The position numbers were made by a program, and so were the translations under genes. Shown one piece after another: positions 1 to 64,000 of a DNA stretch of 64,000 bases (the stretch's first letter is position 1; every line of letters begins with the position of its first letter). The notes under the pieces were generated by a model. That model saw only the letters and a list, made by a program, of their open reading frames with translations, made no database searches and was not told where the DNA came from. Source of the DNA: a virus. The DNA is taken from IMG/VR virus record IMGVR_UViG_3300022908_000001, positions 9,488 to 73,487 of that record; one strand, given 5' to 3'.

Positions 1-352
1 TGCAACACCGTAGCTTACGCGAAACTTCTCTTGCTTGGTTGTTATAGAAGTTGGCAGCGAGAAAATTATCCGTACCTGTTTTAATGGTTGAGCCGGGTAT
101 GGTGAATGCTAATGAGTTGTTTAGGTATGAATCTGCTGTAAGTGTAATAGATGCCGTGAGTAAGCCCGGTGTGAATGTTACTGTAGCTATGGGATTGTTA
201 AGGCCATCTGTTATCGTGTCGAGTCGGGAAACTATGTTGCCGAGTGTTACGCCGTCTGTATTGGTCGAGTAATTCGAGATGTCCGTTATGATGACAGTTT
301 CGCCAGACGCCGACTGTGCAAGTGATACTGCTGGTTGGAAAGGTACTGCCAT
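1..352 (-). CDS. Putative tail/structural protein, runs off the window start
   Basis: ATG at 352 opens MAVPFQPAVSLAQSASGETVIITDISNYSTNT...KLRCC with no stop before position 1. Thr/Ser-rich and co-oriented with the virion genes. Not in the supplied ORF track. Confidence 0.55.
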   Translation of the reverse strand, partial: MAVPFQPAVSLAQSASGETVIITDISNYSTNTDGVTLGNIVSRLDTITDGLNNPIATVTFTPGLLTASITLTADSYLNNSLAFTIPGSTIKTGTDNFLAANFYNNQAREVSRKLRCC

Positions 353-377
353 GTCTTTAAAAGTTTGTCTAAGGTAA

Positions 378-3300
378 TTATTTTTTCTTATTTGTAAAAG
401 TATTCACACCAACACCAAATTGTGACGGAACAAGCACCTTGAGTGCGTTGGTTATGCCGCCTAATTTATAAGCCTCGTAAACATCTGTTGCGGGTAACGG
501 AACAAACTCTTCCGGCACATTAGGCCATAAATGGTATGGTTGCCCCACAACATCTTTTCCTGCCATTAGATTAGTCGCACTTCCGACAATAGGGTTAAGC
601 TTACCGCGCACAAAGCTGATTGTATTATCCAAACGTGTTGGTGCCCCAAACTTACCACTTGTCAGGCTTTTTGGTTGAGTTGTTCCCGCAGCTACTTTTT
701 GACCCGATAGCATTTGCGACAGGTAAACCACATATTGTGTCAATCCACCTAAAATATCATAACGGGTATCACCGTCCTTTATCTTTAAGAAATCAGAACC
801 ACGCGGATCGTGTGAAACTTTTAATCCTGCCAGTGATGCCATAGTGAGTATCGTTCCTGCCGTGGCCAGTGTTTTACCAATGTCCTTTGCCGCTAACACC
901 TTTGCTGATCTTGACAATCGAGGGTCACCCCACAGATATAATGTATGGATACGGGCAGCCATGAATCGGGGCGAGAATAACAGGTTACTTAATACGGCAG
1001 GCTGTTTACCTCCCAACGCATCAGGTATATTGCCACGACCGGAAAGTACATTAACCACCGTAGCCAAGTCGCGGAATGCTTCGGGATTGTTTTTGAAAGT
1101 GTATCCACGTTCCTGTAACTTAGCGGCTTCTGAAATAAATACACCCGTTCGTATAGCGTTTAAATAACCGGTATAGGCACGTTCTGCACCCTGATGTATT
1201 TTACCCAATACCGGGATTTTCTCCAACAGGTTCGACGTAAATTGCTCTTCCCGTGCCAATAATTCAGGGTTGTTTTTCTCGCTGATATATAAGCCGGACG
1301 CTTTCATCAATTCGTATTGAGGCGAACGTTTAATATCTGAAAACCAATCCTGATACTTCTTTTCGGAGAAAGTCTGACCAAACATCGTCTTCAATGCCTT
1401 CACAGCCTCTCCGGGATGCGCTACGGTTGGTATTAAACCCTGACGCAATACAGCCGAAAAGTCCAACGTGGCTTTTATAGCACGTGGCAATGAGGCAACG
1501 TTCAACGTAACATCTTTAGCTTTCTCGAATTTGCTCCGTTTGTCGAGCTCACGTCGAGCCTGCTCTAAGTCGTAATCATGTCTTAATGCATCCCTCTTTC
1601 TGCGCAACTCCATAGCCTCCGGTGACTCATCGGGCTCCTTTGGCTGTGGCTTTTCATAGTCACCCTTAGCTATTTTGTCCTGTAACTCCTTGATTGATTT
1701 TTGAAGTTGTCGCTTGCTTGCTTCCTTATTCTTCTCGTCATAAAGTCCATTTTCCTTATCCAATTCCCTAAGACGGGTACGCAGCGCCTCAATCTTCTCA
1801 TCGGCTACCCTCCGTTTTGGTTCGGGTAGCTTACGCAATCCATTTTCAGCATCGTCAATTTGGCTTAGTAACTTAGCTTCATTCTTTAACTTGCGTATCT
1901 GTTCCTGAATGGCATCTTTGGTAACCGGTTCATTGTACTTACCACTAACCAGATCATACATTTCTTTGGTGGATAATTCTTTCAGGTCGAGTTCTTCTCT
2001 GATTCGCTTAACAACCTCCGAAAGTTCTGTTATTTTCTCGTGCGCCAATGATGTTACCATTTTAGCTACATAAGGCGCTGCGGCACGTAAGAATTGAGCA
2101 GATGCGCCAAAAACATCATTCAACTGGCCATTCTTACGCATTTCAGCTAACTTCTTACTGAACTCTTGCGATATAGCTTTTCGTTCCTTAACAAAATCTT
2201 CATGCGTCTTGGCTGTGCTTCGGGTACGTGGTTTTGATACAGCCTTTTCAGCTTTTAATCTGGCTATTTCTTCCTGTGATTCCTGTAACTTCTTCTCATA
2301 AGCGGCATTAGCCTTTTCAAGTTCAGAATGACGATTGCTGACATCGGCCAGTTGGGTTTCAGTAAGCGGTTTGCCATCGTTTAACCTGCGTTCATTTCGT
2401 ATAAGCGATTCTAAGGAATAGTTATTATGCAACTGGAACTGACCGGACTTTAAAGCACGACCGGCATTACTGCGGGTAGCATCATTTGCATTAGCGACAT
2501 CCTGAAAGTCTTTCAGAGCGGCGTCACGCTTACCTGTCAACTCATCCAGTTTTTCAGCACTCATGGTAGCCGCACCTTCTTCGATTCGCTTGTTCAGATC
2601 AACTATCTCGTCAGTACGCGTTCCGATATGCTTAGCTAATATGGCATTTTCCGTATCGGTAGCTACGTGCTTATCATCCTTTATTTTACGAACTAATTCG
2701 TGAATATCGTAACCGTCTTTAAGGGCTTTATCTGCCTCTGCCTCGACTATATCCTTACTTCGCGTACCACCTTTATTGTCATCCAATTTAACATCAACCT
2801 TGTCAGCTTGCTCTTTTATTGAGGTTTTTTTGGAGGAAACGGGTTCTTCTGATTTGGGTGGTTCAGGAACTACTTCTTCCGCTTGCTGTGCATCGCGGCC
2901 GCCGCTGTTTTCGGGTTGTGGCTGACTTTCTCCGGCAACTTGGCTCCCTTCGGTGTCTCCGATTGGAACTTCGCTGCTATCTCCGGGTGTTGGCTGTATA
3001 GGTACGCCCGTTGTGCTTGGCTCTTGAATGGCATTTTGTTGTTCTCCTTCCTGTGTTATTGGTTCTGCATTAGTAGAAACACCCGCATCGGCTACCAATG
3101 GGCTAACACCTTCCTGCGCAGTATCGACAGGACTTTTATTTTCAGATGTAGTTTCGGATGTTTCTATACTGCTGTCTTTTGATTCAGGCGTTAACCCGAC
3201 TATATCAGCTATCTCATCAGTTTTTACCTGTGATTTAGCTTTGCGTTCCATATCCTCCAATTCATACCGTTCAGGCGTAATTTCTTCTTTAACGCCATTT

Positions 3301-4956
3301 ACAGTTTTAAAATACTTTCCCTCATCGCCTTCAACTCCTTTTGAATAAGTAGTACGGTTTCCCGTAACCAGGTCTTTTAATTTATCATTGGCCTGGTCTA
3401 TCTTATCCTGTATCAACTGCTCCTGCTGTCCGGGTATTTCAGATACAGATGGGTCAAGTTTACTTCGCTGTTCCTGTAAGTCCTTTAATTGACCCTCCAA
3501 TTCATTTCGACCCATAATAATGGATACACCTTTTGTAACTTTTTTAGCAGGCAAGGTGGGCGGTAACTTGGCTACCGTATTGGATAGTAAATCAACTCCG
3601 TCCTGTGCTTGCTGTATCTGCTCATCAGTCCAGCCCTTTTCTTTACCGTGTTGTACAACGTCTTGTTTTAGTGACGCAACAGCTTCGGGGCTATTATCGG
3701 TCTGTAATTTCTCAATAGTTGGATTAGGATTGTGCCCAAGCATGCCTAACATTTCACCAGCGCCCGTTATCCCGCCAAATACTGCGGCAGGCGAAGTTAT
3801 TATATTGCCCAATGCTGCTTTCAAATCACCATGTGGGTTCTGATCTAAACCGAACGGTTCCGATACCCCTTGTACAAAGTCTGCACCTGTGGTATCTTTA
3901 AACGGCTCTTCGCCACTCACAGCATTGGCTAATTTCTTAGTTCCGAATGTGGCAGCATTAGCGGCAGATAACTCCGTGCCAACTTTAGCATATTGGGCTA
4001 TAGCAGATAACCCAGTTTGTCCAACTTTTTCAGCAAGCGTGTTGGCTTTGGACAGGAAAGCATCTGCAATATCCTGCGAGGTTGCCTGTATGCCCTTTTC
4101 ACCTAATTCCTGTATGGCTTCGGCTGTCAAGCCTGATACGATATTGCTTTTAGCGGCGCTCCCGAATGAGTTAAATACCTTACCCATGCTGCCACGACCT
4201 AACGCTGTCCCAATAACACCTGAACCGAGTATGAAGAGGTCGTCGGAATGGTTATCAAACTTAACGCCATTGTCCTTCATCTTTTGAACGGCGGTTGCAG
4301 CTTGACCGGCTGTTTGCAATCCAAATGAAGCGCCGCCTGTTTCCCCCGCTGTTATTAAGGACGGAGCCATAAAAGCGAATTGGTTGATAGCATTGTGAAC
4401 CTTACTATCGCCTTGTTGCAGTGTGCTCGGGTCTAAACCGAATGTTTCCTTTCGGCTATCGGCAACCTGATCAAGTACCCGCTTTGTTTCCGCATCATCA
4501 ACCAGACCTATTTTATTTGCGCCATAATACAATGGGGCGATAGTCATATTGGCAATACCTTTATTCAAGCTGCCTGCTATGGATTTTAACTCATAAGCGG
4601 CTTTTTGGCTAAATGTTGGCGCTACGTATTGTTTGATTTGATCGGGTTGTTGATCTGGTGCAACTAAGTTTCCACCTTGCGCTTGCCTGTATGCAGCCAA
4701 GTTGCCCTCAAGTTGGTTCGACAGCGCCTGTGATTTCGCATCTTGTGCGGCGTGGTATTGCGGAGTAAATGGCGTAACAGGTTCAGTACTTGACGGGGAA
4801 AGGGGGTCGGGTAGGCTACCTAAACCAGTTAATGAACCTGTGCCACCAGTAGAGTGGGGTATATTTTTTTTTAGGAGGCGGCGGGGGTAACCCATCGTCT
4901 CCTGAACTAACCTTTTTAGGGGGAGGTGGTAATAAATCGTCGTCTACTGTTCCCAT
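378..4956 (-). CDS. Large internal virion (ejection) protein; probable true start at 4956 joined by a frameshift at an A9 run
   Basis: 1505-aa ORF (378-4895) with Ala/Gly-rich, acidic-linker and coiled-coil segments, last of three consecutive ejection-type genes. An upstream ATG at 4956 abuts the previous stop (see findings). Confidence 0.65.
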
Positions 4957-6531
4957 CTATTTAATATTATATCCCTGAGCTTTATAATAATCAACCAGCT
5001 CTTGTTGCGTATATCCTTCGAATCCCGGCTTACCTACTTTTGATTGTATTTGTTGTAACGTTGTCGTTTTCCCATGTTGCCCGGTTCCGGCATTATTCTG
5101 AACCGTAGGCAAATGCTTCTTACCACCAACTGTTCTTAATGCAGATATGTCTACCTTCTCGCCGGTTAATTGATTCACCAACTCATTTAGTTCAACATCT
5201 GCGTTAGGGTCTTGTTTATTTATCGTTACCACGTGCGATGGCTGAACATCAGCATAGTCCCCAGCGCCATTATTGGCTTTCGGATCGAACTTTCGGCGTG
5301 CCGGAATAGTGAATTTTATATTATCTCCCTCTACCTTAATACCCAGTTCTGTTTTTGGATCATAAGACGGATCAGCCTTTAGCCGGTTTGTAAGCGTCTC
5401 CCCACTCCCCGGAACTCCTGTCAACATATCACTAACTAACTTTTGACGGTATATCGGAGTGGTGTCTTTAACTCCTTTTTCTTTAGCCAACTCCATGCGT
5501 TGACGAGCCAAATCTAAATTAGCTTCACTTATAGCTAACCTGTCTTCTCCATAGTCAGGCACTTTTTTTGTTTCTACATTGGCGTCGAGCCTGCTTCTAA
5601 AATCGCCCAATACCTTACCATAGCCCGCATTTTGCTTGGTGACTACATCAACTAATTTATCCTTTGCATGCGGGTCGGCTGGGTCAATACCGGCAGCTTG
5701 TAGCGTAGCAGTATAATGCGGTTGCTGTGCATTCTGTAATATCTGGTCAGCTATAGCATTAACACGTGGTGCATCAGTAGGATATATCGTTCCGCCATGA
5801 CCGTTTGGTATACCACCAATATCACCAACATGGGGGTCGATTCCATATCCTTGAAGCAATGGTGAAAACTCCGGTTGGCTTAATATTGCCTGCCCTTGTA
5901 CAACATGGTTGTGTGAATTTGGTTCCGTTATGGTGTATCCGCCTGCGCTTCTTACATTTGCCGTAGCGTGTCCCAACTTCACCGCATCATTCAAGTCCAA
6001 ATTCCGTTCTTCCAATGGCGGTGGCGGAGTGTATAATGCACTCACGGGATCGCTGTGATATTTTTGCAACCAATCAATATTGGCCTGTTTGCTCTCAGGT
6101 GTATAGTTTTTACTCTTATCAGCTATAGCCGTAGCTACTGCAACTGCCCGCTTATTAGCTTGGTCGGTAGACTTCGCAACCGTATTAAGCTGATTTGTTT
6201 GACGGATGAAGTCAGGATTTGTAAAAGGGTCTTGCCCTGTAGAGGCATGATACTGCGCTGCGCTGCTCAATAAGTCATCGAATTTAGGTTGTAGCCATTT
6301 GGTGTACTCATTGGCAATCTCGGGTGTTTTAAACTGATACAGGTGATTTGCATATGCTTCATTAGCTTTCTGTTGCTGTTGCTGTAATAACGCCGCCTGC
6401 GCACGCCTGTCGGACTCTCTTTCATTAGCTAACTGCATGAAGTATCCCGTAGTCCTGCTTTGTGGCAGAACATAGGCTAATCCTTGCCCTTGTTGCGACT
6501 GATCGCCTTCAAATCCTGATAGTTCATCCAT
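4957..6531 (-). CDS. Putative internal virion (ejection) protein, 524 aa
   Basis: Gln/Ala-rich helical protein lying between the small pilot-like gene and the giant ejection gene. Confidence 0.55.
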   Translation of the reverse strand: MDELSGFEGDQSQQGQGLAYVLPQSRTTGYFMQLANERESDRRAQAALLQQQQQKANEAYANHLYQFKTPEIANEYTKWLQPKFDDLLSSAAQYHASTGQDPFTNPDFIRQTNQLNTVAKSTDQANKRAVAVATAIADKSKNYTPESKQANIDWLQKYHSDPVSALYTPPPPLEERNLDLNDAVKLGHATANVRSAGGYTITEPNSHNHVVQGQAILSQPEFSPLLQGYGIDPHVGDIGGIPNGHGGTIYPTDAPRVNAIADQILQNAQQPHYTATLQAAGIDPADPHAKDKLVDVVTKQNAGYGKVLGDFRSRLDANVETKKVPDYGEDRLAISEANLDLARQRMELAKEKGVKDTTPIYRQKLVSDMLTGVPGSGETLTNRLKADPSYDPKTELGIKVEGDNIKFTIPARRKFDPKANNGAGDYADVQPSHVVTINKQDPNADVELNELVNQLTGEKVDISALRTVGGKKHLPTVQNNAGTGQHGKTTTLQQIQSKVGKPGFEGYTQQELVDYYKAQGYNIK

Positions 6532-6533
6532 CG

Positions 6534-7226
6534 CTAAAAAGGTTTCCAGTTAGTGTAGTCCGGTACTTTATATGGTACGTACGGGGTGTTATTTGTGGTA
6601 ATAGGGGTTGCATACGGGCTATTGTTTACCGGTGAGCCCTGTGGCTGCGTAGTCGCATCTGAACCACCGCCGTAAGCTTTAGCTGCACCAATGACGGATG
6701 AACCAATATCATCCAACCCGCTGTACAAATTCTGCTGACCTGCGCCATACATTGATGAGGCAAGATTAGCTGTACGCAGGTATGGTTGTAGTGTATTGTT
6801 GTTGTACAATTGCCGTTGCCATTGAGCCTGATTTCCCAATGCAGATTCATAACCGCCCAATGCCTGCGCTTTATATTGCGATTCTTGTGCATTTAAATTA
6901 TTGGTAGCCAAGTTGGTTCCTTGTCCTATGCGTGTAGCAAGGTCGAGCACGTCTCCCCCGCTTGAAGCGCCTTGACTGCCCCGGTAGAACTGCGTCGCTG
7001 AATTCCGGTTTATATCATTGCGTGCTTGTGCATCGCCGGGCATGCCATTCGTGTAGTTGCGAGCCGCTAAGTCTGTGGCTAATCCAACCTCGGAAGGCAT
7101 TTCCTCGGGCGTAAATATGTTTGATTTAGCCAAACGGTTAGCCTGCGCTGTTTGATTTGCGCCTTTAACAGCCTTATATATGCCTAAGCCTGCCGATACT
7201 GCGCCTGCGGCTATAACGAAACTCAT
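6534..7226 (-). CDS. Putative DNA pilot/small ejection protein, 230 aa
   Basis: N-terminal SFVIAAGAVSAGLGIYKAVKG amphipathic Gly/Ala segment followed by a Gln/Asn/Ala-rich body, typical of podovirus pilot proteins. Confidence 0.6.
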   Translation of the reverse strand: MSFVIAAGAVSAGLGIYKAVKGANQTAQANRLAKSNIFTPEEMPSEVGLATDLAARNYTNGMPGDAQARNDINRNSATQFYRGSQGASSGGDVLDLATRIGQGTNLATNNLNAQESQYKAQALGGYESALGNQAQWQRQLYNNNTLQPYLRTANLASSMYGAGQQNLYSGLDDIGSSVIGAAKAYGGGSDATTQPQGSPVNNSPYATPITTNNTPYVPYKVPDYTNWKPF

Positions 7227-7687
7227 TGTAATGCCTCCTGTTTTCTTCCTTCTAAGTATGGGTTCTCGCGAGCCTCTATAATATCATGTTCAACCAATAA
7301 AGCCGTTTCCTCAACACCGCATTCATCTGTAGGAAACCGTTCTGTCGGATGAAAGGTAATCAGCATTGTATCTTCATGGGTAACGAACACCCTGCGCGTT
7401 CCCGGTTCTGTCACACCCTTATGGTATCCGATTACGCGCTCCCATCCTCTGCCCTTAAGGTAAATATCAACATTCCCATAAGCGATAACGAATTGGTGCT
7501 GTGTTTTATGGCACTTGCTCATTATCTCCAACCCGGCAGGCATAAACAATTCACGGGAGTACAAGCCTTTGGTGAACACATGCTTTACAGGTAATTCTAC
7601 CTGTGGCTTGTCTGCTATCGCGGCGTGCACGAGGTCGAGAACCTGGTCTTCAGTGAATGTTTGCTCCATTTTGCCTAAAGTTATCAC
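7223..7687 (-). CDS. Cupin-fold phage protein
   Basis: VKHVFTKGLYSRELFMPAG...SKCHKTQHQFVIAYG...GTRRVFVTHEDT...TFH, a His-rich beta-barrel pattern seen next to ejection genes. Confidence 0.6.
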   Translation of the reverse strand: MITLGKMEQTFTEDQVLDLVHAAIADKPQVELPVKHVFTKGLYSRELFMPAGLEIMSKCHKTQHQFVIAYGNVDIYLKGRGWERVIGYHKGVTEPGTRRVFVTHEDTMLITFHPTERFPTDECGVEETALLVEHDIIEARENPYLEGRKQEALQ

Positions 7688-8139
7688 TTATTTTTTAATT
7701 TAGCAATCGCGGCATCATAGGCGGATGTATTAGTCCCGTAGTTCTGTCCATTAAACGCCGCTACAGGATATCTGTAAGATGAAGTCCGGCTACCGAGCCA
7801 CCCGTCAACGGGGCTTATCCCACCCATTATTTCATCTTCTGACTTGACATCCGGAGCAGCAGCAGGATTAGCTTTCCATTTTTGTATCAATGACTGCCTG
7901 TAATTCTGTAAATCCGATTGGACTGCCGGAACTTGGTCGTATGTTAAGGTAAAATGTGGGTTTTGTGCCCGGTATTCTTCCATTAACTTCTGTCCTAAGC
8001 CGGTGTCACGGTTATCCAATGCGGGATTTCCTTGCATGCCCTTCTGCTTTAGGTAGTCCAAGAATGAGTTCCATTGCATTCTCTGGTCATTGCCTAATGG
8101 TGTTCTGCTTGTAGCTGCGGCTGCTTTTACGTACGTCAT
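7684..8139 (-). CDS. Hypothetical virion-module protein, 151 aa
   Basis: ORF overlaps the next gene by 4 nt and is co-oriented with it. Confidence 0.5.
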   Translation of the reverse strand: MTYVKAAAATSRTPLGNDQRMQWNSFLDYLKQKGMQGNPALDNRDTGLGQKLMEEYRAQNPHFTLTYDQVPAVQSDLQNYRQSLIQKWKANPAAAPDVKSEDEIMGGISPVDGWLGSRTSSYRYPVAAFNGQNYGTNTSAYDAAIAKLKNK

Positions 8140-8178
8140 AATTTAAAATTATATAATTACCATACAATAATAATCAAT

Positions 8179-8769
8179 TTATTGCAACCATTTCCATTTT
8201 CTTCTTTTTGCTAAGTCATCTATATGGCGCCTTTGTAAATTAGGGAATGCCTCACAAATTTGTTTTATCTTACTACCCGAATCATACATTCGTCTAATTT
8301 CCAAAACCTCATACTCTTTAACGGTTCTATTTTTCTGCTCGGATATAGGCTTTTTAACAAATCCAGCATTGTATCTTGCGTCAAAACGCGCTTCGGTAGC
8401 AAGCCTTGTACAATCTTGGCACCTACACCCATAACTATATGCGGTTTTACTTGGATGGGTAACTACCGGCATCCTTCCTTTGAGTTGAGCATCGTTCATG
8501 TTATCTTTCTGCGTACCCAAAAATAAGTGAAACGGATTTACGCAACTCGGATTGTCGCATTTATGGCAAATTTTCATACCTTCCGGCACTTCTCCTATGT
8601 AATGCATATAAGAATACCTATGCGCAAAATACCCCCTTTCCCTTGTTTTAAATGAACCGTAGCCTTTTTTGTTTTTGCTTGCCTGCCATTCCCAACAACC
8701 GTTTTCTGGAGTGTATTTAACGAAACTAATAAACCTTTCAATATCAGATAATTTACTTCTCGGTGGCAT
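8179..8769 (-). CDS. HNH homing endonuclease
   Basis: GCWEW...GYG...AHRYSY...ICHKCDNPSCVNPFHLFLGTQKDNMND, a classic HNH/Zn motif. Confidence 0.92.
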   Translation of the reverse strand: MPPRSKLSDIERFISFVKYTPENGCWEWQASKNKKGYGSFKTRERGYFAHRYSYMHYIGEVPEGMKICHKCDNPSCVNPFHLFLGTQKDNMNDAQLKGRMPVVTHPSKTAYSYGCRCQDCTRLATEARFDARYNAGFVKKPISEQKNRTVKEYEVLEIRRMYDSGSKIKQICEAFPNLQRRHIDDLAKRRKWKWLQ

Positions 8770-8878
8770 AATACTAAAAAAGCCGATGAGCCGGGTTCAG
8801 TCTGCCAACATCCCCCGAATCAACGGCTATTAAATATCTTACTAACCGTGGCAGCGGTTATTTATCAATACAAATATA
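8770..8878 (-). promoter_or_regulatory. Promoter (TATATTTG) plus structured kissing-loop leader of the HNH gene
   Basis: -7 element at 8871-8878. Hairpin TAACCG-CTGCCA-CGGTTA, then a long hairpin carrying TGGCAG in its loop, followed by a U-tract. Confidence 0.6.
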
Positions 8879-8879
8879 A

Positions 8880-9803
8880 TTAAAACGAACGAGAAGTTTC
8901 GACATAATATGTCTCCACAGAGGATATTTCATTATACTCTGTGTCGTCGCATTGCAAATCAATAATAAGCCATCCGCCCTGCATTTTACGCCCATTGAAT
9001 AGGGCGTCTAATCGCCTTTGAGTTGGGTCACTAATTCCGGCGAAGTTCGGGTCGGTAACACAGCCCAAAATATCCGCCCAAAGTTTATTGTCAATTAACT
9101 TAAAGTTATTTTTCTTTAACTGAGTCAGCATACCATTAGGAAATTGATTGCTATCCGGCGTGGTTATCGATGGCATATACCATTTTCCTACCGCATCTAA
9201 TCTAAAGTTATAAAATATTTTCTCACGTTGATATTCAGCATTGACAATTATAGTTAGCTTTGATGAATATTGGTCACCATATAGGTTATTTTGAATAGGA
9301 TTGGTGTTGTGAACCCATAATTCACCATTCTTCCAGCTTATGAATGAGTCAATGAATTTAGCCATGACGTCGTTTGTGTACTCGTAATCGGCACACCATT
9401 TATTAGCCTTATCAAAGAAAGATACAACCTGAGCTGATTTTGGGCCGAGAAGTAAATCATAAAACTTCAAACCGTCAACCTGCAAATTTCCATCTGAAAA
9501 GAAAAATATCGAACTGTTATTAAGCTGAGTTAGTGTTTCGGTGTACGTACCATTAGCTGTGCGATTTGTGCCAGCTTGTGTACCAGCATATATCTGAACA
9601 CCGCCAGATGTCCTATTGGACACTGGGTATGTAAAAACGTATTGCCTACCGACTACCAATCCAAAATCAGTAAGGGATTGCGTAAAACCGGCATTACAAG
9701 CCGAGTGGATTAAGCTTCCATCGGAAATAACCCACCCTGTGTCTGTTGCGGCGACCGGGGCGTTTACATAGCCAGTTTGATTTTGTATGATTTGCAGGCT
9801 CAT
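8880..9803 (-). CDS. Tail protein resembling the C-terminal part of crAss-type stabilisation (muzzle) proteins
   Basis: VVSFFDKANKWCADYEY...FISWKNGELWVHNTNPIQNNLYG pattern; lies directly downstream of the 1349-aa gene. Confidence 0.6.
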   Translation of the reverse strand: MSLQIIQNQTGYVNAPVAATDTGWVISDGSLIHSACNAGFTQSLTDFGLVVGRQYVFTYPVSNRTSGGVQIYAGTQAGTNRTANGTYTETLTQLNNSSIFFFSDGNLQVDGLKFYDLLLGPKSAQVVSFFDKANKWCADYEYTNDVMAKFIDSFISWKNGELWVHNTNPIQNNLYGDQYSSKLTIIVNAEYQREKIFYNFRLDAVGKWYMPSITTPDSNQFPNGMLTQLKKNNFKLIDNKLWADILGCVTDPNFAGISDPTQRRLDALFNGRKMQGGWLIIDLQCDDTEYNEISSVETYYVETSRSF

Positions 9804-9804
9804 G

Positions 9805-12800
9805 TTACGTATTCACTCCTATCGTTATATTATGCGTGTCCGCTGTACTCGGCATACTCAAATTATAAACCCCCGGTGCTGTTATACCCGTTCGTGATGA
9901 GATCAATATTCCGTCAATGTAAAGGTCTAACCGCCGAGTCACAGGTGCACCCGCTCCCAACCCAACAGATATAGTCTGCGCAGGTATAGTTCCAGTAAAA
10001 TTCATACCTGTATTTGTATTTACCGGGGTCGGAAATGTAAATGTCGGTGCACCGGTACATCCCAACGAGGTGAATGGTGTATTGAAACTTGAACTCAATA
10101 TAAAGTTAAATGTCGGTGGTGGTATCGGGCATGAGGTAGCGTCTGTTATGGTGGGTATATAGTTCGTATTAACTACCTTATCAACCAATAAAGCCCAGTT
10201 ACCGGCTATCTTTTTATATAATGTATCCGATAGTCCGTTATACCAAATATCACCATTAGAACCGCCGCTTGGCGTTGCGTCCGTATTTGGATTGTAAGTT
10301 ATTGTAGCCGTATTCGGTACGATAGCATCGGGCGATATATTCTGCACGTTAGGCATTATCCGGCCTGTAAGTACGCCGGTTCCTACATTTTTTTCATCAA
10401 GTATTTTCCATCCATACTGCCCATTGTTGTCACCTCCCGGCGCATCACAATAGTTCGTCGTAGCATCTACTACCCAAATCAACGTGGGATTAGGGTCCGG
10501 AATAACATTGAAGCAAAACTTTATTACGGGTGTCAGGCTTGTATCCGGTTCCGTTCCCTGAAAAGTAAAGAAATCAGCCCCTAATGTGCTTGTACCGGTT
10601 ATCTGTATCTGGTTGCCTACAACGGTTGCGGTAGAGTGAGCGGGTTGCGCTATGATAGCCCACGTAGTTCCTGTTGGGAACAATGGATTGGCCGTACGCC
10701 AATCGTTCGTGTAAAATGAGCCGTTGAAGATATAGTCAATATAGGCCGGTATAGCCCAAACATCCTCTCCGTTTACCCTGTCATGCGAGCCGGATATGGT
10801 CAGTGAGTTTTTGGCTACTTCCGATAATAAATCCCGTGCTTTCTTGTCAAATAAGTACAGTTCTGAAATCGGTATCGAACCATCCTGCGCAATCCTTATG
10901 AATACGCCTGAATTAGTCGATGCATATTTTTGATATGAACCATCATCCAGCCAGCTTTCGGGGTTGTCGCCTATGCCGCCCTCCCATGTGCTGTATTGGA
11001 GATCATTCAGCAATTCAGACGAGGTGGTCAGCAATGAGTTTCCGGTATTGTCCTGTATCAACCGTTTGGATACCGGTGTCCATGTAGTTTTGAGCTGCTT
11101 GTATAGGAATAGGTAATCGCCACGCATCCTGCTTAGTACCATAGCGCCGTATTGGTCATTATAATCCTTCCGGTCTAAGTTATCAAAGTCATTCAACCCG
11201 TTAATTCTGGTTCCCTGTATGTAATTCTTACTGAAACGAACCCGCTGCGTAAATGTAACCTGCCCAAACCCCTGATCCTGTGGGAATACCCGACCGGTGC
11301 CGTACAGATTAGATTGGTAGAAGTCAGAAAAGTTCGGATCGCATATCTGGTCGATAACCACCTGCGGATTTGGGTCGGCATTATTGGTAGGCATAGCCCT
11401 GTTTCTCACGTAAGCGTCGCCCTGTGATATTTGGATGATTGCCGGAGTAGTTACAGGATGTGCAGGGTCTTGCGACTGAATATTCCCTGTAAATGCGCCG
11501 TTCTTAATAGGGTATTTCTGTTGAAAATCCTTAAACTCAAGATAGGCTAAGTTATTCAGGTTTTGTTCAGGACGGTATAGTTCAACTAATGGCATCGATC
11601 CACCCGAAAAGGTGTAGGTAGCAGGTGGTTTTTTTATGCGTAATATCCCGCGTGTATCCCTGTATGAGTAATTCGGGTAAACCGTACTCGTAGCCGAACC
11701 ACCTGCGAAATTCACATTGGCAACCAAAGGCTCGTCCAATACGTAATCCGCACCCGATATTCCGGTTATCAATCGCTGCACATCGTTAATGATGATATAC
11801 TTACCAACGTGCCCCGCATCTGGCGCAACGGATGGTGTTACATTATTGGATGGCGGATTAGCTACGGTAATATTTGCGTTAACCAATTCAACTACATTAT
11901 CAGAATAGGATAACACCTCTGTTTCGTAATATGGTGTATAAGGTGTCGGCGGTGTGGTTGACTCATCTGAAATCAGCCTCAACCGGTCGCCACGTAAGAA
12001 CTCGTACTTTAATATCGTGTCAGGGTGTATCTTTTGATAGGTAAATAAGCTACCAACAATCATATCGAGATATGTATCTTCATTAGCCACAACCACGGTC
12101 GTAACCTGCTGAATTAATAATTGAATGAATGTAGCTGTATCATTGGTTCTAACAATGGAAAAGTAAGTAGCCCATGATGGCGGCAATGATGTGATGGTGA
12201 TAGTATGCAAAGGTTGCTGTAACCCAATAGGAGTAACCCCATCCGCACCATATTCCGTTTCAAATGGCGTACGAACCAGTAGCGAATTAGCAGTATAAAC
12301 ATCGCTTGTTACCCCGTCGTCATCGTAAAATATGATACCGTACTTTCTGCTTGCCCCTTGCTTAATGGTGTTAATGGATAACCCATTGTCCAATAGGGAT
12401 GAGTAATTAACCGGCGTAACGGATGTAGCAAATGTTATAGCGTTCTTGCCCTCATGCGCCTCAATAGTAAAATCCCATGCTGCATTTCCGCCTGCGGCAC
12501 TTTCGCCCGTTACGGTTCCTGTTCCAACTGCATCAATCGTACGAAGCCACTGTTTAATTCGTGAGGCTACCGTACTGGCAGTATCTGCATTGGTTGCAAT
12601 GTACGAGAATGGTCTTGCGCCATTCCCCCCAAAGGATTGTATGAAAAATACGTTCCCTTTCTTGACATCGCTTCCTACCAAAAAGTGTGTCGCGGTAGTA
12701 AACCATGAATTGAATATACCCCCATGCTCGTCTGTGCTTGTCAGGCTCGATGTAAAGGCCGGACTGTTCAGTTGAGAAGTCGTACCAGATGGCAGGTAAA

Positions 12801-13854
12801 ATGGCTTGAATGTTACTACAATACTGGCATCAATATGCACTACCGGAAAGCCTTCCTGAAAATTCGCATAGGACATTGCCCTATTCAAAAACGACTGGCA
12901 CTTTGGTTTATAGGGCAGGTAGGAATATGGCCGTGCTATTTCGTTCTGGTCTACCGATACGAGCGGCCCGTCATTATAAAACGTGTAAATAAAAGTGGAA
13001 TAGTCTGGTATGTTCAGATCATCCTTATTCAGCACAATTACACTTGCCCAGTCATCGCTGTTTATCTTAACCAGTAATTCAATCTTGGTCACATCCCGGC
13101 TACCTGTTTCCAAAGTCCATTCAACCGCATTGTTATTGAATGAAACATTGCCTATGCCAAGATAGCTTTCATTTGGCGGCAATGGAACATCGCTGTATGG
13201 TGAGCAATCCGACTTCTCATTATCGAAATAATAGAAGCGATAGCACATCTTAATCTGTATGCCATACAGGTAGTTCGATGTTTTGGTTAGGTCGGTTATA
13301 AACCGCCATGTTGGGCTATATATCGGTGCTTGCTTGTAAGCCGTGATAAATTCCTCTGTAATGACCGTTCCATACCCGCTTGAAGTCTTGTCTATACAGC
13401 GGTTAATATTCGTTTTGCGGGCTTTATTCAGCCCATCAACCCAATATAACAGGTCGTCCTGTATAACGTCAGCATGGTAGATTGGCGAACCGGTGTCGAA
13501 CTTAAGTATGTCAACACCGTTCGTATCGGTCAGGTTCAATAATACCTGCGTGATAGTATTTGATTTTATATCGTAGAAATAAATTCCGTGATTGGCGTTT
13601 GAGTTCCAGTTGAAATAGTACAATTTGCCCTGCTCTTCATTTGCTGCCCAACCCAAACACTTATTCAACCCTTCCGGCAGATTATTAGCAACCAAAGTAT
13701 TGCCGAGTATGGATGTAGCGACACCACGCCTGCCAGAACCGAATACACGCATATTAACCATGCGACGGACGGCGGATTGCTTGATGAACTGATCTGACGA
13801 GTCAACATCAACCGCATCGACAAAATTGTTGGTTGTGATTTTTTTATCTGCCAT
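9805..13854 (-). CDS. Tail stabilisation/nozzle (muzzle) protein, 1349 aa
   Basis: N-terminal VDVDSSDQFI...RRMVNMRV...ATSILGN, DLLYWVDGLNKARKTNI and later RVRFSKNY...INGLNDFD...YG motifs. Beta-rich and follows the ring genes. Confidence 0.75.
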   Translation of the reverse strand: MADKKITTNNFVDAVDVDSSDQFIKQSAVRRMVNMRVFGSGRRGVATSILGNTLVANNLPEGLNKCLGWAANEEQGKLYYFNWNSNANHGIYFYDIKSNTITQVLLNLTDTNGVDILKFDTGSPIYHADVIQDDLLYWVDGLNKARKTNINRCIDKTSSGYGTVITEEFITAYKQAPIYSPTWRFITDLTKTSNYLYGIQIKMCYRFYYFDNEKSDCSPYSDVPLPPNESYLGIGNVSFNNNAVEWTLETGSRDVTKIELLVKINSDDWASVIVLNKDDLNIPDYSTFIYTFYNDGPLVSVDQNEIARPYSYLPYKPKCQSFLNRAMSYANFQEGFPVVHIDASIVVTFKPFYLPSGTTSQLNSPAFTSSLTSTDEHGGIFNSWFTTATHFLVGSDVKKGNVFFIQSFGGNGARPFSYIATNADTASTVASRIKQWLRTIDAVGTGTVTGESAAGGNAAWDFTIEAHEGKNAITFATSVTPVNYSSLLDNGLSINTIKQGASRKYGIIFYDDDGVTSDVYTANSLLVRTPFETEYGADGVTPIGLQQPLHTITITSLPPSWATYFSIVRTNDTATFIQLLIQQVTTVVVANEDTYLDMIVGSLFTYQKIHPDTILKYEFLRGDRLRLISDESTTPPTPYTPYYETEVLSYSDNVVELVNANITVANPPSNNVTPSVAPDAGHVGKYIIINDVQRLITGISGADYVLDEPLVANVNFAGGSATSTVYPNYSYRDTRGILRIKKPPATYTFSGGSMPLVELYRPEQNLNNLAYLEFKDFQQKYPIKNGAFTGNIQSQDPAHPVTTPAIIQISQGDAYVRNRAMPTNNADPNPQVVIDQICDPNFSDFYQSNLYGTGRVFPQDQGFGQVTFTQRVRFSKNYIQGTRINGLNDFDNLDRKDYNDQYGAMVLSRMRGDYLFLYKQLKTTWTPVSKRLIQDNTGNSLLTTSSELLNDLQYSTWEGGIGDNPESWLDDGSYQKYASTNSGVFIRIAQDGSIPISELYLFDKKARDLLSEVAKNSLTISGSHDRVNGEDVWAIPAYIDYIFNGSFYTNDWRTANPLFPTGTTWAIIAQPAHSTATVVGNQIQITGTSTLGADFFTFQGTEPDTSLTPVIKFCFNVIPDPNPTLIWVVDATTNYCDAPGGDNNGQYGWKILDEKNVGTGVLTGRIMPNVQNISPDAIVPNTATITYNPNTDATPSGGSNGDIWYNGLSDTLYKKIAGNWALLVDKVVNTNYIPTITDATSCPIPPPTFNFILSSSFNTPFTSLGCTGAPTFTFPTPVNTNTGMNFTGTIPAQTISVGLGAGAPVTRRLDLYIDGILISSRTGITAPGVYNLSMPSTADTHNITIGVNT

Positions 13855-13858
13855 ATTG

Positions 13859-14599
13859 CTATAGTTTTGGTGCAGACATCACATTGCTGCGCATGGCGTC
13901 GATCCATGCTGTCAAACCTTCATCGATTTCGTAAGAACTCAAACGATGAAACTCCTCTTTATAATTTTTACGATTTAATTCGCCTAAATTTGGATTTCTG
14001 GTGCGATAGTATTTAGCTAATGAAAAGAACTCAATAGCCTCTTTGCATTGCGATGGAACCCATTCAGGGCAAACTGACAAACCGTCGCTGGAAAAAAACA
14101 TGCCATAAGTATCACTCGACTTCACACTTACACCATTTATAAAACTTCTTCGGTTGGGCTGATCATAAGTAACGATGCCCGTTTTAAAGGCATCACTCGG
14201 CAATCCATAAATCTCGCCAAGCCCAAAGTTCCAACTTACATAAGGTGCAACGGCATAGAACAAGTCAGTCCTGTAAAACTCCCATAGGGCTTGGTCTGCC
14301 GTTCCGTTAAAATTAGTTTTATTGATTGTGCCAAGCAGGGAATCATCAACTGAAAGAGCAAAAGAACGTCCGTTACGGGTAACAAATGTCATTAGTGGCT
14401 TAACGCATGCTTTAGGCCAGCAGATAGCATTCAGGTTATTGGCGGTAAGCCCCTCAATAGTTCCCCAACAAGGCATCGCGTGCAGACTCAGGTCGCGAAT
14501 TGCGTCAAAGACGCAGCCCCACAACGTCTGGTTGTTACTTAGTCCCGGCTCCCCGGTCTCCTTGCATAACTCTATGACTATTTGTTCTGTGGCTACCAT
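13859..14599 (-). CDS. Putative tail ring/adaptor protein, 246 aa
   Basis: One of three coupled ~200-250-aa genes between the capsid region and the nozzle gene. Confidence 0.55.
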   Translation of the reverse strand: MVATEQIVIELCKETGEPGLSNNQTLWGCVFDAIRDLSLHAMPCWGTIEGLTANNLNAICWPKACVKPLMTFVTRNGRSFALSVDDSLLGTINKTNFNGTADQALWEFYRTDLFYAVAPYVSWNFGLGEIYGLPSDAFKTGIVTYDQPNRRSFINGVSVKSSDTYGMFFSSDGLSVCPEWVPSQCKEAIEFFSLAKYYRTRNPNLGELNRKNYKEEFHRLSSYEIDEGLTAWIDAMRSNVMSAPKL

Positions 14600-15207
14600 T
14601 AGTTATCCCTATTATCCTGCGTATAATCCTGCGGAGTTTGCCGCTCTTTCATAAAAAAATCAACCATCAAATCTACCACCTTAACATCTCCCTCCGATGG
14701 CAATATTACTTCGTCATCATCATCCAAATCAGCTACGTGAACCCATTGTTTCGTTCGTACCTTACTTACCAAAGCGGGCTTGTTATACAGCCATACCTTA
14801 GTTTGTCCTTCCGGAAAGTAGGATATAACTGGTTTTAGCTCACCATAGAACCGCTCCAATGCGTTATCACCCTGATTAAGCGGGTAACACATCTTTCCGC
14901 ACATTGTATTTACTTCGAGTGCCCGTGCTTTAGGTAAAGTAATAAGTCGTTTGGGCAGATTGAAATAATATCGTTTCGTAGTTGAATCTTGCTGTATGAC
15001 TACGTTTTCAAAAACCGTGTACAGAAGCGGGTTAATGTTATGCCCACCTTCTGCTTTGTTTTCAGCCCAGTACTGCCCTACCATGACATAGTTTACCGCC
15101 ATACATAGGTAGGTTTCCATTTCGCCCCAGTGAACGGTGCTGTCTACCGTGATGGCACCGCCCTCTATCCTAATTAGGGCTTGCGACACGAGTTCGGCCT
15201 TTGTCAT
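14599..15207 (-). CDS. Putative tail ring/adaptor protein, 202 aa
   Basis: MTKAELVSQALIRI start, YYFNLPKRLITLP; position in the ring-gene trio. Confidence 0.55.
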   Translation of the reverse strand: MTKAELVSQALIRIEGGAITVDSTVHWGEMETYLCMAVNYVMVGQYWAENKAEGGHNINPLLYTVFENVVIQQDSTTKRYYFNLPKRLITLPKARALEVNTMCGKMCYPLNQGDNALERFYGELKPVISYFPEGQTKVWLYNKPALVSKVRTKQWVHVADLDDDDEVILPSEGDVKVVDLMVDFFMKERQTPQDYTQDNRDN

Positions 15208-15890
15208 TTAGATACAGCCTCCACCTGTGCCAATTGAGTTATACCATATTTAGCATAAGCCTGTAATAATTCTTCCCTTATACTGACACCAATCTTTTCA
15301 AGCATTTTATATATGATTAAATTGTCAGCCGCTTCCGGCCAAGCCAAATCAATACTATCAACGTCATCGTAAGTCATAATATCCTCGTCGTCTGTGCTTG
15401 AATAAGTGAACGCTATCTTAGCCTCGGTTGGATAGACTAAGTAATAACAAAAATATGGCGTTATGGCTGCGGGGTAGAAATTTAGCGTTCCGGGGGCGTT
15501 AAATCTATAGTATACTATTTTTTTATTTACACTCGGCGCTCTTTGTGGCATTCTTGCTGCCGCCACCAATTCACTTTCTGATGCTTCTGTTATGGAAAAT
15601 AAAATACTAGTGCCGTCTGTGTAGCCTATAGCCAAGGGACGGTTAACTATTTCAGGATCATTTCCGAGCGATTGAGAGCCGTCAACCATAGATGAACCAG
15701 CCTGTTGTCTAACCCAAAAGTTGAGCAACTCCTTGACCATTTCGTTCTTGTCGTATAGGGGGCTAAGGTCGTTAAACAACTCATACTGAACCTCTGAAAG
15801 TTTGGTATTAAAATAGTCAACGATGTCTGCTCCAGATTGATATTTTTGGATGTAATCAGCACAACGGTTCCAAAGAAAAAGTACCTTCAT
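15204..15890 (-). CDS. Putative tail ring/adaptor protein, 228 aa
   Basis: C-terminal SIDLAWPE...LIIYKMLEKIGVSIRE pattern; position in the ring-gene trio. Confidence 0.6.
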   Translation of the reverse strand: MKVLFLWNRCADYIQKYQSGADIVDYFNTKLSEVQYELFNDLSPLYDKNEMVKELLNFWVRQQAGSSMVDGSQSLGNDPEIVNRPLAIGYTDGTSILFSITEASESELVAAARMPQRAPSVNKKIVYYRFNAPGTLNFYPAAITPYFCYYLVYPTEAKIAFTYSSTDDEDIMTYDDVDSIDLAWPEAADNLIIYKMLEKIGVSIREELLQAYAKYGITQLAQVEAVSK

Positions 15891-15922
15891 TGACTATACT
15901 TGCTTAACCTTGTAAATATATA

Positions 15923-15953
15923 AAAAAAGTGATGCATTACACACCACTTTTTT
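15923..15953. terminator. Bidirectional intrinsic terminator-like hairpin
   Basis: AAAAAAAGTG-atgcattacac-acCACTTTTTT with A/T tracts on both sides. Confidence 0.5.
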
Positions 15954-15999
15954 AACCAAAAATATGAAAATAATTCAGGAAACCACCCCTGAGATCAAG

Positions 16000-17118
16000 C
16001 TAACCATTGAGTTTTTCAAGCTCAAGACCTTTTTTATACAATGCGATTTCTTCCTGCGCTCTTTCAGCAGCAAGCCTAACATTAGTATTTAATCCGGGAT
16101 TGGTAATATCCACGTCCATATATTTTAATACCTTTTCCATTTTACGCTCATCTTTTTTAAGCGTTTGGTAGGCATCCCATAGTTCAGCATCCAACTGTGC
16201 TGATTGTGTTTCAGCTATAGGCGGATTCTCAAAAGCGGCATCGTTTTCAGGCGATGCTAAGTTCGATGCGATAGATGTGTTGGTCAACGCGGCATTGATT
16301 TCGTCAGAGTACATATACCATTTGGCTGATAAATGGTCATCCAATACCTTGCGGGCATCAATGCCATACTGAACCGGTATAATTTCACTTCCGTTCAGAT
16401 ACCAGCGTTGCATACCGTTTACAGTACGCAGCTGTATGATGTGTAGGTCAATCGCTTCCTGTATCTTGCCATTAAATGCAACTTCACGGCTTTCTGCCTG
16501 ATTGATAAACGTAATAGGGTCGGCGTACGCCTTTGATTTCAACGTGCTTTTAACAACCTCGTCGGTCATATCATTTACACCGGGAATGCCGATACCCTTA
16601 GCCAGCGTTTTTAAGCGCGACATAGGCCATGCGTTCTGTCCGAGTATGATAGACATGGCGGTAATTCGAAGTTCTTCTTTATCGTTGTCAACCTTAGCCA
16701 GATGGTCATTATCCAAGAACTCATAGAATACAGGCGCTTGTGGCTTCCTGAACGGGCTTTGACGGTTCATTGGGTTGATGAACCAAAACAGGAATGTCAT
16801 ATCATCATTTACCACCACTAATCCTTTTTCGCCAGATTCCAGTGCGTTATCGGTAGGGAAATACTCAAAATTTTGCTCTTTGTCTTTCTTTTGAGTAGTT
16901 GCCAGTCGCACACGGACTTCTCGGTTCTCCTTTGGCAGGTAAATTGAAAACTCATTGCACATCAATCGATGTAAATGACGTGAATTTCCGTCACCGTCAG
17001 TTCTGGTTGGTAATTGGAAACGTTTTTCACGCGGTGCGGGAATAGAGTTTGGTGGAATGCCTAATCTCTCGAATAGTTTAGCTTTGGTTACGACCTCGTC
17101 GCTGATATATATTGCCAT
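16000..17118 (-). CDS. Head-module protein downstream of the capsid gene, 372 aa
   Basis: Long ORF in the position of the post-capsid gene; no recognisable enzymatic motif. Confidence 0.5.
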   Translation of the reverse strand: MAIYISDEVVTKAKLFERLGIPPNSIPAPREKRFQLPTRTDGDGNSRHLHRLMCNEFSIYLPKENREVRVRLATTQKKDKEQNFEYFPTDNALESGEKGLVVVNDDMTFLFWFINPMNRQSPFRKPQAPVFYEFLDNDHLAKVDNDKEELRITAMSIILGQNAWPMSRLKTLAKGIGIPGVNDMTDEVVKSTLKSKAYADPITFINQAESREVAFNGKIQEAIDLHIIQLRTVNGMQRWYLNGSEIIPVQYGIDARKVLDDHLSAKWYMYSDEINAALTNTSIASNLASPENDAAFENPPIAETQSAQLDAELWDAYQTLKKDERKMEKVLKYMDVDITNPGLNTNVRLAAERAQEEIALYKKGLELEKLNG

Positions 17119-17124
17119 CTTATT

Positions 17125-17646
17125 TTATGTTGTTTTTAATCTGATTGCAGGTCTCCTATTTTGAGCCTGTTCTTTAGGTGTCGCCCATTTACAATTATCC
17201 GGGCAGTAATTACCATTGTTATCGATTCTTTCAATACTAAACTTTCTATTACCATCTGGTCTGCTTCCTACGTCTCTAAGGAAATTAAAAAAATCTTCCC
17301 TCCAAGAATCGCAAACGGATATCCCCCTTCCACCATACCTATGATATCCATCATAATTCTATTTGTGGCATCTCCTTATCATATCCCACCAGACATGATA
17401 TTCCGGGTATTTGGTACGACCGTCCTTTTCTATTACCTTATAGAACCTTGCTCTAACCTGACAACCGCATGATGGTTTTTCAAATTTTATAAACCTTTCG
17501 GGTCTATAAACGGTTTGTTTTCCGCAATCGCAGGTGCAGTACAACATCGTGCATATTTGCGTTTTACCATTCCTACCTTTCCCAAATCCGGTTACGGTTA
17601 AAAGCCCTCTTTTTTCTCCAATTAAATGACTGTAATCTTTTGCCAT
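17125..17646 (-). pseudogene. HNH endonuclease interrupted by an in-frame TAG at 17359-17361
   Basis: CTCDCG...SCGC...[29 protein letters not shown]...[27 protein letters not shown] in one frame, ending at TAA 17125. Confidence 0.85.
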
Positions 17647-17692
17647 ACTAAAATATACAACAAAAAATATAAAGTGCCATTTTTTTTAATTT

Positions 17693-17720
17693 AAAAAATA
17701 GGGAGGGTTTTCGCCCTCCC
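17693..17720 (-). terminator. Intrinsic terminator after the major capsid gene
   Basis: On minus, GGGAGGGC-GAAA-ACCCTCCC followed by TATTTTTT. Confidence 0.75.
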
Positions 17721-17732
17721 GTTAAATTATGC

Positions 17733-19196
17733 TTAGATACCAATGAGCTTTATCATGGTATTTGCCAGTGCATTTTCAGCACCGATCTCAGAACGAATGT
17801 CTAAGAACTTGGCATCTATAGAAGATGTTGCCGGATCAATACCCGCACCACCAGTATAGTGTTGTTCCATTTCACGGTTATACCCGTTCAGTTCTTTGTA
17901 GCGATAACCTACAGAAGCGGTTGCGTCCTTATCAAAACGGCTTTGAACAAAGTCGATTGGCAATACGTAACCTACACCTGCCCAGTTATAGCCTTCTGTT
18001 CCGGCACCCATTTGCTCGTTCAGTTCTTCCTGTGTACGTAACAGGTAGTTGTAACCACCCTTATGAACACCGTCGAAGGCGAGCCATAAGAAGAAGTCAT
18101 TTTTGTCAGAGAATGAATTGAACATATCTGAACTGATCTTACCGCTTGCAGCCGCATATTGGAAGCAGGTGTTGTTCATGTATGTTTTCAGGGTATTGTC
18201 AACCTGTGTGCGCAGTCCATAGGCCATAGGCATCAGGAATGTTTTGCTTGCTACACGCTCGCGTTGCAGGATCGTACCTACGTTATCGAAATCAGGCATA
18301 GCCAAGTTTCCGAAAGCGTAGGTCAGGATGTTACCGCCGTTATTCACGATATAGTCATCCAAGCCCTGAGTAGTACGTACAGGAGTAGGACGGTTTTGAG
18401 CCGCACCCATGTTCTGCGTAACGTTATTATCACCCTGAACAGAGAACCACAATGCTTTTGAAATCCTGTCCATGTGCAACTTTTCAGTTGATTCTGAACC
18501 GACAACAAGCATATAGTTTCCTTCTGCGCCACCAATAGCTTTCACAGGCATACGATCGGTCATTGCTGAACCGGTGATGCCATAAGAAGATTTGATAATC
18601 TGGCAGTTGTTGGTCTGGCGATACAAACGTGGCTCTTTCGGGTCAGCGCCTAATGTACCTTCGCCAAACGCATTGGAAGTTATCCAGTAGCGGCTGCCCG
18701 GATTCAGTTTTGAAACCAAATCATTGGTAGTCAAACGGGGCTTAATAGTTAAGCGGTGAGGCGTAACGGTTTCGTCTTTCAGTACGATTTGAGCCTCGGT
18801 GTTATCAACCAGTTTGATAATATCCCATTGTGCAGGATAAGAAAATGATTGAGTGCCATAACCCGTAACGGTCGTGGTGTACATTGAAGCGGTATCAAGT
18901 GCAATAACTACGGATGTACTGGGGCCTGTAGATGGGGTTACGATTGATCCAACCAAGAAGTTGTTAATGATCCAATCCTGTTCCCAGTGTGCGTAGTTGG
19001 GGCCTTCTACTGCCATACCTAAACCCATTTCTTTGAGCATGGTATACCAGTTCTTTTCCATTCCATGACGGGAAAGCAGGTCTTTACGTACTTGCGGTAT
19101 GTCCGCTAATAAACCAAGTCCGGTTACGAAACCTTCCGAGGTTGTGCCCATCACGGTGGAGGGCTGATTCGAATAATTATAAGGTGCTACTGGCAT
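17733..19196 (-). CDS. Major capsid protein, 487 aa
   Basis: Size, position after the scaffold-like gene, strong terminator, and NNCQIIKSSYGITGSA and TTQGLDDYI motifs consistent with crAss-type HK97-fold capsids. Confidence 0.85.
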   Translation of the reverse strand: MPVAPYNYSNQPSTVMGTTSEGFVTGLGLLADIPQVRKDLLSRHGMEKNWYTMLKEMGLGMAVEGPNYAHWEQDWIINNFLVGSIVTPSTGPSTSVVIALDTASMYTTTVTGYGTQSFSYPAQWDIIKLVDNTEAQIVLKDETVTPHRLTIKPRLTTNDLVSKLNPGSRYWITSNAFGEGTLGADPKEPRLYRQTNNCQIIKSSYGITGSAMTDRMPVKAIGGAEGNYMLVVGSESTEKLHMDRISKALWFSVQGDNNVTQNMGAAQNRPTPVRTTQGLDDYIVNNGGNILTYAFGNLAMPDFDNVGTILQRERVASKTFLMPMAYGLRTQVDNTLKTYMNNTCFQYAAASGKISSDMFNSFSDKNDFFLWLAFDGVHKGGYNYLLRTQEELNEQMGAGTEGYNWAGVGYVLPIDFVQSRFDKDATASVGYRYKELNGYNREMEQHYTGGAGIDPATSSIDAKFLDIRSEIGAENALANTMIKLIGI

Positions 19197-19208
19197 TTTT
19201 TTAAGTTG

Positions 19209-20321
19209 TTAGAGTTTGTAATATTCCTTAACAGCCGCTGCCCTTGTATCCCTGTCTGATTTACCTGCGTTATCAACATTATCCGGCCCACGATTAATAG
19301 CCGATGGGTTATGATATTCCTCACGTATCTTCTTTTCAGCCACATTAACGGCGTGCTGACGCCATGCTTCGTGGTTTTCCAGTATGAGTACGTTTTGGGC
19401 GAAATCAGATATACGCTTAGCGCCATCTTCATTAGCCGGAATATCTGACCAGTTACTTTGTATGTATTGAGCCACTTTAGCAGGCAGTGTTTTTACGCTA
19501 TCTTCCGATGGGGTAAAATCTGCGAATATTGCTTTGTCATCCGACTTACCGTTAATATTTATATTGGCAAAACTGATGTTCTTCAATGCATTATTTGCTA
19601 TCGGCGCTAACTTATCAATGTGTTGAGTTTGTTTCTGCGCTTGTATAGCCTGTTGTTGCTCTTGTTCTGATGCGGGAGCCTGTGATACCTGTGCCTTATG
19701 CTCGGTCAGGTACTTACGGTCATCCTGTGCATCTACTTTAAGCCGGATTTGTTCTCTTGCAATCGTTTCTTCGTCGTGATCTTCGGGGTTGAGTTTATAC
19801 TGGCCTTCGAGATAAATCTTAGCCTCTTTCTCAGTCAATCCCATTTTAACCTGTAGCGCCAATGCCTTAGCATCATAAGCCGACATGCTTTCAAAGTTGT
19901 CATGCTTGTTCAGTTTCAGGAATGCGTCTACTTGCTCGGGTTTTGCGCCGCCTTTTAGCAGTTCGTTGAATTTCTTTGATAAATCATTGGCGAACGGGTC
20001 GGTTGCTACTTTGGCTTTTAGTTCGGTATTCTCGCTGTCGAGTTGGCTTAAGCGGCTTTCAAAGTCGCCAAGTTGTCCATACTTCTCTAAAATGCCCGCA
20101 AGATCGTCTTTGGTCTTAACGCGTCCGTCAGTAATCTTTACTAACTCTGCGTCCAAGTCAAATTGTGGAGCTTGCGCCTGCTCGATTTTTGTTGGCTCGG
20201 GAGTACTCGCTACTTCCGGTGCCGGTGGGGTATCAGGGGTATTAGGTGTTGTTGGTGTTGTAGGTTCGCTCTTTGTTAGAACGCCAGCTTGCTCAAGTAA
20301 GTCTAAAGTATCGTTTGGCAT
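19209..20321 (-). CDS. Putative capsid scaffolding protein, 370 aa
   Basis: Pro/Thr-rich disordered N-terminus and acidic coiled coil, immediately upstream of the capsid gene. Confidence 0.65.
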   Translation of the reverse strand: MPNDTLDLLEQAGVLTKSEPTTPTTPNTPDTPPAPEVASTPEPTKIEQAQAPQFDLDAELVKITDGRVKTKDDLAGILEKYGQLGDFESRLSQLDSENTELKAKVATDPFANDLSKKFNELLKGGAKPEQVDAFLKLNKHDNFESMSAYDAKALALQVKMGLTEKEAKIYLEGQYKLNPEDHDEETIAREQIRLKVDAQDDRKYLTEHKAQVSQAPASEQEQQQAIQAQKQTQHIDKLAPIANNALKNISFANININGKSDDKAIFADFTPSEDSVKTLPAKVAQYIQSNWSDIPANEDGAKRISDFAQNVLILENHEAWRQHAVNVAEKKIREEYHNPSAINRGPDNVDNAGKSDRDTRAAAVKEYYKL

Positions 20322-20428
20322 AAAATGCTTTGGATTTTGTTTTCGTAAAAATACATAAGTACTACTATAAAGTAAAAAACTTTAAATCGCTATTGTTAAT
20401 TCAGTACTTAATACATATATTTGATGCC

Positions 20429-20608
20429 ATGACAATTGGAGAACAGGTTAAAAGCAAGCGAAAAGAACTTGGATTAAACGAAATTCAATTCGCCGTAAGG
20501 GCAGGAATAGCACTTGATACCCTACGTAGGGTTGAAAAAGGCGGCAACCCTACGCTATACATAATTAAAAAATTACAGGACGCCTGCGGGTTTAAATTTG
20601 AAATATGA
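20429..20608 (+). CDS. XRE-family helix-turn-helix regulator
   Basis: MTIGEQVKSKRKELGLNEIQFAVRAGIALDTLRRVEKGGNPTL; TATATTTG lies 5 nt before the ATG. Confidence 0.85.
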   Translation: MTIGEQVKSKRKELGLNEIQFAVRAGIALDTLRRVEKGGNPTLYIIKKLQDACGFKFEI

Positions 20609-20854
20609 CTGATAAACTTTTTACGCCGGATGAAATTATTGATTTTTTACTTTGGGCAAATGACTTCTATTCAGTTGAAGGGTTGGTATGCGGAGAAGAA
20701 AGAGAAGTATTAAAACAAGTAATTGAAGAATATTTAGATAAAATTAAAAAATGAACCTCTACTGCTTCCTCCTCTCCCATACATGGTTTCAAACGAAATT
20801 CAAAATTCGTAAGTGTACTGTTTGCGGGAAGGTGCAGAGGTTTAGCGATGGGAA

Positions 20855-21611
20855 ATGGAGAGATGTGAGATGAATAAATACAAATGTATTTGGAATATAA
20901 ATGCCACAGCCGAGGAGTATCCGGCTAATATACCTACATGGCTCCCTGAATTCATGGTAATGGCAGAAGATGAGGCCCATGCTTTATACCAATATGAAAA
21001 ACATTTACTTTCCACGTGTCAACATCCGAATCCTAAATACTTTAATGAAGAATATGCCGAAAACATAGAAAAATACCTTTCTCGCCCATTCGCATCTGGC
21101 GGTTGGGGTTTATTTGCAAATAAGATAAAATGACCTACCAAGAAGCCATCCTCGAACAGACCGTAGAAACACAGCGCAGATCAGATAAACTACTTGGTCG
21201 TGATAAAATGGGATATGATGAATTTTGTAACGCGGTAGACGAAATCATACCATCTGAAATGATGACTATGAAGGATGGGAAACCATTAGCCAACATGCGT
21301 GAAACCAACAAAGTAATTGGAAAGTATATTAAAGATACGACCGGAATGCCTTATTATGAGATTTATTTAAGCATGAAATATAATTTACCTTTAAGATGAA
21401 CGAAATAGAATTATTTAACGAGGCGCATAATTTACAGATAGAGATAGCGGTAGGAAATGCGATTGCCTATAAATTTCCGCATATTGCTCATGTGATTACA
21501 TTAAATTACGATGGTGATAATCTTGAAATTACTTTTTTAGACCCAAGTCAAAATTATTCTGACAAAGTATTTAAGTTTATTGAAGAGCTTAAATTAACAG
21601 GAGCTTTATGA
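20855..21611 (+). CDS. Three small overlapping hypothetical genes (20855-21133, 21130-21399, 21396-21611)
   Basis: ATGA-type overlaps in the opposite-strand island between scaffold and portal. Confidence 0.5.
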
Positions 21612-21847
21612 CCATTCTCGGCAACCGCCTCCTGATCGAACCAACAGAACCTATAAGACAGCTTCCGAGTGGATTATATTTGCCTGATAGCGCTATTCAA
21701 AAACCAAATACCGGCACTGTTGTTAGTGTAGGTACTAAGTCAGACCCATCATGGCTGAATAAGATTGTTTTGTATAATCCTATTATAGCCGTGTCGATTG
21801 AGGGGAAACATTTAGTTCACGAAACTGATATAAAGTTTATCTTATGA
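21608..21847 (+). CDS. groES: GroES-like co-chaperonin
   Basis: ILGNRLLIEP...PSGLYLPDSAIQKPNTGTVVSVG...VHETDIKFIL matches the Cpn10 pattern. Confidence 0.85.
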   Translation: MTILGNRLLIEPTEPIRQLPSGLYLPDSAIQKPNTGTVVSVGTKSDPSWLNKIVLYNPIIAVSIEGKHLVHETDIKFIL

Positions 21848-22161
21848 AGAATAAATATACCTTTGAATGCTCAAGTGTTGATATTCTGAATAAGAAAACC
21901 ATAGGCATTGTGATTTCAAAAAATCCAATCAAGGAGTACTGTGAGGGTTATTTTGAATCCGGTACAATTTCATGCCCTGAACCCCGTATGATATTAAGAC
22001 ATATAGAAAGTGGTTATGATTTTATAGTTCAGGTTGTGGATAAGACCGTACCCTATCAGCATAAAATATCCCTGATTAAAACTTATAAAAATATACCTAT
22101 GCCTAAAGTTAATGCAGGAGATTCTTTTATATCAAATGGATTTATTACTTTTAATAATTAA
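21844..22161 (+). CDS. Hypothetical protein, 105 aa
   Basis: ORF coupled to the groES-like gene. Confidence 0.45.
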   Translation: MKNKYTFECSSVDILNKKTIGIVISKNPIKEYCEGYFESGTISCPEPRMILRHIESGYDFIVQVVDKTVPYQHKISLIKTYKNIPMPKVNAGDSFISNGFITFNN

Positions 22162-22173
22162 AAAATCATCATC

Positions 22174-22383
22174 ATGGCATCAAACTTAACGATTCAGTAT
22201 CCCTTAACAACAGGAATACCGCTACCTCAGGCCGAATTAGTACCATTTGGCAATAATTCGGCGTCTACACAAGATTCAGCCGCAAACTATGTGGCAGGAA
22301 CTCCGGCTGTGACCACACCGGTTACCTCACGTCCGAGGTATCATGAACAGTACACGAAGGGGCAGTTTGAATATCCGAGATAA
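22174..22383 (+). CDS. Small Thr/Ala/Pro-rich protein, possibly virion-associated
   Basis: MASNLTIQYPLTTGIPLPQAELVPF; A-rich translation initiation region. Confidence 0.5.
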   Translation: MASNLTIQYPLTTGIPLPQAELVPFGNNSASTQDSAANYVAGTPAVTTPVTSRPRYHEQYTKGQFEYPR

Positions 22384-22420
22384 TATTTGGAATTACGGAA
22401 ACTGTTATTTACCTTTAGTT

Positions 22421-22480
22421 ATTGTGATAAGGTTTTAGTAACCGAGGGATACGCTACCCCAAGCTGCCTTCGGTTTTTTT
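22421..22480 (+). ncRNA. Putative stand-alone ~60-nt small RNA
   Basis: TTTG (22386) -N20- TACCTTTA (22410) promoter, then ATTGTGATAAGGTTT, a 9-bp stem AACCGAGGG/CCTTCGGTT and a U-tract. Second copy at 51241. Confidence 0.55.
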
Positions 22481-22517
22481 ATTTAAAACAATTCCCATGC
22501 ATATTGGTTTTAACAAT

Positions 22518-22709
22518 ATGATTTCATCGATACTATACCTTTTGCTTTACCTCGTTGTCGCAGTCATTGTGATTGAGGTAGTATTTTGGATATTAGGTAT
22601 GATATTTCCCGGTGGTATCATTACGCCACGCATAAGAGGGTTGCTATACGCCCTCGTTCTAATCGTTCTGCTTATTTGGGCTTTCGGGCATTTTCATTGG
22701 ATAGCTTAG
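22518..22709 (+). CDS. Small two-TM membrane protein
   Basis: Two long hydrophobic stretches separated by FPGGIITPRIR. Confidence 0.7.
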   Translation: MISSILYLLLYLVVAVIVIEVVFWILGMIFPGGIITPRIRGLLYALVLIVLLIWAFGHFHWIA

Positions 22710-25042
22710 GCTGACTTCCTTGGCATAATTAAACTCTGTAATCTTAACTCATTTAACCTATTTTGTCCTTTAATGATTTCGGTCTGGAGCGCTTGCTGTG
22801 TCTGTTGCTGTCCTTTTTGAGCCTGTAATACCGCTTCATTCTGCGCTTCCTGTTGTTGCAATTGAGCATCAGTTTGACCTTTAGCCTGCTGTGACATCTG
22901 TTGCTGTTGCCCATTTGCCTGTATAGCCTGCATTTGTTCTTGCTTGGCCTGTTCCTGGCGTTTAGTTACAGCAAATGCGGTATATATCTGAGCCTGCTTT
23001 AATTTTCCTGAGCGGATCATGGATTCTACCAGCAAAAAATCCGCTTCACTCATAGATTGCAAACCACCCTGACGGGCTGCCGAGCGCATTTGCATGATAT
23101 TTTCAAGCATTAATTGCTTATCGCTATCATTCAACGCAGGTACAATTTGACAGTCAAAATCGTAATCAAATATCTTTTCACTTATACCAACTATCTCAAG
23201 TGAGCGTGAGATGCTTAATTTCTTCTTTTGCTCCGGTGTAGCATACTTAGCCACGCACTGCCATTTACTTGCTACAACCTCATAAACCGATTGCGTCATC
23301 TGCTCTCCCGCATTAATCAACGGCGTTAACGAGTTCTGGCTACCTTCGAGCAACAGTTTGCTAACACCAAGCCCCGTCTGCTCATGCGGTGTCTGCGCTG
23401 CAAAAATATCATTCACGCCAGTAACTTTCTCGATCATGCCAATAGTACGGGACATATCTTCCCACCAAGCTGAAATGATTTGCATAAGGTCTGTTCCAAT
23501 TGGCACAACCGGTCTGCCTGCACCCTGATTCTGCCCCCATTGGTTCTTGGTATCCATCAACAGGTAGCCCTCGTCTTGCAGTATTTTCAACAACTGTTGG
23601 GGTTTGTAGGAAACTCCATCAATCTTCATGCCCTCTAACGCACCTTTGTCTATGGCTAAATTTGGCGGTGCAGGCATCTTAGCACGAGCCACGCGCAATT
23701 TTAGCATGATTAGTTGCGCATCATCTACGAAAGGTATAGAGCGTTCCACGATTGAAGTAGAGCCAGTGCGAGTAAACTTCAAAGGAAACAGCGGCCATTT
23801 CTTACCGCCTTCTGTTTTATAGTTGATGTCGGTATCTTCTCCGTAATCGAATACGTACATTGAACCCAAGACAAGAGATGCACGGTAGACAGTCATGTTT
23901 GAGTAGGCGTCGAGGGTTTTGCCCTTATTATTTTTGACCTTGTTCAGGTCATACGAGGCGTCAACCTTATTCACTACCAACGTACCGTTATCCCTTGTCA
24001 CGCTGGTAACCCTAACCGACTTACTCCCAATCCAATACCCCCTGAATACATCGACCAAAATCTGATCGATCATTCTGAAATCAAACTGATCGTTGTTATT
24101 GTATAATGAAGAGAAGAAACCGGATGTATTCGTGTTGGCGTATTTACGGGCTATTTCAATAACCTGCTTACTGGTCAAATCAGAAGTCCTGCGTAATTCT
24201 GCTATAGATATTCGCTCCCACCAACCACCCCAAGAGGCGTCACGGTAGTCCCTGTATTGAGAATGTGGAAATACAGCCCGTTCAATATCGATGTATCGTT
24301 CTTCTACCTCATTTGAATTAGGATTGGTAAATACGCCCCGTGCCGCATATCCGACAGTAATAAGGTCATCGTTCTGCAAATCCTCTATACCTTCTGTTTT
24401 GGATATGTAACGGGTGGTATCGATCAGGTTTTCCAGTGCAGCTTCCTCTTCGAGCATGAACAAGCCGATAGATTGAGCCAAGTCAACATCCTGTGGTGTT
24501 TGAATTGGAACGGAGTTGTTAGCGGCAGGAATTTGTGGCTTAGCAAGGTTAACGGTGTGATATTGGTTGACGTTCTGCAGCAGGTTTCCAAGCCGTATGT
24601 CGGTGACAATTTTAGCTACAGCGACTTTAGTCTTTTTGTCCATCAGCGCCTCGTAATCACTTGCCTGAACGTTGATGTCATATTTGTTCTTCATCAGGAA
24701 GCCAAGTACAGCATCGCATTTCTGCGGAAGCACCTGTGTCATATCCCATGAGATGTTCAGTGTAGTTTTGCGTATGCCAGACTCATCCGGCAACCCAACC
24801 ATATAGTTTTTATACTTATTGATGTTGTTACGCCCGTGCCGGTAAGCGCGTAACTCCCCAATAGAACGGCGCGTCCCCCATCCATCATAAGGCAACCCGC
24901 AACGGTTCATAAAGTACTTTGAACACATCGCATTGCAGGCGGCTAAAAAATATCCTTCGTCTTTTACGGGGTTTGATTCATCAGGGAAAGGGTACGCCGT
25001 TTCCGAAACATACTTGGATGCGAATTTTAACTGTTCTGCCAT
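22706..25042 (-). CDS. Portal protein, 778 aa
   Basis: Between terminase and scaffold. LNISWD...LPQKCDAVLG, IEKVTGVND motifs and a Gln-rich C-terminal barrel helix, as in podovirus portals. Confidence 0.85.
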   Translation of the reverse strand: MAEQLKFASKYVSETAYPFPDESNPVKDEGYFLAACNAMCSKYFMNRCGLPYDGWGTRRSIGELRAYRHGRNNINKYKNYMVGLPDESGIRKTTLNISWDMTQVLPQKCDAVLGFLMKNKYDINVQASDYEALMDKKTKVAVAKIVTDIRLGNLLQNVNQYHTVNLAKPQIPAANNSVPIQTPQDVDLAQSIGLFMLEEEAALENLIDTTRYISKTEGIEDLQNDDLITVGYAARGVFTNPNSNEVEERYIDIERAVFPHSQYRDYRDASWGGWWERISIAELRRTSDLTSKQVIEIARKYANTNTSGFFSSLYNNNDQFDFRMIDQILVDVFRGYWIGSKSVRVTSVTRDNGTLVVNKVDASYDLNKVKNNKGKTLDAYSNMTVYRASLVLGSMYVFDYGEDTDINYKTEGGKKWPLFPLKFTRTGSTSIVERSIPFVDDAQLIMLKLRVARAKMPAPPNLAIDKGALEGMKIDGVSYKPQQLLKILQDEGYLLMDTKNQWGQNQGAGRPVVPIGTDLMQIISAWWEDMSRTIGMIEKVTGVNDIFAAQTPHEQTGLGVSKLLLEGSQNSLTPLINAGEQMTQSVYEVVASKWQCVAKYATPEQKKKLSISRSLEIVGISEKIFDYDFDCQIVPALNDSDKQLMLENIMQMRSAARQGGLQSMSEADFLLVESMIRSGKLKQAQIYTAFAVTKRQEQAKQEQMQAIQANGQQQQMSQQAKGQTDAQLQQQEAQNEAVLQAQKGQQQTQQALQTEIIKGQNRLNELRLQSLIMPRKSA

Positions 25043-25084
25043 TTTAGCGTTGGGGCTATATGGGTGTTAAAGATATGATTAAAA

Positions 25085-25650
25085 TTACACATATTGCAAA
25101 TTGGATTTATTCGGGTATCTGCCTCTTACCCAATCCGTCAATGTTCCTCTTTTTATTCCATTGTATTTAGCCGCCTCTCGTGTCCCTGAATAGTATATGC
25201 CAGTTTCAAAATTTAGTATTAAAAATGCTTTTGCATCTCGCATTTTATCTATTTCATCTGGAGTATATGGCCTTTGGTAATTTCCATTTTTTTCTCCGCA
25301 ATTAATACCAAACTTCCGCTTTATACTATTTCCCGTCCTTAAAGCACCCGGAGCACCTTTGCCTCCATGAGTTAGGTTTAATCCGAATGGATTATTTAAT
25401 CTATGTGTGTTAAACTCTTTAATCCAAAATATCTCTAAATCATGTCTATCCTCTAACTTACATGATTCAATTACAATAAACCGGCAAAGATGCAGCGGGT
25501 ATTTTTTTAATGCATTATAAATCAATCTTTGCCTATTGATAGAAAGATTTTTATAGTCATTTATCCTGTTTGTTAATTTGTGGTACACCCTACGTATTTA
25601 TGACCCGTCGGGGTGACGATAAGATAAATAAAAGCAACTCCTTTTTTCAT
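25085..25650 (-). pseudogene. GIY-YIG homing endonuclease with a 1-nt frameshift near 25576
   Basis: ATG at 25650 gives MKKGVAFIYLIVTPTGHKYVGCTTN*. Another frame continues LTNRINDY...LIYNALKKY...EIFWIKEFN...GLNLTHGG with a NUMOD-like tail. Confidence 0.8.
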
Positions 25651-25664
25651 ATTTAAATATACTA

Positions 25665-27800
25665 CTAAACTCGCTGAAAAACAAACCACGTATTTTCACC
25701 AGTAGTCGCTAAATTATCACCGGGGTAGCTTAAATACACCTTATCTCTCGCTAATAGAACGAAGCCAAATGCCACGCCCAAATCTTTTTTCGTTCTCACT
25801 TTCTTGCTTCGATTCATTGTCATTAAATCAGATACAATCCGCTTATGCTTTATGGCGTTACTAAAGTTCATCACGTAGCTTGATATTGACGAAAAGTATT
25901 GGTTTATGGTTTCCTCCGTGGCAGGGGTTCCAACTTGCTTGATGTGTTTAGCCTGATACATTGCGCTATCAAATGTTTCTTCCGGTCTATCCATTAGGTA
26001 CATACCATAGCCACGTGATCTGAAATATGCCTTTATAGACCGCTTGTTATTCTCGACATTCATCTGAGTTCCATAGTATACATGCATTTTTAACATATCC
26101 TCAAAAAACACATTCGGATCGCCTTCTCGAAATAGGTAATCCGCTACGACTTGGTTTGTTTCCCAGTCCCATCCCAGATCAAAAGGTGTGCCGTCATCAT
26201 GCTTTTTAGCACCGTCCACCATATCATCATACATCCTAAATATAATACCTGCACCTTTTGACGCTCTGTTTTTGTCTACAATTTCGTCAATGTCATGCTC
26301 GAACGGGTCACATGAACCCCTGAACTTTCTTATATTTCCGGGGAGTTTAACACCTGCATCGAGTATGAAATGATTGTCAGTTCCGTCTTTTAACAGATAC
26401 GACACCTCCCACTTCCCATCCTCGCAAGGTTCAAAAATAACTTTGGTATCCCGCTGACCATTTGTCCATTCAAAATTTCCCTTTACAGTCCATTCCTTTG
26501 GGTCAAATCCGTACGCTTCGGGATATTCGAGCCGTCTTGTAATATCTTGAAGGTGTTCCTTGTTAAAAGCCGTCTTCTCCCCACTCGGAGTCAAAGCATC
26601 CTCAATTTTAGTCGGCGATTTCCTTAACAGGTTCCCAATGGCCTTTTCCTTGCCCAACTTCCGCAGGTTAGCTATTTCCTTTTCCAAACGCTGTTTAGCT
26701 TCCTCCCGTTTCGGGAAACCCCAATCATCTGGCTCGGCTACATCCTCTACGGTAATGAATATCCTCCACAGCCCCGTTGTAGTCCTACCATTCTCATTAA
26801 GTTCATCAGGGTTGCTATCCTTCCAAAATGTATTTACCTCGTCAATCTGTTCATCATCTATTTCCTCGATACTCGATTCTACCCAGCACTTACCAACTAT
26901 AATAGCCCCGTCAAAGTAATGCAGTGTGGGTTTAAATACTTCCCACCACTTAATCAATGACATGGTTTCCAACTTGCCGGCTTCGTTCAGGATGCCCCGG
27001 TTGGTTTCCTGACCATCATACGCACTCGCCTTAGCGGGTTCAAAGTCAATTTTACTACCCAACTCATCCTCACTGTACTTGATCTCATCTGAATTAGCGT
27101 CATTCTCTGCCATGCCTTTCATCTTGGCGTCCGTCATACGCTCAGATGGGTAGCTGAACTCTAACTTATCTTCCGGGTCATCACTACCTTTGTGAACCGG
27201 CTTCATAAACCAGATCATTTTCTTATTGGCACGGGTAATGCGCTTGAAATTCTTGTAAGCCTCGGTATCGTTTTTAGATTGATTGTGCCCCTGTACATTT
27301 CGAACCCTTGAGCAGAACTCGTACTCTTCCCCCAATGTGAACTCAGTCTTACCACCACGACGGGGGCCGATAAGAAATAATCCGTAGCAATCAACGTTTC
27401 GTACTACCATATTCCATAATTGGAATACGTAACATTGAAACAAACGAAATCCAGGGTGTATATTCTTTACCGTCCACCAATAATTCAGGAAGAAGTAGTA
27501 AGGGCCTGTAAAATAGATGGGCTGGTTTTTAATCAGTATCCAAATCCCATTCTTGCGCTTATGCCACTCATTTTCAATCCACTCTTCTTCTTCTTTTGTG
27601 ACTCGGTTCTTTCGTGTTAGAAGTGATTTCGGTATTTCGGTGTGCCTGAACTTCTGGTCTTTCTCCGGTAAGCCATAGTTAACCATGTGCTTTAGCGGCG
27701 GCATGGATGGCAGTGGGATTTTATAGCCGCCAAACTCAGTGTAGCCGGAGATGGTTGACCAATCGGCGGTGTATCTATATTGTTCCTTTTGGGTCGGCAT
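25665..27800 (-). CDS. terL: Terminase large subunit (likely start MPTQKEQY at 27800)
   Basis: Walker A GPRRGGKT, Walker B ILNEAGK, nuclease GSCDPF...VENN...KDLGVAFG. Confidence 0.92.
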   Translation of the reverse strand: MPTQKEQYRYTADWSTISGYTEFGGYKIPLPSMPPLKHMVNYGLPEKDQKFRHTEIPKSLLTRKNRVTKEEEEWIENEWHKRKNGIWILIKNQPIYFTGPYYFFLNYWWTVKNIHPGFRLFQCYVFQLWNMVVRNVDCYGLFLIGPRRGGKTEFTLGEEYEFCSRVRNVQGHNQSKNDTEAYKNFKRITRANKKMIWFMKPVHKGSDDPEDKLEFSYPSERMTDAKMKGMAENDANSDEIKYSEDELGSKIDFEPAKASAYDGQETNRGILNEAGKLETMSLIKWWEVFKPTLHYFDGAIIVGKCWVESSIEEIDDEQIDEVNTFWKDSNPDELNENGRTTTGLWRIFITVEDVAEPDDWGFPKREEAKQRLEKEIANLRKLGKEKAIGNLLRKSPTKIEDALTPSGEKTAFNKEHLQDITRRLEYPEAYGFDPKEWTVKGNFEWTNGQRDTKVIFEPCEDGKWEVSYLLKDGTDNHFILDAGVKLPGNIRKFRGSCDPFEHDIDEIVDKNRASKGAGIIFRMYDDMVDGAKKHDDGTPFDLGWDWETNQVVADYLFREGDPNVFFEDMLKMHVYYGTQMNVENNKRSIKAYFRSRGYGMYLMDRPEETFDSAMYQAKHIKQVGTPATEETINQYFSSISSYVMNFSNAIKHKRIVSDLMTMNRSKKVRTKKDLGVAFGFVLLARDKVYLSYPGDNLATTGENTWFVFQRV

Positions 27801-28305
27801 ATTTTTCGCTAAACTGTAACAACCTCGCCGTCTCCTGTCTAGCCGTCTTTCTCGTATGCGTATCAGGAAATATCTGCTTCTCATACTCCACCAGCGACTT
27901 ATGCATATCCGGCAGTACTTTCTCCACATTTAACCGCTCGCGAACTGACTTTTCTACGTCGTCCATACCTAACGGGCTTCGAATGAATGCAGTTAATTGG
28001 TGAAAATTAATCAATTTTGATTGCCACGTAACGAAAGCAAGGTTATCCATTGCCATAAATATGGCTGTGGCTATTTTATTATATTCTAAGTTTTCCCCGG
28101 TTAGTATGTCGGGATATTCAGCATTCAGGTGTTTGGTAACCTTGCTTAGCCGTGCCGAGTAATCATCCCTATCGTCCAACAGGTATGGGCTATCCTCCTG
28201 TATCATGTACAGAACGACACGTAATAGCTTATCATCTTCGGTTATACCACGCAATGACGGGTATTTGTCGCAGATGGGTTCTTTGCAGGAGGGATCGTAT
28301 CTCAT
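27775..28305 (-). CDS. Putative terminase small subunit
   Basis: Helical 176-aa gene overlapping the terL start; call is by position only. Confidence 0.45.
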   Translation of the reverse strand: MRYDPSCKEPICDKYPSLRGITEDDKLLRVVLYMIQEDSPYLLDDRDDYSARLSKVTKHLNAEYPDILTGENLEYNKIATAIFMAMDNLAFVTWQSKLINFHQLTAFIRSPLGMDDVEKSVRERLNVEKVLPDMHKSLVEYEKQIFPDTHTRKTARQETARLLQFSEKYADPKGTI

Positions 28306-29177
28306 TTAATAGTCCCCCATTCGTCTAACTCAATAGCGTTTTTTATAGAACCCGTATACGCATCTTCGCCAATATCTTTAAATGATATTGACTTGAAATC
28401 CTTTACAAGTTTAGGTTCTGTATCTACCGTAAATGTATGCGTATTCATCAGTTTTGCTGCTATATCCTTCCTATGCACCAACTCAATATCCCTCAATTCC
28501 TCATTTCCCACCTCATAGCTGATACGAAACCCCCTATTCTTAGCTATCAGCACCCGGTCGCCCGGAGAAAGTTCCATACCCGGCTCAAATTCGTTCTCCA
28601 AATGCTGTCTGCATGGGGCATCAGCCGATAACACGATGCCGTGATTCAGTTCGTACTTATTATGGTTCCGCGTAAGCAGTATCCCGCTCGACAATTCCAG
28701 CTTATCCGGTAACTGGTCACGAAGAAAGAAGACGTATCCATTGACGGGACGCAGTTCATCTTCGTAAACACCATACACCCTATCCTGCCTGACCAGTACG
28801 CACAGCCCATAATCAGCCGTTCTGACCAATCTGCACTCAATTTCAGCGTCAACTTGTTCCCGGTAGTCAAAAAACACCCGGTCACCAACTTTTACATCAA
28901 AATTAGCATCAAATTCCAGTGAATTTCGTACCATGGCGTTAAATTCATCGCCGTGACCGTCGCCTTTGTTGCCAAAAAACCATGTTTGCTCGGGCAGCAT
29001 GAGCACTTTACCTGATATGGACAGGTATTTTGACCGGTCTTGGTTGAAATAGGTTAATTGTATCTTAACTGAGCCGTCTGGTGTGGGTATTTCGTGAAAA
29101 TCATACGCCGAATCAGCTTTGATTAGGACATGGTTAAAGGGGATTTTAGCGGTCTTGATGTCTATTGTATCGATCAT
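28302..29177 (-). CDS. Tandem GroES-like domain protein, 291 aa
   Basis: Two Cpn10-like repeats: PFNHVLIK...GKVLMLP...VKVGDRVFF and PVNGYVFF...SSGILL...GIVLSAD...LSPGDRVLI. Confidence 0.7.
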   Translation of the reverse strand: MIDTIDIKTAKIPFNHVLIKADSAYDFHEIPTPDGSVKIQLTYFNQDRSKYLSISGKVLMLPEQTWFFGNKGDGHGDEFNAMVRNSLEFDANFDVKVGDRVFFDYREQVDAEIECRLVRTADYGLCVLVRQDRVYGVYEDELRPVNGYVFFLRDQLPDKLELSSGILLTRNHNKYELNHGIVLSADAPCRQHLENEFEPGMELSPGDRVLIAKNRGFRISYEVGNEELRDIELVHRKDIAAKLMNTHTFTVDTEPKLVKDFKSISFKDIGEDAYTGSIKNAIELDEWGTIK

Positions 29178-29249
29178 TTGTATAAATGTATAAATTATTC
29201 AATACCTTTATGCTGTTTTGTTTATTTATTCACTTTATTCATTTAAAAC

Positions 29250-29474
29250 ATGGCAAACATCACTACCGTAACAGCGTATCAGTATAACACTACGCCTGCT
29301 TACAAAGTTCACGCAATCGGAACGGCATCTATCCTGGATATTTTGCCTTTTTCTCAATCAGCAATCCCATTCATCAACTCGGTCGTTTACACAAGTAACC
29401 CGGTTCTGTCTGCATTGTATTGCAACGAAACCCCATCTGTTATTCAGAACAGGGCTAACGCTCCGCTGGCGTAA
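29250..29474 (+). CDS. Small protein, possibly virion-associated, 74 aa
   Basis: Isolated plus-strand gene with its own A-rich start and downstream terminator. Confidence 0.55.
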   Translation: MANITTVTAYQYNTTPAYKVHAIGTASILDILPFSQSAIPFINSVVYTSNPVLSALYCNETPSVIQNRANAPLA

Positions 29475-29477
29475 TTG

Positions 29478-29508
29478 ACTCTCCCTTGTCTGTTGGCAGG
29501 GGAGTTTC
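29478..29508 (+). terminator. Intrinsic terminator
   Basis: CTCCCTTGTC-TGTT-GGCAGGGGAG followed by TTT. Confidence 0.6.
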
Positions 29509-29646
29509 ATATCACCTCCAACCTCCTGTGCGTCGGAAACATTCTAAGGTTAGACGAATTGTAGGGAGATAGCCAGAGCATCAGCGCATACGGTGCGTGA
29601 CGGTGGATTCGGGATTTGTGGGAGGCAACTAATTTCTCGTGGTTGG

Positions 29647-30104
29647 TCATATATCTGCGTATAATTGAACATTATTCAAATCACCGCCAGTCATGTACTG
29701 GCTGTATTTATCTTCCCACTCATAGATATTATCATCGCTAAGCCCGTCCAAATCAGAGATAAACTCATCTTTCATTTCAAATGGGATAACGTATGAATGC
29801 CCGCTATCATCTTGTGTTGCATAAACTTTTTTCATATCTTCTCAATATCCTTCTCCGGTAACGGTTCTGGCGACGGCTTAACATCAGCCCACGCACTTTT
29901 AAACACCTTTTCACTCGGAATATTTTCAAATACCTTAGCGTAATAGGTATCAAAAACATCATAGAAAACTTTCGCCTCTGTAAAGCGAACCGCAACAACT
30001 TTTCCATCCCGTTCATCAGGCGCTATGCCCATTTCGGTATGTTGTTTAAATGTTGGGATAAATTCGCATTCATCTCCGATTTGAAATCCTGATGGTAATT
30101 CCAT
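29647..30104 (-). CDS. Two small acidic hypothetical genes (29647-29835, 29832-30104)
   Basis: Coupled ORFs; the second has an SH3-like FQIGDEC...GKVVAVRF pattern. Confidence 0.5.
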
Positions 30105-30114
30105 ATTATTTATT

Positions 30115-30414
30115 TTAAATTGTTTCTATACTATTCTCCGGCAACCACTTCGCCTTAATCCCATTCAACCAATGCGCATCATAAAACACCTGCTCACTTC
30201 CCTCACGCCAAACAGCAGAGTCCACTACAAAGTAATCACCGCTCTTCCGTTGCCGAACCGTGTCTCCACGTCCGTATTTTGGCGTCCGTTCATGGTGACG
30301 CATCGGGTACTGGCGGGACTCGAATGTTTGGGTGCCACAGCCGGACAGCCACCCGAGAGCGAGCAGCATAGCGAACATGAGCAGGATTGGTTTTAGGATG
30401 GGGTCGTTTTTCAT
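30115..30414 (-). CDS. Putative lipoprotein
   Basis: Hydrophobic signal ending in the lipobox LSGC. Confidence 0.6.
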   Translation of the reverse strand: MKNDPILKPILLMFAMLLALGWLSGCGTQTFESRQYPMRHHERTPKYGRGDTVRQRKSGDYFVVDSAVWREGSEQVFYDAHWLNGIKAKWLPENSIETI

Positions 30415-30937
30415 AAGGTAGTCAGTTCGGTAAACGGGTTTAAATTAAACCAATTCGGCACCCCTAAACATACTATTAATATTTTTCCGTCATGTGGGAA
30501 CCAAGAGAATTTTGTTATAGTAGGCTTTCTCACTAAAAATGGCTTTTTAACAAAATCTATTATGGCAAAGCACCTGCCATTTTCTTTTGAAACAGATACA
30601 ACTTTGCCTAATGACGGGTAGGCGTTTACGTTATCTAAATAAGGAACTACAGGTGTTCCATTACTTAAATCAATGTCGTCTATGTTTTTAAAGCCATAGT
30701 CTTTAAAGCTACTAAATATAGACTTCTTTATTTCAACCTTTATTTTCATATGCCTAACATTGGGTTTTTACTTATTTTAATATCATTCGAGTCGAAATGT
30801 TTAACCTCACCATTATCCAATCGCACCAACCATATCGTATTAATGTTAATGCCGTAATCTATCACCACAAGACACCAACCGTGCCCTAACGGTGTTTCTA
30901 CCTCAATGGGTGGGTTCAGTTGAAGCATCATATCCAT
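30411..30937 (-). CDS. Two small hypothetical genes (30411-30749, 30746-30937)
   Basis: Coupled ORFs downstream of the glycosyltransferase cluster. Confidence 0.5.
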
Positions 30938-31583
30938 AATACAACTTACTCCCCAAAACCTCCTTATTGAATATCTTCTCGTTCTCCCGTATATGGGACT
31001 CCTTTTCCTCCTTGCTCATCGAGTGCTCTTTCACGTACCCATGCTTCTCAGCGCCGCTCTGATCTAAATCCCAAGCGTAAATATACTCTTCCCATCCATT
31101 AAGACTGACATACCAAGCCGGGGTTAATCCTGCCATCCTTATCCGGTGCGAATAGGCAACGTGCTCGTAACCGTATTTGCCATAAGCCGGGTTGATATAC
31201 CCCACGGTTTCCACGACCTTTCGGGTCAGGAATAGCATGCATCCTGTTCCGGTTAAATAGCAGGACACATCCTCGTTTCCTGACTGGTATAGTGAATTGA
31301 CTGGATTGCAAAGAACGAAATGCTGTATGCCTGTTTTTAGGCAGCCATCGATAAAGAATTTCTCCCAGCCTTTTTTTATGGGGAAGGTATCGTCGTCGAA
31401 GATGAATAGGTATTGCGCACCGGAATCGTAAAGTTGCTTTATAAGTACATTCTTATCATGTGATACAGATATTTGATCTGAATTTATAAAAAAAAGATTA
31501 TCAGTAATACTAAACCTGTCGTAAGTTTGTATTAAATCATTGGTTATACACGGTGCGGTCACTCCGACTCCTATTTTGCTCAT
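30903..31583 (-). CDS. GT-A fold (GT2-like) glycosyltransferase
   Basis: YLFIFDDD (DxD), GCMLFLTRKVVETVGY, YGYEHVAYSHRI. Confidence 0.85.
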   Translation of the reverse strand: MSKIGVGVTAPCITNDLIQTYDRFSITDNLFFINSDQISVSHDKNVLIKQLYDSGAQYLFIFDDDTFPIKKGWEKFFIDGCLKTGIQHFVLCNPVNSLYQSGNEDVSCYLTGTGCMLFLTRKVVETVGYINPAYGKYGYEHVAYSHRIRMAGLTPAWYVSLNGWEEYIYAWDLDQSGAEKHGYVKEHSMSKEEKESHIRENEKIFNKEVLGSKLYYGYDASTEPTH

Positions 31584-32215
31584 GGCTTTATAAATATAAT
31601 ATTTTCTGCGTTTATCAAGCCAATCCCCATCCTATAACCCTTACAGTGCTCAACAAATCTTTGCAGTAGTGCTCTGTCGCTGTTCCATTCAATGCACAAC
31701 ACTTTGCAACCAATATCATCTAAATCCATCTGTTTTAGTATGATTTCATCAAAACCTTCAGCGTCAATCGATATAAAATCAAACCGAACCTGCTTATTAT
31801 ATCTTTCGCATAAATCATGGTAAAAATCAGTCCACGACTTGATGTATATCGACGTTTTTTTGAACTTTACATCAGGCCAACGTTTGGTTTCTTCGAAATT
31901 AACCGTGCTAACCAGTCCCCTGTCTTCGCCATTTGGTACGTGGGCTTCCGATTCATAAAAATCAGCATCCCCCGTTTTGTCACCAATTCCTAAATTGAAT
32001 GTGCGGACATTTTTATTTTTAAGATGTAATTTATGAAGGTCTTTATACGTTTCACCCGGCTCCACCAAAACGGCTGACCAATTATTGTCTATAAGTAATT
32101 TTGAATTACTTAAGTCGATGCCATTATTGCTACCAATTTCGAGCAAATTACCCACATACCCATTGAAATAGTCGAGTACGAAAAGGTCTTCTTTATTTTG
32201 AGAATATGTATTCAT
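31580..32215 (-). CDS. FkbM-like SAM-dependent methyltransferase
   Basis: YSQNKED, LEIGSNNG...SNS, AVLVEP, DFISIDAEGFD...LCIE. Confidence 0.9.
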   Translation of the reverse strand: MNTYSQNKEDLFVLDYFNGYVGNLLEIGSNNGIDLSNSKLLIDNNWSAVLVEPGETYKDLHKLHLKNKNVRTFNLGIGDKTGDADFYESEAHVPNGEDRGLVSTVNFEETKRWPDVKFKKTSIYIKSWTDFYHDLCERYNKQVRFDFISIDAEGFDEIILKQMDLDDIGCKVLCIEWNSDRALLQRFVEHCKGYRMGIGLINAENIIFIKP

Positions 32216-32762
32216 TGTAAATCTGGTTAAATGTTTCCTCTTCTATAAATGGCTTATCAATAACCTTTCGCAATACAGCGGATACGTTCCACCCATCGGT
32301 TATATTTCCCATAGCTGGTTCTTGCTTATTCTCAAGTATTTCATATTCCATAAATGTACTAAGCATTACATAGAAATCGTTGGTAAAATAATGCTGCCCA
32401 TGCCCCGGCCAATTACCTGTCATTGGATTTTCGTGGATCATTATCCCATCAATAACGCAGGCGTTGTGTATATTCTTGAATGGGATATACAGCGAACCGT
32501 CTATGTGCTCCAGTGTTCCTTCGTTGGTTACGATGTCAAACCCTCCGTATGGTTGCAGTTCACGCAAATCACCATACACGCACTTCTGGTGCTCAATTAT
32601 ATCAACCGAGATGTGTTCGATTGATATAGCTTCAAAGTAATCCTTAGCTATCCATCCATAATGTTCGATATCGTATAGGTTTTGTGCCCCTAATTCCAAC
32701 ATTTTCATGTGTGGTTTAAGGTAGCGGCTGATACGTTCGAGTGAAAGTGAGGTTATGCCCAT
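32193..32762 (-). CDS. Class I SAM-dependent methyltransferase
   Basis: MLELGAQ, ISVDI, FDIVTNEGTLEHI. Confidence 0.85.
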   Translation of the reverse strand: MGITSLSLERISRYLKPHMKMLELGAQNLYDIEHYGWIAKDYFEAISIEHISVDIIEHQKCVYGDLRELQPYGGFDIVTNEGTLEHIDGSLYIPFKNIHNACVIDGIMIHENPMTGNWPGHGQHYFTNDFYVMLSTFMEYEILENKQEPAMGNITDGWNVSAVLRKVIDKPFIEEETFNQIYNEYIFSK

Positions 32763-32764
32763 AT

Positions 32765-32947
32765 TTAGTCAGTTAAATCTTCCTTCATCTTATCGTAGTC
32801 ATCGCCAATTTCTTTTAGTTTTTTAAAGGTATATGGCTCATCCTGTTCAGTAATCGACCCTCCTAAAGTGGCTACGTCCTTTACTATAGCTATTGGAGTT
32901 TCTATAACATCCAGTGCCAGTTTTGTTAATTGTCCAAAAAATCCCAT
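32765..32947 (-). CDS. Small hypothetical protein inside the glycosylation cluster
   Basis: 60-aa amphipathic ORF MGFFGQLTKLALDVIETPIAIVKDVATLGG. Confidence 0.6.
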   Translation of the reverse strand: MGFFGQLTKLALDVIETPIAIVKDVATLGGSITEQDEPYTFKKLKEIGDDYDKMKEDLTD

Positions 32948-32968
32948 AATTATATATTTTAAATTAGT

Positions 32969-33655
32969 CTACCCCTGCGCTTGTATTAAAATAGTTTCAT
33001 TCTTCCTTTCACTACCCGGCGCCGCATACTCCAGCCACTCATCGCCCCGTTTAGCCAAGTGACCCAACCCCATCAGGTAAACCAGCGCACTTGAGTTACT
33101 CATATCGTGGCGGCTACCCTTGCACCGATCATCCGCACTGCATTCCCCATTCGTATTCGTCCAACTTCCCTTGAACATCCCGTCACGCATCGATTTCTCC
33201 CACGCGATAAAGAATGCCTGCGCTGCGGGATGCGTGAAGTCAAAACCCAGCATCCCCGCATTCCCTATCATACCAACCTTCATTGCTTCATCACGGCTGA
33301 TACCCCAGTAATTTAACTGCGCATCAGTGCTCCAAGTCCCTAAGTAGTGGCCCGCTTCCTGGAATATAAAGCCGTCACGTTCAATTGACTCAAATATAGG
33401 GGATAAGTCGGCCACAGCGAAGCAACTCGAATCCAACCATAACACACTGGTGTAGCCAGCCTCAATAGCATGCTGTATGCATACCACTTTAAACCCGTAT
33501 GGAACGTTGATGTGAAGCGGCGAACCTATACTCTCCTCTCCAATAAACCCCAAGAAGTCACCATCGAACCTGCCGACCAATGACTCCTCTAACCGTGCTA
33601 AATTCTCACGATATCTTCCGGTTCCATTTGCAAAACTTACAATCGCTCTATCCAT
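32969..33655 (-). CDS. Putative nucleotide-sugar transferase (GT-A-like); likely start MDRAIVSFA at 33655
   Basis: PYGFKVVCIQHA...VLWLDSS...RHDMS, a pattern resembling nucleotide-diphospho-sugar transferases. Confidence 0.65.
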   Translation of the reverse strand: MDRAIVSFANGTGRYRENLARLEESLVGRFDGDFLGFIGEESIGSPLHINVPYGFKVVCIQHAIEAGYTSVLWLDSSCFAVADLSPIFESIERDGFIFQEAGHYLGTWSTDAQLNYWGISRDEAMKVGMIGNAGMLGFDFTHPAAQAFFIAWEKSMRDGMFKGSWTNTNGECSADDRCKGSRHDMSNSSALVYLMGLGHLAKRGDEWLEYAAPGSERKNETILIQAQG

Positions 33656-34286
33656 TTGGGTTTGTCCACGCTTCGTTGCTTTCGGTCGAAGCCTCCGTTT
33701 TATCAATGTCAAAATTATATTTGAATAACACCTTGTCGATATGCACCTCCGTAATGGACTCTGTCAGGCATTGCTGTACGAAACTCCAATCCTCGGCGTA
33801 GCTTATATCTGCGAATTTAAATTTCCTGAACTTACCATTCCAAGCACAGTTTGGAAATGGCGGACGCCTGCAATCCAAATACCTTCCGTCCTGCGTATTA
33901 TGCTCAACATCACTGCCCAACCGCTGCGTAACAATGTAGGTGCTCCCGTCAGCATTGCGGCACTCCGCCTTAAAATCTATCACATCAACATCAGAACCAG
34001 TAACCTCGTATATCTCCTGCAAAGATAGCAATTCGTCATCGTCATGCAGGAAACAGAAGTACTTGCCCCTACTTGCATTCATCAGGTGGTTGCACTTCTC
34101 GCCTATACTCATGATCTTGTTATCAGTAAGCATCAGTATCTCCACACTCATACCCGAAGACAGTTCAAGCAAACGTTCGTACAACGCAGCAGCCTGCACC
34201 AACCTTGAAGGGATTGACGGTATCAGTATCGATAACCTTATCTCACTTATATGAGCGAAAATCATAATAGTACATTTGTGGTTCAA
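33648..34286 (-). CDS. GT2-like glycosyltransferase
   Basis: LSILIPS, SIGEKCNHL...GKYFCFLHDDD, YAEDWSF. Confidence 0.85.
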   Translation of the reverse strand: MNHKCTIMIFAHISEIRLSILIPSIPSRLVQAAALYERLLELSSGMSVEILMLTDNKIMSIGEKCNHLMNASRGKYFCFLHDDDELLSLQEIYEVTGSDVDVIDFKAECRNADGSTYIVTQRLGSDVEHNTQDGRYLDCRRPPFPNCAWNGKFRKFKFADISYAEDWSFVQQCLTESITEVHIDKVLFKYNFDIDKTEASTESNEAWTNPNG

Positions 34287-35457
34287 TCAATACTTCTGTT
34301 TTCAATAACGGCAACAGCCTGTGCGAGAAATCGGCATCCTCACCATGCGATATTTCCGGGAACCTTACCATAAGCGCCAGTTCCCTGCGCACCGGACTAA
34401 TGTGGTTTGGCGTCCTGTATAACACACCATCCTTCTCAAACCAATGACCGTACTCTTTAGATATATACCACTTCCGAAAGTTCCAGCCATCAGTGCTTAC
34501 CGTACCGTTGATGCCAATGCAGTCTGGTTTCGACCCGATAGAGGCAAGTATCTGCGCCACGTAATACTCAGGCACTTTATCATCATCATCAACGAAAACA
34601 ACATACTCTCCCTTAGCCGCTTCAAGCAGGCTGTTACGCTTCTTGCCTATACAATCGATTTCATCCGAGTCCATCAGTATCTCAACGGCGTAGGTTTTCT
34701 GAGCTACTAAAGTAGCCAGTAGGGGTGCGAGTTGTTGTGCCCGTGATTTGGTTGTGGCAATCAGGATTGATAGCAACACTTCACACGAAGGGTGCCATTC
34801 CAAACTTTCGTATGAGTTTACCGGGTCAGCAATACCAAACCCTTCCACCAGCCTGCTTTCAAATAACAAACGTCCCTGTTCCTGTGTCAAATCATTCCGC
34901 TCGTTTATTTCATCCTTCTGCGTTTTTCCAGTTGTGTGGTGCAAATGCGGAAACTCCAGATTAGAATATATCAACCGCCCGGTCATATGCGCAACGGCGG
35001 TCAGGTCGGTGTCTGCGTACAAGTGCTTATAGCCTGGGTGGTAAATATATCCATACCGCTCATACCAAACCCGGTCAACAACCGGAAGTGTTACAAGGGT
35101 GGGCTGGATACCGTCACGGGTTTTTAGGACGAAGTCTGATTTGCCGGATAGTTCAGATAATAATCTTTCATCCCAACCATACTCACCGCAATCAAAATCA
35201 TCACTAACAACGATTAGTATCTCTCCTGTAGCGTGTTTTGCAGCATTATTAATAGCCTCAATGGCTGATTTGTTTGGTAATCTTATAGCTGGCGTGTCTT
35301 TAGATATGGTTTCATCGTCAGTATCAACGCTCATTAGGTATTGGATATTTTCGGGGTATTTCGCCTTACAAATCCACCTTTTATTTGTAGCGAGCATTTG
35401 CTGTGGCCTGCCTCGGGATGGATGTATTATAGTTATGCTTTTCATTGACTTAGCCAT
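34243..35457 (-). CDS. Double-domain GT2-like glycosyltransferase, 404 aa
   Basis: Domain 1 IIHPSRGRP...VVSDDF...YADTD; domain 2 LSILIAT...IGKKRN...YVVFVDDDD...GEDADF. Confidence 0.88.
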   Translation of the reverse strand: MAKSMKSITIIHPSRGRPQQMLATNKRWICKAKYPENIQYLMSVDTDDETISKDTPAIRLPNKSAIEAINNAAKHATGEILIVVSDDFDCGEYGWDERLLSELSGKSDFVLKTRDGIQPTLVTLPVVDRVWYERYGYIYHPGYKHLYADTDLTAVAHMTGRLIYSNLEFPHLHHTTGKTQKDEINERNDLTQEQGRLLFESRLVEGFGIADPVNSYESLEWHPSCEVLLSILIATTKSRAQQLAPLLATLVAQKTYAVEILMDSDEIDCIGKKRNSLLEAAKGEYVVFVDDDDKVPEYYVAQILASIGSKPDCIGINGTVSTDGWNFRKWYISKEYGHWFEKDGVLYRTPNHISPVRRELALMVRFPEISHGEDADFSHRLLPLLKTEVLIEPQMYYYDFRSYK

Positions 35458-36080
35458 TTCTGTATCTTCTCCGTATTATCCATCAACTCAGCCAGATTCT
35501 TATTCGGTAAGGTAGCGGCTATTTTAGCGGCTTCGAGGCGGGATGGTAGAACCAAAAATCCCTGTTCGTTAAAATCCTTCATAAGTTGTTCGGGTGATTT
35601 GCCAATCTTTACAAGATCGGTATACCTCAATATAGCGCCTGCCTTATCTTCTTTAGGATGAAGCGCGCATGTTTCTTTACATAGCAATATGTTAGGTGCT
35701 GTCAACTCAATACCCATATCCTGCATAATGCCCTCCAGTTCATTATCTATCAAAACACGTGTGCCACTTTCGTAAACCCTTACCAATCCCTTACTTGATT
35801 CTTCGAGTGTGAAGTTTTCTGTCATAATAATGTAAAAAATACCGGCAACCCAAAATGAGATATTAAGCGCAAACGAAATATTGGACAATCAGGGTGTACC
35901 GGTAAAATCTTTATGTTGGTCGTCCATTATCGTTTGCTCCCCAAGTATCGGAACAATATTTGGCTTTACCAAATTTGTGAATACTTTTTTCTCCGGCCCC
36001 ACCGCAACGGGCACACGCACTGCCTGCACCCTACCCTTCACGCACGCAGCGGCTTCTTCTAAGAGGACTTTGTAGTTCAT
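35442..36080 (-). CDS. Two hypothetical genes heading the leftward unit (35442-35826, 35889-36080)
   Basis: ORFs downstream of a TATCTTTA element placed 5 nt before the ATG at 36080. Confidence 0.5.
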
Positions 36081-36334
36081 GGGTGTAAAGATACCACTTA
36101 GGTTGTAAAGTTGGCTTATTTTTGATTTTGGGTGTGTAGATGTGATATGGGTGCAGCCACCTATAGACGGGTGGGGTAGATCCGTGTGTGAAAAGTGCGT
36201 TTACTGAACCGGCGTACCCTCAAATATTTTCAAAAGCATTCCGGATAAAGGATGCTGTTGTGAGGCCGATAGGACATAGGGAAGCTATTCTAACAACTAC
36301 TTGATAATTATAGTATTAATACATATATTGTGTT

Positions 36335-36676
36335 ATGAATAGAATAACATCTTGTATCTACATGATACTGTTTGACAACAATATGTGTTATATTGGCAAA
36401 TCAGATGCACCATATTTAAGATTTTATAAGCATATCTCATTACTAAAATCTAACAGGCATGGTAATAGAATAATGCAACAAGCTTATAATGAAGGTCACT
36501 TTAAATCTATTGATTTTGCTGTTGTTAGAGAGGTTGATAGAGATGTTGTAAGCGACTGGGAGAAGTTTTATATATTCCTTTATAACAAAACAGCCTATAA
36601 TATTATGTGCAATAGGAATTATAAAAAGACTGGAAAATCTGAAAGATACATGAACAATAAAGTAGAATTAGTATAA
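36335..36676 (+). CDS. GIY-YIG endonuclease
   Basis: CIYMI...CYIGKS...RFYKH...HGN..MQQAYN...EKFYI...YN. Confidence 0.85.
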   Translation: MNRITSCIYMILFDNNMCYIGKSDAPYLRFYKHISLLKSNRHGNRIMQQAYNEGHFKSIDFAVVREVDRDVVSDWEKFYIFLYNKTAYNIMCNRNYKKTGKSERYMNNKVELV

Positions 36677-36807
36677 CTTTTTGGGAATAAGTATTATAGG
36701 CAATAATCAATCTCATAAGTTATCTTATGTATACTAAACTTTGTTTACATATACTAAACCCTCCTACCCTACCCATATTGTGAAAACTGTTTATATTTGG
36801 TAGCTAT

Positions 36808-37176
36808 ATGCCAGTCAACAACCAACTATTACACACTATTTGCCGCTCAAGGCTAATCGATAGGAACCTGATAGCTAAATATATCCCGCACAAAGCTAAT
36901 AAGAGGCCGTCACGAGCATTAGATGTATTACTGATAGTCTACTGTCACCCAAACAAAACAATGTCTTATATCAAGGCTTTGCAGCATAATAAGAGCGATA
37001 CAATATCAGATCATGTTAATAGCTTGGTTCAGCTTGGTTATTTAAGTAAGAAAAACCGGCAAAGATTTGTCCCGCAAATAAATTGCTGGAAGGGTGAATT
37101 TGTTTACAATGTCACAAAACACGGTCAAGACGTTCTAAACGCTGTTTTTGGATCAGTTGGAGAGGGGAAATACTGA
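36808..37176 (+). CDS. Winged-helix (MarR-like) DNA-binding protein
   Basis: TISDHVNSLVQLGYLSK...YNVTKHGQDVL; TATATTTG promoter just upstream. Confidence 0.65.
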   Translation: MPVNNQLLHTICRSRLIDRNLIAKYIPHKANKRPSRALDVLLIVYCHPNKTMSYIKALQHNKSDTISDHVNSLVQLGYLSKKNRQRFVPQINCWKGEFVYNVTKHGQDVLNAVFGSVGEGKY

Positions 37177-37412
37177 GATAGATAACCGTTCGGTTACATA
37201 ATATCCCTTATTAAGTATCATTTATTGTAGCCATTTGACTACCTATTGCACCGCGCGTACACGTGAGAGGGGAAAAGTGTGTAATTTTTTCTAACTGATA
37301 ATCAACGTGTTATAAATAAATGTATATTTATTGTATATTTTATTTGTATATATCATATATCTACCTTATACTTGTATTGTCAAATGGATGACGAATTAAA
37401 AACTTAGCAGTT

Positions 37413-40400
37413 ATGAAAGCCTTACCAATCCTAACCACAGTAAACTACAATTTAGCTAACGAATCATACAGCGCAACACGTCACGACATTAATACACGCA
37501 TTACTTTCCGCGGCTCTCATTGCGGCTTGCATGGATGTCATATAAATACATTCAGCGATCCACTTTGGTACTTAGGATCATTCACTAAGGCTCAAAGGCT
37601 CGAAAACTACACCAATGGTATGTTAGAGCAACTTGAGCGCCCATTCCATTTTACAGATGAAGAATGGGCTCAATTTGAGCATGATTACGCATCTGAAATA
37701 CATTCAGAGCGCTGTCTTGCACGCGAAATGGCAAACTATTAAGCAACTCTAAGTTCTGCTAAGTCTTAGCAGTCTGCCAGCGCATACCTCACAAGGGTTG
37801 CGCTTAAGGCAGTAAAAGACCACAACAAAATGACTAACAACGAAAAAGTACAAAAGAATATTCACCTCACAGACGAGGTAATATCAGGGCTAAAGGATTT
37901 ATCTTTGAAAGAGGATAGAACATTGAAGGCCTTTATCGAACGTGAACTAATCGCAATGGCTGCAAAGGGTGTGAGCTACCTCGACCTTTACACCCAATAC
38001 GAACGCACAGCACAAAAGTTGAGGGAGATATTAGAATGAGAATAATAGACAACACCCCAAACGGGATAGCAAAAGCTTCGATATTAAAATACCAAGAAGC
38101 AGACCGCAAGAGTAGGGTAATGATGCTGAAATTTGTAAATGAGCAACTAAATTTCTTTTTTCAGTATAATGACGATCAAGTGAAAGCGGCTCATATATTC
38201 TTAAAACTAACTAACCACATTTAAAAACATACGAAGATGAAAACAGATTACAACGGGTGGAAAAACCGCCAGACATGGAACGTAGCTTTACACATTGGTA
38301 ATGATTATAGCCTATACAAATCAGCAGTTGAGTTTGTAAAGAATATCGGCGATCAAAACCATAACAAGCTATATATGAAGTTTGTTAAACATATCGGCTT
38401 GCGTGGCGAACGCACACCTGATAATATTGCATACGATGGCAGCCGCTTAGACTACAAGGCACTGAATGAATTTATGCGTGACATTATTAACTAACCCCAT
38501 CACAACCAAATAAAAGAGAGATTATGAAAAAGTACATCATCGCACAAGACAAACAGGGTAAGTTTATTGTATTCGCTACCATATCAGACCTTAGGGATGA
38601 ACTGGACAATATTAAATCATGGTTAAGTATCAGGGCTGACTCGATAGAAGAGGCGATAGATAGGTTTCCAGAAATTGAGGCTAAGTATGATAAGATCAAT
38701 AAGGCGGACAGCCTGAAACATATCATAGACCTGTCTTAACCACCGCAGAGTCAGTTAATAAATTATGTAAATAAGAGGAGAAAATGAAAATAAAAAAATC
38801 ACTATGGCAGCACGAAATGGAGTTAGAAACGCTCATTATTGTATATAAAAAAATGATAGAATGCCGGGATGATAAGGAAACGATAGAGAGGCAATGGCAG
38901 AAGATTTTAGATAAACATGAATTTATAAACTTAACTTACACAGCATAATGAACACACTAACAACACTACAGATCGACCTGCCAACTTTCTTACTAAGCAT
39001 GGCACTGATCCAGGCACTCGCACACATCCTCCCCCTTGTTGACTGGAAAGAAGAAACGAGGGATTTGAGGGAATTGTTTACCACAAAATCAATTGAGAAG
39101 ATATGAAAACCAACGAACTACAAAAACTAAAAGAGCGCCAACTTGCCTACAATGCCAAGTGGAGCGAGGGTAAAAAACTATTAAGGATGTATAACTGTCC
39201 TTCATGTAACAAGCCTAACCAAACTCCAATGCCAACACGAAAAGATGTGTCAGGTAAGGGATATTGGGACAGCTTAACCACTTGTTACGAGTGTGGCGAC
39301 TGCTACTTTGTGATAAAGTATCCGAAGTCATTAATGTTACCTCATGGTAAAATACTGATCAGAACTATAGATGGAGTAGATCACGATGCCGACATTCAGG
39401 CAGAGAGCCAACCTAAATCGAATATCGATAAACTTGTAGATTTGCTATGAAAACATATCAAGCACCTCCGGTCAACAAACCTACACGAAAAGAAATCAAA
39501 TTCTGGCAGGCACAAGACAAATACGGTTGTGCCATTGAGAATAATAATTCAATAGCCATTCTCCGGGCTAAGTACGGAGCAAGTGTAATTTATAAAGCTA
39601 TAAGATGAAAACAGACCACACAGAAGCGAAACCATTTATGGAAGCTATGAGTAAATCAGCCGATGCTGACAAGGTAGTGAAGTTATTTCAAGAATTGTGG
39701 AATGATTCTGCTAATAATATGTACAATATAAGTAAATGGCAAGAAACATTTGTACTACTTTTAAATGTAGCAAAACCTACGAGACTTTAGCCATCCGCTA
39801 ACATTTAACGCAAAAAAGGAAAGATTATGAAAAAGCTAATTAAGGATATGTCAGACGAGGAAGTCATGGACGTATATAAAACAAGGTCTGTAGCCGCCCA
39901 AAAAGATATACTATACTTAGCATTGATTATAATAGTCGGCACCAACAAGACTCGTAATGAAGCTATAATTGAATCGGTAAAACATCTTTATATAGACTAA
40001 CCATGCCAACCAACCCAAATGAGCCGGTAAGCCCGGTGACAATAGATGTGAAGCTGACTATAAAAGAGGCGAAACGTATTGAAATGGCATTACGTGCTTT
40101 ACCATACCCCATGTACGAAGAGCGGGTATTCAATAATATGCTGGCTGACAAGTTAGACGCCCTAATCAACGCACTTAATGAGAAAACGAAATGATAAACT
40201 GGACAGATTCAGCAGAAATACCCAAGCCTGCTACAGACGACAAATGGAGTCACGACAATGATCTAAGCAACCGGGTATTGGTGGCAAGTTATAATGGAAG
40301 GGATGGCGAGATTCAACCTGCAAGGTTTGCCCGGTATCACTTTAGGTTAAATTGGTGGAATATTGAAGGTATAACCGGAGGTAATTATATTGTTACGCAT

Positions 40401-40890
40401 TATTCAGAGATTAATATGCCGGATAACGCACTTAATCAGAAAGAGGGATGAAAAAACTAATCATAAACAATTGCAACCAATGCCCCCACTTCAAGGTGAG
40501 TGAGATACATGGCATAGATGACTCATATAGGGCAACCTGTAACCATCCTGATATTGACAGTGTAGATTGGTCAGTCAAGCGTGGCAGAGACGCTTACATA
40601 CCTTTATTCTGTCCATTGCCGGAGAATGTGGAACTTGACGAGTTTTTTAACCCTTAACCCCAAACAAGATGCAGAAAAGTAAAACCCATACAATCGTAGA
40701 CAAGGCGCGTGCCAACATGCCAAGCCATCCTGTGGTCCGTATACATTCAGTATTCACAGGATACGTATATTACGATGTTAGTACCAATAAGAAGCATTGC
40801 CGAAATCCTATACATAGTGGAGTTACGGATTATAACAATCGGTATCTTGGAAGATACAGCGACCTTACAAATAGATACCTTGATTTTTAA
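37413..40890 (+). CDS. Early region 1: run of about 15 small hypothetical genes
   Basis: Densely packed 50-115-aa ORFs. Includes a Zn-ribbon protein (39103-39450, CPSC...CYEC), a YNGWKNRQTWNVAL protein (38237-38494) and a DUF551-like protein (40191-40451). Confidence 0.6.
37756..37817 (+). promoter_or_regulatory. Double stem-loop element after the first early gene
   Basis: CTGCTAAG-T-CTTAGCAG, one unpaired T, then a bulged hairpin. The second stem recurs at 52025. Confidence 0.55.
37830..38039 (+). CDS. Ribbon-helix-helix-like DNA-binding protein
   Basis: KNIHLTDEVISGLKDLSLKEDRTLKAFIERELI, a strand-helix-helix pattern. Confidence 0.6.
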   Translation: MTNNEKVQKNIHLTDEVISGLKDLSLKEDRTLKAFIERELIAMAAKGVSYLDLYTQYERTAQKLREILE

Positions 40891-40919
40891 CCCCTACTAA
40901 ATAAAGAGAGGAAGATACG

Positions 40920-41033
40920 CAGAGGGTGGTGGAATTGGTAGACACACCCTGCAAGGTGAGGGAGGGTTCGATCCCCTCTGAAAAAACTGGGTGCACTCTT
41001 TGAAGGTTCGAGCCCTGCCCCTCTACCCCGCCA
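40920..41033 (+). ncRNA. tRNA-like RNA with an expanded anticodon arm
   Basis: Acceptor CAGAGGG/CCCTCTA, D-arm GTG-GAATTGGTAGA-CAC, T-arm GAAGG-TTCGAGC-CCTGC, and 39 nt enclosed by ACCC/GGGT. Confidence 0.7.
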
Positions 41034-41339
41034 GTCCCCTAACAAGACTGGCTTTTTTAAAAACTAATAATATGAAAGTACGAATAACCCAATCAAGTAA
41101 ACCATCATACTGGTACGCTGATAAAGTAGGACAAGAGTTCTACGTAACAGACCATGACCATAGAAGCTACAAGGTTACACCCGGTGGTCACTACATCCGC
41201 ATGGTTGACTGTGATATACTAAGCCATACCGAATTCGGCGATTCATATTGTGTTATACCTGCCAGCATCACCTACTTACTCAACAGGTTATTTAATGTGC
41301 TTGGTGGGTGACTGGCTTTTTTGTTTCAGGGAAGTTTTG

Positions 41340-41463
41340 TATATTTACCTCAATCCTATACGGCCAGCTATGTTTCGCAACTTCCTGATTGCCGTATCGC
41401 CAGAACGCTCAGGCTTAATGCCCTCGCTTCGGAAACCCGTTCAGAAATGTCCGGGTTTTTTTT
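41340..41463 (+). ncRNA. Putative small transcript with promoter and terminator
   Basis: TATATTTA at 41340, ATACGGC/GCCGTAT pairing, terminator AAACCCG...CGGGTTTTTTTT. Confidence 0.4.
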
Positions 41464-41579
41464 GTGGGGTAGGTATAGGGGGAGAAATGGGATTATTAAC
41501 GTGGAATATCATCGAATTTGACAAAATATATTATCCCTGTATTTAAAAGCGTACTTAAATTTAATTAGTAAATAGTAGA

Positions 41580-43103
41580 TTAAAAAGGTGCATCTGGACT
41601 ATCAAATTTAACATTCGGCTCAAGCTTAATATCCGGGTGAGGAGCAGCTTGTTTTTTGGGCTTTTTAGCACCCCTTACAGCATTATCGAACTCTTTATAT
41701 TCCCAGTCCCTGAACTTCATAAATGCCCCATTAAACTCAAGCTTAACCGTATCGCAAATGCCATTACGGTTCTTTGCAAATATTATCTCTGTTAAGCCCT
41801 GTGTTGGAAGGTTATCCTCATTATGGGTTATACCATAGTATTCAGGCCGATAAAGGAAAATAACCTGATCTGCATCCTGTTCAATAGCACCAGACTCACG
41901 TATATGCGAAAGATTTGGCCTTTTTGTTGGCGTTTTTTCAACCTCACGGTTTAATTGAGATAGAGCTATTACAGGTATATCCAATTCTTTTGCAATTGCC
42001 TTTAACGCCTGACTAATACTGCTTACCTCTTGCTCTCTTATACCGTTCTTTGAGCTGGTTCCCTTCATTAATTGCAAATAGTCAATTACTATCAATCCGA
42101 TATTATGCTGTTGTTTGAGCCTTCTTGCCTTTGAGCGAGCCTCAATAATACTCAACGATGGTGTGTCATCAATAAATATTTTATTCGTTTGTAGTAGCTT
42201 ATTTGAAGCTGATTCAATTCTTTCAGCATCATAGGGTGTTAATCGTCTTTTTACAAGGTCATCCATAAATATATTAGACTCAGAAGATATTAATCGTTCA
42301 GATAACTGAACCTTTGACATTTCAAGACTGAATATTAGAACCGGGCAGTCGAAATCTATAGCTGCATTTCTTGCTAACTGTAACGCAAACGCTGTTTTAC
42401 CCATTGAAGGCCGGGCAGCTATAATTATCAATTCGGACTTTCGCCATCCATTTGTTAAATTGTCGACGGCCAAATATCCGCTACCAACCCCCACCAATCC
42501 TGTTATCTCCGGCTGCTTTAATTCAATAAGCTTTTGTGCTATCAACGTTGAATTATCAACAGCAGAATTACTTCTTTTATCGCTGATAACAGAAAATAAA
42601 GCGGCTTGATTTTTTTCAATTATATCAAAAGCATCCGAAGTGTCGTCATAGGCCTCGTTTATAGTTTCAGTACAAATCCTGATTGCCTCCCGTTGCATAA
42701 ACTTTTCAACTATAATTGCCGAGTGGTATTCAATATTAGCGGAAGAGGTAACCCTGTTTGTTAATTCGGTAATATAATAAGCATCGCCAATCATTTCCAA
42801 TTCTCCCTGTTTTCTTAATTGGGAAGTCACGGTTAAAATATCAACAGGTTTATTTTTTGAAAAAAGATTAATTATGGATGAGTATATTTTTTGGTGGCTG
42901 TCTTTGTAAAACATTTCTGGCTTTAATCGCTCTACAACCTCAATCAATGCATTCTTTTCAAGAAGCAATGCGCCTAATACAGCTTCTTCCAAGTCAGTTG
43001 CCTGCGGTGGTAATTTACCTAAGCCTGAATACGGCGTTGGATTTGTAATCCTTGTTCGCAATGGTTTACTGTAAACATCTTCGTTTTCTAATATCATTTC
43101 CAA
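41580..43103 (-). CDS. dnaB: Replicative DNA helicase
   Basis: LPPQATDLEEAVLGALL, AARPSMGKT, FSLEMS, IVIDYLQLM, LSQLNR, RESGAIEQDAD, AKNRNG. Confidence 0.97.
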   Translation of the reverse strand: MEMILENEDVYSKPLRTRITNPTPYSGLGKLPPQATDLEEAVLGALLLEKNALIEVVERLKPEMFYKDSHQKIYSSIINLFSKNKPVDILTVTSQLRKQGELEMIGDAYYITELTNRVTSSANIEYHSAIIVEKFMQREAIRICTETINEAYDDTSDAFDIIEKNQAALFSVISDKRSNSAVDNSTLIAQKLIELKQPEITGLVGVGSGYLAVDNLTNGWRKSELIIIAARPSMGKTAFALQLARNAAIDFDCPVLIFSLEMSKVQLSERLISSESNIFMDDLVKRRLTPYDAERIESASNKLLQTNKIFIDDTPSLSIIEARSKARRLKQQHNIGLIVIDYLQLMKGTSSKNGIREQEVSSISQALKAIAKELDIPVIALSQLNREVEKTPTKRPNLSHIRESGAIEQDADQVIFLYRPEYYGITHNEDNLPTQGLTEIIFAKNRNGICDTVKLEFNGAFMKFRDWEYKEFDNAVRGAKKPKKQAAPHPDIKLEPNVKFDSPDAPF

Positions 43104-43771
43104 GCCTCCGCATTTTTTCTATGGTCTATAACAGGCTTCAATGGATGTACCGAAGCATCTATATTTTTATTCTCATCTTTAAACCAAACACTTACCATTT
43201 TTTGCTTCCAGCTTTTAACCTCTTTTCCCCGGCTATCATGCCAGTTAGCAGAGTCGTAATAATTAAATGCCGTTATGGCTGTTTTTTCAGAATATCCTTT
43301 TTCATTAAAATATGCTTTCACCTCAATCAAAGAAGGGGGGATGAATATATTTTCCTTTCCTTTTATTTTATTTCCTTTCTTTTCCTTTATAGCATTGCCT
43401 TCGGATTGCGATTGCAATGCGTTCGCATGTTTTTCCCATCTGTTTTTGGCTGATTGTTGCGCTTTTTTTGACTTTTCATTCCTTAAATCAATTCTGTTTA
43501 GTACGCTTTTTGACCAAAATCTAACCCCGTCATTATCGAATAATTTGTAATCTTTTATCACATTTTCTATGCGTTCGCATTGCGTTCGCAATTCATCCGC
43601 AATGCAGTCGCATTCCTCCAATGGCAAAAAACCGCCTTCTTCATACAGCATTTCAATTAAACACCAATATATTCCTATTGATTCAACACCGCTTTTTGCA
43701 AGCATCCTTATCATTTTTTTATCACTTCTTGCATGATAATCATGCGAAAAATAGTAGGTATCTTTTGCCAT
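43094..43771 (-). CDS. Phage replication initiator (DUF4373/Lin1244-like N-terminus)
   Basis: YYFSHDYHARSDKKM...GIYWCLIEMLYE N-domain and PPSLIEVKAYF...FNYY...W...VKSWK C-domain, directly upstream of dnaB. Confidence 0.8.
   Translation of the reverse strand: MAKDTYYFSHDYHARSDKKMIRMLAKSGVESIGIYWCLIEMLYEEGGFLPLEECDCIADELRTQCERIENVIKDYKLFDNDGVRFWSKSVLNRIDLRNEKSKKAQQSAKNRWEKHANALQSQSEGNAIKEKKGNKIKGKENIFIPPSLIEVKAYFNEKGYSEKTAITAFNYYDSANWHDSRGKEVKSWKQKMVSVWFKDENKNIDASVHPLKPVIDHRKNAEAWK
43350..43614. repeat. Iteron-like repeats and AT-rich tract: probable replication origin
   Basis: Inverted repeat ATGCG-TT-CGCAT at 43417 and 43569, TTGCGTTCGCAA at 43580, ATGCAGTCGCAT at 43602; pyrimidine/AT tract at 43350-43390. 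Confidence 0.6.
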
Positions 43772-43779
43772 TATTTATC

Positions 43780-44610
43780 TTAGTTTTCAGTTATATAATC
43801 AACAGTAAGCAGCTTATTAATTTTAAGGGACTCGTTTATAAATTTTACCACATCAATATATAAATTCATTTGGTCATTATTGATGTCATATTTTGAAGTT
43901 TTACACTCATAAATGCAGATGGTTTCATCGTTACTGCATAGAATATCTATAAAACAGCAACGCTCCTTGTCACCGGTGTATTTATACTTAACCGGGAATT
44001 GGTAAATTACATTAGGCCATTGGTTTCTTAAAAACTCAACCTGTCTTAATTCAAACTCTTTAGCCGATTTGTTGATATTAGTATAGCGATCTATTAGTAT
44101 TTTAGAAGATATGCCAATGTGTTTATATTGTAAATCCTCCAGTCCATTTTCTTCATAGAATAGCAAAAGGTATTTCGTATGGAGTTTGCCTTTAAGCCCG
44201 AGGTTAGAAATAATAACACCAAGCCAGTTTTTAAAAATATCCTTATAATCCTCCCCCGGTTCATAGTTCCATGCTTTGTGTCTTTTTGTTTCGTCAAGAT
44301 AATCGGGGCACCCAAGAAATTGCTGCCCGTTATACCTATTGGTAAATAGTTTTAATTTCAATCCGCACTCACACAATTGATTGGTATAGCAATTCCTTGC
44401 TATTTTTATATGGGCAGCGTATTTATCCATCTCTAACCCGGAATTATAAGCAAACAAATGATATTCATTAATCAGTTGGCCAGCATATTTTTCAAGTGTA
44501 TCTTGGGCTAATTTTATCTTTTCATCCTGTTTTTGCCTGATAAAAGAGTAGAAGTTATCAACTTCTGCCTTAGTCATCTTACGTGCATATTCAAGTATAT
44601 TTTCAGCCAT
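43780..44610 (-). CDS. Zn-ribbon plus PD-(D/E)xK nuclease-like protein
   Basis: CECG...QFLGCPDY (topoisomerase-type Zn ribbon) and FIDILC...IYECKT. Confidence 0.6.
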   Translation of the reverse strand: MAENILEYARKMTKAEVDNFYSFIRQKQDEKIKLAQDTLEKYAGQLINEYHLFAYNSGLEMDKYAAHIKIARNCYTNQLCECGLKLKLFTNRYNGQQFLGCPDYLDETKRHKAWNYEPGEDYKDIFKNWLGVIISNLGLKGKLHTKYLLLFYEENGLEDLQYKHIGISSKILIDRYTNINKSAKEFELRQVEFLRNQWPNVIYQFPVKYKYTGDKERCCFIDILCSNDETICIYECKTSKYDINNDQMNLYIDVVKFINESLKINKLLTVDYITEN

Positions 44611-44646
44611 TGTGTGTTTTTTTAAATACCGTACAGAGCCAAAAAA

Positions 44647-44820
44647 TTAAGCAGGTATCATCTTTAGGAAATCCTTTAACATACGTTCCTTTTCGTCTGG
44701 TATTATTCGCTCACCCCTTAGTGCCATACTAAGCTGGTTTGGATGAACACCAATTTTACCGGCTAAAAACTTAACCTTAAAGCCCGATTCTCTTACCATC
44801 TTTACAGTTGACTCATTCAT
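44647..44820 (-). CDS. Cro-like HTH protein, 57 aa (below ORF-track cutoff)
   Basis: MNESTVKMVRESGFKVKFLAGKIGVHPNQLSMALRGER; TATATTTA lies 4 nt before the ATG. Confidence 0.7.
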   Translation of the reverse strand: MNESTVKMVRESGFKVKFLAGKIGVHPNQLSMALRGERIIPDEKERMLKDFLKMIPA

Positions 44821-44867
44821 TGCTTAAATATACTAATTTTCGTTTTTATTTAAACACAAATATAGTT

Positions 44868-45356
44868 TTATTTTTCATATAATATTCGATTTACCAAGGC
44901 ATTGCACTCACCTTTATTAGATGGAAGCTCGATTATTGGCTGGCAATCTTCGATATGTTTCAGATGGCTCTTTAACATTTTATGCTTTATCTTCCCATCG
45001 TAGGTTTGCCAGCCCTTTGTATCGATCAATATATTACTTACAGGCAGGTAGAAATCTATTATTATCTTAATAGCTCGTATTGATGCCCCATTATACTTAA
45101 ATGGCTTTTGTAATATATATTCCTTCTGATGCTCAAATTTAATTCCTGAATTATGTAATAATGCATACATATATTGCTCCAGCTTGCTATCGAACAGTAT
45201 CCCATAGGCCTCGATTTTAGTAGCGTTCATTATCTTTGCATTGGGTTCTATTTTTTTTACAGAGCCTTTTTGCACAAGTGTTTTTACCGGAACAAACGAG
45301 CCGCCATCTTTTTGAACCAAACCCTTCTTTTTTAAATCCTCTGCCGTCCAGTTCAT
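44868..45356 (-). CDS. DUF1064-like PD-(D/E)xK endonuclease
   Basis: GILFDSKLE...QKEYILQ...RAIKIIIDF...LIDTKG. Confidence 0.75.
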   Translation of the reverse strand: MNWTAEDLKKKGLVQKDGGSFVPVKTLVQKGSVKKIEPNAKIMNATKIEAYGILFDSKLEQYMYALLHNSGIKFEHQKEYILQKPFKYNGASIRAIKIIIDFYLPVSNILIDTKGWQTYDGKIKHKMLKSHLKHIEDCQPIIELPSNKGECNALVNRILYEK

Positions 45357-45358
45357 GA

Positions 45359-45691
45359 TCAATCCAATTGATACCACATAACACAATCAATACCTTGTTT
45401 CTTTAATGATTTAAAAGCGGACTCCATCACGGCGCTCCTTAAATCTGCCTGCCCACCGGTTTCTATATGAAGAAACCTGTATCCAGAAAAGTACCCTGAC
45501 AACCTTTCGCTTATGCCGACACCACACTTCTTAGAAAGCTCGTCAATGTCGCCTTTTCTCCACCCTTTGAGAGATATACAAACAGTATCTAAGTTGCAAC
45601 TCCCGCGATCAACCGTTGACTTTACTGATTCTGATTCTTTTTTAGCTATAATTATAGCTTCTGCGACTCTTTCAATTTCTCTCTTTTCCAT
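45359..45691 (-). CDS. Hypothetical protein (likely start MEKREIE at 45691)
   Basis: DRGSCNLD...GQADLRS...MWYQLD; preceded by the second kissing-loop leader. Confidence 0.6.
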   Translation of the reverse strand: MEKREIERVAEAIIIAKKESESVKSTVDRGSCNLDTVCISLKGWRKGDIDELSKKCGVGISERLSGYFSGYRFLHIETGGQADLRSAVMESAFKSLKKQGIDCVMWYQLD

Positions 45692-45799
45692 AAAAACAAC
45701 AAACCCCATCAAATTCCAGCGGTCAGACTTTCATTCAACAGGGCGTTTTTAATTCCTTTTAATAACATTCTGACCAATGTTTTTGTTATTGTAAATATA
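45692..45799 (-). promoter_or_regulatory. Promoter (TATATTTA) plus kissing-loop leader, second copy
   Basis: Hairpin AACATT-GGTCAG-AATGTT and a long hairpin carrying CTGACC in its loop. Confidence 0.6.
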
Positions 45800-45996
45800 C
45801 GAATTTTATACATTATAGCGCTCCTTAATTGCCAAAATAGTTTCAGGTGAGCATTTTACCTTTCCGCTATACCAAAGTCGGTCACGTTCCTTCCAGTATT
45901 CCTCAATTAGCCCCGGTATATATACCTTCGGCTTACTATACCTCTTCTTCTCAGGAACGTAATCTTCACGGTTTGTAGCCTTTATTAGTTTGGGCA

Positions 45997-46383
45997 TTAT
46001 AACAACTTCTCCAGATTAATAATATCCTCCCTGAATTTCTTCTCGGCATAGTAATGATCTTGAACAGCGGCACAAGCGTATATCACGGTGCTATGGTCAA
46101 TATGGAAAAATGCGCCAATTGTCTTTAATGGCAACTTTAATTGCTTCCTTATGAAATACATTGATATTTGCCTTACATGAACCAATTGAGCGAAACGCCT
46201 TGAGCCTAAAACCGATTCAATATCCTGTTCAAAATAATCGCATACAATTTTAGTAATATATGGCATCTTCTGGTTGTTGGTAAGCATTTTCCCAACCCTG
46301 TAGTTTTTTTGAACGTACACAGGTAAACCTACGTAATGTTGTGGTGTCATAATGAGCCCCGCTGCCTTATCCAAAAGTTCCAC
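45997..46383 (-). CDS. DnaA C-terminal-like HTH protein
   Basis: IVCDYF...VHVRQISMYFIR...LKTIGAFFHIDHSTVIYA. Confidence 0.8.
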   Translation of the reverse strand: MELLDKAAGLIMTPQHYVGLPVYVQKNYRVGKMLTNNQKMPYITKIVCDYFEQDIESVLGSRRFAQLVHVRQISMYFIRKQLKLPLKTIGAFFHIDHSTVIYACAAVQDHYYAEKKFREDIINLEKLL

Positions 46384-46983
46384 GACGTAGACTTATCAAT
46401 ATCCTTCTCCTGCACCACCAGATCGGGCTTATTACGATTCAGGTAATTCAGCGTGTATTTAGTCCCGTCTATCAGCGCCACGATCAGTTTGCTGCCATCC
46501 GACTGAACAAGAAACTTCGTACCGACCGGATACTTCACGCTACTGGCAGGTTTCGGTGGCGCTTTCTTGAGTCGAATTTCCGGGTCGAATACCTTTGTGC
46601 GGCTACCATCCGGTATGCAGGATTGGATATGAAAACCGTTGTTGGTGAAGTGTTGCACCATGAGCATCTGCGCAGCCTGTTCCAACTCCGGTTCAGGCAC
46701 ACTGATATAGCGTTCAGGGATGTTCACAGCGTAGGGGATTTGCTTTGCCGCATTCTCCCAATACGCGCTACCATGTGAGCAGCCAGACTTTGTATCCGTT
46801 TTCTTCTTCTTGATTGACATTGATTCCATTGTTTTGAAGCATGGTTATTGTTTTCGGTTCGATTTGTATGCGCCGGTACTCAAACTTGTTGTTCTGGGCG
46901 CAATTCATCAGTTGTTTTCGTATAGCACGATATTCCACCGTGTCGGATCGTTCGTGCAAGATGGTTGATAGTAGTTTTTTCAT
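46347..46983 (-). CDS. Two hypothetical genes (46347-46829, 46768-46983)
   Basis: Coupled ORFs in the replication unit. Confidence 0.45.
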
Positions 46984-47037
46984 GTGATTGGTTAATTTAT
47001 CCCCCGCACGGGATTGAGTGGTGCGGGGGAGGGTGGG

Positions 47038-47325
47038 TTAAAAGGGCAATTCATCACTACTATCCGGCAATTGCTCAACGTCAGGTTTCTTTGTAGCGGT
47101 TGCGCCGCCAAACACGTACTCCTTACCAGAACCAACATAAACCTTTGGTTCTTTAGCCTCACGCTGTTCTTTGGTCTGATTGATATACAACGTATGCGTA
47201 TTGCCATACTGATCCGGTTCTTTGCGCTGGTCAACCACTATTTTAGCGTACCATTTTTTGTTCTTGTCTGATTGTTTGCGTGCATCCGCCGGGATGTCGC
47301 TGAGATTAAGGTCAATTACTATCAT
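47038..47325 (-). CDS. Putative single-stranded DNA-binding protein
   Basis: Small beta-rich protein with acidic tail DSSDELPF, next to the exonuclease and annealing genes. Confidence 0.65.
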   Translation of the reverse strand: MIVIDLNLSDIPADARKQSDKNKKWYAKIVVDQRKEPDQYGNTHTLYINQTKEQREAKEPKVYVGSGKEYVFGGATATKKPDVEQLPDSSDELPF

Positions 47326-47987
47326 GCTGTTAATTTATTTAATGTTTCTATGAAAATTTGATTTGCTTTAATTAATTTGTTTTTTAGTGCCGCTATTTGC
47401 TCTTGATAATCGGCTGCATATAAGCGCTTGTAAACGATTTGCAATTTTCCGGGATAGGCAGGATGGTATGACACGAAATCGATCCACTTTCGCCCCGTAA
47501 TGAGTAAATAGCCCAAGCATTGATAGTAATATTCTTTCTTGCCAACATCAATCAGGTTTTCGAGTTTGTGTTCCAAATGTGAAGTTATGGTATAGGGGCA
47601 TTTTATCTCTATCAACCCATCGATACCAACAAGTCCATCCGGGCTGCCGCCTGCGTTTTCTCCGTATTCAATATACGCAGAATCTTCGATTTTACAAGCG
47701 AATACCTCGTTGTAAATAGCCTTAGCGATTGGCTCGTTGTCGATGCCGTGTTCCGTGTATTTCGAGGTAAACTCATCTTTTGCACGCTGACCGGTTATGC
47801 GTTCTGCCAAACACTCGTAAACATAAGTCATTGCGCCGTCGGAAAGATTACCGGCCTCTTTATCTGCTTTTAATTTTGGTTCGGTCATCAGCCTGTAGAA
47901 TTGACTGCATGAGAACCTGCCAAGTCTGTTCGCATACCATTCAGGCGTGCGCTGACTTTCGTTGAGTATTCCGTTAATTTGTTGCAT
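47322..47987 (-). CDS. YqaJ/lambda-type exonuclease
   Basis: QRTPEWYANRLG, HGIDNEPIA, GGSPDGLV...IEIKCP, YYYQ; likely start MQQING. Confidence 0.9.
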   Translation of the reverse strand: MQQINGILNESQRTPEWYANRLGRFSCSQFYRLMTEPKLKADKEAGNLSDGAMTYVYECLAERITGQRAKDEFTSKYTEHGIDNEPIAKAIYNEVFACKIEDSAYIEYGENAGGSPDGLVGIDGLIEIKCPYTITSHLEHKLENLIDVGKKEYYYQCLGYLLITGRKWIDFVSYHPAYPGKLQIVYKRLYAADYQEQIAALKNKLIKANQIFIETLNKLTA

Positions 47988-48534
47988 TTTCAAGGGATTT
48001 TTTAATTTCATCCAAAGGAACTTCTTTCGAATAGGCAGGTATAAACTCAACCTCGTCATTGCCACCGCCAAATAGCTTGCCCAATTTTTGGGCAGCGTTC
48101 TTGAGCGCAAAGCTGTCTGCCGCTGGGGCGTTCTTTTGTATAGCATCCCCTATGATCTGGCTAAAGTCAGTAGGGTTACTGCCTGACTTTAATTGGATAG
48201 GCACAGCGCCCACGCCATCGAGGTTCCGTGTGCGCCCCGTTACCGGGTTGACTACAGATAGTGTACCGTAAACCAATATTGAATTGGCTACAACCTTAAC
48301 ATCTTTTATAGTCCAGTCATAATCCTGAAAAATGGTGATGAGGTTGTTTTTTACCCGGTCTACCGGCAGGTATTTCATGCCCTTGTATTCCTTTAACCAA
48401 TTGGCAGGAGGGGTAGTGTTTAGTAGCGTATTCAGGTTGTCTACCTGAACCGCTAATCCTAAATCTTTTGTTAATGTACTGATTTGAACTTTCTGTGGTG
48501 ATTTCGTTACCGCTGTGCTCTTTTTCGTTTCCAT
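47974..48534 (-). CDS. Single-strand annealing protein (Rad52/Sak-like)
   Basis: MKYLPVDRVKNNL...DGVGA...AADSFALKNAAQKLG, adjacent to the exonuclease. Confidence 0.7.
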   Translation of the reverse strand: METKKSTAVTKSPQKVQISTLTKDLGLAVQVDNLNTLLNTTPPANWLKEYKGMKYLPVDRVKNNLITIFQDYDWTIKDVKVVANSILVYGTLSVVNPVTGRTRNLDGVGAVPIQLKSGSNPTDFSQIIGDAIQKNAPAADSFALKNAAQKLGKLFGGGNDEVEFIPAYSKEVPLDEIKKSLENATN

Positions 48535-48558
48535 ATTATTTACTTTGGTTTTTAGTGT

Positions 48559-50925
48559 TTAGTAACGGGTCGCGCCTCGTTCATACTTGGTGAGCGAAGT
48601 CAGCCATTTAACGCCGGGATTCCTGAAATCAATCAGGTGCTTTTTGTCCTCGTCAAATTTGGGAGGGTTCCGGGTTATCTTTTCACGCCCGATTGTTTGG
48701 GCGATTATGGCGGGGTCGGTGCGGTAATTAATTGTTTTCATATTTCTATTTTATTTGGTTTCATATCCTAATATCTCTTTTTAGTTATAGAAAAGTCAAT
48801 GCCATTAAACCTGAGACCAAGTGCCCAGCTACTTGTAAATTTAGCATCGATTCTGTTTTTCCATTCATCTTCGAGCATTTCGAAATCTTCATAGCCCAAT
48901 TCTAAATGAATCAATGCATTTTCAACCCTTAGCCCATTGCAATCAATTTCAGACAATATGCATGATAACTGTTCAATTCTTTCTATCTGTGTCATTTCTC
49001 ATATCCTAAAAGTCCATGTACTTCAACAATTAAAAGTTCCTGATTCAACGCCTCAATGACCCGCTCACAAGCCGCATAATCGCCACGATCCAATACAGCC
49101 TGAACCAATTCCTGTTCGGTTTCGGCAATCGTCAGCAGCAGGAAGTTGCGCTCGTCCTGTAGGGTTATGGGTGGTTTTGGACGGTTCATGATTGATGATA
49201 GTAATAAATTAAAAAGTATCCTTCGCCAACGTTCATGAATAGAACGGATACGACTTCTATGTTTCTTTGCGAATTGACCCATATGTTGACAGCGTTATAA
49301 TTTTGACTCGTTACAGCATGGTTCATAAAAAGACGATCTGACTTTTTCATACCTTTTTCCAATTATTTTGCGCGTACTGAGCAAACCGACCAAAATTCTC
49401 ATTAACAACCAATAGTTTCTCTTTCCACGGCGCATCGTTATCGCCGCCGTATTGGTTAAAGAATGAGTTGATTATTATGGTTTGCATATCGTTATTGCCT
49501 TTGTATATATCGTTTATGTGCAGGTAGTTCTTTAGTTTCCATTCCAGTCCACTTGCGCCGGGTAGTATCAAACGGGGCTTGTTTTTATTTTTGTTTTTAC
49601 GGCTCATGCTTCCTCCTTCACTACCAACCCTAACTCCTTAACCACACTCTCCACAGGCAGAACGCCATATTCGTCATAAACCAGTTGCAGTAACTTCGCA
49701 GCAGGCAATGGTGGCAATTCAAGTCGCTCACGTGCCGTTATGCACCCCACCATATAGGCAAAGGCTTCGGCGTAGTTGTTAGTTGTTTTCATATGTTTAA
49801 TGCTTTGTTGATGGCTTGTCTCGCTATGTCTACATTCCAAGTTAATAATTGACCGTGTTCATCGTAATGATTCATAAGGTTTTGCAGGGACTCTAATAAG
49901 TCAGGTGCTGCGGCAATTAATCGAGCGTTTGAATGCTCTTCAACGCAGCAGCATGTTTCGACACCACAATCATCATCACTAATGTTGCCGACAAAAAGTA
50001 CCCTTTCAACAACACGCTCACCAAATTTCTTAGGTATAACGGCGGTGATTTGCCCTTTATGGGTTGTCCTTTTAATCCATGGGCCGGGAGTCCCCTTAAA
50101 TTGATTTGGAATTGCTGTACTCATATATGAACATTATTTAATATATCACCTAAAAAATTACTGAACTCTTGTAGTAGCTTATTTTCACCACCACCATAAT
50201 AATAGCCATAATCAAAATTATATCGCTGGCCACCATCTATGATATAAAACTCAAAACACTGGCAACCCATATCGGATTTATATGATTTATAATCATGGAC
50301 TGACACGTTAGCCCGTTTTGCCATTTGTAGTATTTTTCTTTTCATAAAATATCGCTTTCTATATCCCATCTCATAAGAGGACGATTTTCATCTTCATACT
50401 CCAATCCGAAGCTGTCAATTTCGCGGTGGTCGTCTTCTTCCCAACCACGGTTTCTGTTTTGGTATGCGTCAATTTCCGCGAGCTCAAATGGCGTAAATTC
50501 CAGCACCGATTTCGCCCTCGTTTGGGTGCGTTCGGTTGGTTTTAGTTCGGTTAGTTGTTTCATGACACAACCTCCAATGTTTTCGATTTGTGGATGTCGT
50601 CGATGTTGATGAAAGCCACAAGTTCGTCGGGTAAATCAATTTCAAAGGAGTATTCAGGCAGTAGTATCCGCTTTTCAGGCTTAGATAACAAACTGTCAAA
50701 TGTCTGTATAAAAAAGGTCGTATCATCCGAAATGTGCATTATACCAAAATTATCCGACAACCCATTTGGCCTTATGGCGTGATATCCGACATGGGCATCG
50801 GGAAATATATCTCTTATAGCTAAGGCTATAGCGCAATTCTCCCCCGTAGCACCAATGGCGCGAATAGTTCCGCACCACATACTCCTGCGCAGAACATCTT
50901 TAGTAACTGTAATCTTAATTTTCAT
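48559..50925 (-). CDS. Run of small hypothetical genes heading the leftward replication unit
   Basis: About nine coupled 60-120-aa ORFs, including a TPGPW...NARLIAAAPDLLE family protein (49789-50124). Confidence 0.55.
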
Positions 50926-50948
50926 ATCCTTTCCTTATTTGGTATAAG

Positions 50949-50980
50949 CAAACCTACAAAGTATAATTGGGATGTGCAAA
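50949..50980 (-). promoter_or_regulatory. Bacteroidota housekeeping-sigma promoter, leftward
   Basis: On minus: TTTG-N20-TAGGTTTG, a perfect TAnnTTTG; divergent from the rightward early unit. Confidence 0.75.
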
Positions 50981-51054
50981 TTTATTTTTATTTTTATTTT
51001 CAGATTTATTTGCAAATATAAAAAATAGTTCCGATACTTGTAATGTAATAAAAT

Positions 51055-51216
51055 ATGAGGGTAGACAAAAAATGGAATAAAGTCGCCAGTTAATATAAGG
51101 TTAACGAAAACATGTAAGTAGTTAATTGATAAATAACCGGAGAGGCAATAATCGAATTAAAGCAAAGTACACGCATTGATTTGTAGCCAATGCAGGTTCG
51201 AATCCTGCCCCTTATG
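51055..51216 (+). ncRNA. tRNA-like RNA with expanded anticodon and variable arms, 162 nt
   Basis: Acceptor ATGAGGG/CCCTTAT, D-arm GAC-AAAAAATGGAATAAA-GTC, stem CCAGTTA/TAACCGG enclosing 41 nt, perfect T-arm GCAGG-TTCGAAT-CCTGC. Confidence 0.65.
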
Positions 51217-51240
51217 CGAACTGGCAATCTTGCCGGTTTA

Positions 51241-51292
51241 ATTGTGATAAGGTTTAGGAAAGGACGGCGATACGCAAGGTTGATCCGTCCTT
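51241..51292 (+). ncRNA. Second copy of the ATTGTGATAAGGTTT/GATACGC hairpin motif
   Basis: 15-nt identity to 22421; stem AAGGACGG/CCGTCCTT with GATACGC in the loop; no U-tract. Confidence 0.5.
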
Positions 51293-51316
51293 AATTAAGA
51301 AAACAAAAAGAACAAA

Positions 51317-51550
51317 ATGATAAAATTAAACGAAGCGGCAAAAGAAAAGATTAAGAGCGACAGGCAGTTGTTTATAGAGGTTCAAAAGACCTTGAATGTA
51401 ACTGAAAATAGCCTTTATAGATTCATTAAAAATGATAGCAATAGGCTGACGGAAATAGATTGCCTTAATACTATTGTTGAATTTACCGGCATGCCTTTAT
51501 CTGCATTTGTTGATGGTAAAATAAGCAAACTAATTTGCAAACAATCATGA
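51317..51550 (+). CDS. HTH-like regulator
   Basis: EVQKTLNVTENSLYRFIKN; first gene of the rightward early unit. Confidence 0.55.
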   Translation: MIKLNEAAKEKIKSDRQLFIEVQKTLNVTENSLYRFIKNDSNRLTEIDCLNTIVEFTGMPLSAFVDGKISKLICKQS

Positions 51551-54333
51551 AAAAATTCTACCACTCCCTCTTCGCCAACAATAACCCAATCATCATATTG
51601 GCGATTGTAGCGATCGTACCGCTCTGTGCTGTCATTAAGACACAGAACCGGATACATGAGCAGGATTTGTTAAGGATCGATTCGTTGGGTTCGATACACA
51701 TCTCACCGCCCCATATCGATACGTTGAGTTGGTTGAGCGGGGGAGGGGAGATAAAGAGATGAAAATAAAAATAAAAATAAATTACAGAAGGGATACGTAT
51801 CATTTCTACACGTGGATATATAAAGGACAGCGCAATTTGGATGTATCGTTCCTTTTTAAAACTTATAAAGGTGTCTTGTCTGATGACTTTAAACGGATCG
51901 TATTAACAGAACCTATCATAATCGATGGGATTATGAATGATAAACCAAGGGTATTAAAACACTTGACAATTAATAAATGGGATGTTAAAGAGGTTGAACG
52001 GGAGTATTTAGGCATTTAAACCCCCTACCATCCTGACACCCTAAAACGGTTCAGGAGTTGGCGGTAAAAAATAGTAAAGAGTTATGAGAAGTTTAGAGTA
52101 TTTAATCCAATTATTCCCAGATAAAACGGGTACGGAGCTAATGAAAATTCAGGCAGATGATAAAAAATTGGATGCCGAAGAGTTTGAAAACAGAAATAGG
52201 GCGAAGCTTGACCTGATCAATGACATTAATACCAATGGTGGTTTTTACAGAGGTCGCTTTGGCATGGATCAGCGGTTTTATTACTCTTTTAAAAACTTAC
52301 AACTAATGAGTACTGCCATTTATTGTGACGTTACCACATTAGTTACTTTTTATCAGGACAACGGCACTATTCATATAGAATACCGTGAAGAAACATTTAA
52401 GGCATTTGAAAATTACGGTGTGGAAATATACGAGAAGATAACCAAGTCTGATTTTGATAAAGCCTACGAACTTTTGCAAGGGTTCAAAAATCAACTATGG
52501 AAAGATTAATTAAGGTTTTTTGGCGGTAAAGGAGAAAAAAGAAGATTATGGCAACAAGAGTAGATTTTTATGTAATGAGCCCGGATGGTGAATTGCAATT
52601 TATAGGGAATACCGTTAATGAGTATTACGGTGATTTTGAAAAAGCGACCAACGTTAAGGATTACCTTAAAAGTGTTCGTGAACTTTTAGCTATAAATAGT
52701 TCGATTGAGGGCAAGTGGTATTGGCCGTGGAAAACATCTAATATATCTGATGAGGTTTTTGTATTCAAACAAACTCCTACCTTTTTCAATAAGAACAAGG
52801 GCAAACTATTGTCTAAGGTTTATGTAAATGGTGAAGATAGGGACGAGAATTACCTATGGTTTGCCGATTACGATAAAAGGTATGATGAGAAATATATGGA
52901 CAATGACGAACGGGGATGGTATAAAAAAGAGTTCGCAACCAAGATAAAACTTTTGAGATTTGATTAACCACCCCCACAAATCAACCAGGTGGTGGAAAAG
53001 TAAAATAAAGAGAAGAGAATATGGAAAACAACAAAGATATTGTTTACGGCCCCGGCGATAATGATTACGGCAGGCGAAGCAAACCGGCACTCCGGCCATT
53101 TAATGAAATGAACTTTACGGAGTTTCAGGTACAATTAAGATGCTGTCTGATTATTAAAGACGGATTTGATAACGAGTGGATGCATGATTTTTATTCTGAC
53201 TTCATCGAAGATTATAGAGTTGGCAGATATGATACTGTTAAAGAATGGGCTGAATTTTTCTTTCAGGAAGTTACCCTTGACACGCATTCATATTGCCTAG
53301 TCACAAATATTTAACCAACCCCCGCCCATTTGATAGGTGGTAAAAAATAAGAGTATGGAAAATAATCAAAATTCAATAATTAGTGGGAATCTAAAGGGCG
53401 TTGTATGGTATTGGAGTCCGTGTTATTCAAATTATTTTAAGGATACAATTGATAGTTACGATGAAGAGTTAGATATGTATTACTTGAAAAATGCAGGTGA
53501 TTTCTTCCAGTATAATCAACTGTTTAAAACAAAACGTGAAGCAGCACTTGATGCGTTCCCGCCCCTAACCCCCTCCCCCGGTAAACCACGATAATAAAAA
53601 GAGATAGTATGCCAACTAAAAAACAATTGAATCTTATGATGGAATCAGACTTAGAGTTCGGTTACCCAAATGACAGAGGGTCAGAACATACCCCAATAGG
53701 AGAACGCGCCCAAACCGGTGTCCCCGAATGGCTTCGTCGCCAACGAGAAAGCCCGCAAGGTGAGGTTATAGGTAAAATAGTCCTCGATGAAGAAACCGGG
53801 GAAATGAGAATTAAACCTATAGACGACACTCGCCCCCATCCAAAGGGGAACACCTAAAAATTGAAATAGAATGAAAAATAGCGAATTAAACAAGCAGTTA
53901 GGTATTGGCCCCGGTGGAATTAACTGTGGTTGCTGTATTGATTATCCTAAAAAGCGTCAGAACCATAAAAAATTATATCGCAGGCTTAAGCGCAAGATTT
54001 TAAAAGTTTTGGCCCAAAAGGAAATTAAACACCCCCTATAACTCCAGGTAGTTAACAGGTAGAAAATTAAAAGGAGGAAAGATGAAAAATAGTATACCTA
54101 ATCTTAAAGAAAAGATCGAGGAGAATTTGAAAGAGCTTCGATATGGTGACAATATTACCGAACTAGTGTGTGTGCTTCAAAACCCCTTAGGCGGTAAAAT
54201 TCAGGTTCAATTAACCCTGATAAAGGTTAACGAAGATGATGAGTTTCAGGAAGCAATAGATGAGCACCCAAATACGCCTATTTTAAAAATTAACGGCGGC
54301 AAGGTTTTAACCTCTAACCAACCACCTAATTAG
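51547..54333 (+). CDS. Early region 2a: array of small accessory genes separated by junction motifs
   Basis: ORFs 51547-51762, 51759-52019, 52084-52509, 52548-52967, 53021-53314, 53355-53594, 53609-53857, 53871-54041, 54082-54333. Confidence 0.6.
52025..52069 (+). promoter_or_regulatory. Bulged hairpin, structural twin of 37774-37817
   Basis: CTACC-A-TCCTGA-C-ACC-CTAAAAC-GGT-TCAGGA-GTT-GGCGG-TAAAA. Confidence 0.55.
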
Positions 54334-55413
54334 ATGCGCACGTACAAAAGAAAATTGATCCTAACGGAAGCCCAAGAAAAAAGACTCAGGGCATGGATTG
54401 ATACGTGCAGGTGCGTTTATAATTTAGCTTTAGAAGTCAGGATAGAGTCGTATAAGAAATGCCAAAGGTCGGTACATAGGTACGATCTTATAAACCAGTT
54501 GCCGGAATTGAGAAAGGAGTACCCGTGGATAAATGATGTTAATTCTGATTGCCTTAGCAGGGTTATAAACAGGCTTTACATTTCATACAATAGATATTTC
54601 AAGAATGGGGCAAGCTTCCCAAAGTTTGCATCAAAAAGGAAATTTAAATCAATTCTATTCAGGCATGCATTATCCATAAAAAATAATATCATTAAATTAC
54701 CCACAATTGGTAATTTAAAAATGGTTAAGGATGCTCCGATTTTAGGAACACCCAAAACGATAATAGTAAAAATTGAACCAACTGGGCTGTTTGCATGTAT
54801 CCAATGCGATAGTGCCCTCTCCAAATTCACCAGTGAGAACCAATCTGTTGGACTGGACATGGGGATAAGCAAATTCTGTACAGATAGCAATGGTAAGTTT
54901 ATTGAAAACCCTAAACATTTTAAAAAGTATGAACGCAGACTGAGAATTGAAAACAGATCACTCGCCCGTAAAAAGAAAGGCAGCAACTCATGGAAAAAGC
55001 AATGCAAGAAATTGGCGTTGCTTCATTATAAGATTGGGAATGTTCGCAGGGATTTCCTGCATAAAGAAAGCACTTGTATAGCCAAATCCAATAGGGTGGT
55101 TTACCTTGAGAGTTTGAACGTTAAAGGCATGTCTAAAAATAAAAACCTATCAAAGCATATATTAGATTGCGGGTGGGGAGCATTCAGAGCAATATTAAGC
55201 TATAAGACGAATGTGGTAGCAGTCAGTCCAGCCTATACATCTCAAGGCTGCTTTGAATGCGGTGTGGTAGATAAGAAAAGCAGAATCAGCCAAAGTGAAT
55301 TCGTTTGCACGTCTTGCGGGCATGTGTCCCATGCTGACGTAAACGCAGCGAAAAATATTAAACGACAAGGCATGTTGCTAGATCGTCAACGTGAAGCGTT
55401 AGCTTGTGCGTAG
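54334..55413 (+). CDS. tnpB: TnpB RNA-guided endonuclease (IS200/IS605 family), solo
   Basis: N-terminal YKRKL...CRCVYNLAL, RuvC VGLDMG / VYLESL / HADVNAAKNI, Zn ribbon TSQGCFECG...CTSCG. Confidence 0.95.
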   Translation: MRTYKRKLILTEAQEKRLRAWIDTCRCVYNLALEVRIESYKKCQRSVHRYDLINQLPELRKEYPWINDVNSDCLSRVINRLYISYNRYFKNGASFPKFASKRKFKSILFRHALSIKNNIIKLPTIGNLKMVKDAPILGTPKTIIVKIEPTGLFACIQCDSALSKFTSENQSVGLDMGISKFCTDSNGKFIENPKHFKKYERRLRIENRSLARKKKGSNSWKKQCKKLALLHYKIGNVRRDFLHKESTCIAKSNRVVYLESLNVKGMSKNKNLSKHILDCGWGAFRAILSYKTNVVAVSPAYTSQGCFECGVVDKKSRISQSEFVCTSCGHVSHADVNAAKNIKRQGMLLDRQREALACA

Positions 55414-55465
55414 GTCTTTAAATCCAAAAAATACAGGATATGCCGGAATTAGAAAATAACATGGA
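55360..55465 (+). ncRNA. Putative TnpB omega/reRNA 3' scaffold and guide
   Basis: Overlaps the tnpB 3' end. GGCAT (55369) is complementary to ATGCC (55440); short ATCC/GGAT hairpin; guide would start near 55445. Boundaries are inferred. Confidence 0.45.
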
Positions 55466-58400
55466 AAATAAATATAAATCACTGATTTTAAAATACGAGA
55501 GAAAGGTAGAGGAGTTAACCCGTTGGGCTAAAAATAACCCAGAAACAACCAAGCACCTCTTTATCGTTCAAATCGATTTATGTAATGAATTCTTAAAAGA
55601 CCTCAAAGGAGAAACCATGATTAAAATAAGGTCAAAAAGAAGGCCAAATACAAACAAAAAGCGTCCAGCAAGGCGTTTTAAATAACCCCTTGAACTTTCA
55701 AACAAATAAAGCAGATGAAAAGCCCACAGGAAGAATTTGAAGAGATATTGAAAAAGTTTATAATAAACGATTATACCCGGGATAACTTCAATATTGAAAA
55801 ATCTATTTACGCATTTGTGCCAAAAGAAGTTATCTCAGCCATGCAATCCGCTTACAACCTTGCGTTGACCCATGCGAGTGAGGCGGCTACAAGTTGGGGA
55901 TTTACAAACGGTGATTACTCAACAGAACATGGGGTTGACAAGCAGTCCATACTAAACTTAATGATAAAGGAATGAAACAAAAAATAGCAATAGTCGGACA
56001 CGGCACGCCCAGTGAATTATCAGACCGGTTGTTAAAGCTGATTGATGAACAACGATTTGAAGTGGTTCAAATATCGCCAGAGGAAGCCCAAAAGCTTAAT
56101 TTCCGCGAACCCATGACAATACCTATAATGCCATTGAACACCTGCGATATGCCATTTCATCCACCAATGACAAGGCGGGAACGCAGGGCTTTAAAACGTA
56201 AAAAGCAATAATCATGAAAATTCAAACAAAACTAATAGACGGTAAGATGATGGGGCGGCCAGAATGCCCATATGAAGAATGGCATGACCTCGAACAAAGG
56301 AATGTGCTATACGATGAATGGTGCCGTGATAATCCGTATCTCCCAGCCCCAGCCTTTGATAAAGAAGGTGTGTTTGAGGCGGACAGATGGATAAGGCAAC
56401 GGAAATTACCTGGTGATTGGGAAATGTGCGTAGCTGATGGATATGATCCTATTTGTAAAACTGGCTACGAGTGGCAAGACATCTACATCCCAAAAGAAGT
56501 AAAAAAGGAGAATATGGAAAATAAAACCGGAATTGAACTAATCGCACAAGAACGTGCTGAACAAATTGAAAAACATGGCTGGAATAGCGAACATGATTCA
56601 CAGCACAGACATGGTGAATTAGCCATACAGGCTGCCGTTTTAGCTGCTTTGCATACAGATGCATATGTGGTTGACCCTGATAACCAATTTGGAAGTGGCG
56701 ATGATCCATGGCGCTTAGAAGAGAAATTACAGCACGATCAAATCCATTGCCTTAAAGTTGCAGGCGCTCTAATAGCCGCTGAAATTGATAGACTACAAGC
56801 CATCAACAAAGCCCTGCTATAAAAGAAAGGAACTGAACAAAAATGAAAAAAGCAAAAGAGTTTATAAATGATACTTGCGTATATGTCATAATATTTTGGC
56901 TTGCCGCATCAAACTATTTTAAAATTTAACCAACCATGACAACCAGCGAAAAACCTAAATGGGTGGAAGAAAGTGAAGATGAATTGATAGATAGAGTTAT
57001 TAATGAATGCTTATCTATTTACGGATATAAAACCGTAGATGATATTATCAACAATTCAAATCGAATAAGATATACCAAACCAAATAAGAATGAAAACTCC
57101 AGAACAGATACTACAAGAAAAGGGCTTTGATTACTCACATTGGCTAACTAATTACAATGTTGATATTATATCCGCCATGACCGATTACGCCTCCCAATTC
57201 AATCAACCCCTTTTAAACAAAAAGGACTTAGCCGTTATATTGAATTTACTACACTTTGCCAGTGACGGATGGTATGTAAAGGAAACCTACGATTCAGACT
57301 TATTTAAGTCGCATACAGAGCAAGAAAAATACGTTATCAACCTAATCAAAAAAATAAATGGAAGTATCTGAACCAGTTGAAAAACTATGGCGTAAATACT
57401 GTGAAGAGTGTGACGGTAGTTACATGATGTCTAAATCAAGTTTCGTCTATGCTATGCATGAGTTCAATCAACCCCCTGTTTCCGGTGAATCAATCGAAGT
57501 GACCAAAAACGAGGTAATTGAATCAAACGTAAAACAGGCGTTATTTTCAGCGTGGTTATTCTGTAAGCAGAATCCCAAGAAGGATTTTTCAGACTGGAAT
57601 CGGTATGATGAGGTATCAACTGATTTAATCGGCCTTATTAAAGAGGTGTTGTCTATTCAGCCTGTTTCCGGTGGGGAGGTGGAAGAACAGTTTATGAAGC
57701 GCCTAAACGATCTTGTTAACTATGATCTATCATGGGCTAAAACGGAAATAAAAGCCCTGCCATCTGTAAATGATGGAACTGAACATGCGTATTTTGATGG
57801 CTTTATACTTGGTGCAAACAAATCAAGAGCGCGAACTAAGCAAGTTTTTAAGGAGATGGGGCAATCCAAACAGGGAAGCGTTGATAACTGGATAAGTGTT
57901 GAAGTAGAGAAGCCGGAGACCGACACAATCGTTTTGTGTATTACAGAATATGGAAAATACTGTACCGGGTATTTTATGATGGGAGATGAATGGGATTTAT
58001 CAGGATTTGACAGCGCAAAGCCTCTTAATTTCGTTACCCACTGGCAGCCTTTACCAACCCCACCATCAAAATAACTACTATGAAAATAATCAAAGAAATA
58101 TTAAAGTTCGCAGGCGCATTCACATTATGCTTTATAGTAATTATAGGTGCCAGTTTCATAGTAATGGCATTAACCCAAAACGTCCCGATTAAGTTGGCAG
58201 CAACTGGTGATTACATAAAACACCAACAAGATGCGTTAGACATAAAAATTGAGGCTATGAAAGATAGCTGCCTGACTAATGTGAATAATACCAAAGTGTA
58301 CAATAACTATGTTGACAGCGTTAAAAAGTACACATATATTTACAATTACTTTAACCACCCATTGAAATGAAACAAATCCTAATAACAATCACACTGGCCT

Positions 58401-59683
58401 TAGTAGCTTCGGTCGGTATGGGGCAGACTAAAAACCCAAGAAAGCATGTTTACTATGACACAATCAAATCAGTGAAGGAGCGCATTGATTACGCACCGGA
58501 TACAATTTCTGTTTATTTTAAGCAGATGATTATTTCAAAGATTGATTCAATCCCATCAAGAATGGCAAATGCTGTTATAACATCCTCCAGTGACTACACC
58601 GTTTATGAAAGTTGGCATAAGGGTTTCGTAATTTGGCAAACCTATAAAAAGTCGTATTCATCGGCTATGACGCTGTCTTCTTCTGGATCATTGTATATGA
58701 GTAGCGAAACACAGTTTTATACAGACCCATATCCATTCAGTAAAACTTATCCCGGTATTTTTTTATATGAAGATAAAAGTGTATGTAATAATATTGTAGT
58801 TTGTGTAATTAAACGATAATCCCATGCATACCCTCCACTCCGCCATCTCCACCATCCGCACCGAATTGCGTGATAGTGAGCAGTACAAATCAACCGTACA
58901 GGCAGTAATAGCCCAATGTGTAATCCGTGCCATGCAGCAACAAGGCGTTCAGATGAGATTTGAAGAAATGATGGAAATAGGTAAGGCTGCGGGCGGGATG
59001 GTGATAGAGGAGGTGTTGAAAAATAAGTAATATGGAATCAAATCAATTAAGAAAAAACAACTGGATAAGCTATCACGGACTGAAATTTCAAGTCGGTATA
59101 ATAGAGGATACTTATTGCGAACCAATCGGCAGAAACGAAGGCGCTTTTGATTATAATGATTGCGATGGTATAAAATTAACCGGAGCCATACTTGAGAAAT
59201 CAGGTGCAAGGTATTTAGGGTATGCTTATTTTATAGGCAAACTCAAATTCGATGTGAATACAATCGGGTTAGTTCGGTTTCACTATTCAGGCAAGGTTTC
59301 GTATCTTAGGCACGTACATGACTTACAGAACCTGTATTTTGCATTGATGGGTTATGAACTTGAGATAGTATTATGAAGCGCCTAATCCGTTATTTCGGCC
59401 TCCCCACCCTAATCAAACTAATGCTTTGCGCTATATTCAGGAGATGACGAAACACCATAAATCCGAAGTGCCGCCATTCTTTCGTGAAACATTAGCCCAG
59501 TTCGATGCGATCCTTAAAAACGTTCAGTCCCGAACCGAGATAAATATAGGCAGTGCTGAATTTGAGTTTAAGGTGAAGTTGTTATTGTGGCAGGCGAGTC
59601 GTGCGGACGACCCCGATGCTGAGTATATTGTTGAATGCCTGCATAGGATTTGCAGGGAACATTTTGGGATGATTGTATTATGA
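55461..59683 (+). CDS. Early region 2b: small accessory genes
   Basis: Includes a DUF551-like C-terminus protein (57358-58074), a membrane-anchored protein (58080-58370), a signal-peptide protein (58367-58819) and a YopX-like protein (59032-59376). Confidence 0.55.
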
Positions 59684-59794
59684 GAACATTAACCACAATT
59701 ATTTTTACACTGTCTGTAATTGTAGAGGTAATAACACTTGCGATGCTGTTTTGGAGATGGCGGCAGGCGTATAGGTTGAAGAAAAAGGAACGGC

Positions 59795-60085
59795 TTAAGC
59801 GGACTGCTCCGACGCAGGATTGACCAACGCCACAGGGTCACTACCCGTCTGCGTCACTGTCGGTTCGGCTTTCTTGCTTGCTATAGGCGCACCAAAATAC
59901 ACGGCAAGTACAGTTGAGGCTGTCCCCGTAACAAATCCGATTATGAGCGTCAGAACGGCTAATATGCGACCGTATTCCCACAGCGTATAGCCAACCATTA
60001 GTATGATTGCGCCTGACCATATGTAAGCGAGCGTTGCCCGTGTCTTTTGGTCAAATTCGGATTGTGCTTGTATGTCTGCCATCAC
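59795..60085 (-). CDS. Putative holin
   Basis: Two TM helices, LIIGFVTGTASTVLAVYFGA, polar C-tail, downstream of the tail gene. Confidence 0.6.
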   Translation of the reverse strand: MMADIQAQSEFDQKTRATLAYIWSGAIILMVGYTLWEYGRILAVLTLIIGFVTGTASTVLAVYFGAPIASKKAEPTVTQTGSDPVALVNPASEQSA

Positions 60086-60343
60086 GAAGTAGTGTAAGAT
60101 AATGTAACCGTCTGTTTTGTTCCGTCCTTATATACGTAGTTTTGAGTTACGTAAGTAACCATTCCGGTAATTTTGGTTTCGGTTGTTTCTATCCCTACTA
60201 TCGGGTTAGGGCTTAGCTGACTCGTGTGAATCACAGTTCCGTCATTTAATGTTACAAATCCCATATTATAATCTATTACACGTCACCACAGCCAGCGCCC
60301 ACAAAACAATTATCAATATTGCAGCGATCCAGAGTGTTTTCAT
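60082..60343 (-). CDS. Two tiny genes: 60 aa (60082-60264) and a 25-aa hydrophobic peptide (60266-60343)
   Basis: MKTLWIAAILIIVLWALAVVTCNRL* ends 1 nt before the next ATG. Confidence 0.45.
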
Positions 60344-60437
60344 TTGAGTAAACATAAACAATTTTTTGCAAAAACGAAAATTATTGGTTAGGTTTGGGCG
60401 TCCGGTAATTCAGCCGGAGGTAAAATCTCACAGAAAA

Positions 60438-61285
60438 ATGAAACTAAAACCAAATCAGTCTCTATTAGACCTTACCAACAATTTTTTAGAGAGCTTTTTC
60501 AACTTATCATCCGAATTAGAAAAAAGGCAACGCCCCGGAAATGATAGCTACTCTTTCAATTACACGTTAATGAGTTGTTTGGGTCAAAGCCATTATGTTA
60601 ATAACGTACAGCAAAAATACCCCGGATATCCTATGCCATCAGCCGGAACAAATCTGATTGAAGAATTGTACAGTTCAAATCTAACATCAGTTCCTGAAAA
60701 CTTGCTTTATGTTATTGAGCGATTTGAGGATCAATTACATGATGATAATGAGTTTACTGATTTAAAAACAACCAAAAGCGGTTTTCAATTCGCGGTAAAA
60801 TCTCAAAATGTTAAATTCCAATGCCTTGTTCAACTATCGGAAGATAATACTTTCAAAAGTTTATCATTAAAGAACAAGAGTGAGGTTTTTCATAAATTAG
60901 AGGCAGGCTATATAATTGGAGAAGATGCACATCTACCCAATGGCATGCAAAAGACATTATATTTCCCAGATAAACTTTGGCTGAGTAGAATTAAAGACAT
61001 AAACGAATTCTATTCTGTTTTAGATTGTGTATATAATGAAATAAAAGAAGAGGCAGAAGCCGAGGAACTAAATCAATAAATATGAAAACGGTAATATTAG
61101 ATTTTGAAACAGACGAGCAAGCGGAAAAGTTTTTTAGTGCATTCGCTGGGATTGGCGGAATAGATGAAGATATACAGAAGCATGATGCCGTTGAAAATGC
61201 AATAGACAATCTATTTGCTTTCTGTGACGTGGGTCATGTATCCACAAAGGAAGAAAACGCTGCCTACACAATATTGGCTTCGTAG
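60438..61285 (+). CDS. Two AT-rich hypothetical genes (60438-61079, 61082-61285) inverted within the late region
   Basis: Plus-strand ORFs ending at the hairpin AGCCCTTGC-CTAACA-GCGGGGCT-TTTTT (61317-61343). Confidence 0.5.
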
Positions 61286-61341
61286 GTTAAGTGAGATTTC
61301 CCTACGGAAGTCGATAGCCCTTGCCTAACAGCGGGGCTTTT

Positions 61342-64000
61342 TTAATGAACGTGTATGACCGGCGGCCCGGGAACCGCCCTGCTTGGTGGATTTCTCCCAA
61401 ACAACACCCTCAACTGAAAAGTAGCATGACCCGTACCAATACCATTCACACCTGAAACGGTATATGTTCTGTACCCGCTCGTAACATTCGGAGTACCGGT
61501 AATTCGACCCGTACTTGAACTTATCGACAAACCCGAAGGCAGTGCAGGCGAAATTGACCACGTAACCACATTACCACCAGTTGAAGTCGGTACAATCGGA
61601 ACAATAGCCCGATGCAAAAATTCAGTGTTTGGCGATGGGTAAGTGAACGCAGGCATAATGTCCGCAATGGTTATTGTTACTGTAGCCGTATCAGCGCCGC
61701 TCACGTTGCTTCCAATGATACTGTAGGTAGTTGCACTATGTATTGCTCCCGGGGTGCCCGTAATCGCAGCTGTAGTCGTATTAAAGGATAACGAAGCGGG
61801 CAGGCTAGGGCTGATAGAATACGCCGAGGTGACTGCACCGCCGCTGTTGGCGATGTTGATAGTCGGGATAGCTGTGCCGACCGGGAAAGTGTACGTGCTT
61901 GGTGAGTAGGACAGGTTCGGTTTGACTGAATTGACCGTTATTTGAAGCGGAGTTGTAGCCGTACCTGCTGCGTTAGTTGCGCTGACCGTATAGGTAGTTG
62001 ACGCTTGTTGAACGGTCGGTACGCCGGTGATGTTGCCATTTGTGCTGTTAAAGGCGAGTCCCGGGCTTAGTGTTGGTGATATTCCCCATGAGGTAGCGAC
62101 CCCGCCTATATTTGTCGGGCTGATTGTTCCGGCTGAAACACCTACTGTTAGCGTGTAGCTGTTTGGGCTGTATGATGGGATGGGTAGGGTTACCACCGCC
62201 CCTGCCTGTATCAAAAACTTCCCTGTGTACGCACTCAAACTCAACGTCCCCGCCGCATAACTATTCCCGGCTAAGTCGGTGTAGGGAGAGGGGAGGGTAA
62301 GAGATGTTTGGGTTGGGTTGGTGCCAAATTGGGTGGCGGGTATGACGTTGGTGAAAGTCGAGCCTGCATCTTGATGACTACCCCCTTGCCATTGTGCTAA
62401 ATTCCAAATCTTAGTGCCTATTGTTCCCGGAAATATAGATACCTTAAACCCACTAAGTATGCCCGATGTAGTTGCGTACAAGTTATTGGCAGCCGTACCG
62501 AATAAAGTCAAATCAGTGTCGGATGAATTTGAAGCCAATGACGTCAGTTGTAGATTAAGCTGACCCGGTTGAGTTGTTATGATCTGGTTGGTATTAATAA
62601 CCATTCCCCGTATAAGTCCCGGTACAAATACCCCGTCATGAGCTAATTGGATGCCTATAGGGCAGTTTATTATCAAGTTCCCTAAGTCCGATATGCGCTG
62701 ACTGTTGTGGTTGTATATACCAGCCTGCGGACAATTTGAAATAACGTTGCCACTTAACGTCATATCCACCGAGGCATCATCGGTATAAATTCCCGGAGCA
62801 AGCGACTTGCCATCAACCGTTCCGGCAGGTGCGCCAACCCCGTCTGCTATAATATTATTCAGCACATAAATCTGTCCTTGCGCCGCAAGTGTTGAACCGC
62901 CATGATGATAGATGCCCGACGCTCCGTCATCCATTACTGAACTACCTAATCGGATGTAGTTATTCTGAACCGTAGCAAGTTGACCGTTTACATGAATAGG
63001 ATTGTATCCTGTGCTGGTAATGATATTGTTATTGACGGTTCCATTCTGTGATGACCCAACAACAGTAATACCCTCGTATGAACCCTGACCGCCAGATGAT
63101 TGGTCAATGTTTTGCCCGAGTCCCGGAATGATACCAATATTGGTCAATGTGTTTCCATTGATGACATAGTTAGTCGCATTCTGAACTGTGATGGCTGTGT
63201 TGTTATTATGGTCGAAAGTGTTTGTTGACCACCTCATATTAGATAAGGCGAAACCCAATATACCTGTCTGCCCCTGATTAACAATAGGGCAACCCGTAAT
63301 AGTTGAATTGGCTACACTAAGTACCCGTATAGCCGCTTGGTTTTGTCCCTCAAACCGAATATTATTGAAAGTCACATTTGCTGCGCTAACTGTTGCGCCG
63401 ATCTGCGTGTTGCTTGCTCTGATAGTGTGATTTGTAGGTAAGTCCCCGCCAGTAAACAGCATATAAACCGTATGTAACGAGGGATTATAATACCAGTCAA
63501 GATTGCTCGTGCAAAATTCTTTTGCATTTTGAAGGAAAAAACCTGCCCCTTGTGAACGGTCAGTTGTGCCGCCGCCCCCTGTGTAAGAAATAGTTTTACC
63601 CGATACACCGGATATTACATACCAGTCCAAAACATAGTGGTTCTTGCGTATGCCTATTTGAGCGAAATTTCCAGTCCATGTTGGTAAGGTTGTCACGGCT
63701 GTTATGGATGTATTGCCGGAGTAAGAATTGTACGTTAAGTATGAGGCTTTAGGATACCGGGCAACAGGGTCTTGTGAACCATCTACGGTTACCATCATTT
63801 CAAATGCAGGTAATGACAAATCTTGTTTGCTGTACCATCCACCTCCCAAATTAGTCCACCCTGTCAATGTTTTCAATCCTGTTATGGTTGCCGGACTGCC
63901 TGCGCCATAGGTATTGTAAAGGTCATTAGCTTTTGGGTTTAATACCCCGACAAACTCTTGGTTTGCGGCGAAATGCTTGGAACCAGAAAGTGTATTCGCT
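61342..64000 (-). CDS. Right-handed beta-helix protein with C-terminal putative Ig repeats (tail spike/receptor-binding); 5' end beyond the window
   Basis: Frame is open to 64000. Asn/Gly/Ile parallel beta-helix repeats, then three ISPxLPxGLxFNxTxGxITGTP...YTVSATN repeats. Confidence 0.8.
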   Translation of the reverse strand, partial: ANTLSGSKHFAANQEFVGVLNPKANDLYNTYGAGSPATITGLKTLTGWTNLGGGWYSKQDLSLPAFEMMVTVDGSQDPVARYPKASYLTYNSYSGNTSITAVTTLPTWTGNFAQIGIRKNHYVLDWYVISGVSGKTISYTGGGGTTDRSQGAGFFLQNAKEFCTSNLDWYYNPSLHTVYMLFTGGDLPTNHTIRASNTQIGATVSAANVTFNNIRFEGQNQAAIRVLSVANSTITGCPIVNQGQTGILGFALSNMRWSTNTFDHNNNTAITVQNATNYVINGNTLTNIGIIPGLGQNIDQSSGGQGSYEGITVVGSSQNGTVNNNIITSTGYNPIHVNGQLATVQNNYIRLGSSVMDDGASGIYHHGGSTLAAQGQIYVLNNIIADGVGAPAGTVDGKSLAPGIYTDDASVDMTLSGNVISNCPQAGIYNHNSQRISDLGNLIINCPIGIQLAHDGVFVPGLIRGMVINTNQIITTQPGQLNLQLTSLASNSSDTDLTLFGTAANNLYATTSGILSGFKVSIFPGTIGTKIWNLAQWQGGSHQDAGSTFTNVIPATQFGTNPTQTSLTLPSPYTDLAGNSYAAGTLSLSAYTGKFLIQAGAVVTLPIPSYSPNSYTLTVGVSAGTISPTNIGGVATSWGISPTLSPGLAFNSTNGNITGVPTVQQASTTYTVSATNAAGTATTPLQITVNSVKPNLSYSPSTYTFPVGTAIPTINIANSGGAVTSAYSISPSLPASLSFNTTTAAITGTPGAIHSATTYSIIGSNVSGADTATVTITIADIMPAFTYPSPNTEFLHRAIVPIVPTSTGGNVVTWSISPALPSGLSISSSTGRITGTPNVTSGYRTYTVSGVNGIGTGHATFQLRVLFGRNPPSRAVPGPPVIHVH

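Follow-up and report, generated by a model that had tools for sequence, protein, structure and literature searches.

Does a bulged hairpin that recurs near the start of both early gene blocks of this virus serve as a signal, and if so, at which step of gene expression? The window analyzed here, the whole stretch of 64,000 nucleotides, contains the hairpin twice, and the initial annotation had proposed a put-like antiterminator or a cassette site. Re-reading of the sequence showed both bulged hairpins to be present exactly as first written (37756-37817 and 52025-52069), including the perfect palindrome one base 5' of the copy 1 hairpin.

Two copies of a bulged hairpin

Both copies lie 3' of the third ORF in a rightward block of small genes, with the blocks starting at 36335 and 51317 (Table 1). 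Hairpin B of copy 1 combines an outer helix CTGCC/GGCAG, a mid stem AGCGCA/TGCGCT, a T bulge, the pair ACC/GGT, the loop TCACAAG and a 3' bulge TAA. Copy 2 is built alike from CTACC/GGCGG, with one A.C mismatch and one G.U pair, an A, TCCTGA/TCAGGA, a C bulge, ACC/GGT, the loop CTAAAAC and a 3' bulge GTT. Each hairpin is followed by TAAAA (37813-37817 and 52065-52069). A single T (37773) separates hairpin A from hairpin B in copy 1, for a length of 57 nt (17 nt, 1 nt and 39 nt), and copy 2 has no upstream palindrome or hairpin A.

Table 1. Positions of the two element copies, their neighbors and two candidate reduced copies in the window
Feature	Position	Strand	Sequence	Basis and remarks
Conserved 5' flank, copy 1	37745..37755	+	AACTCTAAGTT	Ahead of hairpin A, directly 3' of the stop of the upstream ORF (37413-37742)
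Hairpin A, copy 1	37756..37772	+	CTGCTAAG-T-CTTAGCAG	Perfect 17-nt palindrome; read from sequence
Hairpin B, copy 1	37774..37812	+	CTGCC-AGCGCA-T-ACC-TCACAAG-GGT-TGCGCT-TAA-GGCAG	Sequence, fold, models R1 and R3
Purine-rich tail and leader, copy 1	37813..37829	+	TAAAAGACCACAACAAA	17 nt; conserved; runs to ATG at 37830
F1	37830..38039	+		69-aa protein, maybe ribbon-helix-helix-like; homology, protein-atlas features
Hairpin B, copy 2	52025..52064	+	CTACC-A-TCCTGA-C-ACC-CTAAAAC-GGT-TCAGGA-GTT-GGCGG	Sequence, fold, models
Tail and leader, copy 2	52065..52083	+	TAAAAAATAGTAAAGAGTT	19 nt; to ATG 52084 of the 141-aa ORF 52084-52509
Candidate reduced copy	52968..52995	+	CCACC...GGTGG	Hairpin directly 3' of a stop, A-rich leader next; fold -9.5 kcal/mol; no covariance-model match
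Candidate reduced copy	53322..53345	+	CCGCC-CATTTGATA-GGTGG-TAAAA	Weak; R1 E 0.074; next ATG 14 nt on

Copy 1 with its palindrome folds at -29.0 kcal/mol (z -4.88), with 0 of 200 shuffles as good, and copy 2 folds at -16.5 kcal/mol (z -2.53), with 2 of 200 as good. The combination of ACC-N7-GGT, a 1-nt 5' bulge and a 6-bp stem is found at only two sites on both strands of the 73,487-bp genome. We also scanned with a full descriptor, whose apical part is a 3-bp inner stem, a 7-nt loop, a 1-nt bulge and a 6-bp stem, and whose basal part is a 3-4-nt 3' bulge, at least 4 of 5 outer pairs and then TAAAA. It gave 2 sites in the genome, compared with a mean of 0.033 in 300 first-order shuffles; at least one site occurred in 10 of the 300, and two or more in none. 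The sequence of hairpin A appears once in the window and is one of three perfect palindromes with arms of at least 8 in the genome. Separately, ARAGORN, also with relaxed settings, called no tRNAs at the tRNA-like motifs except for a doubtful intron-containing call at 51095-51217.

A family within one close clade

Upon blastn comparison of 1.1-1.3-kb regions with five related viral records of ~75 kb, the hairpin stretch alone aligned, with matches to copy 1 in four relatives and to copy 2 in one. The G001 match begins at window position 37750, inside the 5' flank of copy 1, and a flank ending in ACTGTATAAGTT precedes palindrome A in G001a and G002b too. The copy in G003 shares the hairpin type of copy 2 at 88% identity. 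A MAFFT alignment of the five first copies placed gaps so that the mid stem was broken, and separate covariance models were therefore made for the two hairpin types; a third model (R3) was built from a model-fitted alignment. Hairpin B of copy 1 scores 68.5 bits with R1 and 60.3 bits with R3, and copy 2 scores 67 bits with R2 and 49.4 bits with R3. R1, built without copy 2, still detects it at E 0.016. The covariance models recovered ~14 full copies and several reduced ones, located in 7 of 37 records by R1 and 7 of 39 by R3, all in one close clade.

Rfam gave no match at gathering score over the window, and at E up to 1 none over either copy. Among 50,697 deposited phage genomes, neither megablast of 36000-42000 nor blastn of the 101-nt element found a match, and the 109-aa and 141-aa proteins of flanking ORFs, searched singly, had no relatives in IMG/VR. 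A pattern scan of IMG/VR with ACC-N7-GGT-N9-GGCRGTAAAA returned 56 matches, none with the 6-bp stem, which we took as chance; a scan for the type-3 loop yielded five stretches, four of them in known relatives and one without stems. The element is a real, structure-conserved and undescribed family in a small group of uncultured phages. The initial annotation had held that a lack of other instances would speak against it, an objection that falls away because relatives carry copies. Its assignment to a Bacteroidota host is plausible, judging from the distant TerL relatives in Flavobacterium and Cellulophaga phages and a Lacibacter prophage.

Conservation of pairing and strand

In an alignment fitted to the model, 89.6% of the stem cells of nine full copies pair, and double (compensatory) changes affect 8 of 14 pairs (26 cells), compared with 0-3 in the six slid controls. 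The alignment scores 0.587 for covariation; shuffles score 0.200, and 0 of 500 attain the value of the alignment. RNAalifold, making its own prediction, arrived at 13 pairs with 8 compensatory, and the compensatory changes first noticed between the two window copies are hence borne out. Read on the coding strand, the stems contain 11 G.T/T.G against 3 A.C/C.A combinations. Every listed copy precedes an ORF on the same strand; for G002c, both the copy and its gene are on the opposite strand of the record. Compensatory pairs, the coding-strand excess of G.T and co-orientation with genes jointly favor an element that would act as an RNA structure. The best-conserved sequence is the hairpin base and the tail, while the apical half of hairpin B is wholly different between copies, with at least six loop types.

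Placement between genes

The element is always located between one stop codon and the next start codon. Its tail GGCRG-UARAAGA is conserved: TAAAAGAC in the tail of copy 1 is also present in G001a, G004b and G007a, and the G003 tail TAAAAGACTATAACAAA is near-identical to that of copy 1. The spacer between hairpin base and ATG measures 16-19 nt in 9 of the 18 listed copies, four 17-nt spacers being homologous F1 leaders and hence not independent. At least 10 of these 18 copies display a second hairpin just upstream, which is absent from copy 2, G007b, G002c and the reduced copies. Hairpin A of copy 1 recurs unchanged in G001a and with two changes in G002b; different hairpins occupy its position in other copies.

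There is no U-tract or terminator call at either window copy. The full hairpin does not qualify as a canonical terminator, because UAAAA rather than a U-tract comes next, and the inner GC hairpin is followed by only 3-4 A/U nucleotides. The reduced copies consist of a GC hairpin of only 4-7 bp, (A)UUU, GGCAG and UARAA. In the same place, G039 has a plain hairpin with a U-tract.

The gene behind copy 1, F1, has homologues, and F1 follows an element in G000, G001, G003 and G004. Protein-atlas features lean toward the ribbon-helix-helix (RHH) clan, and F1 may accordingly be of that kind. It has no Pfam match and no noteworthy PDB sequence match; its AF2 model (mean pLDDT 65) contains three helices and no strand, and Foldseek returned nothing for it at E up to 0.001. 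Searching metagenome contigs with the F1 alignment gave four loci, two of them on potentially new short contigs of 1816 and 1999 nt; the 1816-nt contig carries one further element copy.

Module exchange at gene-content breakpoints

The modules A, B and tail are combined differently from copy to copy, and the flanking genes are reshuffled among genomes. In G003, a B2 hairpin is joined to a B1-type tail and the F1 gene, and palindrome A is joined to either B1 or B4. G002 holds a single gene between two element copies, and G007 a small F1-like gene with the following stretch. Some genomes have 3-4 copies, with pairs only ~370-530 nt apart, and G002b carries a 40-nt insertion inside the element. 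The suggested association with boundaries of gene gain and loss was found as well, since the elements sit where the gene content of relatives differs.

PeSLs (promoter-early stem-loops) of T4-type phages are intergenic composites of promoter and stem-loop that flank ORFans and mediate their shuffling (PMC2839356). The element likewise is a conserved composite filling the stop-to-ATG space in early ORFan-rich regions, has a GC-rich stem-loop with G.T pairs, and flanks genes differing between close relatives, with single genes between two copies (PMC2839356). It differs from the PeSLs so described in having no recognizable promoter, of neither host Bacteroidota nor sigma-70 type, in its bulged hairpin that is clamped by an outer helix and usually stands behind a second hairpin, and in numbering 1-4 copies per genome instead of dozens (PMC2839356).

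Proposed role in early transcripts

We hypothesize that the element is an intercistronic mRNA punctuation cassette with a role in attenuation, processing or stability, and that it doubles as a linker for recombination in the manner of the T4 PeSLs. We give this reading a probability of roughly 40%. Among the three functions offered by the initial annotation, RNA processing or stability appears the most economical. The cis-acting structure in early polycistronic mRNA would comprise four parts: the variable first hairpin (A); hairpin B, a GC-rich hairpin plus 3-4-nt A/U stretch that is clamped by the covarying outer helix CYGCC/GGCRG; the conserved purine-rich tail UARAAGA; and the start codon, often 16-19 nt beyond. 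The GC hairpin with its short A/U stretch may attenuate transcription that arrives from the regulator genes nearest the promoter, or make it pause. Where RNA is read through, the complete clamped structure could mark a boundary for processing or decay, at which it would shield either the cistrons upstream against 3' exonucleases or the 5' end of the downstream cistron. It might also keep the unstructured A-rich initiation region free of upstream sequence. In addition, copies could double as homology patches for gene swapping, because the hairpin base and tail are the only conserved DNA amid unrelated small genes. The element is not a general insulator, because only 1-4 of the ~100-115 genes per genome carry one.

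Early mRNAs of other phages offer a parallel. A T7-type RNase III site has about two helical turns of double-stranded RNA with an internal loop as the place of cleavage, and SP82 early-RNA sites provide a polypurine 5' stabilizer. Like these, the element is an intercistronic hairpin of early polycistronic, podovirus-type RNA, with an asymmetric internal loop (0-1 by 3-4 nt) and a purine-rich leader after it. Unlike them, its helix totals only 14-15 bp, short for a classical RNase III site, with 4-7 bp in reduced copies. This shortness counts against the punctuation cassette, as does the UAAAA in place of a U-tract. Hairpin A, moreover, exists in two versions that are palindromic right to the center, a symmetry needless for an RNA hairpin that hints at a DNA-level site.

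Alternative explanations

The element might be a PeSL in the strict sense, a terminator-promoter cassette whose hairpin stops upstream transcription and whose GGCRG-TAAAAGA is a phage-specific promoter or start site of non-host consensus. The strong conservation of hairpin base and tail and their fixed short distance to the ATG would suit such a site, as would the promoter and stem-loop makeup of PeSLs together with the cassettes flanked by two copies here as well. We nevertheless regard it as unlikely: Bacteroidota-type -7/-33 boxes are missing in or near the element, consensus-based scans detected no sigma-70-like site in 37743-37829 or 52020-52083, and none of the proteins scanned was recognized as an RNA polymerase or sigma factor. 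Moreover, the two strands of the covarying outer helix flank the supposed terminator, a pairing that is meaningful only for RNA spanning the whole element.

The put RNA of HK022 binds RNA polymerase at its beta' zinc-binding domain and suppresses pausing and termination. It is quite unlikely, in our judgment, that the element works by such put-like, or by nut-like, processive antitermination, in which the nascent two-hairpin RNA would bind the host polymerase, unaided or jointly with a phage protein, and render it resistant to pausing and termination through long early arrays. Put RNAs are ~70 nt long and have two bulged stem-loops about 1 nt apart, one RNA in each early operon, with putR ~270 nt from its promoter (PMC9378689). 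The element resembles them in part: copy 1, like many of the other copies, places two adjacent stem-loops in an early operon, each of the two blocks has one window copy, and the structure lies on the transcribed sense strand. Any action would be that of an RNA in cis (PMC9378689). Compared with put, however, the element has no sequence relation to it, belongs to a different host phylum, shows the second hairpin alone in several copies, has a hypervariable apex, and keeps a spacing tied to the next start codon (PMC9378689), a tendency that a polymerase-modifying RNA does not need.

Two copies only a few hundred nucleotides apart (~370-530 nt, as above) also fit poorly with antitermination. The expected placement, with an early promoter upstream and terminators to be read through downstream, was not found. 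A consensus-based scan detected no Bacteroidota-type promoter (TAnnTTTG/TTG) within 260 nt upstream of 12 of 15 copies, a result that also speaks against the start of a primary transcript at the element; such boxes do occur farther upstream in the block. Terminator-like sites on the + strand, from a consensus scan with shuffle expectation, number 4 versus 4.1 expected in 35800-41700 and 4 versus 9.1 expected in 50800-61400, and only one convincing terminator lies downstream, at the array's end (61319-61336). It is distinctly improbable that the pair of hairpins forms a processive antiterminator for the Bacteroidota RNA polymerase, working without protein (put-like) or in dependence on a phage protein (nut-like), and switches the phage from regulator genes to early arrays.

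The chances are slim for a site acting at the level of DNA, either an operator for a dimeric DNA-binding protein such as F1, or a folded single-stranded site where replication is primed or site-specific recombination takes place (resembling attC, IS200/IS605 or an N4-type hairpin promoter). What speaks for it is that hairpin A is palindromic to its center in two sequence versions, each unique in its genome, that F1 has RHH-family look-alikes by protein features and follows several of the elements, and that elements mark gene-content breakpoints. Because stem sequences are replaced with pairing kept and G.T combinations favor one strand, neither a double-strand operator nor a template-strand N4-type hairpin fits. 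Palindrome A and F1 also part company, in that G002 keeps the palindrome without an F1 homologue and G038 has F1 without an element.

Integron attC sites carry inverse core and core sites, RYYYAAC ... GTTRRRY, at their ends. Like these, the element is an imperfect hairpin that contains extrahelical bases and stands where gene cassettes meet, but it ends in CYGCC ... GGCRG-TAAAA, is far shorter and is always tied to a translation start. The proposal of an attC-like recombination site gained no support: the sequences have no attC-type core sites, PHROGs or Pfam scans of 46 window proteins revealed no integrase, and neither an integron integrase nor a Y1 transposase turned up in the protein scans. 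As for an IS200/IS605 end hairpin, a TnpB gene is present at 54334-55413, 2.3 kb away from copy 2, and no TnpA was seen; we exclude this linkage because TnpB homologues occur in 3 of the 7 genomes compared (G000, G001 and G003) but elements in 6 of 7. N4-type hairpin promoters are template-strand hairpins of 5-7 bp with a 3-nt loop, used by a giant virion RNA polymerase. Here the hairpin has 14 bp and a 7-nt loop with G.T pairs favoring the non-template strand, and no RNA polymerase domain was found in the 1505-, 1349- and 844-aa proteins. A K-turn, an anticodon-loop mimic, a CRISPR-repeat mimic and a sigma-54 promoter were also rejected, their defining bases being absent on comparison by eye with the consensus.

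Finally, it is highly improbable that the copies are functionless, as remnants of recombination or as a selfish miniature repeat in decay whose folding is fortuitous: their small number per genome, the mix of full and reduced forms, the insertion in G002b, the missing element upstream of F1 in G038 and the plain hairpin in G039 would agree with this, but pairing has been restored by compensatory changes where the flanking DNA no longer aligns, and the copies are strictly co-oriented with genes and intergenic.

Implications for Bacteroidota-type phages

To our knowledge, little is known about gene regulation in phages of Bacteroidota. Their hosts use neither Shine-Dalgarno sites nor sigma-70-type promoters, and the regulatory signals of coliphages therefore do not carry over. 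An antiterminator, if that were the true function, would extend the range of a mechanism for which very few systems are known and would be the first known cis-RNA of its kind outside the lambdoid phages of enterobacteria. The element is a compact covarying RNA module at the switch point from regulator genes to early gene arrays. It offers a testable handle on the punctuation of early transcripts in Bacteroidota-type phages and shows where such phages exchange small genes. As a candidate entry for RNA family libraries, it could aid annotation of the clade.

Genome and Host Context

The viral record (G000), of which the window covers bases 9488-73487, is complete, with 73,487 bp and a terminal repeat of 127 bp. 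Besides terminase, portal and virion proteins, the window encodes a helicase of the DnaB type and a nuclease of the YqaJ type, and it holds two rightward blocks of many small genes. The large terminase shares only ~26% identity with the enzymes of cultured Flavobacterium, Cellulophaga and Tenacibaculum phages and 27% with a gene product of a chromosomal prophage in Lacibacter. Shine-Dalgarno sites are lacking at the gene starts, which lie in A-rich leaders, and TAnnTTTG boxes are found where the early block begins. Together, these features make a Bacteroidota host a reasonable inference.

The first early block opens with an ORF whose product has a nuclease domain of the GIY-YIG type (Pfam E 5.9e-08); this may be a homing-endonuclease-type gene, with no homologue in the six relatives compared. 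A 359-aa TnpB-type protein (OrfB_IS605, Cas12f1-like TNB, HTH_OrfB_IS605) is encoded tightly packed among small phage genes, 26 nt from the next one, with no TnpA seen and with homologues (33% identity) only in the compared records G001 and G003. The tRNA T-arm-like motif GGTTCRANYCC occurs three times against 0.43 expected by chance, and one stretch is tRNA-like, with acceptor, D and T arms and no anticodon arm. On these stretches, ARAGORN returned no tRNA except one doubtful intron-containing call at relaxed settings, and Rfam, searched up to E 1, matched no tRNA family there.

Features of the window and of related sequences
Feature	Location (strand)	Sequence or detail
Early blocks, starts	36335; 51317	rightward
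GIY-YIG ORF	36335-36676 (+)	
Copy 1, palindrome (hairpin A)	37756-37772	CTGCTAAG-T-CTTAGCAG, then one T
Copy 1, bulged hairpin	37774-37812	39 nt, then TAAAAGACCACAACAAA and ATG at 37830
Copy 2, hairpin	52025-52064	40 nt, architecture as copy 1, then TAAAAAATAGTAAAGAGTT and ATG at 52084
T-arm-like regions	40921-41015; 51172-51210 (+)	motif at 40965, 41005, 51195
tRNA-like stretch	40921-40985 (+)	
Hairpin before second block	51250-51316 (+)	AGGACGG...CCGTCCT, then TAATTAAGAAAAC, A-rich leader
TAA-CC(A/C)CC spacers	38495-38523, 38740-38783, 40891-40990, 52020, 52968, 53315, 55686	
Copy 2-like stretch	54180-54199 (+), within ORF 54082-54333	AAACCCCTTAGGCGGTAAAA, like copy 2 flanks AAACCCCCTACC ... 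GGCGGTAAAA
TnpB-type gene	54334-55413 (+)	
Mini-ORF	G001 38320-38357 (-); L188 ~2303-2335; L200 ~1231-1260	ATG-NNT-CTC-AMT-TAA (MSLN, MVLN, MILT)
Split gene	G004 ~31840-32060 (+)	MTNLKIQSTLQCHG...
Tandem arrays	G004 ~34900-35260 (-)	12-nt units, TATAGCTGTGAG + variants

Structure of the Element

The element comprises an optional hairpin A, a bulged hairpin B and a purine-rich tail, and the sequence of both window copies reads exactly as the initial annotation had given the hairpins. Copy 2 has no upstream palindrome and carries one mismatch in its outer stem; the fold energies are -29.0 kcal/mol (z -4.9) for copy 1 and -16.5 kcal/mol (z -2.5) for copy 2. With a descriptor of the shared architecture, the two copies are the only sites in the whole genome, while shuffled controls (n = 300) hold a mean of 0.033 sites and never two (0/300). 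The finding is real and more than chance.

In the alignment of nine full copies, which was fitted to the model and is hence biased toward the structure, standard pairs occupy 89.6% of cells. Changes on both sides affect 8 of the 14 pairs (26 cells), compared with 0-3 pairs in six slid controls, and the covariation score of 0.587, against 0.200 with shuffled partners, was reached by none of 500 shuffles. Unaided, RNAalifold returned essentially the same fold (13 pairs, 8 compensatory), and stem swaps are visible by eye in the first five copies. The outer stem occurs as CTGCC/GGCAG, CCGGC/GCCGG and CCGCC/GGCGG, the mid stem as AGCGCA, CCGCA, ACCTCA, TCCTGA, GCCTGA, GCCCGA and CCCCAT, each with its complement. 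The conserved base consists of the outer helix, a 5'-side A, a GC-rich mid stem, a 3'-side bulge of 3-4 nt (A/U throughout except one G) and the tail UARAAGA. The apex of hairpin B is variable, its loop or apical stem taking six or more different forms. A first hairpin, differing in sequence between lineages, immediately precedes hairpin B in at least 10 of the 18 listed copies. In reduced copies, the GC hairpin is short and is followed by (A)UUU, GGCAG and UARAA. The comparison indicates that the element is conserved by structure.

Because G.T combinations outnumber A.C ones (11 vs 3) in coding-strand stems, the fold is better on the coding strand. Copies are without exception oriented like the genes beside them, and one copy of record G002 (G002c) lies on the opposite record strand together with its gene. 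This strand bias and co-orientation, combined with stem sequences that have turned over completely, favour an RNA over a double-stranded protein site and speak against an N4-type hairpin on the template strand, with sense-strand single-stranded DNA a possible level of action.

Distribution and Placement

Five records have terminases 78-83% identical to the window's. In comparisons of these records with the 1.1-1.3 kb surrounding each copy, the element alone aligned and the flanking genes did not (copy 1 to G001: window 37750-37841, 78% identity). Three covariance models, made from three copies with loop TCACAAG, two with loop YTAAAAC and the nine full copies, were applied to 37-39 viral records picked by similarity to the terminase or to F1, the 69-aa protein encoded directly after copy 1. 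Matches were confined to a close clade (G000-G004, G007, G039); G006, at 52% terminase identity, and ~30 records at ~27% identity gave none. Short metagenome contigs gave further copies, and the list comprises ~14 copies of full length and several reduced ones, with 1-4 in each genome. Rfam held no matching family even at E up to 1, none of 50,697 deposited phage genomes matched, and the matches to a degenerate pattern in IMG/VR were all attributable to chance. Judged by these searches, the element is restricted to a small uncultured clade and absent from Rfam and deposited phage genomes.

The element always occupies a stop-to-start gap. Of the 18 listed copies, 9 have a distance of 16-19 nt from hairpin base to ATG and the rest one of 9-47 nt; four of the 17-nt spacers are homologous F1 leaders and hence non-independent. 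An F1 family gene, a ribbon-helix-helix look-alike by protein features only, follows an element in G000, G001, G003 and G004. The place corresponding to the element before F1 is empty in record G038; in G039 it holds a plain hairpin and U-tract, with an element ~600 nt further on.

Long-loop copies are followed 7 nt past the hairpin by a conserved 4-codon mini-ORF, noted in G001 and the further sequences L188 and L200, just before the real gene start; in copy G004a this place reads ATG-TAA (start-stop). Many early intergenic spacers open with TAA-CC(A/C)CC directly at the stop codon, some with a downstream GGYGG partner that yields small hairpins. The hairpin that precedes the second early block has the general design of the element and was undetected by the covariance models, and the G001 homologue of the block's opening gene has a reduced element copy upstream.

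Proposed Role

Bacteroidota-type promoter boxes are lacking within 260 nt upstream of 12 of 15 copies, and no sigma-70-like or terminator-like sites are listed at either window copy. The element therefore lies inside a longer transcript, or its signals are of an unrecognised kind. Our tentative reading (probability about 0.4) is an intercistronic RNA cassette that would punctuate early transcripts, with mechanistic steps that we infer as follows. The GC hairpin and short A/U stretch would attenuate transcription; the outer helix would form only in read-through RNA, giving a stable bulged hairpin of 14-15 bp; and the purine-rich leader would be coupled to the next start codon. Likely effects would be attenuation, a processing or decay boundary, and shielding of the unstructured initiation region.

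That the conserved tail is instead a phage-specific promoter seems unlikely. The put-like antitermination suggested in the initial annotation, or a nut-like form of it, fits the two-hairpin form and early-operon placement described in parts of PMC9378689, but with the first hairpin missing from several copies, a hypervariable apex, ATG spacing that tends toward fixed and no downstream terminators above chance, we regard it as quite unlikely. Perfect palindromes and the F1 association would suit a DNA-level site, which stem turnover, strand bias and the cases of G002 and G038 render improbable; the attC likeness proposed earlier is not supported, as the hairpins lack defining features of such sites. 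An IS200/IS605-like reading was rejected, defining features of it being likewise absent. An element devoid of function is highly improbable.

The gene maps of the early blocks are mosaics. G003 combines a YTAAAAC-type hairpin with a copy-1-type tail and F1; palindrome A accompanies the TCACAAG hairpin in G000 and G001, and in G002b precedes a 40-nt insertion and then another hairpin. In G001 and G004, the same downstream block is preceded by the long-loop type; G039 has copies with the same loop, and in L200 the copy at the corresponding position after F1 differs in its apical part. Two element copies enclose a 75-aa gene in G002 and an F1-like gene with the following stretch in G007.

The copy 2-like stretch in the window, with the hairpin core missing, may be an element remnant or chance. 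In G004, the hairpin scan output also contained tandem arrays, and a homologue of a 66-aa G003 gene is split between two frames, through a frameshift or else an error in sequencing. Another reduced copy (GGCCAGC...GCTGGCC-TTT-GGCAG-TAGAAAA) precedes this gene, 60 nt after G004a.

As a side effect, the intercistronic cassette would offer homology for gene exchange. Such reshuffling of modules and genes is shown by the promoter-early stem-loop (PeSL) cassettes of T4-type phages in the portion of the work of Arbiol and colleagues drawn on here (PMC2839356), which the element resembles in its recombined modules and in genes flanked by two copies, but from which it differs in having no recognisable promoter. 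It would best be filed among phage intercistronic regulatory stem-loop cassettes, a known kind, as a new variant within that class.

What the first reader, a model, noticed from the sequence alone, without database searches (positions are those of the whole stretch)
51055..51216. Second expanded tRNA-like RNA at the very start of the early transcript
Seen: 7-bp acceptor ATGAGGG/CCCTTAT, TA linker, D-arm with TGG, G26, stem CCAGTTA/TAACCGG enclosing 41 nt (with an inner TTAAC/GTTAA hairpin), a ~50-nt variable arm (GGC...AATC/GATT...GCC) and a canonical T-arm. It shares GAGGGT at the 5' end and GGTTCGAnnCCTGCCCCT at the 3' end with the 40920 element, and the anticodon inserts are nearly the same length (41 versus 39 nt). 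It is too short for tmRNA or a group I intron. Two independent copies keeping the elbow and acceptor while replacing the anticodon suggest a family. Inference: tRNA scaffolds used as decoys or as stable carriers for small RNA cargo, made immediately on infection.
Basis: partly seen in the sequence, partly recalled or inferred. Interest (0 to 1): 0.8.

Follow-up and report, generated by a model that had tools for sequence, protein, structure and literature searches.

The report
Solitary tRNA-like RNA gene in phage
A soil phage carries, just upstream of one of its gene blocks, a 162-base sequence that keeps only the two outer arms of a transfer RNA, and its closest relative has a differently spelled counterpart at the same spot, so it is probably a small tRNA-mimicking RNA whose job is unknown.

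Summary
Window 51055-51216 (+) has a 7-bp acceptor stem (with G3.U70), a canonical T-arm (GCAGG-UUCGAAU-CCUGC) and a discriminator G. They enclose an AT-rich 130-nt body that folds into two long hairpins. No tRNA, tmRNA or Rfam model recognises it. It lies in the divergent intergenic region of a complete 73.5-kb crAss-related phage genome that has no integrase and no ordinary tRNA.

The key new evidence is a 113-nt element in the closest relative (L208/L239). It sits at the same junction, on the same strand and behind the same alignable promoter block. It also has a perfect 7-bp acceptor and a T-arm, but its acceptor spelling and its body are different.

Eight other relatives have a junction without the element. 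The motifs shared with the 40920 element are a common tRNA 3' block, and the 5' halves and interiors show no significant similarity.

Best reading: an accessory, tRNA-derived, non-decoding RNA whose acceptor/T-arm minihelix is kept for host tRNA processing. Phage T4 RNA C, itself of unknown function, looks similar. A decaying tRNA pseudogene is the main rival. The decoy, cargo and "early" claims are untested.

The parts
50939..50967 (+). Promoter-like site TTGGTA-17-TATAAT. It would start transcription near 50975, about 80 nt before the element.
   Evidence: 10 of 12 consensus matches. This is a consensus match only.
51044..51049 (+). Alternative -10-like hexamer TGTAAT. It would place the start at about 51055, the first acceptor base.
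   Evidence: Read by eye. It lies in the block that aligns with the TATAAT of L208 in alignment A2. Inference only.
51055..51061 (+). Acceptor stem, 5' strand ATGAGGG.
   Evidence: It pairs with 51209-51215 over 7 bp, including G3.U70.
51064..51084 (+). D-arm-like region: GAC/GUC 3-bp stem with a 15-nt loop that contains GG.
   Evidence: Present in the minimum-energy fold only and absent from the centroid. No counterpart in L208.
51086..51140 (+). Long irregular hairpin in place of the anticodon arm. The outer stem has an A.C mismatch, and the inner stem GGTTAAC/GTTAATT closes a 15-nt apical loop.
   Evidence: No 7-nt anticodon loop. No covariation data.
51144..51188 (+). Second hairpin in the position of a long variable arm.
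51192..51208 (+). Canonical T-arm GCAGG-UUCGAAU-CCUGC.
   Evidence: (17-nt local match to a tmRNA model's T-arm).
51209..51216 (+). Acceptor stem 3' strand CCCTTAT plus discriminator G. No CCA is encoded.
51221..51243 (+). Hairpin CTGGCA-ATCT-TGCCGG followed by TTTAATT, which looks like a terminator.
   Evidence: Read and present in the fold. The terminator scan did not flag it.
51260..51292 (+). Second GC-rich hairpin AAGGACGG...CCGTCCTT before the first gene.
51317..51550 (+). First open reading frame (77 aa) of the rightward block of small genes. No family match.
40919..41029 (+). The other tRNA-like element of this genome. It has a good class-II-type D-arm, a 4-bp/6-nt anticodon-like hairpin, an internal extra T-arm-like hairpin, a T-stem with an A.G mismatch and an acceptor with a C.A mismatch.
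   Evidence: ARAGORN at 95% thresholds: tRNA-Cys GCA with a 34-nt 'intron'; tRNA-Sec model, 16.6 bits, E 0.78.
41030..41058 (+). Intrinsic-terminator-like hairpin GCCAGTC...GACTGGC plus T6, right after the 40920 element.

Best explanation
51055-51216 is an accessory, tRNA-derived but non-decoding 'tRNA-like' RNA gene of a crAss-related soil phage.

Only the coaxial acceptor/T-arm minihelix of a tRNA is kept. That is the part read by RNase P, the 3'-trimming and CCA-adding enzymes, and the T-loop modification enzymes. The D and anticodon arms are replaced by lineage-specific hairpins.

It is transcribed from the rightward promoter of the divergent control region, ahead of the first small gene. 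Inferred steps:
- Host RNase P cuts at A51055, unless transcription starts there.
- The 3' end is trimmed to G51216 and CCA is added.
- This releases a stable RNA of about 165 nt, as for phage T4 RNA C.

What the released RNA does is not known. The most likely use is occupying or titrating a host factor that reads tRNA acceptor ends or elbows. The structure and the positional counterpart are shown. Transcription, processing and function are inferred.
For: 1. A strict descriptor hits the real genome once, here, against 7 of 400 simulated genomes.

2. A positional counterpart exists. Among 30 metagenome loci anchored on the 186-aa neighbour gene, a T-arm pattern hit 3 times in 180,825 nt on both strands. 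One hit lies in the closest relative L208 (75% identity), in the divergent junction and on the matching strand. It proved to have a perfect Watson-Crick acceptor CGGGGGA/TCCCCCG and T-arm GCGGG-UUCGAUU-CCCGU. It is 113 nt long, with fold z -2.57 and 2 of 200 shuffles as good. The reversed-sequence control gave 0 hits.

3. Alignment A2 shows the promoter-bearing block is alignable in the window, L208 and L209. The element starts where L209's first gene starts, so it is an insertion between the promoter and the first gene.

4. Both elements keep perfect outer arms while their acceptor spelling and interiors are unrelated (381 of 500 shuffles score as well). This pattern fits selection on the minihelix only.

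5. It is not coding. No + strand frame of 40 aa or more overlaps it.

6. It is not attP. No tyrosine or serine recombinase is found in the complete genome. No bacterial or archaeal species genome of 185,579 holds its 3' 21-mer.

7. There is a known analogue. T4 rnaC (139 nt) folds with a canonical T-arm next to a terminal stem and two long hairpins, z -4.57. It is a detected RNA of unknown role (passages read in PMC3014915 and PMC9697503). RNase P is known to process non-tRNA phage RNAs (passage in PMC11143913).
Against: - There is no expression data. The only run holding the phage is DNA.
- Only two phage lineages carry the junction element. L239 is the same phage as L208 (99.985% identity). 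There is therefore no true covariation series, and the two may be independent insertions rather than orthologues.
- 8 of the 11 relatives' loci with enough upstream sequence have a junction without the element, and 2 show no junction. It is dispensable.
- Fold z-scores are modest (-2.1). The centroid in context drops the acceptor stem.
- The interior is as AT-rich as ordinary spacer DNA and shows no conservation.
- The same phage lineage holds several other degenerate tRNA-like sequences: 40920, L011:8404-8487 and L085. This also fits plain tRNA decay.
- G3.U70 is not conserved in L208, so alanine charging is not a shared feature.
Confidence: 0.45

Rival explanations
1. It is a decaying tRNA pseudogene. 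An ancestral phage tRNA gene at this junction lost its decoding function, and the D and anticodon arms have been overwritten by indels. The outer arms survive only because they are GC-rich and the decay is recent. On this reading the element has no function.
For: - The genome has no intact tRNA but has a second, clearly damaged tRNA-like sequence at 40919-41029, with mismatches in the acceptor and T-stem.
- Relatives hold other degenerate tRNA-like sequences: L011:8404-8487 next to a real tRNA-Pro and L085.
- The interior is AT-rich and unconserved.
- The element is absent from most relatives.
Against: - Two different elements at the same junction both keep 7 of 7 acceptor pairs, 5 of 5 T-stem pairs and a canonical UUCGA loop, while everything else is unrecognisable.
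- Uniform decay should have hit the 24 outer-arm positions too.
- The interiors differ by large replacements (130 versus 82 nt), not by point decay.
Confidence: 0.28
2. It is an mRNA punctuation or leader-processing signal. The tRNA-like fold is there to be cut by RNase P and the 3' tRNA nucleases. This separates the promoter-proximal leader from the downstream message and sets the message's 5' end and stability. The released RNA itself is a by-product.
For: - In L208, L234, L085 and the G008 element, the tRNA-like sequence ends roughly 20-30 nt before the start codon of a same-strand gene.
- 6 of the 13 expanded tRNA-like sequences taken from other viral contigs also end 37 nt or less before a same-strand gene.
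- RNase P is known to cleave polycistronic mRNAs and phage RNAs (passage in PMC11143913).
Against: - In the window, 100 nt with two hairpins, one of them terminator-like, lie between the element and the first gene. This looks more like a separate small RNA unit.
- Tight gene packing in phages makes 'just upstream of a gene' the default position for anything intergenic.
- Relatives without the element run the same junction.
Confidence: 0.15
3. It is an attP-like remnant of a host tRNA 3' end, an integration-site core carried by the phage.
For: The 3' 26 nt look like a generic bacterial tRNA 3' end.
Against: - No integrase or resolvase is found in the complete 73,487-bp genome, while the control genomes ring.
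- The 21-mer GGTTCGAATCCTGCCCCTTAT has 0 matches in 185,579 species genomes. The exact 24-mer has 0 matches in viral contigs.
- The 5' acceptor strand is present and paired, here and in L208.
Confidence: 0.03
4. It is a chance juxtaposition of a T-arm-like hairpin and a complementary 7-mer in AT-rich spacer DNA.
For: The loose descriptor hits 12 of 100 simulated genomes. Fold z-scores are only about -2.
Against: - The strict descriptor hits 7 of 400 simulations.
- Apart from ordinary tRNAs it gave only 1 hit in 1.17 Mb of related loci, and 0 in the reversed control.
- A second element sits at the same junction in L208.
Confidence: 0.04

Closest known systems
Phage T4 RNA C (species 1 RNA, rnaC), and the 'tRNA-like molecules' of T-even phages
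   Same: - A phage-encoded RNA of about 140 nt.
- A canonical T-arm (CCGGG-UUCGAAU-CCCGG) lies directly before a 3' strand that pairs with the 5' end.
- Two long hairpins stand where the anticodon and variable arms would be (fold).
- Its function is unknown (passages read in PMC3014915 and PMC9697503).
- It does not decode.
   Different: - There is no sequence similarity in the interiors (305 of 500 shuffles score as well).
- T4 rnaC sits inside a cluster of eight tRNA genes. The window element is solitary, in a genome without tRNAs.
- T4's terminal stem is imperfect (5 of 7 pairs as I read the fold), while this one pairs at 7 of 7.
- That RNA C maturation needs RNase P is my recollection, not a call.
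Canonical bacterial or phage tRNA (Rfam RF00005; ARAGORN)
   Same: A 7-bp acceptor, a 2-nt linker, a T-arm with UUCGA, G53-C61, and a discriminator base.
   Different: - No 5-bp/7-nt anticodon arm and no proper D-arm.
- 162 nt long.
- Not detected by ARAGORN at default or 95% thresholds.
- No RF00005 match even at E up to 10.
Intron-containing tRNAs in viral contigs
   Same: An expanded length of 96-168 nt with intact outer arms.
   Different: - 6 of the 13 such sequences taken from other viral contigs reach Rfam's tRNA gathering score over the full model with one large insert.
- The window, L208 and L234 elements do not match RF00005 at all. Removing one insert does not restore a cloverleaf.
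tmRNA tRNA-like domain
   Same: An acceptor with G3.U70 plus a T-arm. The only Rfam local hits are to tmRNA T-arms.
   Different: - No tag reading frame, no pseudoknots, and too short.
- G3.U70 is absent in L208.
- ARAGORN calls it 'tmRNA' only at 80% thresholds, among 13 calls that look mostly spurious.
C4 antisense RNA of phages P1/P7 (RNase P-processed RNA at the head of an operon)
   Same: A small RNA placed between a promoter and the first gene, and a candidate RNase P substrate (named in PMC11143913).
   Different: C4 acts by pairing with its own downstream message. Here the interior shows no better pairing to the downstream 120-140 nt than shuffles do: 258 of 500 (window) and 165 of 500 (L208) are as good.

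Membership tests
tRNA (RF00005 / ARAGORN) | 7-bp acceptor stem closed by 5' and 3' ends | tested here: met
   ATGAGGG/CCCTTAT, 7 of 7 pairs with one G.U.
tRNA (RF00005 / ARAGORN) | T-arm: 5-bp stem, 7-nt loop UUCRANY, G53-C61 | tested here: met
   GCAGG-UUCGAAU-CCUGC.
tRNA (RF00005 / ARAGORN) | 5-bp anticodon stem with a 7-nt loop (U33, anticodon, purine 37) | tested here: not met
   A 55-nt irregular hairpin stands in its place.
tRNA (RF00005 / ARAGORN) | D-arm (3-4 bp stem, 7-11 nt loop with G18G19) | tested here: inconclusive
   Only a 3-bp GAC/GUC stem with a 15-nt loop, seen in the minimum-energy fold but not the centroid.
tRNA (RF00005 / ARAGORN) | Detected by the family's own models | tested here: not met
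   ARAGORN finds 0 genes at default settings and does not call it at 95% thresholds with introns allowed. Rfam gives 0 at gathering and no tRNA hit at E up to 10.
Intron-containing tRNA | A canonical cloverleaf remains after removing one insert | tested here: not met
   Only at 80% thresholds does ARAGORN force a 'tRNA-Thr with a 91-nt intron at 31/32'. The same setting gives 136 calls in this 73-kb genome.
tmRNA | G3.U70 in the acceptor | tested here: met
   G51057.U51213. It is not conserved in L208, which has G3-C70.
tmRNA | Tag reading frame, pseudoknots, detection by tmRNA models | tested here: not met
   ARAGORN at default settings finds none. Rfam matches only the 17-nt T-arm, 8.4 bits against a gathering score of 84.
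attP / tRNA 3' fragment | An integrase in the genome | tested here: not met
   PF00589 and PF00239: 0 matches in the complete genome, with positive controls.
attP / tRNA 3' fragment | Identity to the 3' end of a host tRNA gene | tested here: not met
   0 of 185,579 species genomes hold the 21-mer. The host may be unsampled.
T4 RNA C-like phage tRNA-like stable RNA | T-arm adjacent to a terminal stem, long hairpins instead of the anticodon arm, 120-165 nt | tested here: met
   Compare the folds.
T4 RNA C-like phage tRNA-like stable RNA | Sequence homology to rnaC | tested here: not met
   The interior local score is no better than shuffles (305 of 500).
T4 RNA C-like phage tRNA-like stable RNA | Accumulates as a discrete stable RNA in infection | not testable with these tools
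   No RNA run holds this phage.
Bacterial Y RNA (YrlA) | Rfam match, or a Ro (TROVE) partner gene | tested here: not met
   No Rfam hit. PF05731 has 0 matches in the phage genome. A host Ro protein cannot be excluded.

The most novel reading that the evidence does not exclude
Phages of this crAss-related soil lineage, and perhaps many others including T4 with RNA C, carry interchangeable 'minihelix-scaffold' RNAs. Each is a tRNA acceptor/T-arm handle that hijacks host RNase P, the CCA-adding enzyme and tRNA stability pathways to produce a stable RNA whose variable body is the working part. Alternatively, the CCA-bearing acceptor end itself soaks up host factors or defence toxins that act on tRNA 3' ends. 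Different cassettes are swapped into the same hot spot between the promoter and the first gene.
Probability: 0.18. Interest if true: 0.7.

Novelty: new variant of a known kind. Interest (0 to 1): 0.45.

Why it matters
Phage genomes are annotated with tRNA finders that miss such sequences entirely. This genome would be recorded as having no tRNA-related genes.

If the acceptor/T-arm handle is a general way for phages to make stable non-coding RNAs, two things follow. It would give a testable role to the T4 RNA C class, which the two reviews read here still describe as of unknown function. It would also add a new kind of accessory gene to the early control regions of crAss-related phages.

If it is only a decaying tRNA, it still marks a junction where tRNA-type genes are repeatedly gained and lost.

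Tried and rejected
- Known RNA families: Rfam at gathering gave 0 over the window. In E-value mode on 51055, 40920, L208, L234 and G008 only T-arm fragments or noise appeared.
- Cultured relatives: a 3-kb query against 50,697 phage records found no match.
- Expression: no RNA holder was listed. One DNA run, possibly the source sample, holds the stretch.
- The TnpB-anchored search only found another TnpB locus (L002/G001), not a relative. The element is not in that record.
- The 121-aa neighbour has no relatives in viral contigs.
- The DnaB-anchored relatives L003-L005 have no tRNA-like sequence in the fetched parts.
- The L245 relative (81% identity on the 86-aa anchor gene) has no junction within 6 kb. 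Its record holds a possible 120-nt tRNA-like sequence elsewhere, but the fold prefers another pairing to the T-arm.
- C4-like antisense action on the downstream message was not supported.
- Host capture of the L208-type element: the one 21-mer match, in an Acidobacteriaceae MAG, is not a tRNA and is compatible with chance.
- My first impression that 'expanded tRNA-like genes are widespread in phages' had to be cut back. 6 of 13 are intron-type tRNAs by Rfam, and their hosts are unknown.
- Literature: searches (listings and abstract starts only, apart from the passages cited) turned up no description of such elements in crAss-like phages. The one co-occurrence of 'crAss-like' and 'tRNA-like' refers to low-scoring tRNA pseudogenes (passage). 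Supplements were not available.

Full report
WHAT THE WINDOW IS

The window is bases 9488-73487 of a 73,487-bp viral record with direct terminal repeats, rated complete. It encodes:
- a portal, a large terminase and a DnaB-type helicase;
- a YqaJ-type exonuclease and a TnpB/IS605 OrfB protein;
- a small GIY-YIG protein;
- a protein with a Crassvirus muzzle C-terminal domain.

It is therefore a crAss-related tailed phage. The only sequencing run that holds it is a leaf-litter metagenome. No tyrosine or serine recombinase is present. ARAGORN finds no tRNA or tmRNA in the window or the whole genome.

Genes run leftward up to 50925 and rightward from 51317. The finding therefore lies in a 391-nt divergent intergenic region.

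THE OBSERVATION

There are two qualifications:
- The 'anticodon' stem CCAGTTA/TAACCGG has an A.C mismatch.
- The 'D-arm' is only a 3-bp GAC/GUC stem with a 15-nt loop. It appears in the minimum-energy fold but not in the centroid.

The acceptor pairs at 7 of 7 positions: A1-U72, U2-A71, G3.U70, A4-U69 and three G-C pairs. The T-arm is textbook (GCAGG-UUCGAAU-CCUGC), the discriminator is G, and no CCA is encoded.

It still does so within 326 nt of context (z -1.98, 3 of 100), though the centroid there loses the acceptor stem.

As for chance:
- The T-loop word GGTTCRANNCC occurs 4 times in the window against 0.81 expected. Three of the four lie in the two tRNA-like elements.
- A strict acceptor+T-arm descriptor hits the real genome once, here, against 7 of 400 simulated genomes. 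A looser one hits 12 of 100.

On its own this is suggestive, not compelling.

WHAT IT IS NOT

- It is not a tRNA, an intron-containing tRNA or a tmRNA by any model:
  - Rfam gives nothing at gathering. In permissive mode it gives only a 17-nt T-arm fragment.
  - ARAGORN with introns allowed at 95% thresholds calls only the 40920 element.
  - At 80% thresholds ARAGORN 'finds' this element both as a tRNA with a 91-nt intron and as a tmRNA. The same setting yields 136 tRNAs and 13 tmRNAs in 73 kb.
- It is not an attP-type remnant:
  - The genome has no integrase.
  - The 5' strand is present and paired.
  - The 3' 21-mer occurs in none of 185,579 species genomes, and the 24-mer in no viral contig.
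- It is not coding.

THE LINK TO THE 40920 ELEMENT IS WEAK

The shared block GGTTCGANNCCTGCCCCT is a common tRNA 3' end. 72 of them are ordinary tRNAs (Met, Asn, Ile, Tyr, Ser and others).

The shared GAGGG at the 5' end is simply the complement of CCCT. The 5' halves share at best 8 nt, and 228 of 1000 shuffles do as well. The interiors are unrelated (343 of 500).

40920 itself looks like a damaged class-II/Sec-like tRNA:
- a good D-arm;
- a 4-bp/6-nt anticodon-like hairpin carrying GCA;
- a very long variable region with an extra T-arm-like hairpin;
- mismatches in the T-stem and the acceptor;
- a strong terminator after it.

The two are two tRNA-derived sequences, not demonstrably two copies of one family.

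THE DECISIVE EVIDENCE COMES FROM RELATIVES

Relatives found through DnaB (80 loci kept of 114) are too rearranged, or their contigs too short, to cover the junction.

I then anchored on the 186-aa gene 2.5 kb away and scanned metagenome contigs. This gave 30 loci. A T-arm pattern hit three times in their 180,825 nt.

One hit lies in the closest relative, L208 (75% identity). It is in the divergent junction, on the strand that corresponds to the window's + strand, 2.4 kb from the anchor. Only after finding it did I see that it has a perfect Watson-Crick acceptor CGGGGGA/TCCCCCG, T-arm GCGGG-UUCGAUU-CCCGU and discriminator A. It is 113 nt long, with z -2.57 and 2 of 200 shuffles as good. The reversed-sequence control of the descriptor gave 0 hits.

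L239/L240 are the same phage from other records.

Alignment of the three intergenic regions (A2) shows an AT-rich promoter-bearing block common to the window, L208 and L209. The element begins exactly where L209's first gene begins. So the element is an insertion between the promoter and the first gene, present in two lineages with unrelated spelling.

11 loci have at least 2.4 kb of sequence upstream of the anchor gene:
- 1 (L208) has the element.
- 8 (L209, L210, L214, L217, L218, L222, L234, L236) have a junction of only about 27-165 nt without it.
- 2 (L215, L227) show no junction in the fetched part.

OTHER NON-CANONICAL tRNA-LIKE SEQUENCES IN THE LINEAGE

None of these is called by ARAGORN.
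- L234:2158-2244 has a good cloverleaf, but a 20-nt loop on the anticodon stem.
- L085:1491-1598 (-) in record G005 has an acceptor pairing at 6 of 7, a perfect T-arm and no D-arm.
- L011:8404-8487 lies beside a real tRNA-Pro.
- L249:27-146 in record G008 is a possible fourth, but its T-arm is doubtful.

Their interiors share nothing with the window element. So this is a class defined only by the scaffold, or a series of tRNA genes in various stages of change.

INTERPRETATION

Two unrelated sequences at the same junction both keep 24 outer-arm positions in perfect tRNA form. Neither keeps a D-arm or an anticodon arm. That pattern is what selection on the acceptor/T-arm minihelix alone would give.

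The minihelix is the part of a tRNA that RNase P, the 3'-end and CCA enzymes, and the T-loop modification enzymes recognise. This is established knowledge. The passages read in PMC11143913 list non-tRNA and phage RNAs among RNase P substrates.

I therefore favour a tRNA-derived, non-decoding small RNA that is cut out by the tRNA-processing machinery.

The nearest described thing is T4 RNA C. In my fold it has the same plan: a T-arm next to a terminal stem, with two long hairpins in between, in 139 nt. The two reviews read here still call its function unknown.

The main rival is plain tRNA decay. The damaged neighbours in this lineage, the unconserved AT-rich interior and the element's dispensability all favour that reading.

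A third reading is that the fold serves as an mRNA processing signal. It fits L208, where the element ends 19 nt before a start codon. It fits the window less well, where two hairpins and 100 nt intervene.

A C4-like antisense role on the downstream message is not supported.

G3.U70, the alanine identity pair, is present here but not in L208. I treat it as incidental.

LIMITS

- No expression data exist for this phage.
- The 'early' label is an inference from the small genes of unknown function downstream.
- There are only two independent junction elements.
- The promoter assignment is by consensus and by eye.
- Supplementary files of papers were not available.
- The statement that nothing like this is described for crAss-like phages rests on searches only.

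Noticed in passing
window 54334-55413 (+): A TnpB / IS605 OrfB-type gene (OrfB_IS605, Cas12f1-like TNB and HTH_OrfB_IS605 domains) sits inside the block of small rightward genes. A 55%-identical copy lies in an unrelated viral contig (L002). Its guide-RNA region downstream was not examined.
   Followed up: partly
window 40919-41058 (+): The other tRNA-like element looks like a damaged class-II/Sec-like tRNA. It has an anticodon-like hairpin carrying GCA, an internal second T-arm-like hairpin (GAGGG-TTCGATC-CCCTC), mismatches in the T-stem and acceptor, and a strong terminator. The internal CCCTCTG can also pair perfectly with the 5' strand.
   Followed up: partly
L234:2158-2244 (+): In a relative (58% identity on the 186-aa anchor gene) there is a near-perfect cloverleaf whose anticodon stem closes a 20-nt loop containing CTTTAGT. 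Neither ARAGORN nor the Rfam tRNA model calls it.
   Followed up: partly
L085:1491-1598 (-), record G005: A tRNA-like sequence of about 107 nt (acceptor GCCCAC/GTGGGC, T-arm GTTGG-TTCGATT-CCAAC, no D-arm) lies between two same-strand genes. The same phage also has a tRNA with anticodon TTA, which would read the stop codon TAA (L006:1553-1624).
   Followed up: partly
L011:8404-8487 (+), record G006: A degenerate tRNA-like sequence (perfect T-arm, 6-bp acceptor, no U33) lies about 5 nt upstream of a normal tRNA-Pro. This recalls the T4 arrangement of tRNA-like RNAs beside tRNAs.
   Followed up: no
L208:6595-6928 (-): The homologue of the window's 121-aa leftward gene (50560-50925) lies on the other side of the junction in L208, in the rightward block. 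It matches in two overlapping pieces, which suggests a frameshift or a fused arrangement.
   Followed up: no
L003:2275-2952: A 678-nt non-coding stretch after the DnaB gene of the closest DnaB relative holds three copies of an AAGTGGGA(A/T)(A/T)AAC-like word. It may be an iteron-type origin. The window has the 40920 element and small genes at the corresponding side.
   Followed up: no
L093, L112, L125, L180, L181, L191 (viral contigs): The Rfam tRNA model matches sequences of 97-136 nt over its full length with one large insert, including three in a row in L093. These are tRNA genes with introns in viral contigs of unknown host. Seven further expanded sequences (L119, L142, L143, L166, L178, L184, L192) are not matched.
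   Followed up: partly
L184:3471-3546 (-): A twister-sister ribozyme match above Rfam's gathering score (38.5 bits) in a viral contig.
   Followed up: no
window 8880-9803 (-) and 36335-36676 (+): A Crassvirus muzzle C-terminal domain places the phage near crAss-like viruses. A small GIY-YIG protein heads the rightward gene block that ends with the 40920 element.
   Followed up: no
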